Source of the DNA: Squalus acanthias
Lineage: Eukaryota
Reading direction: 5' to 3'
Length of the DNA stretch: 64,000 nucleotides
Assembly: GCA_030390025.1 (NCBI GenBank)
Contig: CM059431.1
Location: 128,218,001-128,282,000 of the forward strand
This document shows, in pieces, positions 1-64,000 of this stretch. Below the pieces are notes generated by a model. The model was given only the letters and a program-made list of their open reading frames with translations, did no database searches and was not told the DNA's origin. Made by a program: the position numbers and the translations under genes. Position 1 is the stretch's first letter; each line of letters starts with the position of its first letter.

Positions 1-657
1 TTACAGGCCTTGCTTACTTTTATTATGACACCTATAATGGATCATCCGAGCGCATAATATGATTTTGCCTTGTGAGCAGAGCTGCACAATCTGCAAGGGG
101 TGCTCTAGAGAGCACAGTCTTGGGATTTGACGTCTTTAAAGCCTGTAGAAAAATGTAAAGGTCTGGCATTACTCATTATTGAAGTGCTCATCCCTAAGTT
201 GAAATTTGTTCCACAAAAGACAAACATCTTTCATATTATTTCTGTTCCCTGTAGCAATATCTAATCAAATGTCATTGTTGGCACCATCGCTTTCTGAAAG
301 ATTATTCATTTTGTTGTTTTACTGTAGGTCTATGCTAGAGGTCTGGAATAAATGTATTTTATTAGTGTTTTTTAAAATGTATTTCCTTTGGGTGGTTCAC
401 TTGCGATATTACAGAAATTGATTAGAAAAGCAGATCATTGTGAATTAGCAATTTGGATGGTGGAAGATAGCATTTAATTAACTTTGAGATAAATAGCACT
501 ATTTTTCTTTCTTTGGGAGTCTCACTAGGCCAGAAGATGAGAGACGTTTGCTGCTGGACTGCGGGATTAGTATCTACACAAAGAATTATGTATTTTGAGC
601 CCTGTTGAAATAATTAGCTTAGAGGTGCAATCACTTTTGCTGCCCAGTAAAGAGTAT

Positions 658-1531
658 GGCCGCGATTTTTCCAGTCGATGCAGCTTGGGGGGGGGCAGCT
701 GCCTTCCGGGTTCTAGTCCCGCCCCCATGACATCCGACGCACAGACGCAATTCTGTGTCAATTGGCCTTATTAAGCCTGCCCTGCGGGCTTGCCAGCCAA
801 TTAAGAGGAAGCCGGTGTCAGATGACGTCAGTTGATGACCCGTCATCTGCCGGTTTTCTTAAAGGGGCCACGCACAATTTTTTTTGACAGCTGATTTTTC
901 AGTGTTTGACAGCATTGAGGTGCTGCAAACACTGACAATCACTGTACAGAGGTGAGCCCTTGCCCCCAGGCTCTCCAGTGACTCCCTCCTTAGGCTAGAA
1001 CAGATGGCAGCTGCAGCTGAGGTTACAGAAGTGATCTGTCACTGGTGAGAGAGGTTCTCCCAAAGAGGTGGGACTACACAAACAAATCAAAACTTGTCAC
1101 CTACAGAAAAATCTAAATACATTAAAAATGATTTTTCCAACATTTTCTTACCTCTGAAACTCACCAGTGTACCATTGGATCCTTCACACCACTTCTGCAG
1201 CTGTCATCAATGCACAAACATTACAGTAGACCTACAGCACGCCACACTTACCTGGCATGGTGTCCGGATGTTGGGAAGCCGGCAGTCGACCTGTCAAAAT
1301 TGCAAAAAGCCTCTTAACTGCCTGCTAACAACCTGTTAACAAGCAGTTAAGTGCCTAAAATCCTCTTCCCACCGCTAGGTGTTGGGTCCATGCGCAAATC
1401 GGGGACCCGACACCTGGGACGATTGTCTGGAGGTGGGTTGACAGCGAGTTTCTGACCCGCTGTCAATCTTTGCATTTTGCCAGATGTCCCACTTCCAAAC
1501 GCGCCCCCTGAGTGCTGGCAAAATTCCCCCC
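658..1531. mobile_element. Non-autonomous PIF/Harbinger-like element (MITE)
   Basis: Imperfect TIRs GGCCGCGATTTTTCCA / TGGCAAAATTCCCCCC with a 3-bp TAT duplication at 655-657 and 1532-1534. The left part resembles 10789-11486. Confidence 0.7.
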
Positions 1532-2206
1532 TATATGTTGGTAAGCTTTAGTGCTTTTAACTTTCAAATGGAAATTATGACTATTAGCACTGGCTGAGCT
1601 AGATTTTACTACAAGCTTAAAATGTAATGGATGGAATCTTTTTCTGATAACACAAATCATTCCATTATTATCATGGAGTCCCCGTGAGATGAGTACAAAT
1701 CCAAGCCAGAGATGTTAACTAAACTGAATTTGGTTGACTTGACTGAGCTAAATCAAAACTAACCCTGAGTTTAGACTACTCAGATTATGAAGCATGTACA
1801 TTTTTGGACACTGTTCCTAGTGACCAAGCTAGCATGCTCTAAATTGATCAAATGGAAGATATAATGCAGTCAGGTGGACGTAGGCTTGCGACAGGAACAA
1901 AAATATTTGGTCAGAGGCCTTACTCTATCCAGTTGCTCCTCTTGGAAACAGGCATTGAGCTTGATACTCTTTGCAGTTAGACTGAAAACAGGAATGAACT
2001 TTTCCTGCAACTGAAAGAAGTCTAGCTACGTGTTTCCAGTTGAGGAGAAAGGGCAGAGTAATTTTAGTTTAAAGGTAATATTTCTTGCAGGGGAAGGACG
2101 AGCAAATGTACACTATGTTGCCCAGATTATAGATTTTGTTTTAAATGGTTTGCGCTCAACTATGGGGCAAAACTGATGAAGCGACTGCAACGAGTGCCCG
2201 AAAGGC

Positions 2207-2640
2207 CAACAACAACAACTTGCATTTGTATAGCGCCTTTAACGTAGTAAAACATCCCAAGGCGCTTCACAGGACCATTAGCAAACAAAATTTGACACTG
2301 AGCCACATAACGAGATATTAGGGCAGGGAGGTAAGTTTTAAGGAGCATCATTAAGGGGGAAAGAGAGGTAGAGAGACCGAGAGGATTAGGGAGGGAATTC
2401 CAGAGCTTAGGGCCTTGGCAGCTGAAGGTACGGCCGCCAAGGGTGGAGCGATTAAAATCGGGGATGCTCAAGAGGCCGGAATTGGAGGAGAGCAGATATC
2501 TTGGAGGGTCATAGGACTGGAGGAGGTTACAGAGAGAGCGGGGGCGAGGTCATGGAGGGATTTGAAAAGAAGGATTAGAATTTTAAAATCGAGGCGTTGC
2601 TCAACCTGGAGACATTGTAGGTCAGCGAGCACAGGGATCA
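2207..2640 (-). mobile_element. L2-clade LINE 3' fragment
   Basis: Minus-strand peptide GGRTFSCQGPKLWNSLP...LLKTYL is the typical L2 ORF2 C-terminus. It is followed by a 3' UTR ending in a (GTT)n tail. Confidence 0.75.
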
Positions 2641-3236
2641 GCTGAGAGGGCCTGAAATTGTTCCTCAGGCCTCAAACCATGAAAGTGGTGAGCTGGGGGT
2701 ACCAATTGGGTATCCCAATGCAGCTTGCCGGTCGGCCCCAGAGCAAGATTGACCAGCTCGGACGCCAGCAGCGGCACTCGGGTAGGTCCTGGGATGGAAT
2801 GGAAGGGGCAAACAGGAGGGGGCGAGCCCACAGTGTAACTATGGAGCCAGGAGGTGCAGGTAAGTTAAAAGGTACTTACATGTCTTCAGTGTCCTCCAGT
2901 GGTCGCTTTAACTAAAATATATATCATCTTGCCAGATTATTTAATTATAGAGTTTGAGCCGCTGGTTAGTCCACTGTAGAACCTAGAAAACTAGTCTGAG
3001 CTTGCACAACGCAAAGCTCTGCCTAATTTTTGACCAATTGCAGAGAGAGGTTCTTAAACAAGTATTAGGCCCCTCATTAGCATATGCGAGGGTCCTAACG
3101 CTTGTTTAAGGCAACTGCCAAGGATGCCTAAATATTGCCCAAGCCAATATGGATTTGGACATATTTCAGGTGCCCTTGGGGACACACCCAACAAAAGGGC
3201 AAAGCACGTTCCAATTTTGTTCCTGAAATACATTAA

Positions 3237-3667
3237 TTGGGTCGATTGGGCTTATACTTGCTGGAGTATAGAAGAATGAGAGGGGATCTCATCGAAACAT
3301 ATAAAATTCTGACAGGTCTGGACAAACTAGATGCAGGAAGAATGTTCCCGATGGTCGGAGAGTCCAGAACCAGGGGTCATAATCAAAGTATAATGGGTAA
3401 GCCATTTAGGACAGAAATGAGGAAGAATTTCTTCACCCAGAGAGTGATGAACCTGTGGAATTCTCTACCACAGAAGGTAGTTGAGGCCAAGTCATTAAAT
3501 ATATTCAAGAATGAGTTAGATATATTTCTTAAAGCTAAAGGTATCAAGGGATATGGGGAGAAGGCAGGTACAGGGTACTGAGTTTGGATGATCAGCCATG
3601 ATCTCATCGAATGGCGGAGCAGGCTCGAGGGGCCGAATGGCCTACTCCTGCTCCTATCTTCTATGTT
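3237..3667 (+). mobile_element. CR1 LINE 3' fragment
   Basis: RRMRGDLIETYKIL...FFTQRVMNLWNSLP C-terminus followed by the GGCCGAATGGCC hairpin and a TTCTATG-type tail. Confidence 0.9.
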
Positions 3668-4113
3668 AATCTGTCTACTCGACATCCAAGATAGGGAAAC
3701 TGAAATCAATCCTGTCATCATCTATGATAGTGCTATAAAACCATTGGTATATCCACTGATATCAGTTATAGTATTTAAAATTGTCTTCCTCACACTTCTT
3801 TGTAAACACTCTGCCTGGAGTTGATGTTGCTATTAGTCATGATACATTTCTTGTGAATATGGGTCAGATGATTTTAAGTCTATTTCTTAATTGTTATTGT
3901 TACTGCAGCTTAAAAATGGATATCATTGGAATAACGAACATAACAGCACATGTATATTTTACCATGTCAATCATTGTTTAAGTGTGCAGCTCTGCCTCAA
4001 GCTAAAACAATCACTGCATACAAACAAATTATGGCAATTTCTGTCTTTTTTTCATACAGTGTTTTAAATAGCTAAAGTAAAATTAAAGCTTTCTTCTCTT
4101 AACAAAATTCTAA

Positions 4114-7100
4114 TTTTTTTTATTCGCTTATGGGATCTGGGCGTCGCTGGCAAGGCCAGCATTTATTGCTCATCCCTAATTGCCCTTGAGAAGGTGGTGG
4201 TGAGCCACCTTCTTGAACTACTGCAGTCCGTGTGGTGAAGGTACTCCCACAGGGCTGTTAGATAGGGAGTTCCTGGATTTTGACCCAGTGACAATGAAGG
4301 ATCGGCGATATACTTCTAAGTCAGGATGGTGTGTGACTTGGAGGGGAACTTGGAGGTGGTGGTTTTCCCATGCGCCTGCTGCCCTTGTCTTTCTAGGTTG
4401 AAGAGGTCGCGGGTTTGGGAGCTGCTGCCGAAGAAACCTTGGCAAGTTGCTGCAGTGCATCTTGTAGATGGTACACACTGCAGCCAAGGAGCGCTGGTGG
4501 TGGAGGGAGTGATTGTTTAAGGTGGTGTATGGGGTGCCAATCAAATGGGCTGCTTTGTCCTGGATAGTGTCGAGCTTCTTGAGTGTTGTTGCAGCTGCAC
4601 TCATCCAGGCAAGTGGAGATTATTCCATCACACTCCTGACTTGTGCCTTGTAGATGGTGGAAAGGCTTTGGGGAGTCAGGAGATGAGACACTCGCCGCAG
4701 AATACCTAGCCTCTGACCTGCTCTCGTTGCCACAGTATTTATGTGGCTGGTCCAGTTAAGTTTCTGGTCAATGGTGACCCCCAGGATGTTGATGGTGGGG
4801 GATTCGGTGATGGTAATGCTGTTGAATGTCAAGGGGAGGTGGTTAGATTCTTGCTTGTTGGAGATAGTCATTGCCTGGCACTTGTGTGGCACGAATGTTA
4901 CCTGCCACTTATCAGCCCAAGCCTGAACGTCATCCAGGTCTTGTTGCATACGGCCATGGACTGCTTCATTATCTGAGGAGTTGTGAATGGCGCTGAACAC
5001 TGTGCAGTCATCAGCGAACATCCCCATTTCTAACCTTATGTTGGAGGGAAGGTCATTGATGAAGCAGCTGAAGATGGCTGAACCTAGGACACTGCCCTGA
5101 GGAACTCCTGCAGCGATGTCCTGGTGCTGTGATGATTGACCTTCAATCAGCACAACCATCTTCCTTTGTGCTAGGTATGACTCCAGCCAGTGGAGCATTT
5201 TCCCCCTGATTCCCATTGACTTCAGTTTTATTGGGGCTCCTTGATGCCACACTCGGTCAAATGCTGCCTTGATGTCAAGGGCAGTCACTCTCACCTCACC
5301 TCTGGAATTCAGCTCTTTGGTCCATGTTTGGACCAAGGCTATAATGCCTGTCGTGAGCCGAGTGGTCTTGACGGAACCCAAACTGGGCATCAGCGAGCAG
5401 GTTATTGGTGAGTAAATGCCGTTTGATAGCACTGTCGATGACACCTTCCATCACTTTGCTGATGATTGAGATTAGACTGATAGGGCGGTAATTGGCCGGG
5501 TTAGATTTGTCCTGCTTTTTGTGGACAGGACATACCTGGGCAGTTTTACACATTGTCGTGTAGATGCCAGTGTTGTAGCTGTACTGGAACAGCTTGGCTA
5601 GAGGTGCACAAGTCTTCAGCACGATAGCCGGAACGTTGTCGGGACCCATAACCTTTGCTGTATCCAGTGCGCTCAACCGTTTCTTGATATCACGTGGAGT
5701 GAATCGGATTGTCTGAAGACTCGTTCTGTGATGGTGAGGACCTCGGGAGTAGGCCGAGATGGATCATCCATTCGGCACTTCTGGCTGAAGATGGTTGCCA
5801 ATACTTCAGCCTTGTCTTTTGCACTCACGTGCTGGGCTCCACCATCATTGAGGATGGGGATATTCATGGAGCCTCCTCCTCCCGTTAGTTGTTTAATGGT
5901 CCACCACGATTCACTTCTGGATGTGGCAGGACTGCAGAGCTTTGATCTGATCCGTTGATTGTGGAATCGCTTAGCCCTGTCTATAGCATGTTGCTTCCAC
6001 TTTTTAGCATGCATGCTGTCCTGTGTTGCAGCTTCCCCAGGTTGTCACCTCATTTTTAGGTACGCCTGGTGCTGCTCCCGGCATGCTCTTCTACACTCCT
6101 TATTGAACTAGGGTTGGACCCCTGGCTTGGTGGTAATGGTAGAGTGAGGAATATGCTGGGCCATGAGGTTGCAGATTGTGGTGGAATACAATTCTGCTGC
6201 TGCTGATGGCCCACAGCGCCTCATGGATGCCCAGTTTTGAGCTGCTAGATCTGTTCTGAATCTATCCCATTTAGCACGGTGGTAGAGCCACACAACATGA
6301 TGGTGGGTGTCCTCAGTATGAAGGCGGTACTTCGTCTCCACAATGTCTGTGCGGTGGTCACTGCTACCAATGCTGTCATGGACAGATGCATCTGCAACAG
6401 GTAGATTGGTGAGGACGAGGTCAAGTAGGTTTTTTCCTAATGTTGGTTCTCTCACCACCTGTCGCAGGCCCAGCCTGGCAGTTATGTCGTTCAGGACTCA
6501 GCCAGCTCGGTCAGTATTGGTGCTATCGAGCCACTCTTGATGATGGACATTGAAGTCCCCCACCCAAAGTACATTCTGTGCCCTTGCTACGCTCAGTGCT
6601 TCTTCTAAGTGATGTTCAATATGGAGGAGTACAGATTCATCAGCTGAGGGAGGGCGGTAGGTGGTAATCAGCAGGAGGTTTCCTTGCCCATGTTTGACCT
6701 GAAGACATGAGACTTGATGGGGCCCGGAGTTAATGTTGAGAACTCACAGGGCCACTCCTTCCCGACTGTATACCAATGTGCCGCCACCCCTGGTGGGTCT
6801 GTCCTGCCGGTGGGACAGGGCATACCCAGGGATGGTGATGGAGGAGTTTGGGACATCGGCTGAAAGGTATGATTCTGTGAGTATGACTATGTCTGGCTGT
6901 TGCTTGACTAATCTGTGGGACAGCTCTCCCAATTTTGGCACAAGTCCCCAGATGTTGCTGAGGAGGACTTTGCAGGGTTGACTGGGCTGGGTGTGCCGTT
7001 GCCGTGTCCGTAGCCGGTGCGGGGCGGTCCGTACGGTTTCATTCTTATTATGTTTCGTAGCGGTTAGTTACAACTGAGTGACTTGCTAGGCCATTTCAGA

Positions 7101-7397
7101 GGGCAGTTAAGAGTCAACCACATTGCTGTGGATCTGGAGTCACATATAGGCCAGACCAGGTAAGGACGGCAGATTTCCTTTCCCTAAAGGACATTAGTGA
7201 ACCAGATGGGTTTTTACGACAATCTGATAGTTTCATGGTTACCATTACTGAACTAGCTTTTTATTCCAGATATATTTAATTAACTGAATTTAAATTCCCC
7301 AGCTGCCGTGGTGGGATTTTGAACTCACGTCTCTGGATCATTAATCCAGGCCTCTGGATTACTAGCCCAGTGACATTACCATTACGCTACCGTTCCC
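4114..7397 (-). mobile_element. Full-length ORF1-less non-LTR retrotransposon (CR1/Jockey group, APE+RT) with tRNA-like 5' head, copy 1 (frameshifted)
   Basis: EN start KVLLSNIWGL..PDIVILTESYL. RT motifs [34 protein letters not shown]. The 3' end is AATAAATGCTGGCC...GAAT-poly(A). About 400 bp of 5' UTR starts with A/B boxes. Confidence 0.9.
7314..7389 (-). promoter_or_regulatory. Pol III type-2 internal promoter (A box + B box) at LINE 5' end
   Basis: A box TAGCGTAATGG (7389-7379) fits TRGCNNARYGG. B box GTTCAAAATCC at 7324-7314. Confidence 0.7.
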
Positions 7398-9229
7398 TGG
7401 CCAGGAGATGAGGTAATACATTTTCTGAAATTCTAGTGACAGTACAGAGCCTTTCTAGTAACAGTGCAGGGCAAAAAATTGAACACATGACCTCACACAC
7501 CTGATTCACTGTGCACTGCGTTTCAAGGTCCAGAATAAGGTTATACTACAGGTAGACGAGAGCTTCATTTAAGTAGAATGCTTATTCAAAATTGATGAGT
7601 TTCCAGTGAGGAACCCCCTACATGCACCCATCTCTCTCAAATAAAGTAGGCACAGTGAGAGTCCTTGCACCTGGCCTACTTAAGTAGGGTTCTTAAAGGG
7701 AGATCATAGTTTGAGTAACTGTTAAAAGTGTTCATTATTTGAGTTTTAAATTCCATTTTGCTCCTTGCATTTGTCGGTTTTGCTGGGTAGTTTGTTGCTT
7801 TTGCATTTTTTTTTACAATAGTTTCCTTCATTATATTTGCTTGCTGCTGCCATTTAAATAGCACCTTACAGTGTGGCGAGGATGGGAATTTATTTGGCTG
7901 TATGATTTAGATGAAGATGACAAATCCCTGAGGGAACAACAAATAAAGGAGCAATGAAACTTGAGGCATTTTTCTGCACTCATCACTACCGAGTTTATAG
8001 GTACGTCCACATATGATTGGGTGAGTGGGTGAATGGTGTATGTGGCTGCCCCATGTCTGAAGGGGCTGGCTTAACAGACTGGATGGTCTTTTACTATCCC
8101 TTAGGCATGCTTGTACCTGGACGTGCCAGCAGAGACCGGAACAACTTTTCTGCCACGACCACAATTTTACTTTTACTGGAAAGTTGCAGATCTTCAGAAG
8201 CTGCTGTCGCATCAGATTTTACCATCCCTAGCCAAGTGTTTTATGGAACCAATTCTCTGCTTAAGCTTTTCATGTGCTTGTAGCATATTCAAATTAAGGA
8301 AAGAAACTCCTGTCACAAAATTTTGGCATGGCATATCCACTAAGTTGCCAGTTCAGGCGAGTCAGCTCCATGGCTAGCTCAGCCCATTTTTTGGCTTTGT
8401 TGCAAAACTCGAGCTCAAATATCTACAGGTCCCAGGCCAGGCTAATTGAAGTGGAAATTATTCAGGATAGTGCAGCTTTTTTTTTGGGTGCAAATTGAAT
8501 TAAACGTGGTTAAGGCACTTATCAGTAATGTGAGGCCAAGGTGGCACAAGAACGAACCTTGCACAGTGCCTTGCACCATTGTATCTTTAATCAAGATTGA
8601 TTAAATAACAGAGACTTCACAGGCCTTTTGAGTGTTCAAGTGCTGGAGAATTCTTTCATATCTGGCTGGAGATCCAGGCCCCAAATTTCCTCAAGCATTG
8701 CATCAGGAAGGCATTGTAATCTTGTTAGACAGGGAGGAAAATCAGGCAGGGAGCTATTCTGCTGGTTCCCCAGGAGTTCATCTCCCAATGTTATTTCAAG
8801 CATTTTCCACTGGACATGACTTCGGATGTATAATAAACCGACCCAAGTATGAACAGGCATTTTATAATGGGAAGCAAATTCTGACTTATCCACAACTTGA
8901 TGTCAGACAGGCAGTATGTGAAGTCAAAGACAGTGGTGGAGAGATTAAACTCAATTTACATATGGAAACTATCCCCAAGAAGTAAAGAAGTAAAGAAGGA
9001 AAAGGAGGACAAGGATGGGACCTTGGTATGTACCAGAGCTGACCTTTGGGGATAGGAGGAGAAGCCATTGTGAGAGATGTATTGGCTGAATTGGTACAAG
9101 TAGGCGTGGAACCATGCAGGGGCATTGTTATAAAGGTGGACCATAGAACAGAGATGCTGTGGGGAGGATAGATGATTGAACATATTGAATGCCATTAAAT
9201 TGATCAAGGAGACAATGCACCATGGCCTT

Positions 9230-9400
9230 CCCTTTTGTTCTTTCCTCCCTTCTGTCCCTCTTTCCCTGCTTCCTTATTTGCTTAAAACCTGTTACATCTC
9301 TAACTTCTTCCAGTTCTAACGAAAGTCATCGACCTGAAATGTTAACTTTGTTTCTCGCTCCACAGATGCTAAATATTTCCAACATTTTCTGTTTTTATTT
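9230..9400 (+). mobile_element. Old Penelope-derived remnant with degenerate hammerhead core
   Basis: CTAACGAAAGTCATCGACCTGAAATGTT resembles CTGANGA-stem-GAAAC. The following CACAGATGCT...TATTTCCA.CATTTTCTGTTTTTATTT is related to 47380-47520. Confidence 0.45.
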
Positions 9401-9714
9401 CAACTTGGCTGCTGCTGAACCTGACAAATTTTCCATGGCTGGTCTAATTTGAGTAATTTTGGAGGGCTCCTCGTGGCACTCTTATCTTGGGACAGGGATA
9501 ATGTGGAAAATGGCTGCTGGAAGCCTCAGGTGCCAGCAGCAGTGATGCGGGGCTGGCTGTTTCCAGCACAACTGAAACATAGATCCATTTTTTATTAAAT
9601 ATTAAAAAAACAGGGTTTCAGACTGCAATTGATTGTCCTGCGATCAATTGCATACCTTAACAGATACAATTAAAATACAGTAAATAGATAACAACACTAG
9701 ATATCAGAAACATA

Positions 9715-9875
9715 TTGGAGCTTTCAAGACTGATAGCGATAGATTTTTGTTAGGAAAGGGTATCAAGGGATATGGAGCTAAGGCAGGTAAATGGAGTTGA
9801 GGTACATATCAACCATGATCTAATTGAATGGCAGAGCAGTCTCGAGGGGCTGAATGACCTACTCCTGTTCCTATA
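9715..9875 (+). mobile_element. CR1 3' end remnant
   Basis: AAGGGTATCAAGGGATATGG...CTCGAGGGGCTGAATGACCTACTCCTG matches the other CR1 3' UTRs in the window. Confidence 0.75.
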
Positions 9876-10436
9876 TCATATTGGTATTCCTTGTGTCCAA
9901 TGTTGCTATGGCAGCAACGATGGAAAAATTTACATCACATTCTCATTACCATGCAATTTTAATACACCTACCCATATTTGGGTAGGCATATCTGATAGTT
10001 GCTTTCACCTCTGGCAGAAAATCCTGGAAGTGACAGCGATTAGCATGGGGCTGGTGGAACAGATTCTTAGTCAATTCCTTGCGCCTGCCTGCCCCAAGCC
10101 TGCCTAAAATCAGGTGGAAAGCCTGTGGAAAATTGAAACTAATGTGTTCATATGAAATTCCTTTGTCCACTCTTTTAACAGACAAAACTGTATCATTTCA
10201 AGGTGTTAATTCTATCTCAAGAATCAAAAGAACCAGAGTAATGAAAATAAAGTCAGTCTGAAGCCTGAAGGCTGTGACTAACATTGAGAAATATATGTTT
10301 TTATGTGTGTCCTTGCAAATCGCTCCCAAAATATAGGAGAAGAAAAGTCCAAACCATCACAGATTGACTTGACAAAGATGTTAGCTTGGTTGGCTAGTCT
10401 GGTTGGTCCTTGCATTGATAATATGGACAGTAAACA

Positions 10437-10605
10437 CTATCTATCTGTCCTATCTGTAAGTGTGCCACTTTCTTTATCATGTTCTGCAACATCAAGCTCA
10501 AAAGTGTCAGGAGGAAGTTCATCATCTGGTTCTTCTTCTACTTCTTTAGCATTATCTTCTGTTTTACTTGTTTCCCCATCTCTTTCTAGTTTGTTTCAAT
10601 CTTCA
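10437..10605 (-). CDS. Candidate terminal exon encoding an acidic peptide, with in-frame TGA at codon 3
   Basis: Acceptor cttcctttgtacctttttttattAG, then ED[TGA]NKLERDGETSKTEDNAKEVEEEPDDELPPDTFELDVAEHDKESGTLTDRTDR-TAG. The sequence is unique (not repeat-like) and the gene is not identified. Confidence 0.35.
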
Positions 10606-10788
10606 CTAATAAAAAAAGGTACAAAGGAAGATATGCTAGCTATGAACTTCTGAGTTATAAGAGAAGACAGGTTAGTCATACTGAAGCAGAAGAGAACCAT
10701 CCAAACTAACCAATTGGGGGGGTCATACTGCCAACCCCACATCATATTGTGGTGTGTCTTATCCTCCAAAGTGACCAGTCAGAAATAT

Positions 10789-11486
10789 GGGGGTGATTTT
10801 GCCAATGGGCGCGCGTTGGAGGCGGGACTGCTGCTTGTCGGGTTTTAGTCCCGCCTCCATCGACTTGTGGCCAAGCCACGCTATTTTCCCTTGATTGACC
10901 TTGTTAAGCCTGCCCAGCGGGCTTAGCAGGCCAATTAAGGGGAAGCCGGTTACAGAGAACGTCAGCATATGACGTTTCATCTGTCAAAAACTTTTGACAG
11001 ATGAATTGTCATCGTTTGACAGCTTTGAGAAGCTGTCAAACACTGACATTCTCTGTTATTCGGTGAGTTCTTATACTCAAGGCTCACCAAACCTATTTTC
11101 TGAGCAGAAAGCAGATGGCTGTTGCATCGGAGAATGCAGCAGCCATTCTGTTATCTGTGCTGTGGAGATGCCGGAGCCTCCGGATCCCCAACAATTGAAG
11201 CCTGCAGGAAGAAACAAAGGTAAGGAAACTTTTTCTAACACTTTTCACTCACCTCACATACTTACCTCTCCACACTTGCACCCATCACTCACCTCCACAG
11301 TGCACTTTATACCCCTCCGACCCCCGCAGACCCACTGCTCGCCTCGCTGACCCTGGCGGGGTTTCCCGACGTCGGGAAGCCCGCACCTGATGGAAAAATG
11401 GGATGGGTACCCGCCCCCAGATTCTACCATTTTCCCGGCAGTCCCGCCTCCAAGCCCGCCTCCCCAGGGCTGGCAAAATCACCCCC
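10789..11486. mobile_element. Harbinger-like MITE
   Basis: Perfect 16-bp TIR GGGGGTGATTTTGCCA / TGGCAAAATCACCCCC. Confidence 0.8.
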
Positions 11487-12049
11487 CCTGGTGTTGGAAA
11501 TAAAAAAGAAAAACATCTTCATCATTACAGTTTGCATTAACTGTTTCCTGTAGATCACATTTTCATTTCTGACCCTTGATAATCAGACTGTGCTAGTACC
11601 AGATACAAAACTTGGAATGGACCATTACACTATTGCCATTAATAGTAAGATCATTGAGCACATGCAAAAAAGCATATATGTAGGAGATTTGTAATCCTTT
11701 TCCTGCAATCAATCCCACTGGCATCAATTTTATAGATTTCCGTAACACAAACATACCTACTATTTGAAATACTTAGAGGCAGCACTAGCATGTTGTTTCC
11801 CAGTGTTCTACAGTGATCTTTTACAGAACAGTTGCAGTTGATTTATCAGCCAAAGGTTTATTAACAGCAATTTACCAATCTTCTACATCACAAAGTACAC
11901 TTGTAGAAAATTAGTTGAGAATCATTAAATCCTTTTGTCTCTTTTAAAATCAGACCACGACAGATGAGGTGTTTTTTCACCAGGTCATTACAATTGATCC
12001 AAATGAGGATTCATTGTATTGAGTTTCTTGGTGTAATGTTCATGAAGAA

Positions 12050-12760
12050 CTAAAGTTAAATCCTGTTTAATGAATTTCCACAGTAAGTGATGCTATTAGT
12101 AATTACTGCACCATCAGAGCTTGCTGTTGGCAAAATTAATGGTGCACAGCGAAACAGTTCTGTTTGGATCTTAGTCATGTTAATAAGTTTATCAAGTAGT
12201 GAGCCCTAATAAGCAGTATACCAGAACCTACAAATTAGAAGGGCTTGTAATTTTTTTTTTAAATGACTGATTGAACCTAAAGTACATTTCACAATTAAAA
12301 GGATTAATATTGTTATAATTACAATGCAAATTACCGTCATTTATAATTGTTTTGTTAATGCCCCTGGAAGAATATATTAATTATTTTGCTGTTATTGTCA
12401 TTAGTGACCCATTTAAAGCTTATATTTAAAATATGCATCAGACTATCATATACATAATTTAAAATATTGCAAGTTCTTGCTGAATAACAAATTGCTAATT
12501 GAATTTTTAAGAGAGCAGAAAATTGGCCATTAATCCTCACACCTAATTAGTGATACTGTGTAGGTATGATGGATGGTTTAATGAACTATATCAAATTAGA
12601 TTAAATGTCATTAGTGAGTTTACACAAGTATTTATAACTCCAAGCTGTCTTCATTTTGAAATTTACATGAACTGTTTTAGGCAAAACTGGCTATTAACCG
12701 AAGGGCGTAATTAATGTATTATGGTGTTGTATAAATTATAAATTGTAATAAATGTTGTAT
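12050..12760. promoter_or_regulatory. Candidate conserved non-coding (enhancer-like) block
   Basis: Non-repetitive, AT-rich, dense in TAAT/ATTA motifs, with an ATGCAAAT octamer near 12324. No coding signal. Based on composition only. Confidence 0.3.
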
Positions 12761-12831
12761 CTATCTTATGCAACAGTTTATCTCAGTGTTCTTAGTATAA
12801 TAACAACAAACTGAAACAAAATCTGTTGCAA

Positions 12832-15485
12832 CATAAGAACATAAGAAATAGGAGCAGGAGTCGGCCATTTGGCCCTTCGAGCCTGCTCTGCCATTCAATA
12901 AGATCATGGCTGATCTTCTACCTCAACTCCACTTTCCCGCACTATCCCCATATCCCTTAATTCCCTTAGTTCCCAAAAATTTATCGACCTCTGTCTTGAA
13001 TATACTCAACGACTGAGCATCCACAGCTCTCTGCGTAGAGAATTCCAAAGATTCACAACCCTTTGAATGAAGAAATCTCTCCTCATCGCAGTCCTAAATG
13101 GCCGACCCCTTATTCTGAAACTGTGACCCCGTGTTCCAGATTCCCCAGCTGGGGAAACATTTTCTCAGCATTAACCCTGTCAAGCCCCTTAAGAATTTTA
13201 TATGTTTCAATTAGATCACCTCTTATTCTGCTAAACTCTAGGGAATATAGGCCTAGTCTACTCAATCTCTCCTCATAGGGCAATCCCCTCATCCCTGGAA
13301 CCAGTCTGGTGAACCTTCGTTGCACTCCCTCTAAGGCAAGTATGTCTTTCCTTAGGTAAGAGGACCAAACTGTACATAGTACCCCAGGTATGGCCTCACC
13401 AATGCCTTGTATAATTGTAGTAAGACATCTTTACTCTTATACTCTAATCCCTCTGTAACAAAAGCTAACATACCATTTGCTTTCCTAATTGGTTGCTGTA
13501 CCTGCATGTTAACTTTCTGTGATTCATGTACAAGGACACCCAGGTCCCTCTGAATATAAATATTTCCCAGTCTCTCACCATTCAAAAAATATTCTGCTTT
13601 TATGCTTTTCCTATCAAAGTGGATAACTTCACACTTCCCCACACTGTATTTCATTTGCCATGTTCTTGCCCACTCAGTCAACCTGTCTATATCTTCTGCA
13701 GCCTCTTTGTGTCCTCCTCACAGCTTACTTTCCCACCTAACTTTGTATCATCAGCAAACTTAGATATGTTACACTCAGTCCCTTCATCTAAGTCATTAAT
13801 ATAGATTGTAAATAGCTGAGGCCCAAGCACTGATCCTTGTGGTACCCCACTAGTTACAGCCTGCCAACCCGAAGAAGTCCCATTTATTCCTACTCTCTGT
13901 TTTCTGTCCATTAACCAATCCTCAATCCATGCTAATATATTACCCCCATCCCATGAGTCCTAATTTTGTTTAATAACCTCTTGTGTGGCACCTTATCGAA
14001 TGCTTTTTGAAAATCCAAATGCACTACATTGACTTGTTCTCCCTTATCCATCCTACTAGTTACATCTTCAAAAAACTCTAACAGATTTGTCAAACATGAT
14101 TTCCCTTTCATAAAACCATGTTGACTCTGCCTAATCATATTATGATTTTCTAAGTGCGCTGTTACCACATCCCTAATAATAGATTCTAGCATTTTGCCTA
14201 CTACTGATGTCAGGCTAACTGGCCTATAGTTCTCCATTTTTTCTCTTCCTCCTTTCTTAAATAGCAGGGTTATGGTTGCTACTTTCCAATCCTTGGGGAC
14301 TGTTCTAGAATCTAGAGAATTCTGGAAGATTAATAACAGTGCATCCACTATCTCTGCTGCTACCTCTTTTAGAACCCTAGGATGCAGGTCATCAGGTCCA
14401 TGGGATGTGTCACCACTTAGTCCCATTAATTTTTCCAGTACTATGGGCTAGAAATTCAATGCATTTGCACCTCTTGTTAGTGCTCCTGGGGGCACCAACG
14501 GGGCGCAAACGACTTTTCACCCAGGCGTAGCTACGGTAACGACTCCTGCTAAATTCAGCGGGAGTTTAGCGGTGGCAGTAACCAGTAGCACCCCGCTCCG
14601 CTGCACAGGTGACACCGTGCACAGTGTTTTCACCCTGCCTGCAAAATTGGCCCACACCCCCTGAATCTGCGCCGGGCGATGACAACAACCGATTCAGAGG
14701 ACGGGAACAGAGCGCAGGAGGCTTGCATGGCGTTAACTAAAAAAATCGGCCAACCTGTTGCAGCCCGGTGCGTCTTTGAACGCAGGGTCTGTGCCACGAT
14801 CTGGCATGGCACCCCGCTCCCCGGTTGTCCAGTTAGGGCCCCACAGAGTTGTGGGCTTGGGCTGCCCCCTTGAATGAGGGGAAGAGCCCTTTCATGCAGC
14901 AGCGCTACGTAGCCCAGTCCGTAGCACTGCAGAACGCACCGCCCCGGGGTTAGCGCTCTAAGAAGGAAGTGGAGTGCTTGAATTAGCGCTTCACCTCCCT
15001 CTTGGGCCGCTAAAACTGAAGTTAGCGATCGCTGGCGCTATTTTTCGCCGGGTGCTAAATTTAGCGCCCAGGTGATGTTGGCGACTCAAAATGGTCACTA
15101 ATTAATTTTTGCCCCTATGTATTTACTTACACTGATTTCTTTAAGTTCGTCATTCTCTACAGACCCTTGGTTCCCCATTGTTTCTGGAATGTTTTAGTGT
15201 CTTCTACCGTGAAGACAGATACAAAGTATTTGGTTAATGTCTCTGCCATTTCCTTATTGCCCATTATAATTTCTTCTGTCTCTGCCTCTAATGGGTCCAC
15301 CTTTACTTTCACTAGGCTCTTCCTATTTACATACCTATAGAAACGTTTACTATCTGTTTTTATGTCTCTTGCTAATTTACTCATATTCTTCTTTCTCTTT
15401 CCTTATCAGTTTCTTGGTCCTTCTTTGCTGAATTCTAAAATCCTCACAATACTCAGGCTTTCTACTCTTTTTGGCAACATTATAA
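12832..15485 (-). mobile_element. CR1 LINE fragment (RT to 3' tail), split by a MITE
   Basis: [42 protein letters not shown], and a (TTCTTATG)n tail at about 12832. Confidence 0.9.
14445..15115. mobile_element. Harbinger-like MITE nested in CR1
   Basis: TIR GGGCTAGAAATT / AATTTTTGCCCC with TAT duplicated on both sides. The CR1 sequence resumes across it. Many TAGCGC/GCGCTA motifs. Confidence 0.8.
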
Positions 15486-15834
15486 ACATAAGAACAAGAT
15501 TTGTAAGAGGAGATTCATTTTGATTGATTTAGACTGATCCTTATTCCAATCAAAGTTTAGCAACCCTAAAATCCTTTGGTACACAGCATCTAAAGCTTTA
15601 ATATTGATTGATCAAAAATTGTAGTATAAATGGAATCTTCCCACAAAATATTATATGTAGGAGCCAGAAAACAATAGAGCAAATCTCACTTATTGTCACA
15701 TTTCTTTGTTGCATACTTCACTTTATATGTAGAATTCTCTAACACATTAAACCATCTCATGTTCACTTCCATGTAACATGTCATTTTATTTCATTACAAG
15801 TTAGCTAATGTCATACTTTTAGGTTAAAGCACAG

Positions 15835-17347
15835 ATAAGAACATAAGAAATAGAAGCAGGAATTGGCCACTTGGACCCTCGAGCCTGCTCCGCCATTCAA
15901 TAAGATCATGGCTGATCTTGGGCTCAAAGCCACTTCCCCGCACGCTCACCATAACCCTTCACTCCCTTATCTTGCAAAAATCTGTCTATCTCCACCTTAA
16001 ATGTATTTAATGACCCAGTCTCCACAGCTCTCTGGGGCAGAGAATTCCACAGATTTACAACCCTCAGAGAAGAAATTCCTCCTCATCTCAGTTCTAAAAG
16101 GGCGACCCTTTATTCTAAAACTGTGCCCCCGGGTTCTAGATTTCCCCACGAGGGGAAACATCCTCTCTGCATCTACCTTGTCGAGCCCCCTCAGTATCTT
16201 ATATGTTTCAATAAGATCACCTCTCATTCTTCTAAATTCCAATGAGTATAGGCCCAGCCTGCTCAACCTTTCCTCATAAGTCAACTCCTCATCGCTGGAA
16301 TTAACCTAGTGAATCATCTCTGAACTGCCTCCAATGCAAGTATATCCTTCCTTAAATAAGGAGACCAAAACTGTACGCAGTACTCGAGGTGTGGTCTCAC
16401 CAATACCCTGTACAGTTGTAGCAGGACTTCCCTGGTTTTATTCTCCAACCCCTTTGAAATAAAGGCCAACATTCCATTTGCCTTTTTGATTACTTGCTGT
16501 ACCTGCATGCTAACTTTTTGTGTTTCATGCACAAGGACCCCCAGGTCCCTCTGAACTGTAGCATTTTGTAATCTCTCTCCATTTAAATAATAATTTGCTT
16601 TTTTTTTCCTGCCAAAGTGTATAACCTCGTACTTTTCCACATTATACTCCATCTGCCAAATGTTTGCCCACTCACTTAGCCTGTCTATATCCCTTTGCAG
16701 GTTCTTTGAGTCCTCTGCACAACTTGCTTTCCCACCCATCTTTGTATCATCCGCAAACTTGGCTACAGTACACCTGTTCCCTTCATCCAAGTTATTAATG
16801 TAGATTGTAAATAGTTGAGGCCTGAGCACCGATCCCTGTGGCACCCCACTAGTTACCTTTTGCCAACCGGAAAATTACCCATTTATCCCGACTCTCTGCT
16901 TTCTGTTAGTTAGCCAATTCTCCATCCATGCTAATATATTACCCCCAATTCCGTGAGCTCTTATCTTATGCAGTAACCTTTTATGTGGCACCTTATCGAA
17001 TGCCTTCTGGAAATCTAAATACACCACATCCACTGGTTCACCTTTGTCCACCCTGCTCATTACCTCCTCAAAGAACTCCAGCAAATTTGTTAAACATGAT
17101 TTCCCTTTCATAAAACCATGCTGACTCTGCTTGACTGCATTATGATTTTCCAAATGCCCTGCTACTGCTTCCTTAATGAAGGACTCCAGCATTTTCCCAA
17201 CGACAGATGTTAGGCTAACTGGTCTATAGTTTCCTGCTTTCTGTCTCCCTCCTTTCTTAAATAGGGGTGTTACATTTGCGGTTTTCCAATCCGCTGGGAC
17301 CTATCCAGAGTCCAGGGAATTTTGGTATATTGCAACCAATGCATCCA
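15835..17347 (-). mobile_element. CR1 LINE 3' fragment
   Basis: RT motifs ([31 protein letters not shown]) and a CR1 tail. Confidence 0.9.
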
Positions 17348-18423
17348 ACCAGATGTCAGCCACTTCAATGTTAATGAACCAATTTATATAAATAGCTGCC
17401 TACTCCAGGTGTGATTTTGTTAATATTATTAGCTTAGTGAATACAAAACCATCCAAATAGTCTTGCCCACTGAGTTAATAATGAATCTTACAATATCTGT
17501 TTTGGAACATTTTAAAGGATTTGCCCATTTCTTAATTTTAGCTCTAGACAGTGCATTTGTCTAATCTGATTTTCTTTGCTAAGTATTGGGCCGGATCTTG
17601 CTGGAAAAATAACGGCATGTTAATGACACACACCATTATTAATGTGCAAATCGGCCAGCAAGTTCAGGGGATTAAGAGATATGCCGTGAGTTGCGAATCT
17701 CCAGTACTTGCTGGTTGATTTACACGACTCCGGCGTTTGCTACATTCAAACGGCATCTCACCCTTAGCCTCCCCGTTATTTTTAAGAACTTGCTGGATTT
17801 GCACATTAATTGCCCATTATACTCACCGCAGAAAATTAGGGCTGGAAATTAACAGTATAAATACCTTTTTAACGATGTGATAATTGTTAATGCAATACCA
17901 ATCTACCAATTAATCTCTCTGGCCCAGAACGGGAACAATTTAAACTGTTCAATCTCACTCCTGCATGTAGTAAATTGTTGTTAGAGATTTTTTAAATGTC
18001 AAATTTTAAAATATTTGTCTTACTTTTCCTTTGTCTTTTTTTCTCTCTCTCAATACAATCTTTCTTTCTTTCCCTTTCTATACCTGATTCTACACTGAAT
18101 TCATCCATTCCAATTCACCCTCCTTCTCTGTCATTCCTCTGTTTATTTCTCAAACCTTAAATCTCATTGGTTAAGGAAATGCACTGTTGGTCCTGCCATT
18201 CACTAAGGTCCCAGAAGCCCCATTGCCCTCGCCACACTGTTATCAGCTCGCACGTCCAGCAACGAATGGTGCAAAAACGTTTTGAGCGGAATGGTGCAGG
18301 AAAAAGTCTAACTAATGGCGTACATTGCCCGTTAGTGGACGCTAGTGAGTTTACCACTAGTGGTACTATTGTAAACACCTAGTACCATCAACTTTGCTTG
18401 TAGCAGAACATTCACTGGCAGAC

Positions 18424-20958
18424 TTTTATTTTTTTTTATTCGTTCCTGGTATGTGGGTGTCACTGGCAAGGCCAGCATTTTTGCCCATCCCTAATTGCCC
18501 TTGAGAAGCTGGTGGTGATCCGCCGTCTTGAACCGCTGCAGTCCGTTTGGTGAAGGTACTCTCACAGGGCTGTTAGGGAAGGAGTTCCAGGATTTTGACC
18601 CAGTGACGTTGAAGGAACGGTATTATATTTCCAAGTCAGGATGCTGTGCAACTTGGAGGGGAACTTGGAGGTGGTAGTGTTCCCCTGTGCCTGCTGCCCT
18701 TGTCCTTCTAGGTGAGAGAGGTTGCGGGTTTGGGAGGTACTGTCAAAGAAGCCTTGGTGAGTTGCTGCAGTGCATCTTGTAGATGGTACACACTGCAGCC
18801 ACGGTATGCTGGTGATGGAGTGAGTGCATGTTTGTGGTGGTGGATGGGGTGCCAATCAAGCAGGCTGCTTTGTCTTGGATGGTGTCACGCTTCTTGAGTG
18901 TTGTTAGAGCAGCACTTATCCAGGCAAGTGTATTCCATCACACTCCTGACGTATGCCTTGTAGATGGTGGAAAGGCTTTGGGAAGTCAGGATGTAAGACT
19001 CTGTCCAGCTCTTTTGGCCACAGTATTCATGTGCCTGGTCCAGTTAAGTTTCTGGTCAATGGTGACCCACAGAATGTTGATGGTGGGGGATTCGGCGATG
19101 GTAATGCTGTTTAATGTCAAGGGCAGGTGGTTAGACTCTCGCTTGTTGGAGATAGTCATTGCCTGGCATTTGTGTGGCGTGAATGTTACTTGCCACTTAT
19201 CAGCCCAAGCCTGAATGTCCAGGTCTTGCTGTATGCGGGCATGGACTGCTTCATTATCTGAGGAGCTGCGTATGGAACTGAACACTATGCAATCATCAGC
19301 GAACATCCCCACTTCTGACCTTATGATGGAGGGAAGGTCATTGATGAAGCAGCTGAAGATGGTTGGGCCTAGGACACTGCCCCGAGGAACTCCTGCAGCA
19401 ATGTCCTGGGGCTGTGATGATTGACCTCCAACAACAACAACCATTTTCCTTTGTGCTAGGTATGACTCCAGCCAGTGGAGCATTTTCCCCACTGATTCCC
19501 ATTGACTTCAGTTTTACTAGGGCTCCTTGATGCCACACTCGGTCAAATGCTGCCTTGATGTCAAGGGCAGTCACTCTCACCTCACCCCTGGAATTGAGCT
19601 CTTTTGTCCATGTTTTGACCAAGGCTATAACGAGGTCTGGAGCCGAGTGGTCCTGGCAGAACCCAAACTGAGCATCTGTGAGAAGGTTGTTGGTGAGTAA
19701 GTGTCGCTTGATAGCACTGTTGATGACACCTTTCATCATTTGCTGATGATTGTGTAGACTGATGGAGCTATATTTGGCAGGATTTTATTTGTCCTGCATT
19801 TTGTGGACAGGACATACCTGGGCAGTTTTGCACATTGTCGGATAGATGCCAGTGTTGTAGCTGTACTGGAACAGCTTGGCTAGAGGCACGGCTAGTTCTG
19901 GAGCACAAGTCTTCAGCATGACAGCTGGACTATTGTCGGGCCTATAGCCTTTGCTGTATCCAGTGTGCTCAGCCATTGCTTGATATCACTTGGAGTGAAT
20001 CGAATTGGCTGAAGACTGGCTTCTGTGATGGTGGGGACCTCAGGAGTAGGCCAATACGGATCATCCACTCGGCACTTCTGGCTGAAGATGTTGCAAATGC
20101 TTCAGCCTGTCTTTGCACACACGTGCTGGGCTCCGCCATCATTGATGATGGGGATATTCATGGAGCCTCCTCCTCCCGTTAGTTGTTTAATTGTCCACCA
20201 TTATTCACGACTGGATGTGGCAGGACTGCAAAGCTTTGATCTGATCCGTTGATTGTAGGAGCACTTAGTTCTGTCTATAGTATTCTGCTTCCGCTGTTTA
20301 GCATCCATGTAGTCCTGTGTTGCAGCTTCACCAGGTTCGAACCTCATTTTTAGGAACTGCTCCTGGTATATTTTTCTGTACTCCTCATTGAAACACGGTT
20401 GGTCCCCTGGCTTGATGGTAATGGTAGAGTGAGGGTTATGCCAGGCCATGAGCTTACAGATTGTGGTGGAATATAATTCTTCTGCTGCTGATGGCGCATA
20501 GCGCCTCATGGATGCCCAGTTTTGAGCTGCTAGATCTGTTCTGAATCTATCCCACAAACTGCAGTGGTAGTGCTACACAACACGATGGACGGTGTCCGCA
20601 GTGTGAAGATGGGACTTCGTCTCCACAAGGACTGTCCAGTGGTCACTGCTATAATGCTATCATGGACTGATGCATATGTGATGGGTAGATTGATGAGGAC
20701 GAGGTCAAGTAGTTTTTTCCCTCGTGTTGGTTCTCTCACCACCTGCCACAGGCCAATCTGCCGCTATGTCCTTCAGGACTTGGTCAGCTTGGTCAGCAGT
20801 GGTGCTACTGAGCCACTCTTGGTGCTGGAAATTGAAGTCTCCCACCCAGAGTACATTCTGTGCCCTTGCTACCCTCAGTGCTTCTTCCAAGTGGTGTTCA
20901 ACGTGGAGGAGGACTGATTCATCAGCTGAGGGAGGGCGGTAAGTGGTAATCAGCAGGA
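18424..20958 (-). mobile_element. tRNA-headed LINE family, 5'-truncated copy 3
   Basis: Collinear with 4114-6680, with the same 3' end and poly(A). Confidence 0.9.
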
Positions 20959-21384
20959 TTACATACAGCAAATAACTTCTCATACAATAGAAGGAAAGGC
21001 AATACCAAAGATAAGGTTGAGGTTTTTATTTCTTCTTTGTGCATCTGCAACCATAAGACACATATCTTGCCAGGAATAGGACTCCAAAAACTCCAAAGTA
21101 CCTTCCCTGCGCCAGAATGGTAAGGTCAATGATTCCCAGATATTGGACCTTGGGCCTCATTATAATGAAGCTGGCTGGGCATCAAAGCCTGCTGGCTAAG
21201 AGTAGTGAAAAATCAGAGAAGTGGGTCTGGGATTGGGGGGTTCAGGGAACGCGAGGCTGGGGTTCGCGGGTCCAAGAATTGGGGAAGAGGGAACGCAGGG
21301 CCGGTGGTCTGGGGATTGCGGGGAGTGGCAACACGGCTCTGGAGGTCCGGACATTGTGCGAAGCAATGTTGGGCCGGGATCAAG

Positions 21385-21713
21385 AAAGAAAGAAAGAAAG
21401 ACTTGCATTTATATAGCGCCTTTCATGACTACCGGATGTCTCAAAGCGCTTTACAGCCAATGAAGTACTTTTGAAGTGTAGTCACTGTTGTAATGTGGGA
21501 AGCGCGGCAGCCGATTTGCGCACAGCAAGCTCCCACAAACAGCAATGTGATAATGACCAGACAATCTGTTTTTGTTATGTTGATTTAGGGATAAATATTT
21601 GCCAGGACACTGGGGATAACTCCCCTGCTCTTTTTTGAAATAGTGCCATGGGATCTTTTACTTCCACCTGAGAGAGCAGACGGGACCTCGGTTTAATGTC
21701 TCATCCGAAAGAC
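21385..21713 (-). mobile_element. Deu-domain SINE (SacSINE1/AmnSINE-like), head missing, L2-type tail
   Basis: Minus strand TTCGGATGAGACATTAAACCGAGGTCCCGTCTGCTCTCTCAGGTGGAAGTAAAAGATCCCATGGCACTATTT resembles the Deu core. The tail GGCGCTATATAAATGCAAG(TCTT)n is shared with the L2 end at about 2207-2240. Confidence 0.7.
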
Positions 21714-22405
21714 AGGAGTGGTGGCGAGGCAATGGGTGCCAGGGTCCAGGATTGGAACTTTGGCTGGGATCGGTGCTTTGGGCCTGGCTCAGGGATCGCG
21801 GGAGTCAGGTCAGAAGCGGTGGCAATGGTGGGGGGAGTGGGGTGGGTTCAAGAGTGATAATCAGTTCTTTTAATGTGGGATTCTCCTGGATCCATATTAA
21901 GGTAAGTTACTTTACCTTTTTTCTTGCAGGTGATCCCTTGGACTGGTTTCCCTGATTGTAGCCCACAATTACACTGGCTGGCCTCAGGGCAAACCAATCT
22001 CAGAGAGAAGACCTCAAAAAGGCATTAGGCCACTTATTTGTATATATAAAGGCTAGAAATTCATTCTAGCCCAGGAATGGGTGGTATCTTTAGAAAAGTT
22101 TTAGAATTAGCACCAGGCACAAATACTTTAGACTGCATGCAAAATTCGTGCTAACTGCTGAAAGAAATGATAGGAGCGCTAAATCAAACGTTAAAGCCCA
22201 AGCTCATTGGCATTACAATCAAAGGGTTGACCAATATCGCGTGCAGTCTAATCACAACTCAACATTGCCACAGGCTATTTCCAGTTCTTAAAGGGAAGGA
22301 TCATTGATACTGCAGAACCTCATTCTCAGCATTGCTGGCTGTGCTGCTGTCTCAGCAAGCAGCAGCAGGTCAAGTAGAAGGAGCTGGATGACTGAAGCAT
22401 CTATA

Positions 22406-24290
22406 ATGATGGCAGATCCACGCCCCATGGAGAGAGCCCGCAGATTCTGCGATCAAGCATTGGAGGCATTGGTGTTCGCAGTGGAGAGATGGAGGGCGGT
22501 GCTCTACCCAGCAAGTGGCAGGAGGCCCTCGCCGCAAGTCTTCCGCACCATGTGGAGGGAGGTTGCCCAGCACGTCTCGGGCAGCACTGTGGTCCCCAGG
22601 ACCCACACACAATTCAGGAAGAAACTTAACGACCTCACTCGGGTGGTCAGGGTGAGTCAATACTTCACCAAATGCTACATACCACCGTCTGAGCCACAGT
22701 CTTCACACACTGCCCAAAGCACCACACCCCCAGCACTCACCCACCAACACCCACACCCACATCTCACACTTTGCACACAATGACAGCTATTCAACTATGG
22801 CAGGCTCATCACCCAAACACATTGCTCCACACTCACTCACACACTTTCCTTTCTCTTGCAGGCCAAGGTGCTCACAGCAGGAAGGAGCAGGAGCACAGGT
22901 GGGGGACAAGCTGACACCCAACCACTGTCTGAGCTGGAGAATAGAGTGCTGGAGATCAATGGGTGCCAGGTGGTGGGCACCGTGGCAACCGGTGACATTC
23001 ACCTCCTTGGGGACAACAACAGTATGTTCATTCCTACTCCTTCTCACATCCCACTTCCCCCTCACCCCACAAGCCTTTTGCACTTTCCAGCTAATCATGC
23101 TGTATGCATGCATTTCTCCCTTCCTGCTCCCTCCCCTCACCTTAACCAAACACTTGTGCCTTAATGCTTGCAGATAATCAGCAAGCACCTGAGCAGCCTG
23201 TCCCTGAGGACACCGTAGAGAGCGAGGTGGGAGAAGAGGAGGAGGAAGAGCACATCGTGTCACTGCATGTCTCTCCCGCAGGCACCAGCTCAGGTACTGG
23301 CACTATGTGTTCTTTAGAGACTAGTATAGTAGCGGGATCTGCACAGGGTGAGGCACCAAGGATGAGCAGGCTGCAGCAAGGCCAAGGGGAAGGGTAGCTC
23401 GGGGGCCAGCTCCCTGGAAGGCAATTTCGCATGTGAGTTCTGCTGCATGGGACACAGATGAGGCCCTTAATCGGGAGGCGTTTAGAAGAAGGGTGATGGG
23501 CATGCACAAGGAGATGATAGGTGCAATGGCAAGGGTGCCCGAGAGCCTCTCGGCAATGGCAAGGAGTGTGGAGGAGTCTGCCTCCAACATTGCACAGAGC
23601 TCTGTGCACACCATGGAGCCCATCATTTCCAGTCTGCAAAGGATAGTAGACTCCCAGAGAGACCGTGGCGACCCAGACCTGATGCCGCGTGTGATGGGTG
23701 ATCTGGCAGCTTCCATTGCAGCATAGGCAGATGTGATGCAACGTCTTAGTGCTGTAATGCAGTCTATGCTTGGTGGCATCCAATCTCAGACTGTTCTCAT
23801 TCAGTCTCAGCTTGATGCCATGTATGCTCTGACTGCTGCCATCATGGCTGGGTCTCCCACTGTTGACTGGGGCTTTCACGGTGTCACAGCAGGCCAGCAA
23901 TCTGTGCTCCAACAGATTGCTCGGGATGCTGAGGTGCTGCCCCGGGGGAGTGCCAGGATTTTAGTGGAGCAGGAACCTGCTGTCCTCTTTCCGGATGACA
24001 GCATTCCTGCTCCCACCACTGCCACTCCGCCATTACCCTTGTCGCTGCCCGTCATCCAGCCAGCCCAGACTGCTAACGCCCATGCTGAGGTGGTGCAGTC
24101 TACAAATGGGCCTTCCAGGACCAGAGCTGTTCGAGGGCATCCTGCAAGGCCATCTCAAGTCTCCCGCACGGACACTCAGCAGCCTTCCACCAGCTGTGCC
24201 GCAGCCACTGGGCCAACACTTCGTAGGAGCACTAGAGTAGGCAAATGCACAGTAATGAGAGGCACTAAGGGATTGCACAATGGTGATTAG
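22406..24290 (+). pseudogene. Harbinger Myb/SANT-like (trihelix) DNA-binding protein, 3 exons, disrupted
   Basis: RARRFCDQALEAL...WREVAQHV...RTHTQFRKKLNDL. Donor GTGAGT at 22652, acceptor TTGCAG ending 22861, donor GTATGT at 23022, acceptor TTGCAG ending 23173. Internal stops in exon 3. Confidence 0.75.
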
Positions 24291-24450
24291 TTCATATTGT
24301 TGTAAATATGTGTTGACTGATTATTGATAAATTTGTTAATTCAGTTTGGATTCTTTTGTGGAGTCTCTCATTTCAGGTTTGTGCTGTGATATGGCCTGCG
24401 GCAGGGATGGATTGATCGGGATTTGGTGAGCAGTGGGGATCTGGGGTTTA

Positions 24451-27400
24451 AGAACATAAGAACATAAGAAATAGGAGCAGGAGTAGGCCATCCGGCCCTT
24501 CGAGCCTGCTCCGCCATTCAATGAGATCATGGCTGATCTTCTGCCTCAAAACCATTCACAGGCCCTATCGCCATATCCCTTGATGCCCTTACTAGTCAGA
24601 AATCTATTTTGAATATACCCAATGACTGAGCCTCCACAACCCTCTGGGGTAGAGAATTCAAAAGATTCACCACCCTCTGTGTGAAGAAATTTCTTCTCAT
24701 CTCAGTCCTGAATGGACTACACTTTATCTTGAGGCTGTGGCCCCTGGTTCTGAACTCCCCAGCCAAGGGAAACATTCTCCCAGCATCCATCCTATCAAGC
24801 CCTGTAATAAGTTTGTATGCTTCAATGAGATCCCCTCTCATTCTTCTGAATTCAAGAGAATACAGGCCTAGTTTACTCAATCTCTTCTCATATGACAGTC
24901 CCACCATCCCAGGAATCAATCTCGTGAACCTTCGTTGCACTCCCTTTATGGCAAGTATATCCTTCCTTAGGTAAGGAGACCAAAATTGTACACAGTACTC
25001 CAGGTGTGGTCTCACCAAGGCCCTATATAATTGGAGTAAGACTTCTTTACTCCTGTACTCAAATCCTCTTGTAATGAAGGCCAGCATACCATTTGCCTTC
25101 CTAATGGCTTGCTGCACCTGCACATTCACTTTCAGTGACTCATGTACAAGAACACCCAGAACCCTTTGAGCATCTGCATTCCCCAATCTTTCACCATTTA
25201 GGAAATACTCTGCCTTTCTGTTTTTTCTACCAAAGTGGATAACTTCACATTTATCCACATTATATTCCATCTGCCATGTTCTCGCCCATTCACTGAGCCT
25301 GTCGAGATCCCCTTGAAGCCTCTTCACATCCTCTTCGCAACTGACCCTGCCACCTAGCTTTGTATCATCAGCAAATTTGGAAATGTTACATTTAGTCCCC
25401 TCATCCAAATCATTGATATAGATTGTGATTAGCTGGGGCCCAAGCTCCGATCCTTGCGGTACCCCACTAGTCACAGCGTGCCATCCTGAAAAAGACCCGT
25501 TTATCCCTTATCTTTGTTTTCTGTCTATTAACCAATTCTCAATCCATGCTAGTATATTACCCCCAATTCCATGTGCCCTAATTTTGTTCACCAACCTCTT
25601 GTGTGGGACCTTATCGAAGGCCTTCTGAAAATCCAGATGCACCACATCTACCGGTTCCCTTTTGTTTACTCCACTAGTTACATCCTCAAAGAACTCCAAT
25701 AGGTTTTTCAAACAGGATTTCCCAACTACTGATGTGAGGCTAACAGGTCTGTAGTTCCCCGTTTTCTCTCTCCCTCCTTTCTTAAATAGTGGGGTTACAT
25801 TTGCTATCCTCCAATCTGCAGGAACCGTTCCAGAATCTATAGAATTTTGGAAGATGTCAACCAATGCGTCCACTATCCCAATGGTCACCTCTTTCAAAAC
25901 CCTAGGATGTAGGTCATCCGGTCCTTGGGATTTGTCGACTTTTAGTCCCATTAATTTTGCTAGTACTGTTTTTTCACTAATAATCATTTCTTTAAGTTCC
26001 TCATTCTCGTCACACCCTTGGTTTTCTCGTATTTCTGGGAGGTTTATTGTGTCTTCCTCCGTGAAGACAGAAACAAAGTATTTATTTAATTTCTCTGCCA
26101 TTTCCTCATTCCCGACTATAAATTCTCCCGTCTCTGACTGTAAAGGACCTACATTTACCTTCGCCAGTCTTTTCCTTTTCACATACCTATAGAAGCTTTT
26201 ACAATCCAGTTTTATATTTTTCGCTAGTTTGTGCTCGTATTCCATTTTCCCTTTGTTTATCAATTTCTTGGTCCCCCTTTGCTGATTTCTAAAAAGATCC
26301 CAATCCTCAGGCTGACCGCTTTCTCTGGCAACTTTATAAGCTTCCTCCTTTGACTTAATACTAGCTTTAATTTCTTTTGTTAGCCATGGTTGGATCACTT
26401 TTCCTTTTGGGTTTTTATGCCCTAGAGGAATATATGTTTGTTGCAAATTATGCATTATTTCCTTGAATGTTAGCCATTGTATGTCCACCTTCATACCTTT
26501 TAGTGTAGTCTCCCAATCTACCATAGCCAACTTGTCCCTCATACCCTTGTCGTTTCCTCTGTTTAGATTGAAGACCTTAGTTTCAGATTGGACTACATCA
26601 CTCTCAAACATAATGTAAAATTGTCCCTAAAGACCACTTTACCACAAGATTATTGATTAGCCCTTTCTCATTACACAGTACCAGATCCAGAATAACCTGT
26701 TCCCTGGTTGGTTCCTCCACATACTGATCCAGGAAACCATCTTGCAGGCATTCCAAGAATTCGTCCTCCACACCATTAATGGTAATTTGATTTGCCCAGT
26801 CAATATGTAGATTAAAGTCCCCCATGATTACCGTGTTGCCCTTGTTGCATGCACTTCTAATCTCTTGATTGATACTGTGCCCTACATTACCACTACTGTT
26901 TGGTGGCCTATACACAACTCCCACCAATGTTTTCCGCCCTTTGCTGTTTCTTAGCTCCACCCAAACTGATTCCAGTTCTACATCACAATCTGCCAAGCCA
27001 AGATCTTTTATTTCTACCATACCGATCTCATCCCTTATTAACAGCACTACGCCACCTCCTTTTCCTTTTTGTCTGTCCTTCTTAAATGTCGAGTACCCTG
27101 GAACATTCAGTTGCCAGCTGTGGTTACCTTGCAAGCATGTCTCTGTAATGGCAATTACATCATACCCATTTACTTCTATTAGTGCCATTAATTCAACAAC
27201 CTTGTTGCAAATGCTACGTGCATTTAGATAAAGTACCTTCAACTTTGCCTGTTTAATATTTTTCTGCACTTTGACCCTCTTTACTGTTGGCCTTTGTTTC
27301 TGCTCTCTACTAGTTTGGCTGACTACTTTTCTAACTTGCACTTCCAGCTTTGTTTCTCTCCATTCTGGGCCCACACTTAGTTTCCCAGCCCCCTGACAAA

Positions 27401-27930
27401 CTAGTTTAAATCCTTCCCTGTGAGGATATTGGTCCCGTTTCTGCCGAGGTGTAACCCGTCCAGCTTATACAGGTCCCACCTTCCCCAGAATCGGCCCCAA
27501 TGCCTCAGGAATTTAAATCCCTCCCTCCTACACCATCTCTCCAGCCACGCATTCATCTAGTTTATTATTCTATTCCTGCTCTCGCTAGCATGTGGCACTG
27601 GGAGTAATCCTGAGATTACTACCTTTGAGGTCCTGCATTTTAATTTATTTCCTAGCTCCCGATATTCTGCTTGCAGGACCTCGTCTCTCTTTCTACCTAT
27701 GTCATTGGTACCAATATGGACCACGACCTCTGGCTGTTCACCCTCCCCCTTCAGAATGTCCTGCAGCCACTCAGTGACATCCTTGACCCTGGCACCAGGG
27801 AGGCAACATACCATCCTGGAGTCATGTTTGTGGCCACAGAAACGTCTATCTGTTTCCCTTATGATAGAATCCCCTATCACTATTGGTCGCCCACTCTTTT
27901 TCCTCCCCTCCTGTGCAGCTGAGCCACTCG
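24451..27930 (-). mobile_element. Near full-length CR1 LINE: ORF1 esterase (SGNH) + ORF2 APE-RT
   Basis: ORF1 has IGDSII...LPGARVKDV...HIGTND (27557-27880). ORF2 EN has YLNARS..ITET..MGDFN, followed by the RT motifs. There is an internal deletion near 25715 and a (TTCTTATG)n tail. The 5' UTR may extend to about 28545. Confidence 0.9.
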
Positions 27931-28069
27931 CACTGCAAAGCCTGTTTTTATAGGCCCTGAAACAAAGGAGCTTGCTGAGCCCTGCTACAGGCGAACCAGT
28001 TTAATCTAGTTTCCCGAATTAACTGCCTTCAGCTGCTCTGAATTGTAGGCTGGAATTGTAGGCCTTGTA

Positions 28070-28423
28070 CTCTTTTGAGTCAACATAAAACTACTGTAAA
28101 TTAATCAAAACTTCAAATAAAACTTATCGCATTAAATTAAAATAACTTTGCCCGGGGAGACGATGCACTCCAGTCCCTGCGGCACCCACCGGTCTCAGAA
28201 GGCTTCAAGTGTGCCGGCGGACACCGCGTGCTCCATCTCCAGGGCCACCCGGGCGCGAACATAGCCGCGGAAGAGAGGCAGGCAATTGGGCCGAACGACC
28301 CCCTCGACCGCCTGCTGCCTGGACCTGTTAATGGCCACTTTGGCCAGGCCCAGGAGCAGTCCTACGAGGAGGTCCTCCGACCTGCCCGCTCCCCTCCACA
28401 CCGGGTGACTGTAGATCAGGAGC
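28070..28423 (-). mobile_element. Tx1-clade LINE 3' fragment
   Basis: LLLGLAKVAINRSR...LFRGYVRARVALE...AF-RW resembles the Tx1 ORF2 C-terminus. Flanked by the 13-bp direct repeat TGTAGGCCTTGTA (28057-28069 and 28424-28436). Confidence 0.65.
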
Positions 28424-28564
28424 TGTAGGCCTTGTATATCCCTTTATAACCCTGCTTAAGGCGGGGAAATTTAGATTTTAAACAGTAACAGTAAATGTGA
28501 AACAAACAAAAGTTTGATATTAGCAAACAGTTAAGACTTCCTGACTCACCCAACTCGCAGCATT

Positions 28565-29739
28565 TTATTCGAACCGCAGTCTGACGAGGCAGTCACGGAT
28601 CCCCCTTCCAGAAGGCCGATTGAGTGTCTGCCTCTTCCCTCGCTCCTGTTCCTCCTCTTCTCCTCGTCCTCCTCCTCCTCCTCCTCCTCCACTCCCTCTT
28701 CCTCCTCCTGAGTTGGTCCTGCAATCCCTGGTGACAAGGGCTGGGCCCTCATGATGGCCAAGTTGTGGAGCATGCAGCAGACCACCATGAAATGGGACAC
28801 CCACTCAGCTGAGTACTGGAGGGCTCCTCCCGAGTGGTCAAGGCAGTGGAACCATTGCTTGAGCACCCCGATGGTCTGTTCGATGACGTTCCTGGTGGCA
28901 GCATAGCTGTCGTTATTTAATTGCTGGGCAGGAGTGTTGGGGTTGCAGAGGGAAGTCATGAGCCAGGTGGAGAGCGGATAGCCCTTGTCTCCGAGTAGCC
29001 AGCCGCGAGCTTGACGTGGGGGCTGGGAGAGTGTTGGCACACCAGTCTGGTGCAGGATGAAGCATCGTGCCTGCTGCCAGGATAGCGGGCATTCACATTG
29101 AGGATTTGTTGTGTGTTTGCACATCAACTGCACATTAAGTGATTGGTAGCTTTTACGGTTATGGACGATGTTAGGATTGTTATGCGGTGCCCGCAAAGCT
29201 ATGTGGGTGTAGCCAATGGCGCCCTGCACCATGGGGAATCCCACTATCTTGGCAAAGCCACATGCATGTTCATCCTGCTTCTCTCTTGTGATGGGGAAGT
29301 AAATGTAATCCCTTCTCCTACTGTAGAGAGCCTCTGTGACACCCCAGATGCAGCGATGGATGGCGAACTGCGAGATGTTCGCTATATCTCATGTTGCAGA
29401 CTGGAAGATCCCTGGCAAAGAAATTGTGGGCGACGGTGATCTTGACTGCCACTGGGAAGCCGTGGTCTCCCTGATCTGAGGCTCGAGGTCTGGTTGCAGG
29501 AGATGGCAGAGTTCTGTGACCACCTCCTTGGTGAAGCGGAGCCTTCTAATACACTGCTGCGCTCTTAATTGGGGGTAGAAGAAGTGCTCTCAAAATACCC
29601 TCAGCGGGTAAGACCTCCTGTTGAAAGCCCCGATGGCCCTCCTCCTCCCTCTGGCCACAGGTTCCAGTCTTTCTCGCTGCCTCCGCTTCCTCTGCAGTAG
29701 ATCCTGGAGGGCGAGGTCGACTGCCAGTACAGCCCCCAT
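28565..29739 (-). pseudogene. Harbinger DDE transposase (HARBI1-like), disrupted
   Basis: CIRRLRFTKE, GAIGYTHI (degenerate IDCTH), [37 protein letters not shown] and an acidic tail. Contains stops and frameshifts. Confidence 0.85.
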
Positions 29740-30783
29740 TAATGTAACCAAGTGTAGCACTTTGATATGTTGTGAGAATAAATGTGACTACTTTTTAGTT
29801 ACCACAACACTCCTGATACAAAAGAACCTTTAAATTACTGAATTAAACTGTTTCACAATGTCAAACTGACAAGAAAGCAATGAAACTCCACTAACCTGAC
29901 AGCTGCGACTCATTTCTCATGATCCCTTTAAATAATGTCCCTGGAGTTGGCATCCACCTGCTTGACAGCTCCTGTCCCTGTCGCTGTTGGGGTGAGTCGC
30001 TAAGGTAGGTGGCGAAAATAAATTTTGCAGATCAGGCGCCCAGTGAGTGTTGCACATTCACTGACATCATGATCTGCCTGGTGTTGAAGTCCCCGGCGGT
30101 ACCTTGTACCGGCGCCGCAACAGGGAGGCCGAATTTGCAGTGCATCGTTGGACCAACCTCGCCCCGGCGCTACTGCATCAGCGTCCCATTACCGCCCTCT
30201 GCAGACGCTCATGGGAGGCGCTAACCAACCAAATTTTTCCCCCAAGGAGTCTAATGATGTTTCAAACATGAGTAAAGAACGTCTTTTGTTTGTCCTTACC
30301 CAATATGATGGTTAACGCACTTCCAGCGGAATTGCGCGCACACTTCCTGCTTGCCATATTGGGGCCTTAGCAGTCCGAGTCGCGCCAAAAAATGGGCACT
30401 GCGCAGGTCAATTTCTCAGCCAGCACCTTTCAAAATGATTAGTTAGAGAGAGAGAGAATTGAGTGATGCTCATCATAAATCTTTGGATGAACTGATGCCT
30501 AATGAACTTATTGGTAGGATGAGGTGCTTTTGCCATCAGGCATTGGTATGAAACTGCCAATAAAGTTTGGCCATCAGGTTCATTCAACAAAGTCTCTATG
30601 AACCTTTTTGTTTGTTCATTTCCTCTACCAGAAGAAAAGGTAAGACAGAGATTGGTGTAAACCTAACACTTTTATTGACAGTTAATCACACAGTAGAGTA
30701 TGCATAAAAAAAACATTAACATGTTAGTAAGTTCCTGTCATTCTGCTGAATAGCTAAGAGACACCTGAACAAACTTGAATGTG

Positions 30784-30937
30784 ATGTGGAGATGCCGGTG
30801 TTGGACTGGGGTGGACAAATGTGAGAAGTCGCACAACACCAAGGTTATAGTCCAACAGTTTTATTTGAAATCACAAGCTTTCGGAGCGCTGCTCTTTCAT
30901 CAGGTGAAGTGAACCTGACGAAGGAGCAGCGCTCCGA
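30784..30937 (-). mobile_element. Minimal inverted Penelope-like insertion with two opposed hammerhead cores
   Basis: 13-bp TSD AAACTTGAATGTG (30771-30783 and 30938-30950). CTGATGA..GAAAGCTT on the minus strand (30903-30875) and CTGACGA..GAAA on the plus strand from 30915. Confidence 0.8.
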
Positions 30938-31016
30938 AAACTTGAATGTGGCCTAGTGCTGTTCCTGTACAACGAATCAGACTGATAGAATTAGGAGAGA
31001 CTCTTCCCTCACGGTG

Positions 31017-31383
31017 TTAGAGGGCTTGACCAGGTAGATGCTGAGAGGCTGTTTCCCTTGGCTGGAGAGTCTAGAACCTGGGGGCATAGTCTCAATGTAA
31101 GGGGTGAGCCATTAAGGACTGAGATGAGGAGAAATTTCTTCACTCAGAGGGTGGTGAATCTTTGTAATTCTCTAACCCAGAGGGCTGTGGAGGCTCAGTC
31201 GTTGAGTATATTCAAGACTGAGATTGATAGATTTTTGGAAACTAAGGGAATCAATGGATATGGGGCTAGTGCAGGAAAGTGGAGTTGAGGTAGGAGATCA
31301 GCCATGATCTTATTGAATGGCGGAGCAGGCTCGAGGGGCTGTATGACCTTCTCCTGTTCCTATTTCTTATGTTCTTATGTTCT
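31017..31383 (+). mobile_element. CR1 3' fragment
   Basis: RTEMRRNFFTQRVVNL and a (TTCTTATG)n tail. Confidence 0.85.
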
Positions 31384-31704
31384 TAGACATTTGCAACCTA
31401 TTACCAGTTATGTGGGACCATCTGGTTCTTTCAGCCTAATAATTTTTCTTCATGTCAATGTTCCTATTAAACTCTGTATATTTACTTTTTACATTATGTG
31501 CATATTTATTTATTTTCATTGCCTTTATATCTGATTGACTTGAATTCTTATTGATTCCTCAAAAGTAATAAGAGTTATAACAGGTCAAGATGAAAATGAT
31601 TCACGGTGGATGAGACTCCCAGCCAGGAGTAACATTGTCCCTCTCAGGAATCATGTTTTAACACTAAACTTTTCACAATTTCATTAGGGGTTCTCAGCTT
31701 CAAT

Positions 31705-32438
31705 GGGCCGAAAATTGATCCCGGGACGCGAGAGTACGCACTGCATACTCTCGCGTATTCCCACTCCAATTGCCGGTTTTCTGCATGCCCTGCGCATGCG
31801 CTGAAAACCGGCAATTGCTCTTCCGAAAAGGGGGCGGGGCCTGGCTGCATCGCGTGCGCGCTACAGGCTGCGCGCACGCTGTGCACTTCATGCTTTGGAC
31901 GCGCAGGTAAGTAGGGAAGATTTTGGAAATGTAAAAAGGAGGAGTAAGACCCGCTTTTAAGAAGGTAAGTAGTGAATTAAGTATTTTTTTGAATTTTTTT
32001 TTACAGGTATATCTTTTTTATAGACTTTAAAGACAGGTAAGTTTATTTTTATAACTTTTTAAAAGATTTTAAATTTTTTCAAAAATTTAATTTTTTATTT
32101 AAAATGGTTAATTTAATTAACTATACTTATTTTATTAATGTGATGGGTTTTTTTTAATTTAATTGAGGTTTAGCTGTTATTTTGGGGGGGTGTAAGATTC
32201 ATAAGTCATGCTGTGAGACTTATGAATGGAAGATGGTGTGCTGCCATTGGCTCTAACTGAGTCACGTGATCCCACAGCTCGCACGAATTAACTACGCCGC
32301 TGGGATACGCAAGCCCAGCACAGCTGATGTCTGGAACATCAATTTCGTGCGAGCTGGATCAGAAAAAGCATAAGCGAGGTGAGACATCGCGGGGAAGGCT
32401 TACCCCCACGGGAACAGAGCGAGATCAATTTCTGGGCC
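31705..32438. mobile_element. Harbinger-like MITE
   Basis: TIR GGGCCGAAAATTGATC / GATCAATTTCTGGGCC. CpG-rich ends with a T-rich middle. Confidence 0.7.
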
Positions 32439-32594
32439 ATTATGTTGGGGAGTCTCTCATGCCTTCAGCTGTGAATATATGATGATTGAAAAACAGAAAC
32501 AGAGACACAATCAATCAATCAGATTTATAAACAGAAACTGCAAGTAAGACAACCACTGATGTGGGGAATCATATTCACTGGTTTGTATTATTGC

Positions 32595-33530
32595 AAAAAG
32601 CAGAGAGTAGGGGTAAAGGGTAGCTATTCAGAGTGGCAGAAGTTGGGAAGTGGGGTCCCACAAGGATCAGTGTTGGGACCATTGTTGTTCACAATTTATA
32701 TTAACGATTTAATCTTAGGAATCAAAAGCACAATTTCTAAATTTGCAGATGACACCAAATTGGCGGGGGGTGGGGGGGTGGTAGTCAACACTGAGGAGGA
32801 CTGCAACAAATTACAAGAAGACATTAATAAATTTGCAGAATTGGCAAATGAATTTCAACATAAACAAGTGTGAGGTATTACATTCTGGTAAGAAAAATAA
32901 GGAGGTCACATATCACTTGGAAAATAAGAATCTAAATGTGATAGAGGAACAAAGGGATCTGGGAATAAAAATACACAAATCACTAAAAGTAGCGACGCAG
33001 GTTAATATGGCCATAAAAAAAGCAAACCAAAAACTAGGGTTTATTTGTGTCGAACCTTGGTTAGACCACACTTGGAGTACTGTGTACAGTCTGGTCACCA
33101 TATTATAAAAATGATATAGAGGCACTGGAGGTGGTGCAGAAATGATTTACAAGGATGATGCCTGAACTGCGAGGTTATACGTATCAGGATAGGATGAAAA
33201 GAGAAGGCTGAGGGGTGACCTAATAGAGGTCTTTAAAATTATGAAAGGTTTTGATAGAGTAGACACAGAGAAAGTGTTTCCACTGGGGAAGAGCAAAACT
33301 AGAGGTCATCAATATAAGATAGTCACTAAAAATCAAATAGGGAATTCAGAAGAAACTTCTTTACCCAGAGATTGGTGAGAATGTGGAACTCAGTACCACA
33401 GGGAGTGGTTGAGACGAATAGTATAGATGAGGAAGAATGGGAGGAGACTTGAGTGGAGCATAAACGCCAGCATAGGCTGGTTGGGCCAAATAGCTTGTTT
33501 CTGTACTGTATATTCTATATAATTCTATGT
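32595..33530 (+). mobile_element. CR1 fragment (RT C-terminal half), decayed
   Basis: [25 protein letters not shown] and an ATTCTATGTA tail. Confidence 0.85.
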
Positions 33531-34882
33531 AAATCTGTATAATTCTATGTAATACTCAAAGACAATCTGTATTCTTTCAACTTAATGAATCTTATCAGAA
33601 CTGTTGCATTGTATGTTTACTTGCCATGAAATAAAGCAACTTAATGATTCATATCTAGCTTTATCTTATCAAATGGTTTCTCGGCCTGCCTTTGAAGAGA
33701 TTGAAGAAGTACATGTGCGAAAGACATGAATATCCAATTCAAATCACAAAGGAATACTATTGTTACACTCCATATTATGGTATTGTATAGTTAGATATTG
33801 GGCAATAAACTTAGATTGCTTACAGGAGTGACTAGTTATACTGTATCCAGAGAATACATATTGTGCACTGGATATTTCATAGACAGCAGTTGCCAATGGG
33901 CCGGGGGGAGGATTCTGTTAAGGCGGATCATTATTTAAAGATTCTAGCAATCATTTATTTAGAATTTATATATAAACACATTTATAATAGTTCCTCCTAG
34001 GCACATTCCTCTGTTTTGAAATGTCTCTAAAGTCTTACCTGTATAATAGAAGTACATGATTCAAAGCTCACAGTTCAGTTCTGCAAGAGCAAAGTAGCCT
34101 CAGAAAGATATTCTCACAGCTGAGAAATACCTCTCAGGAATTTTATAGAGTGATGCCAAAGCAGGTGAAGAAAGCTTGGTGACTCACAATATATTCTAAT
34201 ATCAAAGGCTTTCCTGGACTAGTTACGAGTATAATATGACCAGATAGTTTTTCAACTTTCAGCTCAGAGTTAAAATTTAAGCCTATTTGCACTTCAGCAA
34301 AATATGTTCAAAATACTGTAATTAACTATGACTTTATGAAGGACATGCACAGCATGAGCTGTCTACATACACTACATATTTATATAGCCCCTTTTTTATA
34401 GAAGCTTTTGCCAGCCATTTATGGCTACCTGTGGGAGCTGAACGAGCTGGAGTCTGCTGCCAGAGCCCTAAGCTAGAGCGTCTCTAGTTTGCTGATAAGG
34501 TTCATTAAGGTCACTTTGGCAGCCACAGTGATTTAAAAAAAACCTACCAAGCTTCCAGAAATCACAAAGGAACCTGAGGCACAGCACAGAGATTCCTCAC
34601 AGTTAAAAGTATTCATTCCAAAATAAATCTCTCCCTTTCAAAAAAACTGCAGGCAGTTTCTCATTTAACTTCAGAAACCAAAATGCAAACCATTTTAATT
34701 ATAGAGCTAACCCTCGATATTTTCTTCCTTGAAAATGATCAAGCAACCGCACACCATGCCACAAACCCACTGTGTATAGTATGGTGAACCTAGATAGGTG
34801 AGTCACCCTGGGGGCATGTCACAGTTCATATATTTGGGCTCCACAATTACAGTGAAAATTAAATGAACAGGATTTTAAAAAA

Positions 34883-37800
34883 TTTGTTCCTGGGATGTGG
34901 GCGTCGCTGGCAAGGCCAGCATTTATTGCCCGTCCCTAATTGCCCTTGAGAAGGTGGTGGTGAGCCGCATTCTTGAACTGCTGCACTCCGTGCGGTGAAG
35001 GTACTCCCACAGTGCTGTTAGGCAGGGAGTTCCAGGATTTTGACCCAGCGACGATGAAGGATCGGCGATATACTTCTAAGTCATGATGGTGCGTGACTTG
35101 GAGGGGAACTTGGAGGTGGTGGTGTTCCCATGCGCCTGCTGCCCTTCTCCTTCTAGGTGGAAGAGGTCGCGGGTTTGGGAGGTGCTGCTGAAGAAACCTT
35201 GGCGAGTTGCTGCAGTGCATCTTGTAGATGGTACATACTGCAGACACAGTGTGCCGGTAGTGGAGGAAGTGAATGTTTAAGGTGGTGGATGGGGTGCCAA
35301 TCAAGCGGGCTGCTTTGTCCTGGATGGTGTCAAGCTTCTTGAGTGTTGTTGGAGCTGCACTCATCCAGGCAAGTGGAGAGTATTCCATCACACTCCTTAC
35401 TTGATGGTAGAAAGGCTTTGGGGAGTCAGGAGGTGAGACACTCGCCGCAGAATACCTAGCCTCTGACCTGCTCTTGTTGCCACAGTATTTATGTGGCTGG
35501 TCCAGTTAAGTTTCTGGTTAATGGTGACCCCCAGGATGTTGATGGTGGGGGATTCGGTGATGGTAATGCCATTGAATGTCAAGGGGTGGTGGTCAGACTC
35601 TCGCTTGGAGGAGATAGTCATTGCCTGGCACTTCTGTGGCGGGAATGTTACCAGCCACTTATCAGCCCAAGCCTGAACGTCGTCCAGGTCTTGTTGTATG
35701 CGGGCATGGACTGATTCATTATCTGAGGAGTTGTGAATGGCACCGAACACTGTGCAGACATCAGCAAACATCACCATTTCTGACCTTATGTTGGAGGGAA
35801 GGTCATTGATGAAGCAGCTGAAGATGGTTGGGCCTAGGACACTGCCCTGAGGAACTCCTGAAGCGATGTCCTGGAGCTGTGATGATTGACCTTGAATCAC
35901 CACAACCATCTTCCTTTGTGCTAGGTATGACTCCAGCCAGTGGAGAGTTTTCCCCCCCGATTTCCATTGACTTCAGTTTTACTAGGGCTCCTTGATGCCA
36001 CACTCGGTCAAATGCTGCCTTGATGTCAAGGGCAGTCACTCTCTGCTCACCTCTGGAATTCAGCTCCTTTGTCCATATTTGGACCAAGACTGTAATGAGG
36101 TCAGGAGCCGAGTGGTCTTGGCGGAACCCAAACTGGGCATCAGTGAGCAGGTTATTGGTGAGTAAGTGCCACTTGATAGCACTGTTGATGACACCTTCCA
36201 TCAATTTGCTGATGATTGAGAGTAGACTGATGAGGCGGTAATTGGCCGGATTGATTTGTCCTGCTTTTTGTGGACAGGACATACCTGGGCAGTTTTCCAC
36301 TTTGTCGGATCGATGCCAGTGTTGTAGCTGTACTGGAACAGCTTGGCTAGAGGCACGGCTAGTTCTGGAGCACAAGTCTTCAGCACGATAGCCGGGATGT
36401 TGTCGGGGCCCATAGTCTTTGCTGTATCCAGTGCGCTCAGCCCTTTCTTGATATCACGTGGAGTGAATCGAATTGACTGTAGACTGGCTTCTGTGATGGT
36501 GGGGACCTCAGGAGGAGGCCGATATGGATCATCCACTCGGCACTTCTGGCTGAAGATGGTTGCAAACGCTTCAGTCTTGTCTTTTGCACTCATGTGCTGG
36601 GCTCCACCATCATTGAGGATGGGAATATTCATGGAGCCTCCTCCTCCTGTTAGTTGTTTAATGGTCCACCACCATTCACGACTGGATGTGGCAGGACTGC
36701 AGAGCTTTGATCTGATCCGTTGATTGTGGGATCACTTAGCTCTGTCTATAGCATGCTGCTTCCGCTTTTTAGCATGCATGAAGTCCTGTGTTGCAGCTTC
36801 CCCAGGTTGTCACCTCATTTTTAGGTACGCCTGGTGCTGCTCCTGGCATGCTCTTCTACACTCCTTGTTGAACCAGAGTTGGTCCCCTGGCTTGATGGTA
36901 ATGGTAGAGGGGTATGCCGGACCATGAGGTTACAGATTGTGGTGGAATACAATTCTGCTGCTGCTGATGGCCCATAGCGCCTCATGGATGCCCAGTTTTG
37001 AGCTGCTAGATCTGTTCTGAATCTATCCCATTTAGCACGGTGGTAGTGTCACACAACACGATGGAGGGTGTCCTCAGTGTGAAGATGGGACTTCGTCTCC
37101 ACAATGACTATGCGGTGGTCACTGCTATCAATACTGTCATGGACAGATGCATCTGTGACAGGTAGATTGGTGAGGACAAGGTCAAGTAGGTTTTTCCCTC
37201 ATGTTGGTTCTCTCACCACCTGTCGCAGGCCCAGACTGGGAGCTAAGTCCTTCAGGACTCGGCCAGCATTGGTGCTACCGAGCCACTCTTGGTGATGGAC
37301 ATTGAAGTCCCCCACCCAGAGTACATTCTGTGCCCTTGCTACTCTTAGTGCTTCTTCCAAGTTGTGTTCAACATGGCGGAGTACTGATTCATCAGCTGAG
37401 GGAGGGCGGTAGGTGGTAATCAGCAGGAGGTTTCCTTGCCCATGCTTGTCCTGAAGCCATGAGACTTCATGGGGTCCGGAATCAATTTTGAGGACTCCCA
37501 GGGCCACACTTTCCAAATTGTACACCACTGTGCTACCACCCCTGGTGGGTCTGTCCTGCCAGTGGGACAGGAAATATCCAGGGATGGTGATGGAGGAGTT
37601 TGGGACATTGGCTGAAAGGTATGATTCTGTGAGTATGACTATGTCAGGCTGTTGCTTGACTAGTCTGTGGGACAACTGTCCCAATTTTCGCACAAGTCCC
37701 CAGATGTTGGTGAAGAGGACTTTGCAGGGTTGACTGGGCTGGGTGTGGTATTGCCGTGTCCATAGCCGGTGCCAAGGTCGATGCCGGGTGGTCTGTCCGG

Positions 37801-38136
37801 TTTTTATTATTGTTTTTTGTAACTGAGTGGCTTGCTAGGCTATTTCAGAGGGCAGTTAAGAGTCAACCACATTGCTGTGGATCTGGAGTCACATACAGGC
37901 CAGACCAGGTTAGGACGGCAGATTTCCTTCCCTAAAAGGACCTTAGTGAACCAAATGGGTTTTTACAACAATCCAATAGTTTCATGATTACCATTACTGA
38001 TACTAGTAATTATTTAATTAACTGAATTTAAATTCCCCAACTGTCATGGTGGGATTTGAACTCACGTCGCTGAGATCATTAGTCCAGGCCTTCTGAATTA
38101 CTAGCCCAGTGACATTACCACTGTGCTACCATTCCC
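34883..38136 (-). mobile_element. Full-length tRNA-headed ORF1-less LINE, copy 2
   Basis: Collinear with 4114-7397 over its whole length, including the A/B-box head. The 5' ends coincide at GGGAA(C/T)GGTAGC. Confidence 0.9.
38052..38128 (-). promoter_or_regulatory. Pol III A box + B box at LINE 5' end (copy 2)
   Basis: A box TAGCACAGTGG (38128-38118) and B box GTTCAAATCC (38061-38052). Confidence 0.75.
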
Positions 38137-38478
38137 GTAAAGGGGAACTGGTGGATTTAGTATATTTGGAATTCCAAAAGGCATTCGATAAGGTGCCACA
38201 TAAAAGGTTATTATACAAGATTAGGGCTCATCGGGTTGGAGGTAATATAGTAGCATGGATAGAGGATTGGTTAATGGACAGAAAACAGAGACTAGGGATA
38301 AACGGGTCTTTTTCAGGTTGGCAGGCTGTAACTAGTGATGTGCCACAAGGATCAGTGCTCGGTCTCTGCTATTTACAATCTATATTAATGACCTAGGTGA
38401 AGGGACCGAGTGTAATGTATCCAAGTTTGCTGATGATATAAAGCTAGGTGGGACAGTAAGCTGTGAGGAGAACACAAA

Positions 38479-38745
38479 AGGCTGGATTATGATACTGGGG
38501 CAGGTTGGGGTCGTGTCATCCTCATTTCGTATTATCCACCCGCCTGCAATTGGATGTGGGAGATTGATGCAATTTTGACTTAATTGGGCAATTGAGTTCC
38601 AGCATGTGGGAACCCATGAACCAATTAGTGGTTTCAGTCTGAAAGTTGCCTCTGATGATGTCATCATTGCAGGTCAGAGACTGCCTGGTCTCAGAGATTG
38701 CCTGGCCTTTGCTGTGAGAGGACCTGGATGCAAAATGAGCAGCAT

Positions 38746-38809
<64 letters not shown>

Positions 38810-39290
38810 GACAGAGAATTTTATTTGCAACCAAGTCCTCCCAGGCAGTCTCTGAAGACATTCAATGCAGCAGCATCAGAGGCAACTTTCAGACCTAATA
38901 CTACTACTACCTTCAACACAATACTACTACTACCTTCATCACATCTCCGTTGTAATAGTGGACCTGCAGCTGATAGTCAGCTATCCACTTGTGCTCCCGC
39001 CAGGTTTCACGGGCGTATTTCACATCAGGCGTACTTCACGTCGGAAAAGGGTTAAACTAGCTAAAACGTTTCAAAATGGCATTACAGAGCCAATTTAGGG
39101 CTTGTTAAGGGCTTTAATGGCCTCTCCCACCTCTTGGAGGCGGGACGGAGTCGGGAACCCCGCGACCGATTTTGTCAAAATTGCGTGGAGGTGGAATGGA
39201 GTCGGGATGGGGTCGGGACCCCCGAATCTGCAACTTTAACCCCCCACACGCCTCCAAAACCGACTCCACGGGTCATTGAAAATCCAGCCC
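38479..39290. mobile_element. Harbinger-like MITE with internal foldback
   Basis: TIR AGGCTGGATTAT / AAAATCCAGCCC with AAA duplicated. Confidence 0.75.
38748..38816 (+). repeat. (GA)n microsatellite
   Basis: Directly visible. Confidence 0.95.
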
Positions 39291-40377
39291 AAAGAGTTTG
39301 CAAAGGGATATAGATAAACTAAGTGAGTTTGCAGATGGAGTATAATGTAAGGAAATGTGAGGTTATTCATTTTGGTAGGAAGAATAGGAAAACATAATAT
39401 TTTTTAAATGGTGAGAAACTTTCCAATGTTGATGTTCAGAGAGATTTGGGTGTCCTCATGCAAGAAACACAGAAAGCTAGCATGCAGGTATAGCAAGCAA
39501 TAAGGAAGGCAAATGGCATGATGGCCTTTTTTGCAAAGGGGTTGGAGTATAAGAGTAAGGAAGTCTTGCTACAATTGTACAGGGCCTTGGTGAGACCACA
39601 CCTGGAGTACTGTGCACAGTTTTGGTCTCCTTATCTAAGGAAGGATATACTTGCCTTGGAGCCGGTGCAACGAAGGTTCACTAGATTGATTTCTGGGCTA
39701 AGAGGGCTGTCCTATGATGAGAGATTGTGTAGAATGGCCTATACACTCTGGAGTTTAGAGGAATGAGAGGTGATCTCATTGAAACATACAAGATTCTGAA
39801 GGGGATTGACAGGGTAGATGCTGAAAGGTTGTTTCCCCTGGCTGGAGTGTCTAGAATTAGGGGGCATAGTCTCAGGATAAGGGGTAGGCCATTTAAGACT
39901 GAGATGAGGAGGAATTCTTCACTCAGAGGGTTCTGAATCTTTGGAATTCTCTGCCCCAGAGGGCTGTGGATGCTGAGTCAGTATATTCAAGGCTGAGATA
40001 GATAGATTTTTGGACTTTAGGGGAATCAAGGGATATGGAGATCGGGCAGGAAAAAAGAGTTGAGGTCGATGATCAGCCATGATCTTATTGAATGGTAGAG
40101 CAGGCTCGAGGGGCTGTAGGCCTACTCTTGCTCCTATTTCTTATGTTCTTATGTTAAGAGAATGACACTGTCATACTGCTTTGCTAGAAAAGAGAATCAG
40201 TCTATTTGATTCAAAAATTCTTCGTTGAATCCTGTGGTCTCTCGGACAGCCCAAGTTAGGAACCCACTGTATGGTCACAATCAGCTTGGGAGAACTGTCA
40301 TAGCCAGAAAAAACATCACTATTGTTTGAGATTTGATCTGAGTGGATATAAGGGGAGCTGAGTGAAGTAAAAATAAT

Positions 40378-40503
40378 AAAGAAAGACAGACTTGCATTTA
40401 TGTAGCGCCTTTCACGACTACCAGACATCCCAAAGTGCTTTATAGGCAATGAAGTACTTTTTGAAGTGTAGTCACTGTTGTAATGTAGGAAACACGGCAG
40501 CCA
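40378..40503 (-). mobile_element. 3' fragment of the Deu-type SINE
   Basis: Matches 21390-21515. Confidence 0.7.
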
Positions 40504-40740
40504 AGTAAGGGTAGAAATTGCGGAGGTGCTGGCCACAATCTTCCAATCCTCCTTAGATAGAGAGGTGATGTCAAAGGACTGGAGGGTTGCAAATTTTACA
40601 CCCTTGTTCAAAAAAGGGGAAAAGGATAAACCTGTCAATTACAGGCCAGTCAGTTTAACGTTGGTGTTGGGGGAGATTTTGAAACAATAATCCGGGAGAA
40701 AAATAACAGCCACTATGATAAGCATGGACTAATAAAGGAG

Positions 40741-41030
40741 AAAATTGAGAGGTCGCACAACACCAGGTTATAGTCCAACAGTTTTATTTGAAATCACAAG
40801 CTTTCGGAGCTATCGATTGCTCCTTCCTCAGGTGAAGTAAATTAGATACAGAATCGCCAAAGCATATATATGCTTTGGCGATTCTGTATCTAATTTACTT
40901 CACCTGAGGAAGGAGCAATCGATAGCTCCGAAAGCTTGTGATTTCAAATAAAACTGTTGGACTATAACCTGGTGTTGTGCGACCTCTCAATTTTGTCCAC
41001 CCCAGTCCAACACCGGCATCTCCGCATCAT
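40741..41030 (+). mobile_element. Penelope-like insertion forming a perfect 254-bp palindrome plus a 36-nt 3' tail
   Basis: 40741-40994 is self-complementary about 40867/40868. TSD GACTAATAAAGGAG at 40727-40740 and 41031-41044. Confidence 0.9.
40900..40941 (+). ncRNA. Minimal type I hammerhead ribozyme motif (mirror copy on minus strand at about 40794-40835)
   Basis: TCAC-CTGAGGA-A-GGAGC(aatcgata)GCTCC-GAAA-GC-TT-GTGA. This has the core boxes, stem II, a palindromic stem III (AGCT) and stem I TCAC/GTGA. Confidence 0.75.
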
Positions 41031-41451
41031 GACTAATAAAGGAGAGCCAGCATGGATTTGTTAAGGGCAAATCATGTTTGACTAACTTGACTGGGTTTTT
41101 TGATGAGGTAACAGAGAGGGTGGATGAGAGCAGTGCAGTTGATGTTGTATATATGGACTTTCAAAAGGCGTTTGATAAAGTACCACATAATAGGCTTTTT
41201 AGCAAAATTGAAGCCCATGGGATAAAAAGGACAGTAGCAGCATGGGTACAAAATTGGCTAAGCGATAGAAAAGAGAGAGTTGTGGTGAATGGCTGTTTTT
41301 TGGACTGGAGAGAGGGAGGTATACAATGGTGTTTTCCAAGGTTCAGTACCAGGACTGCTGCTGTTTTTGATATACATTACTGACTTGGACTTGGGATTAC
41401 AGGGCACAATTTTGAAATTTGCAGATGACATGAAACTTGGATGTATAGTAA

Positions 41452-41873
41452 ACATAGAAACATAGAATCTAGGAGCAGGAGTAGGCCATTCGGCCCGTCG
41501 AGCCTGCTCCGCCATTCAATACGATCATGGCTGATCATCCAAATCCAGTACCCTGTCCCTGCTTTAATCCCCACAGTACACATATCCCACCCTACCCCCG
41601 TAACCCCACGTATTTAATTCCCCCTAACATATCCCATCCTATCCCCATAACCCCACATATTTAATCCCCCCTAACACTAAGGGTCAATTTATCATAGCCA
41701 AATCAACCTAACCCACACATTTTTGGACTGTGGGAGGAAACCGGAGCACCCGGAGGAAACCCACGCAGACACGGGGAGAATGTGCAAACTCCACACAGAC
41801 AGTCACCCGAGGTCAGATTCGAACCCGGGTCTCTGGCGCTGTGAGGCACCAGTGCTAACCACTATGCCACCGT
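41452..41873 (-). mobile_element. HE1-like V-SINE (tRNA head) with CR1-derived tail
   Basis: A box TGGCATAGTGG, B box GGTTCGAATC, V-core GTGTGGAGTTTGCACATTCTCCCCGTGTCTGCGTGGGTTTCC. Confidence 0.85.
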
Positions 41874-42705
41874 GAGAAAGATAGTAATAGACTTCAAGAA
41901 GACATAGACAGGCTGGTGGAATGGGCAGACTCATGGCAGATGAAATTCTGATAGAAAGAATGAGGAGAGACCATACATACTAAATGGTACAATTTAAAAG
42001 GGGGTGCAAGAACAGAGAGATCTAGGGATGCTTGTGCACAAATCTTTGCAGGTAGAAGGACAGGTTAACAAAGCAGTTAATAAAGCATATGGGATCCTGG
42101 GCTTTATAAATAGAGACACAGGAAGTTATGCTAAACCTATATAAAACAGTAGTTCAGCCCCAGCTGGAATATTGTGTCCATTTCTGGATGCCACACTTTC
42201 GGAAGCATGTGAAGGCTTTTGGAGAGGGCACAGAAGAGATTAACTAGAATGATTCCAGGGATGAGGGTTTAAAGTTACGTGAATAGACTAGAGAAGCTGG
42301 GGTTGTTCTCCTTGGAGCAGAGAAGGCGAAGAGAAGATTTGATAGAGGTGTTTAAAATCATGAAGGATTTAGATAGAGTAAATAATGAAAAACTGTTCCC
42401 ATTGGTGGACGGGTCGATAACGAGAGGGCACAAATTTAAGGTGATTGGCAAAAGAACCAGAGGCGACATGAGGAAAATATTTTTATGCAACAAGTGGTTA
42501 GGATTTGGAATGCCCTGCTTTATAAGGTGGTGGATACAAATTCAATAGTAGTCTTCAAAAGGTAATTGGATAAATACGTGAAGGAGAAAAAATTGCAGGG
42601 ATATGGGGAAAGAGTGGGGGAGTGTGACTAACTGGATTACTCTTCGAAAGACTCATCACAGACTCGATGGGCCGAATGGCCTCCTTCAGTGCTGTACTAT
42701 TCTAT

Positions 42706-44080
42706 GGCCGCGATTTTGCCGGCGCACAGTGGGCGGGTTCAGATGCGGGTCAGGTGTTAAATTCAAAATGATTGACGGCGGGTTGGGAACCCGCCGCAAA
42801 CCTGCCTCCGGTCGGCCGCCCACAGATGCATCACGCAGGTTACCGATGCCCTCTTTGCAAAGTCCGCCAATTACATCCACTTTTCAACTGATGAAGCAAG
42901 TGTTACCGCGCGGGCACTAGCTTTGTCAATCTGGCTGGCTTTTCACGGGTGCAGGGCGTCATCGACTGCACCCATGTGGCCATCAGGGCACTCCATCACA
43001 ACCCAGCAGTATTTGTGAACCGTAAGGGCTTCCACTCCCTTAACGTGCAGCTGGTGTGTAACCACAGGAAGAGCATCATGCATGTGTGCGCAAAGTACTC
43101 TGGCAGCTGCCATGACTCTTACATCCTGCGCCAGTCCACTGTGCCTCAGCTCTTCGCACCACCAAACGACCTTTCCGGATGGCTCCTTGGAGACAAGGGC
43201 TATCCCCTGAAGATGTGGCTTATGATGCTGATGAGGAGGCCATCAAACGAGTCTGAGGAGTGCTACAATCAGAGCCACATTTCCACCAGAAGTGTCATAG
43301 AGCAAACAATAGGGTTGCTCAAAATGCGCTTCAGATGCCTGGACAGATCTGGTGGAGCCCTAGAGTACGCAACAGCCAGGATCTCGAGAATTATCGTGGT
43401 CTGCTGTGCCCTGCACAACATTGCACTGCAATGAGGATTAGCGTTGCCTGAGGAACAGGTGGCAGAGTGCACAGCCTCTTCAGAGGAGGAGGAGGAGGAG
43501 GAGGACGAAAGAATAAGGTTGCAGATGAGGAACTCCTGGAGGAGGCGGCTGACCCAGTGCGACCAGCACGCGAGCACATTGCTGCCCGTCAGGCAAGGGA
43601 TGGCCTAATCCATGCCAGATTCAACTAACTTTAGGCATCACAGACATGTGGCTGCCACATGCACATGTAGGTTGGCATGACCCCACCTCCACACCATTGA
43701 GCAGCCCTACAATGAACTGTGTATTCCTAGCACTTTCACCACTACTGCTTCAGATGAAAGGCTCCCTCACCCCTCACTGCGCCACTTCCAATTGTGAGCA
43801 CACATAGGGCAACGCATTGAAACATTCACATGACATGACTTTAATACAATAAAATAAAAGAACACAAACATTACACTGATTTATATGAAAGCACCCAAGT
43901 GACTACCCTTGTGACTATTTCTGTGTGAGCTTTTATTTTTTTGCGTGCTTCTACGTGGTGCTTCCCCTGTGGCTTTAGCAGATGCAGAGGCAGCCTGCTC
44001 AATTCCCTGCTGCACCTGCTTATACGCCTTTGGCGGTTGTCCTCTGGGTCTTGGAGCTTGTGAGAGCACCGCCAAAGACA
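42706..44080 (+). mobile_element. Internally deleted Harbinger: TIR, transposase C-terminal half, and 3' end of the opposed Myb-like gene
   Basis: TIR GGCCGCGATTTTGCC. ORF 42949-43434 has IDCTH, GSCHD, GDKGYP, IEQTIG and CCALHN. Minus-strand ATGEAPRRST C-terminus at about 43880-44080. Confidence 0.8.
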
Positions 44081-44993
44081 TGAAGAACCTGAGATAGAAT
44101 TTATGACATTGGAATTCTTTCAGAACATTTAAAGGACCAACAATTTGATTATTTTAGTTCAAACACTGATGGGACTTCAGCCCAGATACATTGCCTGAAG
44201 TCCTCCATATTCAACTTTGGTAAGGGAATAGAGTTTCCTTTTAACTCTAGCTATTTTAAAAACTGTCTGAAGAAAATGCATAAATTTACGGGTTTGGGTT
44301 TTTATTCTAGATAGTTTTTTCCAAGTTCAGCATCTCAATCCATTCTTATAGACAAGTCTTTGCTCCCTATGACTTTACCTCCTCAATATCTAAGTAATTT
44401 GTAGTGTGTGCAAGGATTGAAAAGAAAAGCTTTGCTATTGTGCTTTGGCTTAAGTAGTATTTACAGTAGTTATAGGAGCTACTATCCTTCCTTGAAAGAT
44501 AGAAAACAAATAGTGGCACCTGCTGTGCTGAACTGTGATATAAACTAAACCTAGCACAAGGTCCCGGAATAATAACCTTTATGTGATGGTATGTTGCTGA
44601 CCATCCACAGAGTCGCTCTGATTTATCTATCTCTCTAATAGCTTCTGATGGAGTATTCAATTTGAAGAAGACAGATAGAGAAATACGTTTTTAGGAATGA
44701 CCAGGATGATGGAAATTTAAATATCTGTCTCTTGAACTCAGAAACAACTGCCAATCAAAAGGATATATAAATAAGAACCACAATATGCCTGTATTTGAAT
44801 TGAATCATTTTAATGCTCCCTTGGCTATTTGGCCAGCTATAATATTTATTTTTTGTAAGGCTTTTAACCTCATACCTAACATAACAGAAATAAAGAAGCC
44901 AATGGCATGATACATTATGAAAAAAAGATGCTTCCTTACGTCCCTGTAACATTAATTAAAGTGTCTATGAACATACCATGAACATGTATTTTA

Positions 44994-46376
44994 TAAGTCG
45001 CACAACACCAGGTTATAGTCCAACAGTTTTATTTGAAATTACGAGCTTTCGGAGCTCTGCTCCTTCGTCAGGTACAGTGAGGGAATACAAATTGATTACA
45101 AAGTATATATAGACAGAGAACAATGTGTTTGCAGAGATACAATCCGTCAGGGAGGCATTACATCAAAGACACAGCAGAGTACAGCTAAGACAATGAGGTG
45201 GGTCACAGGGGGTCCAACGTGTCAAATGCTGCAGTCTGCAGTTAAGCTTTTTACTTTTAAAAAAAAACTGGAAATCACACCTGTGAACCAGACAACGATG
45301 TCGAGTTACGTTCTGTAGCATGACATGAATCCGAGATCCCGGTTGAGGCCGTCCTCATGGGTGCGACACTTGGCTATCAGTTTTTGCTCGATGATTTTGC
45401 GTTGTCGTGTGTCTCGAAGGCCGCCTTGGAGAACGCTAACCCGCAGATCCGAGGCTGAATGTCCTTGACTGCTGAAGTGTTCCCCAACTGGGAGGTAACA
45501 ATCCTGCCTGGCGATTGTTGCGCGGTGTCCGTTCATACATTGTCTCAGTGTCTGCATGGTCTCACCGATGTACCATGCCGCGATGCATTCTTTCCTGCAA
45601 CATATGAGGTAGACAATGTTGGCCAAGTCACGTGAGTATGTGCTAGGTTTAGTTTATATCACAGTTCAGCACAGCAGGTGCCACTATTTGTTTTCTATCT
45701 TTCAAGGAAGGATAGTAGCTCCTATAACTACTGTAAATACTCATACCGCGGCATGGTACATCGGCGAGACCATGCAGACACTGAGACAACGTATGAACGG
45801 ACACCGCGCAACAATCGCCAGGCAGGATTGTTACCTCCCAGTTGGGGAACACTTCAGCAGTCAAGGACATTCAGCCTCGGATCTGCGGGTTAGCGTTCTC
45901 CAAGGCGGCCTTCGAGACACACGACAACGCAAAATCATCGAGCAAAAACTGATAGCCAAGTTCTGCACCCATGAGGACAGCCTCAACCGGGATCTCGGTT
46001 TCATGTCACGCTACAGAACATGACTCAACATCGTTGTCTTGTTCACAGGTGTGATTTCCAGTTTTTAAAAAAAAGTAAAAAGCTTAACTGCAGACTGCAG
46101 CATTTGACACGTTGGACCCCCTGTGACCCACCTCATTGTCTTAGCTGTACTCTGCTGTGTCTTTGATGTAATGCCTCCCTGACGGATTGTATCTCTGCAG
46201 ACACATTGTTCTCTGTCTATATATACTTTGTAATCGATTTGTATTCCCTCACTGTACCTGACGAGGGAGCAGAGCTCCGAAAGCTCATAATTTCAAATAA
46301 AACTGTTGGACTATAACCTGGTGTTGTGCAACTTCTCATTTTTGTCCACCCCAGTCCAACACCGACATCTCCGCAT
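44994..46376. mobile_element. Penelope-like element: two long inverted arms with GIY-YIG C-terminus and hammerheads
   Basis: TSD CATGTATTTTA (44983-44993 and 46377-46387). Arms at about 44995-45580 and 45746-46335. Hammerhead cores at 45043-45071 (-) and 46258-46286 (+). Confidence 0.9.
45306..45626 (-). pseudogene. GIY-YIG endonuclease fragment of Penelope ORF (mirror copy at 45746-46023 on +)
   Basis: NIVYLICC...WYIGET..LRQ.MNGH...VGEHF...EQKLI...GLNRD. Confidence 0.85.
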
Positions 46377-46574
46377 CATGTATTTTAGAGATCACACAAA
46401 TGTGTCAACTTGGCTCAGCATATTACTATTCCTCTGACTCTGAATATTTAGGCCCACAGTAGAACGTGAGCACACAATCCGACACTTCAGGGAGTGCTGC
46501 ATGGTCGTAGGTGCCATCTTTTGGATGACAAATTAAACTGCCTGTTCATTTGGATGTAAAGATCCAATAGCAAA

Positions 46575-46870
46575 GCAGCATTTATTGCCCACCCTTAGTT
46601 GTCCTGAGAAGATGGTAGCGAGCCTCGTCTTTGAATTACTGCAGTCCTTGTGCTGATGGTGTTCCAATGATGGTGTTAGGTAAGGAATTTCAGGATTTTA
46701 ACCCAACAACAATTAAGGAACAGGGATTTATGTCCAAGTCAGGATGGTATGTGACTTGGAGGGGAACTTGAAGTTGATAGTGCTCCCATGAGACTTCTGA
46801 TCTTTTTGTTCTCGGTGGTAGATGTTGCTTGGCTGAGGGGAACTGTTGAAATAAACTTCCACCACCTTGT
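46575..46870 (-). mobile_element. Old 3' fragment of the tRNA-headed LINE family
   Basis: CAGCATTTATTGCCCACCCTTAG...GACTTGGAGGGGAACTTGAAG is homologous to 4158-4400. Confidence 0.7.
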
Positions 46871-46908
46871 TTTTAATGTTTATTTTCAATGTTACCTTGA
46901 AAGCTTTT

Positions 46909-49046
46909 GGGCTAGAAATTCGTGGCCTGAGCGCCACTCCGTAGTGCCACTAAATGATGCAAAATGCCGGCCGCTACTCTTTTACTAACAGCTGGCGGGT
47001 CTTGCAGCAGCTGCCATTTTGGTCCTCACCTTTGCGCTGCCGGCATGCTGGACAAAATGGCGGCATTGTGACGTCAATCGGCGTGCAACGCCGACTTAAA
47101 GTCACAAACGCGAAGTTCGACCCTAGCACTGAATTCAGCGCTGGGTCCTAAGCATGCCAGGTTAACCTGGTGTGCAAGCAGACTGACAGTGGCAATGTCA
47201 TCACCTCTTAAAAGGACACACATATCTTTCAGGTAAGTTTGTATTTAAGCTTTAGGACTTTTGTTTTATTTTATTACATTAGTGGCTTGCTGCAATAGAT
47301 GTTAAAAGTTTTTTAAGTGTGTAGGGAGTGCTTCTGGAGGCTTGCAAGGGCTTGGATGGTAAATGAAGGCCTTTGAGAAGACAGAAAACGCTGCAAATAC
47401 TCAGCAGGTCAGGCAACATCTGTGGAGAGAAAAACAGAGTTCACGTCTTAGGTCGAGATGATTCCTGACCAGCTGAGTATTTCCAGAATTTTATGCTGGC
47501 ATTTCAGATTTGCAGCATCCGCTCGCAGAGGGAAGAGGAAGACACAGAAGAGGAGGAAGCAGACGGGATATTCGGGATGGAATCATCCACCTGCGATCCC
47601 AGTGACCACAACCCCAATTCCCTTTTCAACATTTGTCCCACACCTTACCTTCCCTTCGTTATCTGACCATCACAGTTTCCTCTTGGCCACGATGCTGAAA
47701 TAAAAACCACCACAAAGCAAACTTTTCAATCCAACTATGTACATCTATCCATCCAATGTGACATCAAGAAATCAACTCATCACCTGTATGCATTCCCTTA
47801 GTGACTGTCTTGTGTGTGCCTTTGCCTCTCCTACTGATGTCATGCAGTGCTACCCCACTGGCTGCAGCATGGCTGGTGGAAGGCTGCTGACTTTCAGTGG
47901 GGGACACTGCAAATGGTCTTGCTGGTTAACCTTGAGGAGCTGGTGGCTGGAAGTGTCAAATCAACCTTCTTCTTCTTGCTCTTCTTCAGTCTCCTTTCCC
48001 TCTTCTTGGTCACCCACTGGCTGGGCGGGCTGCATTTTTTGGTGTGTGAAAATGAGGAAGTCACAAGGGTGGAGTTGTGCTGACGGGAGGGCGAGAAAGC
48101 ATGAGGTGCATGCCAGAAGGAGGATTAAGTATGAGGATACCAGCATCTTGTATCCTTCCAGCCCCGCTGCTGGCCAAGGGCTCAGCCATGCCCCTGCCTA
48201 AAATGGCCAACACTGTCTCTTCCAAGGGAGTGAAATGAGGTTGGGAATGGGAGGTGTGCCTCATGATTGCTACAGATTGTTGGTAGGTGAGTGATTGGGG
48301 GTCCTGCATTGAGCAGTGTGTGAGGCTAGTGGTGTAGTTGGTAGGAGACGGCTTTTGAAGATACATTCACTGACCTTGACCAGTGGTCTGAGGTCGTGAA
48401 GCTTCTTTGGGCACTGGAGCCAGGTTGTAGGGGTGACACTGCTGGCAGTGACGGCCTCGGTGATGTGGTCCCACATCCTTCTTTCTGGAGGGCCGTCTGG
48501 CCCTTGTGGGTAGCGGGCCAGTCTTGCAGTGTTGACCCCTACACAAAGCTGGAGTCTTGTGTTCGAGACCCTGGGTGCCCCTTCTCTGGCTTGCTGAGCC
48601 ATTTGTGTTAGGGCTGAAGCACGTTTCTCATTTTTTGAGGCATGGAATTGAATTCAGCTTTAAGAGCTGAATATTCACATGTGGGACTTCATTTTAATGT
48701 TTTTTTTTGAAAGGCAGAAAGGCTGAAAACTGCATTGTTTCACTGGATTTTAATTTGTATTAACTCAGTGTGCATGGCCCCTTTAATTCACAGGCCTTTT
48801 CATTGCCCACAATTCCTTGCGAGCTCCACAGCCTCACTTCCAGAGGCTATCAGAAGTTCGAACGCCGCACCTGGACAGGAACTTCGGGTCGGATGCCTCC
48901 ACTAATGCCACCAGGACGACGTTGTATGGAAATTAATTGCTGCGCCACCAATCTCCAGCCCTCCAGATGAATTTTGTCCCATTAGTGTTGCGGCCATTTT
49001 AAGCAGCCGTTAACTCCAGTTGCTGGCGAACGCGAATTTCTCCCCC
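46909..49046 (-). mobile_element. Harbinger deletion derivative retaining a decayed Myb-like gene (about 47740-48602, minus)
   Basis: TIR GGGCTAGAAATTCG / CGAATTTCTCCCCC with TTT duplicated. Peptide MWDHITEAV...WLQCPKKLHDL. Confidence 0.8.
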
Positions 49047-50789
49047 TTTATCTTTAATTTTGCTTTTCAATTTTGCATCTAGCACTAGTAACCATTCCTC
49101 TCTTACAAAAATGTTTCCAACTTTTGTTTAAATTCCTCTAATATTATAACTTTAATCACTTTAGGTGATAGTTTAATCCATATGTTCCTACCTTATTGGC
49201 AAAGAACTAATGCTTAATGTGAACCTTTCCCCATATGTACATATTCGTGCTCTATACCCAGCTTAAAGAACTTTAAATTTCCATTTATCAATTTCTCTCT
49301 CCAGTTTAACACATGTACCATTTATTTCCTTAACCTTTTCTCTCATAAGACAAGTTGAACTCTTTCAATCTAACTCTAGCTCATTAATCTGAGCCCAAGA
49401 AACCTCTTAGCTGTTCTGCACTGTACTTTCACCAAAATAATTGCACTCATGTCAGAGTGAAGACAACCATAATAGGTGTCAGAGACTATAAGTTGAATGA
49501 AGATTGATTTCTTTAACTACAAATTAACCTCATCAAAGGAAGAAGATAAAGTAACAACCAAGGTGTGACAAAATTTAAGCACTTTTTCCATGATGAGTTA
49601 TAGTACTGGTTTCTTTCTTCCTGTCATGGTCTATATATGGGGTTAAAAGCTAGGTTGACTCACAGAAATTGGTCTAGCTTGTTTTGATGCACAAGCCCCC
49701 AGTTATATTTGGTCAGGTATCTGAGGGAGAGGGTGCATGTCATTCAATTCAAATACAAGCATGTTTGGGTTTTGTTTATATATGCGCTTGATATATGTTT
49801 GAGTAATCTGTCTGAAGCCATCAGAGACTGTGAGAGAGAGAGTTAGGCCAGAGATTTTGCATGGATAGTCAACAAAAAAACATTAAATAGAAATAAAATA
49901 GAAATGTCACCACCCTGTATCTAACCACTGAATCTATCTATTGATGCAACTATTTATTGCAGCTGAGAGCAACCTACAGAGGTAAGTTATTGTCAGAAGT
50001 GATGGACAGACTGTATGATGTAACTCCATGCTAACCCATTATTGTACAATCTGGAGAATCTTTTGTAACCCAACGGGCAGTAGTTTACCTTCTGAAACAA
50101 CAATTGCAATCAATGACTTGTTTTATTACACTCAGTGGTAGGTTGAGTGGCCACGTCTTTCACCCACTAACTTGTTAATTCTAAAATGGAAAAGCATTCC
50201 ATCCTAGTGATTTTGCAGCACCGGTTTAGATGTCATGGGGGTAGATTTCATCTGGGAGAAATGTGCTACAAAACTGTAAATGTGTTTATAAAAAAATACA
50301 TTTAAGATTTCACTACACATAGTACACAGAAAACATTTTCCTCTATCTGTTACTTTGAAACAGTTAGATTTGGAATTATTAGTGAGAGGATTATCAGCTA
50401 AAGCTATTCCGTTAAATTGTAATTGTACAAAGGGTTGTTTAAACATCATCTGTTATTAATTTTAAATCATCTGTATGTACCAACACAGTTTCAGCCAGCA
50501 TAAGTAAAGGTGAAATAATCTCACGTCTGTCCTTTCTCAGCAAGTTTGTCTCTGGCAGCTGTCAATCAGACTGAAATAGGAAATTATGTTCAAATTGAAG
50601 ATTACTGAAGCTTGCAGTTTTCTAAAATACTGACTTAATCCGTCCAGCGGATAAATGACTTAAATGAGGAGGCAAAAGTATGTAAAGATTCCGACATAAT
50701 CAATTATAGTGCACCTTTTCCCATAAACTTGACTGGCCTATCTGAGCCCTTTTTAAGTAATTGTATTTGACTCTTTCTCATCTAAGCCA

Positions 50790-52772
50790 ACCAGGCTAGA
50801 AAAAGCAGCAAACCTGAGGATTGGGAGCAGTTTAGGATTCAGCAAAAGAGGACAAAGGGATTAATTAAGAGGGAGAAAATAGAGTATGAGAGTAAGCTTG
50901 CAGGGAACATAAAAACTGACTGTAAAAGCTTCTATAGATATGTGAAGAGAAAAAGATTGGTGAAGTCAAGCGTAGGTCCATTGCAGTCAGAATCAGGGGA
51001 CTTTATAATGAGGAACAATGAAATGGCAGACCAATTAAATACATACTTTGGTTCTGTCTTCACAAAGGAGGACACAAATAACCTCCCAGAGATGTCGGGG
51101 AACAGAGGGTCTAATGAGAGGGAGGAACTGAATGAAATCAGTATTTGTAGGGAAATGGTGTTAGGGAAATTGATGGGATTGAAGGCCGATAAATCCCCAG
51201 GGCCTGATAATCTACATCCTAGGGTACTTAAGGAAGTGGCCCTAGAAATAGTAGATGCATTGCTGGTCATCTTCCAAAATTCTATAGACTCTGGAACAGT
51301 TCCCATGGATTGGAGGGTAGCTAATGTAACCCCACTATTTAAAAAAGGTGGTAGAGAGAAAACGGGGAATTATAAGCCTGACATCGGTAGTGGGGAAAAT
51401 GCTAGAGTCCATTATAAAAGACGTAATAGCAGAGCACTTGGAAAACAGTGACAGGATCGGACAAAGTCAACATGGATTTACAAATGGTAAATCATGCTTG
51501 ACTAATCTACTGGAATTTTTTGAAGATGTAACTGGTAGAATAGATAAGGGAGAACCAGTGGATGTGGTGTATTTGGACTTTCAGAAGGCTTTCGATAAGG
51601 TCTCGCATAAGAGATTAGCGTGCAAAGTTAAAGCACATGGGATTGGGGGTAAGGTACTGACTTGGATAGAAAACTGGTTGGCAGACAGGAAGCAAAGAGT
51701 TGGAATAAACGGGTCTTTTTCCGAGTGGCAGGCAGTGACTAGTGGGGTACCGCAGGGATCGGTGCTAGGACCCCAGTTATTCACAATATATATTAATGAT
51801 CTAGACGAGGGAACTAGATGTAATATCTCCAAGTTTGCAGACAACACAAAACTGGGTAGGAGTGTGTGCTGTGAGGAGGATGCAGAGAAACTCCAGTATG
51901 ATTTGGACAGGTTGGGTGATTGGGCAGATGCATGGTAGATGCAGTATAATGTGGATAAATGCGAGGTTATCCACTTCGGTGGCAAAAACAGGAAGGCAGA
52001 TTATTATCTGAACGGCAATAGATTGGGAAAAGGGGAACTGCAACGAGACCTGGGTGTCCTTGTGCACCAGTCACTGAAGGTAAGCATGCAGGTGCAGCAG
52101 GCGGTTAAGAAGTCAAATGGTATGTTGGCCTTCATAGCGAGAGGATTCGAGTACAGGAGCAAGGATGTCTTGCTGCAGTTGTACAGGGCCTTGGTGAGAC
52201 CACACCTTGAGTATTGTGTGCAGTTTTGGTCGCCTTATCTGAGGAAGGATGTTCTTGCCATGGAGGGAGTGCAGCGAAGATTCACCAGACTGATACCTGG
52301 GATGGCTGGAATGAAGTATGAAGTGAGATTGGATCGTTTGAGCTTGTATTCGCTAGAGTTTAGAAGAATGAGAGGGGATCTCATTGAAACTTATAAAATT
52401 CTAACAGGACTAGACAGACTAGATGCAGGAAGGATGTTCCTGATGGCGGGGCAGTCCAGAACCAGGGTTCACAGTCTAAGGATAAGGGGTAAGCCATTTA
52501 GGATTGAGATGAGGAGGAATTTCTTCACCCAGGGAGTGGTGAACCTGTGGAATTCTCTACCACAGAAGACATTTGAGTCCAATTCATTAAATATATTCAA
52601 GAAGGAGTTAGATATATTTCTTAAGGCTAAAGGAATCAAGGGATATGGGGAGAAAGCAGGGACAGGGTACTGAATTTGGATGATCAGCCATGATCGCATT
52701 GAATGGCGGAGAAGGCTCGAGGGGCCGAATGGCCTACTCCTGCTCCTATCTTCTATGTTTCTATGTTTCTAT
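50790..52772 (+). mobile_element. CR1 LINE fragment (tether, RT, 3' tail), relatively young
   Basis: Long RT frames 50942-52673 and a (TTTCTATG)n tail. Confidence 0.9.
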
Positions 52773-52939
52773 GTCATGCTTACCCATCTAAATGAAGACC
52801 TCAATGAACTGGAGAATAAGGTCACCAAGCAACGCAGTACTGACCAATACAGGCCAGAGGCTGCGGTATCAACTTCTAGGCTGTGCTGAGTTATCTGATC
52901 TCAGGTAACTGGCATAGCGGTTGGGACAGTTCTGAGAGA

Positions 52940-54010
52940 TGAGCCGATAGAGGTCTTTCAAATTATGAAGGGGTTTGATAGGGTAGACATAGAGAAGATG
53001 TTTCCACTTGTGGGGGAGTCCAAAACTAGGGGCCATAAATATAAGATAGTCACTAATAAATCCAATAAGGAATTCAGGAGAAACTCTTTACTCAGAGAGG
53101 GGTGAGAATGTGGAACTCGCTAGCACATGGAATGGTTGAGGCAACTAGCATAGAAACATTTAAGGGGAAGCTAGATAAGTACTCAATTTAGAAGGAAGTG
53201 ACTAGTGGTGTCCCACAAGGATCTGTGCTGGTGCTTCAACTATTCACTAATTTATTAATGACTTAGATAACACAATAGAGAGCCATATATCCAAGATTGC
53301 CACTGATGCAAAGATTGGTGGCATAGTAAGTGTAGATGGGAGCATAAAATTACAAAGAGACATTAATAGATTAAATCAGTGGGCAAAGCTGTGGCAGATG
53401 GATTTCAACGCAGGTAAGTGTGAGGTCATCCATTTTGGAACAAAAAACGAGAGATCTGAGAACTTTTTAAATGGTGAAAAGCTAGGAATAGTGGAGGTCC
53501 AAGGAGATTTAAGGGTCCATGTACACAGATCCCTAAAATGTAGTAGTCAGCTACAAAAACAATCAAAAAGCTAGTGGAATGTTAGTCTTTATAACTAGAG
53601 GGTTGGAATATAAAAGGGAGGAAGTTTTGCTACAGCTATGAACAGCCCTGACTAGATCACATCTGGAGTACTGTGTACAGTTCTGGGCACAGCAACTTAG
53701 AAAGGATATATTGGCCTTGGAAGGAGTGCAACGCAGATTCACCAGAATGCTACCAGGACTCCAAGGGTTAAATTATGAGGAGAGCTTACACAAACTGGGT
53801 TTGTATTCACTGGAATATAAAAGGTTAAGGGGTGCTTTGATTGAGGTTTTTAGGATTTTGAAAGGAATTGATAGGGTAGATAGAGAGAAGCTTTTTCCAC
53901 TGGTGTGGGACTCTAGGAGATGGGGACATAACCTTAAAATCAAAGCCAGGCCATTCAGGAGTTCGGAAACTCTTTTTTATGCAAAGGGTGGCAGAAATGT
54001 GGAACATTCC
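52940..54010 (+). mobile_element. Two adjacent decayed CR1 fragments
   Basis: ACTAGTGGTGTCCCACAAGGATC (SGVPQGS) and ALEGVQRRFTRMLPGL. Confidence 0.75.
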
Positions 54011-54062
54011 TATCCAAATTTATAAATTAAATCTTGACATAATGCATACAAAAATAAACTAA

Positions 54063-57000
54063 TCATCCCGTAGTGTGTCTTCTGTGTGTCTTTGCCTCTC
54101 CTAGTGCTCTATGAGATGCTTCCCCAGTGGCTACAGCGTGGCTGGTGGAAGGTTGCTGACCTTCAGTTGATAAGACTGCAGAGGGCCTTGGAGGACAACC
54201 TCGAACAGCCCTGGACCTAGAAAGCCTGGCTACAGACTGTACCATCTCGGCCTGAGCTGCAGCAGTCTGGGCTGGCTGGCTGATAGGCAACAGCAAGGGC
54301 ACTGGTGGAGTGGCAGGGGTGGGAGCACGAATGATGTCATCCTGAGGGGACAGGAGGACCGTCCTCCATTGAACCACTGCCACTCTCCCAGGGCAGCGCC
54401 TCAGCAATCCTAGTACTGTACTCTGTTGGAGAGAAGATTTCTGGACAGCTGTGATGCCCTGGAAGCTCCTTTGAACAGTGGTTTCCAGAGCCATGATGGC
54501 AGCAGTCTCAGCTTCCATTGCAGCACCAACAGCGGCCACTGTTGGCTGGCCGCTGTTTGTGCTGCAATGGAAGCTGAGACATCGGCCATCAGATGCTGCA
54601 TCATGATTTGTTTCACAGGTGTGCTGTTGAAGGTAGCCACCCATTTCATTTTGGAAAGGATGGACTCCAAACTCTGTGCAAAGGCCTGTGTCAAGTTGGT
54701 GCCCGACTCATTCATTCTCTTTGGGGGGCAATTTTCCCACTGGAGGCGGGATGGAGGCGGGTTTCAGTTTGGGTGGGTTTGAAACCCGCCTCCACTGATA
54801 GGTTTCAAAAATTTGCGATTTCTCCATGATTAGCCACTTGATTTCAGAGGTGTGGGATGCCCTTGCTCAATTAGTGTTTTGGGACTGAAACTTGCCTCTG
54901 TTGACAGGACTTTTCCAGTCTGATTTTATGGCTTCTTGCTCCCTTGGCTCATTCCACAGCATTTCTGCGTCTCCTGCACCACCTCCAACATCTTTTGAGA
55001 AACCACTATGTCCAATTCCAAGGCAAGGGCCTACCCGAGGCTTTCGGATGAGGCGCTGCAAATGTTGTTTGAGGGGGTGACAGCTAGCATGGAGGTGCTC
55101 TTCCACTCATCTCGGAGGAAGAGGCCTGCCAAAGAAACCAAGGCTGTGTGGGTACAGCTGGCAAGGGATATAACCTCCAGATCTGAGTGCAGATTGGGAG
55201 ACTGTTTCTGTGTATTGATGAAATGCCATCCCTGTTGGAAAGCATTAAAATGATTTGAAGCCAAAATGTTGGCATTATGCCATCTGTTATTTCGCCTTTG
55301 GCAGCTCCACATTGTGGGCACCGCCACACTTGCATTGTCAGGTTGGTGGCCTGAGTGAAAGGAGGCCAGAGAGTCATGTCCATTGTCAATGATGTCCTCG
55401 GATGGAGCAAAGGACATGTGCCAACTTGGGCAACTTATGCAAATCTGGCCATGATAAGTTCATCCCTTGCATCGCAGGCAGCCATGTGCTCGCGTGCTGC
55501 CGCTGCCGCTAGTCGATACACCAGTGCTCTGACCTCCTCCTGCTCCTCCTCCTCCTCCTCCTCCTCCTCCTCCTCATCCACATCTGAGGTCCATGCAGAA
55601 AGAAAACAAATGGTTCCCATGCTGCTTGCAGATGCCTCCTTTGGGGAAGCGCTCATTACAAGCGGGGAGAGGGTCTTCCAAGGAGGTCCCACAGTTGATG
55701 GAGTCAAGCTGCAGCACCTCCGACTTTGGAAGGCCTTTTAAAAGTGCTCAGAGACCTTTTAAAGCCAAGGTCTGGCACCTGCAAGCAATCCTTGCTGCAA
55801 TAAACAATGTCTTGTTAGACCTGCAGCAGTGAGGAGGCCACCCACGAGTCAACCCGCCAGGTTTACCTGGCCTAGTTTAGGAGGTGCGTGGATCACACCA
55901 CATGCAGATCTTGCCTCTACACTATCCTTTAAATTATGCGCAGTGTCAATATCTGAGCTGGTGGCTGCGACTGTGAAATCGAGTTATGGTATGTCTTCAT
56001 CTTCACTCTCTTCTTCCTCTTCGTTCACTGCCTGGGCATGTTACAGTTCTTGGGTATCTGAAAGGAAAAAGGGACAAGGGTTGGGTTGTGGTGAGGGGAG
56101 AGGAGAAAGTAATAAATGCATGCTTACACCATCTGCAGCTTCTTTGTCAGAAGAGATCGTGGGATGAGGGAGAAGTGGGATGAGAGAAGGAGGATTAGGC
56201 ATGCGGATACCCTCAGCTTCATTGGCTTCGGCCCCGCCAGTGGCCACGGCCTCAGCAATGGCCCTTCCCATAACAGCCAGCACCATCTCCTCAGTGGGGG
56301 TTAGAACATACAGGTGCACACCTCACCTTCCGGTTATTTCCTGCTGCCTCCAGTTGTGCGCCAACTTCTCCTGCAAAAGAGAGGGAAGTGTGTCAGTGAG
56401 TGTTGTGCAATCTGTGTGGCTGATGTGGCTGTCATGGCTGAATAACTGGCAGTGTGTGCAAGCTATGAGATGTGGGTTTGAGGCTTGCAACAGTGCTAAG
56501 TGTGTGCGGGTGAGGTGAAGCAAATGAATATTAGGTATGAGTTCTGATTGATAGAGATTGTTGGTAGGTGAGTGGTGGGAGTGTGGTGAATTGAGCAGTG
56601 GCTGAGACTAGTGGTGCAGTTGGTAGGATATGGCATTTGACGATGCATTCACTGACCTTGACTACTTGTGTGAGATCATTAAACTTCTTTCTGCACTGCA
56701 TCCATGTTCTTACAGCTATACTCTGGGCATTGACCTCCTCCGCTATCTCTTGCCATTGCCTTCTGAGCCTCCCTGAGGGTACAGGACATCTCTCGTCCAT
56801 TCCAGCTCTTCAAGCAAGACCTCCAGTGCAGCTTCTGAAAAACTTGGTGCCCACGCTCTCCCATGGTCAGCCATTGATGATTGATGCACAGCGCACTATT
56901 CCCAATAATCTCAGCACCTCCAGCAGCCACAATGCACCTCCCATTTAAGAAGTGCAGGCTAGTTTTAAACAGTACTAGGCACTAATGATGCAGGGCTCCC

Positions 57001-57140
57001 TGCTGATGCGTGCAGCCAATGAACAGTACAGGGAGCGCTGGCTGCAAGCAAAAATCATGGTAATGTGCAGGCAGCCCAAAGTTGGCGCCCTGTTGCATTT
57101 CAATCACGGGCGCGGGCTAATCGAGGGTTATCCAATTTAA
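54063..57140 (-). mobile_element. Decayed Harbinger Myb-like gene region with a second Harbinger derivative inside (from about 54723)
   Basis: WQEIAEEVNAQSIAVRTWMQCRKKFNDL at about 56650-56760 (-), with intron positions like the 22.4 kb copy. The inner element has TIR GGGGGGCAATTTTCC, a plus-strand Myb start (PRLSDEALQML) and a minus-strand acidic transposase tail. Confidence 0.65.
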
Positions 57141-57143
57141 CTC

Positions 57144-57462
57144 GGGCAACACGGTGGCATAGTGGTTAGCACTGTTACCTCACAGTGCCAGGGACCCGGG
57201 TTCGAATCCGGCCTCGGGTGACTGTCTGTGTGGAGTTTGCACATTCTCCCCGTGTCTGCGTGGGTTTCCTCCGGGTGCTCCGGTTTCCTCCCACAGTCCA
57301 AAGATGTGCGGGTTAGGTTGATTTGGCTATGATAAATTGACCCTTAGTGTTAGGGGGGATTAAATAAGTGGGGTTACGGGGATAGGGTGGGATATGTGTC
57401 GGTGCAGGCTCGATGGGCCGAAATGGCCTCTATCTGCACTGTGGGGATTCTGTGATTCTGTG
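57144..57462 (+). mobile_element. HE1-like V-SINE, full length
   Basis: tRNA head with A/B boxes, V-core, GGGCCGAAATGGCC hairpin and (GATTCTGT)n tail. Confidence 0.9.
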
Positions 57463-58396
57463 AACTCCCAGAATCTCTTTTCTTTTTGTGTCACACAATT
57501 TTTTGTCCACCCAAACTCCCCAGAAGAACTTGGAGTAATTTTCAACTTGTGAGCAGGCGGAAAACCACGAGTAGCGATCGGCCACCCACTATACACCCTG
57601 CCCATGGAAAGGAAAATCAGACAGGGTGTATAATGGGCAGCCGATCTGCTACCCTCAGTTTTCCGCCTCCCCCAAATGTTAAAATCAGCCCCATTGATTC
57701 CTTGTTGTGATACAGTTCCAGCGAATCCTTGTGGTCATTATTCAGCTGTGAGCTTTAAATTGAGTCTTAGCAAGCTATTCAACAAAAGTCTATTCTCCCC
57801 ATCCCTTAATGTTCACACGACATCCAGAGTTTAAAATATAGTGATCAGGACTGGGCACACTGGCTAATCTTTTCCTCCCAAACCCATCGCTACTAAGAGC
57901 AATTGTAGAAACTCTGTGACACCTCAATTGAGATCAGCTATTTCAATCTGGTCCTTCCAGGTCTGAAATGCATGGGCCTGTTAGCATCTGTAAAGAGAAA
58001 TGACAGGTTAGTATTTTGGATGTGGTCCTGTTGTCAGAACTGGAAACTGGAAGATAAACAAGTCCTTTAATGGAACTGAACAACATAAAGCTGAAACATA
58101 CAGGTTTATGCTCTGGATTGTTTAGCAGCTCACACTATATACTTGTTAGACTTTCATGCCAGTGGACCTTTCTGCTATTTATGAATCTTCGGTTCCCTTT
58201 GTTTTTGCTTGCCTTCTCAATTGTTTTGTTAATTTGAATGCATTTTGTTAATACTTTTTTTATCTTTCCAAGTAAAGAAAAGATTGAAGGAACAGTAGCA
58301 GGGATAAGGCAATTGTGGGGCGAAATTCGCCTCCTTTGCGCCGCCGTTAGTGCCTCGGGATGCAAAGGGCTTATCGCCGGGCGGGGGCGCTAATAG

Positions 58397-60057
58397 TGTA
58401 AGGGATTCTGACCCTGCGTGTCTCGCAGCCTGTGAGATTCACGCGGCTCTGTGCAGCCTGTATGTCAGTGCGGGTTTAGGCCTTGTTGCCTGTTCTGGTC
58501 TCCAGCCAGTCTGGGAGCACTAGACACACCTGTGAGTGGTTCGAATCACTCGCCCTTACGGTTCTAGACACTGGACTTAGATGCGAGAGCAGTAATGGAG
58601 ATGAAACTCATGTAGACTCGGTTGAATGGTACGAAATGGAAAATCTTTATTGCATGATATTTAAGATTATGAAATACATGTCATAAGCACAGATTAATGA
58701 CAGTACAATCATACAAGCAGTTATATAGCTGATCCTAGGGAAACGAGGAACGAACGACACACCGTAAATAGGGGCACACATTACAAGTATCCTTAATAAT
58801 TAAACCCTCCCCTATCAATATCTGTCCTAACTAGATTCGTAGGATTTCGAGACTCATGCTCACCACTCGTGATAACTCGGAGAAATTCCGAATAGTTGAT
58901 CGGATGTTTTTCACCGCAGCACCCACGTGTCGGTCAGGAGATCTCCTGGTCCCACTTGTTTACTTGCTTCTGCTCCGGCTAGCAGGCTGGACCGTCTGCT
59001 GTGATGAAGATCTGTGTTGGTTGGTTTAACAAGTACTTTTCCGAGCAGGTTTCACAGTTCAGTCAATATCATCGATGATGAACCGTTCTTGCAAGTTCAA
59101 AGAAGTCTTCCTGGCAAGGAAAACTTGGCTATTCGACCTACAGGCGCGGTCGGGATTTACTGACCGTGGCGATGAGTATGGTCTTCCTCTCTTCTCATCT
59201 CATCTCATCTCATCTCATCTCATCTCATCTCGGGCCTTTGGTTCCGCTGCCAGTTACCAACATAGGTCTTCGTTACGCGACACGAGGTAGATCCGAACGG
59301 ATCAGAAAGTTCAACAGTCTTTTTCAAAAAGGCACCAGGCAAACAGGAACCAGACTACGAGTCAAAACGCAGGAGCAGCCACGAGGTTACGAGTCGATCG
59401 GATAAGAGAATAAGAGGATAAGAGAAAGATGGATGGTTGGAGCTTGTAATTATAGTACAAAATCTTCCGTTTCCCGCCCAACCTTAATGTCCTTTCTTTT
59501 GTTTGGGTCTGGCGCTCAAATGTCTTGTATGGGTGATCTCCGTTCTTAATGGGTTTCGGGGCTACTCGTAACTGTCTGAGTACCTGTTAATATTTCTCCC
59601 ATTGTTAAATCGGTCGGTGTTCTCCCTGGAGGGGTTTTGGGGCTTCCAAGTGTTTTGTATAACTACCTGCTAACGGCTCTCTCATCGTAGAGTCGTTGGG
59701 ATTTTACATATTAATGTCTTTTGGATGGGCCCTTGATTACTCGGTACAATAGCTTTCATTCGTACCTGGGAGACCGATTTCAGTATTTATGTGTATACTG
59801 CAAACCCATGATGTCTCGTGTATTATCTTCAATGTGCTGAATCTTAATCGATCTTGCACAAATGTTTATTGGAACGCCATCTTGTCTGCCTGTCGAAAAG
59901 TCTAGAATGTTCTGTCACGAGGTGCGGCGGCCATTTTACAGGCTGCTTGTGTCCACTTTGAAAAACCTGGCAGCATTCTGCTGAAATAAAAGCTGTTTGA
60001 ACGAAACTCTGTGTTTTCTCCTTATTAATAAAATCGCGATATATTGCGAATTCTACA
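58397..60057 (-). mobile_element. Solo LTR (1661 bp) of an ERV or LTR retrotransposon
   Basis: TGTA...TACA termini and a 4-bp TSD ATAG (58393-58396 and 60058-60061). Orientation is tentative, from a minus-strand TATAA near 59450 and AATAAA near 58647-58652. Confidence 0.75.
59193..59231 (+). repeat. (TCTCA)n pentanucleotide microsatellite
   Basis: Directly visible, inside the LTR. Confidence 0.95.
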
Positions 60058-60689
60058 ATAGCGCCTGCTGAGAAATTCCCTTACCACCCCACGGCAGAAA
60101 TTCAGTTGCGCCCCGCAAGGCTGCCGCAGGCGATGTCAGTGACAGCCTCGTGGGTTGTGAACCGGGCCGCACACCGCTGGTGGGCCGCTAATTAAAGGGG
60201 TGGTCCAGTTGCGCCTCACGCCGACATTTTTTATTTTGCCTGACCTCCAGGTCAGCCCCTCTTGGCAGCCCTTGGTGTGGTCCATGGCCGCCATCGCACC
60301 ATGCGGTGCCGGGCTGCGGCCGCGACCGCGACACCACGCCGCCCTGGTGGACTAGTTTGGACCATCGGAGGCCCTGCAGAGTGCGCAGCGGCCCTCCCCT
60401 TTAACGGAAGGGGAGGAGCGCTGAAACGTGTCAGCGCTATGTAGAGTGGACATGCAGCGCTCCGGCGCTACTGCGCTTTGCGCCCCAGACACCGCCCCGA
60501 GAGGAAGTGGAGCGCCCGAGATAGCGCAGGAGGTAAGTCTAATTTAGCGGCCGGGGCGGTACTCCCGCCCAGGTCGCTAATTGTCTGACGCTAATTCGGT
60601 TACCGCCCCCAAACGGGACATAACTGAATTTCGCCCCCTTGATGTTTAAAAAGAGGTACAGCATCACACTTTATGAACGATGTCAAGGC

Positions 60690-61165
60690 CTTCGAGAGAG
60701 TGCAGAGGAGATTTACTAGAATGGTACCAGTGTTGAAAGACTTCAGTATGTGCAGAGACTAGAGAAATTGTGCTGGTTCTCCTTAGAGCAGAGACGGTTA
60801 AGGCGAGATTTAATAGATGTGTTTAAAATCTAGAAGGGTTTTGACAGAGTAAATACAGAGAAACTGTTTCCATTGGCAGAACGGTCGGTAACCAGAGGAC
60901 ACAAACTTAAGGTAATTGGCAAAAGAACTAGAGGGGACATGAGGGACAAAAAAAATTTACACAGCAAGTTTTTATGATCTGGAATGCACTGCCTGAAAGG
61001 GTGGTGGAAGCAGATTTAATAATAACTTTCTAAAGGAAATTGGATAAATAATTAAAAAGGAAAAATTGCAAGGCTATGGGGAAAGAACAGGGGAGTGGAA
61101 CTAATTAGATAGCTCTTTCAAAGAGCTAGCACAGACACGATGGGCTGAATGGCCTCTTTCTATGT
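60690..61165 (+). mobile_element. CR1 3' fragment
   Basis: Homologous to 42215-42700. Confidence 0.8.
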
Positions 61166-62254
61166 CAGCATAGGATAAAATGGAAAATAAGGAAAAGAAA
61201 CAAAAAATGAATAGAAATAAAACAAGAGTTGAATCAAAATCAAATTTACTGGTCAAAACTTAAATGGGCCAAGACAGCAAGGATCAGAGAATACTAAAGG
61301 ACAGTCTGAAACTCCTCAGCACTAATCTGTGATGGAATAGGCTCCAGAATGAAAGTACAGTCATTTTCACAGTATGGTGGTTCATATACAATGTGTGGCA
61401 GTGAGCCGTGCTACGACACCTCTGGAAACTTTTCCGCTGCTTCTGCACAAGCATCAGATGAAATGGATTACAAACAACCTACTTTTATCAACATTCAGAA
61501 CAAAATAAATGGACACATCTAAATTATTTGTGTTACATTTCACGTAAAACAGTTTTTCATAGGAAAAAGCACATTTTCTACTATACTACTCTACAGAGCT
61601 GCGAGAGGTAGATTACAGAGGTGTTTGACAAGAGTAGATTTTAGAACCTGATGCATCGCATGAATTATGCATTCAAATAAGATATATAATAAGCACTGAA
61701 TGCTATCATTACAGTGTCCTGTAGTTGCACTGTCCATGGGTTTAGTGGTGAACCCTGAATTGATCTGGTTGCTGTGTAGTCTCATCATAAAGTACTTACA
61801 CAGATTTCTCTGGTCTGACAAGAATGCATTTATGATTTTTACAGAAATACCTATCATTCCCGAAGCTCTGCACCACTGGGGTTTTCATCGCATCATGTCT
61901 GGGTCTGTTGTAGACTAACTGATAGAGATTGATTTGTTCTTAATCATTGTAAAGTCCTGGAAGTTATTTGGTAGGCCAAGAATTCTCCTGTAGTACTGAC
62001 TTTAAGGTACATTTATCCTCCTAAGGGGTTGCTTTTTTACTTCCCATGTTTTTATTTGAAGTGGCTTTCACTTCCCTCCAAAAGGTTTTTTCTGCTATCT
62101 TAAAAATCCCATGAGCAGAGATTAAAGTTAAAAGTTATAACACAGTTTCTGGACTGCAATAAGAGGAGCTTAGAACAGTAGGGGTGTTTCTGTGATCCAA
62201 GGCTTCCAACAGAGAATAGTGTTTGCATGAGCTGTATCTCAGGAATTTGTGGAA

Positions 62255-63860
62255 GTGGAAAATTACAAATGTCACTCCATTATTTCAGAACAGACTGATC
62301 AAAGAGAATCAGAATGGACTTATGAAGGATAGGTCATGTCTGACAAATCTAGTTGAATTTTTTGAGGAGGTCACTAGCATAGTGGATAGCGGAATGTCTA
62401 TGGATGTTGTCTATATGAACATTCAGAAGGCATTTGATAAGGTTCCGTACAAGTCACTATTAGTAAAATTGACAGTGTAGGGAATCGGAGATAACCATGT
62501 GACATGGGTAAGTAATTGGTTGGGAGGTAGGAGACAGAGGGGTGCAAATATCGTCTGGACGCAAATATTAGCGCCTGGCGCTAATTATCGGCACTGACTG
62601 GAAACTTCACTTTTACCGCCCCGGGAGGTGAGTGGAGCGCTAAAGCAGGCGCTGCACACCTGTCTTAAGGCGCAAAGGCCAAGGAGTGAGGCGCTACCTC
62701 AGAGCGCTGGCGAAGCTCATGTAATGTCAGTCAGCAATGGAATACACACACAATGGCACGGGCCAGTTCTTAAAGGGGATGGTTAATCTTGCTTTCCATC
62801 CACATCCTGTTCATTGCAGCCTTGAATCTCGGCCTGGAGAGACTTGCACATCAAATGTGCTGGAAAGAACAATGGAGAGTACCAGGCAAAGAGCTCAGAG
62901 TGCAGCTCCCACAGTCTCTGCTAAATCGATACAAGGAATGGCAACTCAAAATGAACCTGCAAAGTGCTGCTCAGTACCCAAAACTCCTTCACACAACGTT
63001 GAATCTCTCCAGAAGTCTCTCCCTCTCTCTCTCAGAATGCGTAGTTCAAAAATGCCACCAACAATAAAAGGCAGGAAGAGGCCCCCTTTAAATAGCGCCC
63101 CCCCCCAGCCCCACAGCGATTGATAGCATTCCAGTCTTCTGGTCGTTGGATGTGCCAGGCGGTAAGGCAGGGGGCGCCACTCAATTTCCGCTCCGGGGCG
63201 CCACAAGGGCGTTGCACCATGGAATGACGTCACAATCTGCGCGCGCAGGTGGTCGCAGCGGTAAAGTTTAGCACCGCCGCACAATCTCTAGTTAAGTTCC
63301 CGAGCGGCGCAAACATCGCTGCGCCCGGGCGTTAGCGGCTTTGCGCCCCATTAGCGCCCTCTTAAGGCGCTAACGGGAGGCGCAACCAACTGAATTTTTA
63401 CCCCAGAGAGTATTGTACAGAGCCTTGGTCAGACTTCATCTGGAGTACTGCGCTCAGTTTTGGGCACCAAACCTCAGGAACTGTATATTGGCCTTGAAGT
63501 GGGTGTAGTGCAGATTCATCAGAATGATACCAAGGCTTAAAGGGTTAAATTATGACAGGTTGCATAAACTTGGCTTACATTCCCTGAGCTTAGAAGTTTG
63601 CGGGGTGATGTAATCAAGGTATTTAAAATGATGAAGGGATTCAATAATGTAGATACAGAGAAGCTATTTCCTCTGGTGGGGAATCCAGAACAAGATGGCA
63701 TAATCTTAAAATTAGAACTGGGCCATTTAGGAGTGAAATCAGCAAACACTGTTTCACACAAAGGGTAATGGAAATCTGAAACCCACTGCCCCAAAAAGCT
63801 GTGGATGCTGGGTCAATTGAAATTTTCTAGACTGGCATCAAGGGATTTTTGTTAGGTTTG
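62255..63860 (+). mobile_element. Decayed CR1 fragments split by a MITE
   Basis: SCLTNLVEFFEEVT..VYMNIQKAFDKVP before the MITE, and CTGGAGTACTGCGCTCAGTTTTGG after it. Confidence 0.75.
62539..63404. mobile_element. Harbinger-like MITE
   Basis: TIR GGGGTGCAAATATC / GAATTTTTACCCC with AGA duplicated. Clustered TTAGCGCC/GGCGCTAA subterminal motifs. Confidence 0.75.
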
Positions 63861-63863
63861 TTA

Positions 63864-64000
63864 GGGCAACACGGTGGCATAGTGGTTAGCACTGGTGCCT
63901 CACAGCGCCAGGGACCCGGGTTCGAATCTGACCTCGGGTGACTGTCTGTGTGGAGTTTGCACATTCTCCCCGTGTCTGCGTGGGTTTCCTCCGGGTGCTC
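63864..64000 (+). mobile_element. HE1-like V-SINE, runs off the window end
   Basis: Near-identical to 57144-57280. Confidence 0.9.

What the first reader, a model, noticed from the sequence alone, without database searches (positions are those of the whole stretch)
4114..7397. Candidate Pol III-transcribed, protein-coding LINE: tRNA-like head plus a sense strand purged of TTTT terminators
Seen: this 3.3 kb single-ORF APE+RT element starts with an A box (TAGCGTAATGG) and a B box. The second full-length copy (34883-38136) starts at the same position with the same head, so the head belongs to the mobile unit and is not a chance neighbouring SINE. Seen: scanning by eye for AAAA on + (TTTT on the sense strand) gave none in copy 1, none in copy 3 (18440-20958) and one in copy 2 (37934-37937, where copy 1 has three A). 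Antisense T-runs are common, and the neighbouring CR1 sense strands carry several T4-T6 runs (e.g. GGAATTTTTTG near 51513, GGGTCTTTTT near 51711). Established: vertebrate Pol III terminates at 4 or more T, and autonomous LINEs are normally regarded as Pol II transcripts. Inference: an autonomous SINE-headed LINE whose whole mRNA is made by Pol III, with coding sequence selected to avoid terminators. I do not know of a description of this for the family but cannot check the literature. The three copies are related, so they are not independent evidence.
Basis: partly seen in the sequence, partly recalled or inferred. Interest (0 to 1): 0.92.

Follow-up and report, generated by a model that had tools for sequence, protein, structure and literature searches.

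The report
LINE retrotransposon with a SINE-type tRNA head
An abundant 3.3 kb protein-coding jumping gene in this genome begins exactly with the tRNA-like promoter piece that normally heads tiny non-coding SINEs, so it may be copied by RNA polymerase III, although the sequence alone does not prove that.

Summary
Window 4114-7397 and 34883-38136 (minus strand) are independent full-length insertions of one APE+RT LINE. 18430-20958 is a 5'-truncated third copy. Both full-length copies start at the same base of a tRNA-derived head with A and B boxes. Genome-wide, 17 of 29 copies picked by their 5' coding region start at element nt 1-7. The other 12 are 5'-truncated, and none has a different 5' end. 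TTTT runs on the sense strand are 0, 1 and 0 in the window copies, and 12 in 123.5 kb over 49 copies, all rare or private. The column majority has none.

The "purged" claim is only partly supported. Zero T4 is unlikely from base composition alone (about 4.5 expected). Only 1.5-2 are expected once codon or dinucleotide content is kept (P 0.15-0.2). What is significant is a T-specific, sense-strand anti-clustering. TT observed/expected is 0.71, against 1.05-1.30 in five other LINE fragments. Runs of T3 or longer number 5 against 11.4 expected (P 0.004). Codon-junction T|T occurs 8 times against 23.7 expected.

Pol III initiation at the head is the best explanation of the fixed 5' end (about 0.45), but it is untested. 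Seven informative open-literature searches found no description of such an element. Repbase and Dfam could not be searched.

The parts
4114..7397 (-). Copy 1: full-length headed LINE (3,284 nt), decayed by two frameshifting indels and several stops
7305..7397 (-). tRNA-derived head unit of copy 1 (element nt 1-93). A box at 7379-7389, B box at 7314-7326
   Evidence: Rfam tRNA 17.8 bits; box positions; tRNA-Thr-like call at element nt 2-93 in 2 of 10 other copies
7068..7304 (-). Non-coding leader of copy 1 (element nt 94-330). It is shared with short head+tail (SINE-like) derivatives
   Evidence: joints from element nt ~326-336 to ~3173-3211 in contigs of three of the four runs laid (X1, X2, X10); pattern hits; L026 and L082
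7040..7042 (-). ATG of a short upstream ORF (about 50 codons) that overlaps the main ORF in another frame. The main frame has no in-frame ATG near its start
   Evidence: alignment of 18 copies, ATG present in 15; frames read by eye from that alignment and
4176..7067 (-). Main APE+RT reading frame of copy 1 (element nt 331-3222, broken here; open for 972 codons in the column majority)
4114..4175 (-). 62-nt 3' UTR with AATAAA at 4162-4167 and 4119-4124, ending in an A8 tail
34883..38136 (-). Copy 2: full-length headed LINE, an independent insertion. A box at 38118-38128, B box at 38052-38063. One T4 run at element nt 200
18430..20958 (-). Copy 3: 5'-truncated copy (element nt 722-3284) with no T4
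46576..46828 (-). Tail fragment of a related family (75.6% nt; 49% aa over the last 97 residues)

Best explanation
Shown. This is a real, abundant and fairly young family of autonomous non-LTR retrotransposons: 3.3 kb, one 972-codon APE+RT frame, a 62-65 nt 3' UTR and a short A tail. Its retrotransposed unit begins at the first base of a tRNA-derived, SINE-type head. That head has a consensus-like A box at nt 9-19 and a B box about 50 nt downstream. The same head plus the last 75-340 nt of the element also occurs as short non-coding derivatives.

Inferred. The head works as a type-2 internal Pol III promoter, as in SINEs. TFIIIC on the A and B boxes would place initiation at element nt 1. That would explain why the 5' end is regenerated exactly in each generation even though the head lies upstream of everything else. 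Because the ancestral sense strand has no T4 or longer run anywhere in 3.3 kb, Pol III could in principle run to the 3' end and make the full-length template for target-primed reverse transcription.

Open. Whether that same RNA is translated, or whether protein comes from a minority of Pol II transcripts, is not known. The T-specific anti-clustering on the sense strand fits long-term avoidance of Pol III terminators but does not prove it.
For: 1. Head on the unit. The head query gave 7,296 first-look candidates in the genome, of which the best 40 were scored, all at 96-100% identity. Of the 29 non-self loci, all continue at least to element nt 343. Of these, 19 run on into the LINE body to the end of the 1.5 kb held, and 7 run 577-1,506 nt before a deletion or interruption. 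Two (one duplicated locus) stop at nt 381, and 1 joins the head directly to the tail.

2. Fixed 5' end. Of 29 copies chosen by element nt 341-740, 16 align from nt 1-7. One more (L063) has a diverged full head, one starts at nt 23, and 11 are truncated at nt 124-347 next to unrelated flanks. None has another 5' sequence and none starts at the tRNA/leader boundary.

3. Independent insertions. Flanks differ, and target-site duplications are visible by eye in several copies, for example L050, L047 and L043.

4. T4. There are 7 runs in 65,185 nt of 20 full-length copies (15 of 20 have none), against 166 G4, 198 C4 and 294 A4. There are 5 runs in 58,306 nt of 29 further copies. The column majority has none. 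The flanks have 6.3 runs per kb per strand.

5. T-specific anti-clustering. TT observed/expected is 0.71 and AA is 1.0. Runs of T3 or longer number 5 against 11.4 under synonymous-codon shuffles, P=0.004, whereas A, C and G are not depleted; L081 gives 7 against 13.5, P=0.004. Codon-junction T|T is 8 against 23.7 expected. Five other LINE fragments in the window have TT observed/expected of 1.05-1.30.

6. No RNA structure signal. The head RNA does not fold better than shuffles (z 0.25, -0.73, -0.16) and shows no acceptor stem. What resembles a tRNA is therefore the DNA-level promoter, as in SINE heads.

7. Length. The marked Alu constructs described in the passages seen of PMC2666806 are Pol III units. 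That they exceed 1 kb is my recollection, not from the call.
Against: No expression, polymerase-occupancy or 5'-end chemistry data exist here. The runs laid are only guessed to be RNA, and they are contigs.

Zero T4 is not significant once composition is respected: P=0.15 under codon shuffle, P=0.055 for L081, and P=0.21 under dinucleotide shuffle. The depletion has no threshold at 4. It extends to T3 and to plain TT, which a terminator rule alone does not predict.

The element ends with two AATAAA hexamers and an A tail. That also suits ordinary Pol II polyadenylation.

A CpG-rich patch at nt 301-450 (observed/expected 1.0 against 0.44 overall) could be a Pol II promoter.

An uncapped Pol III RNA would need unusual translation. 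The field's stated view is that LINEs use Pol II and that Pol III processivity limits length (PMC10886601 passages; PMC5786205 discussion).

Head and body distances correlate only weakly (Mantel r=0.33, P=0.08, against r=0.74 for body against body).

All copy samples were the top-scoring matches to copy 1, not random samples.
Confidence: 0.45

Rival explanations
1. Pol II element with a captured SINE as its 5' UTR. The LINE acquired the SINE head by recombination or template switching. It is transcribed by Pol II from nt 1 or just upstream, with the head and leader or the CpG-rich patch acting as an internal Pol II promoter. Its RNA is capped, polyadenylated at the terminal AATAAA and translated normally. 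On this reading the lack of T4 is a by-product of composition.
For: AATAAA sits 45 and 5 nt before the end, followed by an A tail. There is a CpG-rich patch at nt 301-450. Zero T4 is not significant under the codon or dinucleotide nulls. All LINE promoters characterised so far are Pol II (statements in PMC2666806, PMC10886601 and PMC5786205). Diverged SINE-like copies of the head exist (70.5% identity). The head therefore probably predates this LINE subfamily and was captured.
Against: A Pol II promoter lying downstream would have to start exactly at the tRNA +1 position in every generation. No copy starts at the tRNA/leader boundary or at any alternative site. The T-specific, sense-specific TT deficit, which is absent from five other LINE fragments, is left unexplained.
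Confidence: 0.3
2. Head re-added at each insertion. The LINE RNA is headless and made by Pol II. During target-primed reverse transcription the enzyme switches, within the shared leader, onto abundant SINE RNA and copies the tRNA head.
For: The leader (nt 94-330) is shared between the LINE and the short derivatives. Head and body distances correlate only weakly. Template switching is the accepted origin of SINE heads (PMC5786205).
Against: It predicts many copies ending at the LINE's own 5' end or at variable switch points. In fact 17 of 29 are complete and the 11 truncated ends are scattered between nt 124 and 347. Exact head+tail pattern hits in this genome number only 7, each with a different junction, so a large pool of donor SINE RNA is not evident here.
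Confidence: 0.08
3. 5'-end processing signal. The element is read through from upstream host promoters. The tRNA-like head is cut at its +1 by RNase P. This would be analogous to the 5' ribozymes of R2, RTE and L1Tc elements.
For: The 5' end lies exactly at tRNA +1. 5' self-cleaving ribozymes are known in several LINE clades (PMC5786205 discussion).
Against: There is no acceptor stem or cloverleaf. The folding energy equals that of shuffles. Rfam aligns only model positions 7-64. ARAGORN accepts 2 of 10.
Confidence: 0.07

Closest known systems
tRNA-derived SINEs with LINE-derived tails in cartilaginous fishes (HE1/HER1; SacSINE1 and CmiSINEs with L2-2_CM)
   Same: tRNA-derived head with A and B boxes, an anonymous body, and a 3' tail shared with a partner LINE (table rows of PMC3747384; passages of PMC5499810).
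   Different: Here the head sits on the 3.3 kb coding LINE itself, not only on the short element. Those papers, as far as I read them, describe sharing of the 3' tail only. Whether this head is the HE1, V, Deu or CORE type could not be tested, because no Repbase or Dfam copy is available.
Bipartite non-autonomous LINEs, and SINEs that carry LINE 5' parts (Kojima 2018, PMC5786205)
   Same: Short derivatives keep the 5' and 3' ends of the autonomous element. The LINE 5' region appears as a SINE 'body' (abstract and discussion read).
   Different: In that model the tRNA head is added only to the short derivative and the autonomous LINE stays Pol II-driven. That model was found only for the RTE and Vingi clades. 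Here the autonomous element carries the tRNA head.
Cassandra / TRIMp3 (LTR retrotransposons with 5S or tRNA Pol III promoters; PMC10886601)
   Same: [quoted passage not shown]
   Different: Those are short (311-1,263 bp) and non-coding. That paper argues that autonomous partners must use Pol II because of Pol III's weak processivity.
Ordinary LINEs with internal Pol II promoters (L1, jockey and others)
   Same: APE+RT ORF, 5' truncation, target-site duplications and an A-rich tail.
   Different: Their 5' UTRs are not tRNA-derived. Their sense strands, as in the five other LINE fragments of this window, carry T4 runs at about the frequency that composition predicts.
T+ SINEs (B2, Dip, Ves) whose Pol III transcripts are polyadenylated
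   Same: AATAAA close to the 3' end plus an A tail on a unit with a tRNA-type head (abstract of PMC8466645 seen in the listing).
   Different: Those SINEs also carry a Pol III terminator at the end. This element has no T-run at its end.

Membership tests
Non-LTR retrotransposon (APE-type LINE) | Reverse transcriptase domain | tested here: met
   RVT_1: 95.4 bits in copy 1 and 132.3 bits in L081. Human L1 ORF2p is the best PDB match, E 3e-14.
Non-LTR retrotransposon (APE-type LINE) | N-terminal apurinic/apyrimidinic-type endonuclease | tested here: met
   Exo_endo_phos 34.5 bits and Exo_endo_phos_2 33.4 bits in copy 2. Copy 1 scores only 20.8 bits, below the cut-off.
Non-LTR retrotransposon (APE-type LINE) | Dispersed copies with 5' truncation, target-site duplications, an A-rich 3' end and no LTRs | tested here: met
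   Copy 3 and 11 of 29 sampled copies are 5'-truncated. Duplications were read by eye in several loci, and tails have 6-13 A.
LINE clade (RTE versus L2/CR1) | Phylogenetic placement of the RT among reference clades | not testable with these tools
   No labelled reference RTs were available. The nearest database proteins are unnamed, at 38% identity. The architecture (3.3 kb, one ORF, short overlapping upstream ORF, about 60-nt 3' UTR) recalls RTE. The tail motif (AATAAATG...GAATGAAT) recalls L2. Both resemblances are recalled from memory, not tested.
tRNA-derived SINE (SINE2) | tRNA-derived 5' head with A and B boxes | tested here: met
tRNA-derived SINE (SINE2) | Short (about 100-700 bp) and non-coding | tested here: not met
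   The unit is 3.3 kb with a 972-codon frame. Only its rare deletion derivatives fit: L026 at 685 bp and the 7 pattern hits.
Type-2 Pol III transcription unit | A box near +8 to +19 and B box 30-60 nt downstream | tested here: met
   A box at nt 9-19 (TAGCGTAGTGG in young copies). B box at nt 72-85. The consensus forms of the boxes are recalled.
Type-2 Pol III transcription unit | No T4 or longer run inside the unit | tested here: met
   0 in the column majority. 12 rare runs in 123.5 kb of 49 copies. This is expected by chance in about 15-20% of sequences with this codon or dinucleotide content.
Type-2 Pol III transcription unit | T-run terminator at the end of the unit | tested here: not met
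   The element ends in AATAAAAAAAA. T-runs occur only in some flanks.
Type-2 Pol III transcription unit | Occupancy by TFIIIC/TFIIIB/Pol III and 5'-triphosphate transcripts | not testable with these tools
   No ChIP data or raw RNA reads were available. The runs laid are contigs of uncertain type.

The most novel reading that the evidence does not exclude
This would be the first autonomous retrotransposon whose full-length RNA is initiated, and read through for 3.3 kb, by RNA polymerase III from a tRNA-derived internal promoter. Its sense strand would be kept free of T clusters for that reason. The uncapped RNA would serve as the retrotransposition template. It may also be translated by a cap-independent route through the short overlapping upstream ORF, since the main frame has no AUG. 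SINEs would then arise from it by simple internal deletion, rather than by adding a head to a LINE fragment.
Probability: 0.35. Interest if true: 0.92.

Novelty: new variant of a known kind. Interest (0 to 1): 0.66.

Why it matters
The textbook division is that LINEs are Pol II mRNAs and SINEs are short Pol III parasites. It is restated in the three papers read here. A high-copy coding LINE whose unit starts at a SINE-type Pol III promoter blurs that division whichever polymerase turns out to act.

If Pol III acts, it shows that Pol III can support an autonomous element. It gives a direct deletion route from LINE to SINE. It also raises the question of how an uncapped 3.3 kb RNA is translated. 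If Pol II acts, it is a clean case of a LINE replacing its promoter with a SINE, with a start site that coincides with tRNA +1.

Either way the family is young (copies about 3% from their column majority). Some copies are broken by a single stop. The question is therefore directly testable in elasmobranch cells or extracts.

Tried and rejected
Rfam at gathering threshold and ARAGORN on the whole window found nothing. The head is seen only below threshold.

Expression. The look-up of sequencing runs listed no holder on record as RNA. The four runs laid are contigs guessed to be RNA, so neither starts, strands nor expression can be read from them.

Headless relatives. A genome search with the nearest database protein (P0001, 38% identity) returned only this family: 47 matches scored, all at 37-39%.

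Clade assignment from the PDB, the protein atlas and database names gave nothing.

Literature. Ten paper runs were made. Three were format errors. Seven ran and found no paper describing a tRNA-headed autonomous LINE or a Pol III-made LINE, including a search for four sequence strings of the head and tail. A further search on RTE architecture gave only background on composition. Repbase, Dfam and subscription journals were not searchable, so 'not described' holds only for these searches.

The scan's earlier findings gave nothing in three look-ups.

A possible secondary start-site cluster at nt 194-196 (3 of 29) has unrelated flanks. I treated it as ordinary truncation.

I considered whether many copies share copy 1's frameshift. 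This was not resolved, because the indel sits where recurrent slips are possible.
Full report
WHAT IS THERE

The finding's interval (window 4114-7397, sense on the minus strand) is one of three copies of a single repeat. blastn finds 34891-38136 (89.7%, element nt 1-3267) and 18430-20958 (85.9%, element nt 722-3284, so 5'-truncated). It also finds a 254-nt tail of a related family at 46576-46828.

All three window copies are decayed. Copy 1 has two frameshifting indels and several stops. The encoded protein is an endonuclease plus reverse transcriptase. RVT_1 scores 95 bits in copy 1 and 132 bits in L081, and Exo_endo_phos scores 34.5 bits in copy 2. The best solved relative is human L1 ORF2p.

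The nearest full-length database proteins are unnamed, at 38% identity. The only named near-identical partial hits are from a shark and a ray. The host is therefore probably an elasmobranch.

THE HEAD

Copies 1 and 2 have unrelated upstream flanks and begin at the same bases, GGGAA(C/T)GGTAGC. The A box lies at element nt 9-19 and the B box at nt 72-85. Younger copies read TAGCGTAGTGG.

The tRNA likeness is below formal thresholds. Rfam tRNA scores 17.8 bits in copy 1 and 21.7 bits (E 0.045) in L032, covering the D, anticodon and T arms with a 22-nt insert. ARAGORN calls a tRNA-Thr-like gene in 2 of 10 loci and none in the window. The head RNA folds no better than shuffles and has no acceptor stem. 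This is the usual state of a SINE head, where the promoter survives and the tRNA structure does not.

GENOME-WIDE CHECK

The window's 3.7 Gb genome could be searched.

Sample chosen by the head:
- The head gave 7,296 first-look candidates. The 40 scored were 96-100% identical.
- Of the 29 non-self loci, 19 continue into the LINE body to the end of the DNA held.
- Seven continue 577-1,506 nt.
- Two (one duplicated locus) stop at nt 381.
- One (L026) joins the head directly to the last 340 nt, making a 685-bp SINE-like element.

Sample chosen by the 5' coding region (nt 341-740; 3,144 candidates, 40 scored, 29 loci):
- Seventeen copies carry the complete head.
- One starts at nt 23.
- Eleven are truncated at nt 124-347 against unrelated flanks.
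- None has a different 5' end.

Several copies show target-site duplications (read by eye). Twenty full-length copies differ from their column majority by about 3% in the body. That majority has one open frame of 972 codons. None of 47 long matches is free of stops, but six have a single stop.

So the head belongs to the mobile unit of an abundant, fairly young family. All samples are the best-scoring matches to copy 1, not random draws.

SHORT DERIVATIVES

Contigs of four public runs from four coded organisms cover the whole element.
- Depth falls from the 3' end towards the 5' end and rises again over the head.
- Contigs of three of the four runs (X1, X2, X10) join element nt ~326-336 to nt ~3173-3211, which is head plus a 75-110 nt tail.

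In this genome an exact pattern for such joints found 7 places, each with a different junction, against 0 in the reversed control. One of them (L082) has a head only 70.5% identical to the LINE's head. The head therefore also exists on short elements, some of them older than this LINE subfamily.

THE T-RUN CLAIM

The counts are right.
- Runs of T4 or longer on the sense strand number 0, 1 and 0 in the window copies.
- Twenty full-length copies (65,185 nt) carry 7 such runs, against 166 G4, 198 C4 and 294 A4. Fifteen of the 20 have none.
- Twenty-nine further copies (58,306 nt) carry 5.
- The column majority has none.
- Genomic flanks have 6.3 per kb per strand.
- Five other LINE fragments in the window have 2.1-10.8 per kb, near their composition-based expectation.

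Is zero surprising? It depends on the null.
- From base composition alone about 4.5 are expected (my arithmetic from the composition).
- Keeping the protein and the element's own codon usage, 1.66 are expected in the 2,916-nt frame (P(0)=0.15), plus 0.33 in the non-coding ends.
- For the natural open frame of L081, 2.5 are expected (P=0.055).
- Keeping dinucleotides, 1.47 are expected in the whole element (P=0.21).

The absence of T4 is therefore not significant on its own.

What is significant is broader.
- Runs of T3 or longer number 5 against 11.4 under synonymous shuffles (P=0.004). L081 gives 7 against 13.5 (P=0.004). A, C and G show no such deficit in the column-majority frame; in L081, G is marginally low (23 against 27.7, P=0.037).
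- TT observed/expected is 0.71 against 1.0 for AA.
- T|T across codon junctions occurs 8 times against 23.7 expected.
- The five other LINE fragments have TT observed/expected of 1.05-1.30, and the rest of the window 1.12.

The sense strand of this family does avoid T clusters. The avoidance has no step at four, which a pure terminator rule would predict.

MECHANISM

The strongest argument for Pol III is not the T count. It is the 5' end. A retrotransposon must regenerate its first base in every generation. Here the first base is tRNA +1, about 8 nt upstream of an A box. That is where a type-2 promoter places initiation (established knowledge of tRNA and SINE promoters, recalled).

A Pol II promoter in the leader or in the CpG-rich patch at nt 301-450 would be expected to lose the head. 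No copy starts at the tRNA/leader boundary.

With no T4 in 3.3 kb, Pol III read-through is at least permitted.

Several points count against Pol III:
- The element ends with two AATAAA and an A tail.
- There is no terminal T-run.
- An uncapped RNA would need unusual translation.
- The literature read states that LINEs are Pol II units and that Pol III processivity limits length.

The main frame has no in-frame ATG. It is preceded by a short ATG-initiated ORF of about 50 codons in another frame, with the ATG present in 15 of 18 copies (frames read by eye). How it is translated is open under any model.

My probabilities are:
- 0.45 for Pol III initiation producing the full-length template.
- 0.30 for Pol II using a captured SINE as its 5' UTR.
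- 0.08 for re-addition of the head by template switching.
- 0.07 for RNase P-type processing of read-through RNA.

COMPARISON AND NOVELTY

The parts are all known kinds: an APE+RT LINE, a tRNA-derived SINE head, and a shared tail. The combination is what is unusual, namely the head on the autonomous element.

Kojima's survey found LINE 5' regions inside SINEs only for the RTE and Vingi clades. It assumes that the autonomous partner is Pol II-driven. TRIMp3 and Cassandra elements carry Pol III promoters but are short and non-coding. Seven informative open-literature searches found no description of such an element. Repbase and Dfam could not be consulted. The clade (RTE-like architecture against an L2-like tail) is unresolved.

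I file it as a new variant of a known kind.

VERDICT

Interest is 0.66. The structural finding is solid and surprising.

Noticed in passing
window 13379-14462 (-), 16302-17339 (-), 24812-26542 (-), 40514-41438 (+), 51167-52604 (+): Fragments of other LINE families, unrelated to this one (25-38% aa identity to it). They are C-poor (14-17% C), with T4 runs at about the composition-expected rate and TT observed/expected of 1.05-1.30. I used them only as controls.
   Followed up: partly
window 7036-7046 and 6959-7067 (-); alignment of 18 copies: The main APE+RT frame has no in-frame ATG. A short ATG-initiated ORF of about 50 codons overlaps its start in another frame. A 12-nt indel polymorphism lies just downstream of that ATG.
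   Followed up: partly
element nt 301-450 (window about 6948-7097, -): A local CpG-rich patch in the column majority: 11 CpG, observed/expected 1.0, against 0.44 for the whole element. It lies right after the head and could be a Pol II promoter or a methylation target.
   Followed up: no
L004 and L007 (two places on contig C1615): Two head-bearing copies stop at element nt 381 and continue into the same GC-rich sequence with near-identical flanks. This is a segmental duplication rather than two insertions.
   Followed up: no
genome-wide matches to window 4620-5450 (-) translation: Most of the 140 scored matches align over residues 1-276. That span includes about 35 N-terminal residues that copy 1 reads in a shifted frame. 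Either many copies share that frame shift or the site is prone to recurrent slips.
   Followed up: partly
L026 (685-bp head+tail element): This SINE-like copy ends in a T10 run where LINE copies have the A tail. It is the only case seen of a terminator-like run right at the element's end.
   Followed up: no
window 46576-46828 (-): A 5'-truncated tail of a related family (75.6% nt identity). It shows that the tail type is shared by more than one lineage in this genome.
   Followed up: partly

Follow-up and report, generated by a model that had tools for sequence, protein, structure and literature searches.

An inverted copy of nearby flanking DNA between the mirror-image arms of a Penelope-like insertion in Squalus acanthias

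Results

Structure of the insertion

The window, i.e. the whole 64-kb stretch of DNA analysed here, is free of N and contains two mirror-image arms at 44995-45582 and 45747-46334 that share 96% identity over 588 nt. The left arm extends further to 45638-45641, and the right arm carries a 45-nt extension to 46379. This tail (46335-46379) is missing from the left arm. The left-arm open reading frame is 85% identical to the C-terminus of the shark protein P0001, which carries an RVT_1 domain, and its top named protein matches are from sharks. The RT of the insertion itself was lost by truncation. A search with the Pfam GIY-YIG profile gave a weak direct match for the right arm (E 0.038) and none for the left arm. 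Five residues (C14, C18, H38, H54 and H60) are invariant in 6 of 6 aligned sequences, and the two cysteines lie between the GIY- and YIG-like motifs, an arrangement described as a hallmark of Penelope-like elements (PLEs; PMC8557442). Both arms contain a candidate hammerhead core, CTGACGA followed by a stem and GAAA, while Rfam yielded no matches at E-values up to 1 over 44300-46700. The tail measures 45 nt here and 33 nt in another copy at 40737; the literature gives 30-40 for PLEs. The 5'-truncated mirror arms, the tail on one side only and a target-site duplication (TSD) of 8-13 nt together constitute the architecture of an EN+ PLE insertion. Judged by these features, the insertion is a 5'-truncated EN+ Penelope-like element, presumably of the Penelope/Poseidon clade. 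The coordinates of all features are compiled in Table 1.

Two variants, at 45384 and 45486, are common to both arms in mirrored position and account for less than 1% of the family depth; one of them is a CpG decay. They may stem from the same source RNA, from copying at the fold-back or from later conversion. Several shark gene models include the GIY-YIG piece, namely XRCC5, septin 5a, PPP1R12A-like, FAM210B, CYP2C31-like and FSTL5 isoforms (P0007, P0015, P0017, P0020, P0032, P0041), and represent either exonised PLEs or annotation artefacts.

The unit is bounded by CATGTATTTTA, which occurs at 44983-93 and again at 46377-87. CAT also forms the 3' terminus of the element itself, so that the TSD amounts to 8 nt plus a 3-nt overlap; the element copy ending at 41031 likewise ends with CATCAT. 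The TSD may also be 13 nt long with one substitution at 44994. If this position was once G, the left arm would start with a 3-nt overlap as well. The first-pass annotation had described an 11-bp TSD around the unit, which is correct apart from the 3 of 11 nt that overlap with the element. It had further concluded that the TSD implies a single event. This does not follow, since later additions inside the element fall within the TSD as well, and the TSD can therefore not separate integration-time events from later repair. To the right of the TSD, the sequence at 46388-46399 (GAGATCACACAA) resembles the internal start region of the element read as cDNA (GAGAAGT.GCACAA), which may reflect target-RNA pairing or chance.

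Table 1 Features of the insertion and its surroundings. Coordinates refer to the window.
Feature	Coordinates	Strand	Description
Source of the copy, single-copy host flank	44456..44558	+	37% GC, no CpG; 5 of 101 nt differ in two relatives
ACA, 3-nt microhomology	44556..44558	+	Pairs with terminal TGT of left arm
Left TSD copy, CATGTATTTTA	44983..44993	+	First 3 nt also form the element's 3' terminus; contigs of relatives diverge at 44993
Left PLE arm, untailed	44995..45641	-	Putative GIY-YIG-coding portion 45306-45638; candidate hammerhead core (CTGACGA) 45065-71; stops on native palindrome axis
TGT, entry microhomology	45639..45641	+	Common to family and flank copy; family contigs then read ACCATGTACC
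Net captured flank, inverted	45642..45736	-	95 nt; 103 nt (45639-45741) including both microhomologies
ATACT-CA-TAC	45737..45746	+	5-nt microhomology to element end, then element remnants
Right PLE arm	45745..46379	+	Putative GIY-YIG coding to 46017; candidate hammerhead core 46258-64
Right TSD copy	46377..46387	+	CATGTATTTTA

A single-copy flank segment is inverted between the arms

Comparison of the assembly sequence with itself identified 45639-45741 as the reverse complement of 44456-44558, with 103 of 103 nt identical. The source segment stops 424 nt short of the TSD, on its left side, and is 1080 nt away from the symmetry axis. The initial description of an exact inverted copy of local sequence, originating about 425 bp to the left of the TSD, was thereby confirmed. 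So was its placement between two GIY-YIG arms, both of which code for the GIY-YIG portion at the C-terminus of a PLE protein, and the presence of mirrored junction motifs (TGAGTAT at 45633-39 and ATACTCA at 45737-43). Of the 103 nt, the outermost 3 nt on the left and the outermost 5 nt on the right also match the element, so that 95 nt are net new. The segment, which has a GC content of 37% and is CpG-free, is a real feature of the assembly and probably also of the genome.

Within the 64-kb window, no other match to the 103 nt was better than E 0.2. We further compared the Logan contigs of four of the nine runs containing the flank over 44559-45789, with X3-X6 and X9 left out; contig counts given below refer to the contigs listed, and for X1 and X2, two other individuals of the species, 55% and 97% of the run were covered. 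In 4 of 4 runs, the depth over 45651-45692 is essentially that of one flank contig, which joins 45639 to 44559 on opposite strands. This contig corresponds to the natural source and accounts for the depth, which indicates that the 103 nt are single-copy and excludes a dispersed repeat. In all four runs, the contigs of the PLE family match up to 45641 and then read ACCATGTACC. Hence, the segment is not PLE sequence and does not belong to the PLE consensus. Its earlier characterisation as unique local DNA is in line with both results.

Junctions point to microhomology at both ends of the copy

Read along the plus strand, the insertion has at its centre GTGAGTA-TGT, followed by 95 nt of flank and then by ATACT-CA-TAC-CGCGG. 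The pentanucleotide ATACT occurs both in the flank copy and, mirrored, where the left arm ends; this exit match coincides with the very end of that arm. Among random element-flank joints (200,000 trials), microhomologies of at least 3 nt were found in 5.1% and those of at least 5 nt in 0.46%. The family letter at 45583 is G in more than 99% of the family depth among the contigs, which sets the start of the right arm at 45745. Moreover, the present left arm has CATATG (change at 45602) at a site where the relatives' contigs of the family show CATACG, and homologues have Ile-Arg at this site. The centre letters TAC thus agree with the family state and not with the present left arm. Together, the family G, the relatives' CATACG and the conserved Ile-Arg suggest that 45737-46 is in the ancestral state. 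The centre is therefore old, as its letters predate at least one and probably two changes of the left arm (45583; 45602). The stretch 45737-46 can be read as element sequence with skips of 28 nt (between CTCA repeats) and of 19 nt (between AC repeats).

Both arms come within 2 nt of one point, which is the axis of a native GTAC palindrome, between GT and AC. The left arm (end at 45641) stops on this axis, and the flank copy stands in place of AC exactly where the axis of symmetry would be. The chance of an arm end falling on a native palindrome axis is 25% (4-nt window). This arrangement is what would be left if the insertion had once been a perfect palindrome, with arms of about 645 nt centred on the native GTAC, that was later broken at its axis and repaired. 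A cruciform or hairpin tip would have been cut, and the left end resected over about 1.2 kb and folded back on the flank with the help of these microhomologies before annealing once more to the right arm, after which the spacer and two small deletions would have stabilised the palindrome. That such palindromes arise is illustrated by the copy at 40737-40998 in the window, which is perfect, has a spacer of 0 and is centred on a native ATATAT run, and perfect palindromes in mouse are reviewed as being revised at their centre by asymmetric deletions at a high rate (PMC8701086). That review, however, gives 93% of 118 revisions as deletions and describes the inclusion of a spacer as uncommon. About twice the resection would be needed as well, and the coincidence with the axis has a probability of 25% by chance. 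A homogenisation of the arms from the centre outwards is unsupported: the largest gap free of differences measures 171 nt (P 0.14), and the private changes of the left arm are nearest to the centre. Overall, we regard a later break at the centre as a serious possibility for the origin of the copy, though less likely than not. The variants at 45384 and 45486 lie within this 171-nt tract; given the same P of 0.14, we do not claim gene conversion between the arms.

At 44971-44976, at a distance of 12 nt from the TSD, ACATAC offers a perfect 6-nt partner to the left arm's terminus; it was not used. The ACA that was used pairs with weak energy and is one of 20 such trinucleotides within 1 kb. That a better and closer partner remained unused argues against a snap-back to the nearest match, at whichever time it occurred. 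The entry site permits a longer pairing of 7 of 11 positions, which shares the highest count among the 20 ACA sites but has weak energy and is not claimed.

Age of the copy

The arms differ at 21 ungapped positions, comprising 4 in a shifted T/A run, 10 CpG decays (in both arms) and 7 others. Assuming 6-7 non-CpG changes in 526 nt, the probability of observing no change in the 103 nt is 0.25-0.31. It drops to 0.064 if all 17 arm substitutions are counted, and to 0.02 for a copy dating back to the split from the relatives C and D. The copy is thus younger than this split and could be of the same age as the arms (0.02 versus 0.25-0.31). A capture younger than the arms was considered and is unsupported after CpG correction. 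As repair of a broken centre would probably have followed soon after insertion, no mutation clock distinguishes it from an event during integration.

Contigs of relatives and of other individuals

An empty site in related sharks had been named beforehand as a check, and one is apparent in 2 of 2 relatives compared. In C and D, the flank contig leaves the window sequence at the last base of the TSD with 220 and 221 letters unaligned. Counted from 46388, 220 letters reach 46607, which is 32 nt inside a repeat starting at 46576. Both the exit point and the length, which fits a break in this repeat, suggest an empty site. The flank of the relatives differs from the window at 15 of 433 positions.

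The flank contig of two other individuals of the species (X1, X2) reaches 45016, inside the left arm, so the insertion is present in both. It crosses the source unbroken. Capture junctions were found in 0 of the 2 same-species contig sets (X1 with 55%, X2 with 97% of the run), which consist of simplified contigs and lack cover at the joints. Both the missing junction contigs and the unbroken source count against a capture during integration; the former would follow from a later revision of the centre if X1 and X2 carried another one. They could also result from an assembly error, in which a chimeric read or gap filling put 95 nt of nearby unique sequence at the tip of the hairpin, where the true centre is a different one. 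The proximity of the source and its 100% identity are in line with such an error, and inverted PLE structures are known to trouble assemblies (PMC8557442). Nevertheless, the graph behind Logan contigs is simplified and short contigs are discarded (10.1101/2024.07.30.605881), so that joints of about 60 nt into a very high-copy repeat can vanish. Over 458 nt, X1 and X2 furthermore show 3 and 4 differences to the window, respectively, and are therefore other haplotypes. Microhomology is also present at both joints, the full identity fits the non-CpG age of the arms, and the window has no N. We therefore consider an assembly error improbable.

In contrast to the capture joints, a few centre joints of other copies were present among the contigs listed. 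They contain 1-11 extra letters and in one case a 32-nt insert, which indicates that filler is no rarity at the joints of this PLE family. Scans of metagenomes for further copies gave 0 exact matches and 192 pattern matches, 0 of which were confirmed.

Discussion

A proposed capture by snap-back during integration

It is very probable that the segment arose by templated copying primed from the arm end at the symmetry axis, whether during integration or later. We tentatively favour, with a probability a little short of even, a microhomology-primed and DNA-templated snap-back while the PLE was integrating. By analogy with the anole PLE in vitro, both target strands would have been nicked and each would have primed cDNA, with start sites about 45 nt apart. 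Two start sites could give rise to the tailed right arm and the untailed left arm, and the two antisense cDNAs would need head-to-head joining. Resection of more than 500 nt would expose the flank, where the 3' end of the left cDNA, TGT, could pair with ACA at 44556-58 on its own strand. From there, a DNA polymerase would copy about 100 nt leftwards; the junction is seen in the sequence, and the direction is our reading of it. The new end ATACT would then re-anneal to AGTAT at the end of the left arm and presumably stutter or slip twice via the CTCA and AC repeats. The resulting sense-strand element sequence could base-pair with the cDNA on the right, closing the gap. Synthesis in the opposite direction, with the right cDNA invading at 44456 by 5 nt, yields an identical product. 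In this view, the flank copy is a detour within the fold-back, without function.

Several observations support this explanation. The segment is an exact, inverted, single-copy piece of flank with microhomologies of 3 and 5 nt, and the exit match lies at the left arm's very end. An inverted orientation is expected from a cis fold-back on the resected left end (PMC11724301, PMC7165422). The centre letters are old, and the absence of differences fits the non-CpG age of the arms. Compared to a later break, integration has the advantage of shorter resection and of precedent in other retroelements. On the other hand, the end of the left arm on the native palindrome axis is unpredicted (25% chance), the probability of an unchanged copy is 0.064 with all 17 substitutions, and the source is 424 nt from the TSD compared with within 15 bp for L1 and about 30 bp for Pol theta.

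The first-pass annotation had suggested that the nascent cDNA or the polymerase jumped onto local DNA and folded back. A template switch onto local DNA, followed by a return to the element end, agrees with the microhomologies on either side; a single event is not implied. A related possibility is that the PLE RT jumped to a nascent plus-strand host transcript or to displaced flank DNA and then back to its own RNA. The orientation would suit a plus-strand RNA template for the left cDNA, and PLEs can carry host sequence between pLTRs (PMC3846280). Yet the element has the opposite orientation after the detour, which is impossible for one RT run on sense RNA, and the Adineta captures are, in the accessible part of that study, not traced to the insertion's own flank (PMC3846280). 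Hence, a jump of the RT is very unlikely.

Comparison with known systems

The two-strand initiation assumed for a snap-back during integration has a biochemical basis, as purified PLE protein of the anole cuts both target strands and extends them, using two start sites that are one tail length apart (PMC11167929). Other PLE insertions resemble the present one in their 5'-truncated mirror arms, one-sided tail, TSD and GIY-YIG domain with Cys pair, with the candidate hammerhead core as a further possible parallel (PMC8557442, PMC3846280, PMC11167929). In contrast to this locus, the inverted copy there usually adjoins directly or has a short palindrome at its centre. In Adineta, host DNA was captured between pLTRs and self-priming was proposed for palindromic joints (PMC3846280). 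In listings of the open-licence literature, we found no description of an insertion's own flank being captured at the inversion point of a PLE, and the accessible part of PMC9977147 contains nothing on PLE centres.

Among other retroelements, 22 templated insertions were described in a set of 3,598 L1 insertions, mostly below 250 bp and with templates within 15 bp (10.1101/2024.08.27.596794), and inverted duplications are known from L1 sites (10.1101/2024.12.14.628481). As in L1 templated insertions and twin priming, a local segment of less than 250 bp was copied in, both nicks would prime cDNA, and the microhomology is on a scale of 2 bp. The size of the segment is within the L1 range. The distance is not, with typical templates within 15 bp versus 424 nt here, and the copy lies between overlapping mirror PLE arms. 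For R2, in the PRINT system, snap-back of cDNA on cDNA or nearby rDNA was reported at 5' junctions (PMC11371274), and zebrafish ZfL2-2 carries flank-derived extra nucleotides at its 5' end (PMC4245944). In both, the 3' end of the cDNA primes DNA synthesis on itself or, less often, on the nearby target, much as proposed here; there the product joins the flank, whereas here it joins a second, mirror-image arm of the element.

Repair of DNA breaks offers further parallels. Foldback inverted insertions of 10 to more than 150 bp, involving Pol delta and end joining, form at yeast breaks (PMC11724301). These and the TINS of Pol theta share with our locus the inverted copy of a resected flank, microhomology at both ends and short rounds of re-annealing. 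The locus shows the exact reverse complement of nearby single-copy flank together with microhomology at both joints, which characterises foldback-type, locally templated inverted insertions. The yeast events differ in using a 10-bp inverted repeat adjoining the break. Inverse-repeat TINS of Pol theta differ in tracts that are rarely longer than 10 bp and within about 30 bp of the break (PMC7165422). With 95-103 nt copied from a template 424 nt from the TSD and 1080 nt from the axis, the segment lies outside the range of these TINS (3-30 bp, template within about 30 bp), and only the short CA/TAC steps fit. No polymerase is assigned, as inserts of Pol theta are shorter and closer. From its sequence, the scar would thus be of a type known from L1, R2 and break repair, in a setting, the PLE inversion point, that we did not find in the literature and with an unusually long distance.

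Implications for PLE integration

How PLE insertions are completed and why they are frequently palindromic is a stated open question (PMC11167929, PMC8557442). If the segment is real and was made at integration, a free single-stranded cDNA end coexisted with more than 500 nt of exposed flank. It had been proposed that the locus is a footprint of how inverted PLE ends form, which goes too far because one locus cannot show a general route. One may speculate that PLE mirror arms are generally closed by a DNA-templated fold-back of one cDNA end that anneals to the second cDNA and so fixes the end point of both arms. The locus would then be a misfire, in which the end copied resected flank more than 400 nt away and returned. 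We consider this general scheme unlikely; were it true, flank-derived spacers would be a countable class that maps the resection length at PLE integration. One ancient, functionless event does not settle how PLE hairpins close, but it provides a testable lead. The family is very abundant in sharks, where a genome-wide comparison of spacers is feasible.

Other copies in the window

The window contains two further PLE stumps. The one at 40737-41031 belongs to a related family and forms a perfect palindrome with 131-nt arms, a spacer of 0 and a native ATATAT centre; it has a 33-nt tail and a 15-nt TSD (GACTAATAAAGGAGA). The third stump, at 30771-30950, is in opposite orientation with a 13-nt TSD (AAACTTGAATGTG). 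Compared with the other two copies, its untailed arm stops sooner, by about 50 nt, and shares 3 nt with the TSD. This earlier end indicates that the second start site is not fixed. A 98-nt imperfect palindrome (84%) at 54494-54591 is unrelated to PLEs and possibly represents a small inverted-repeat element.
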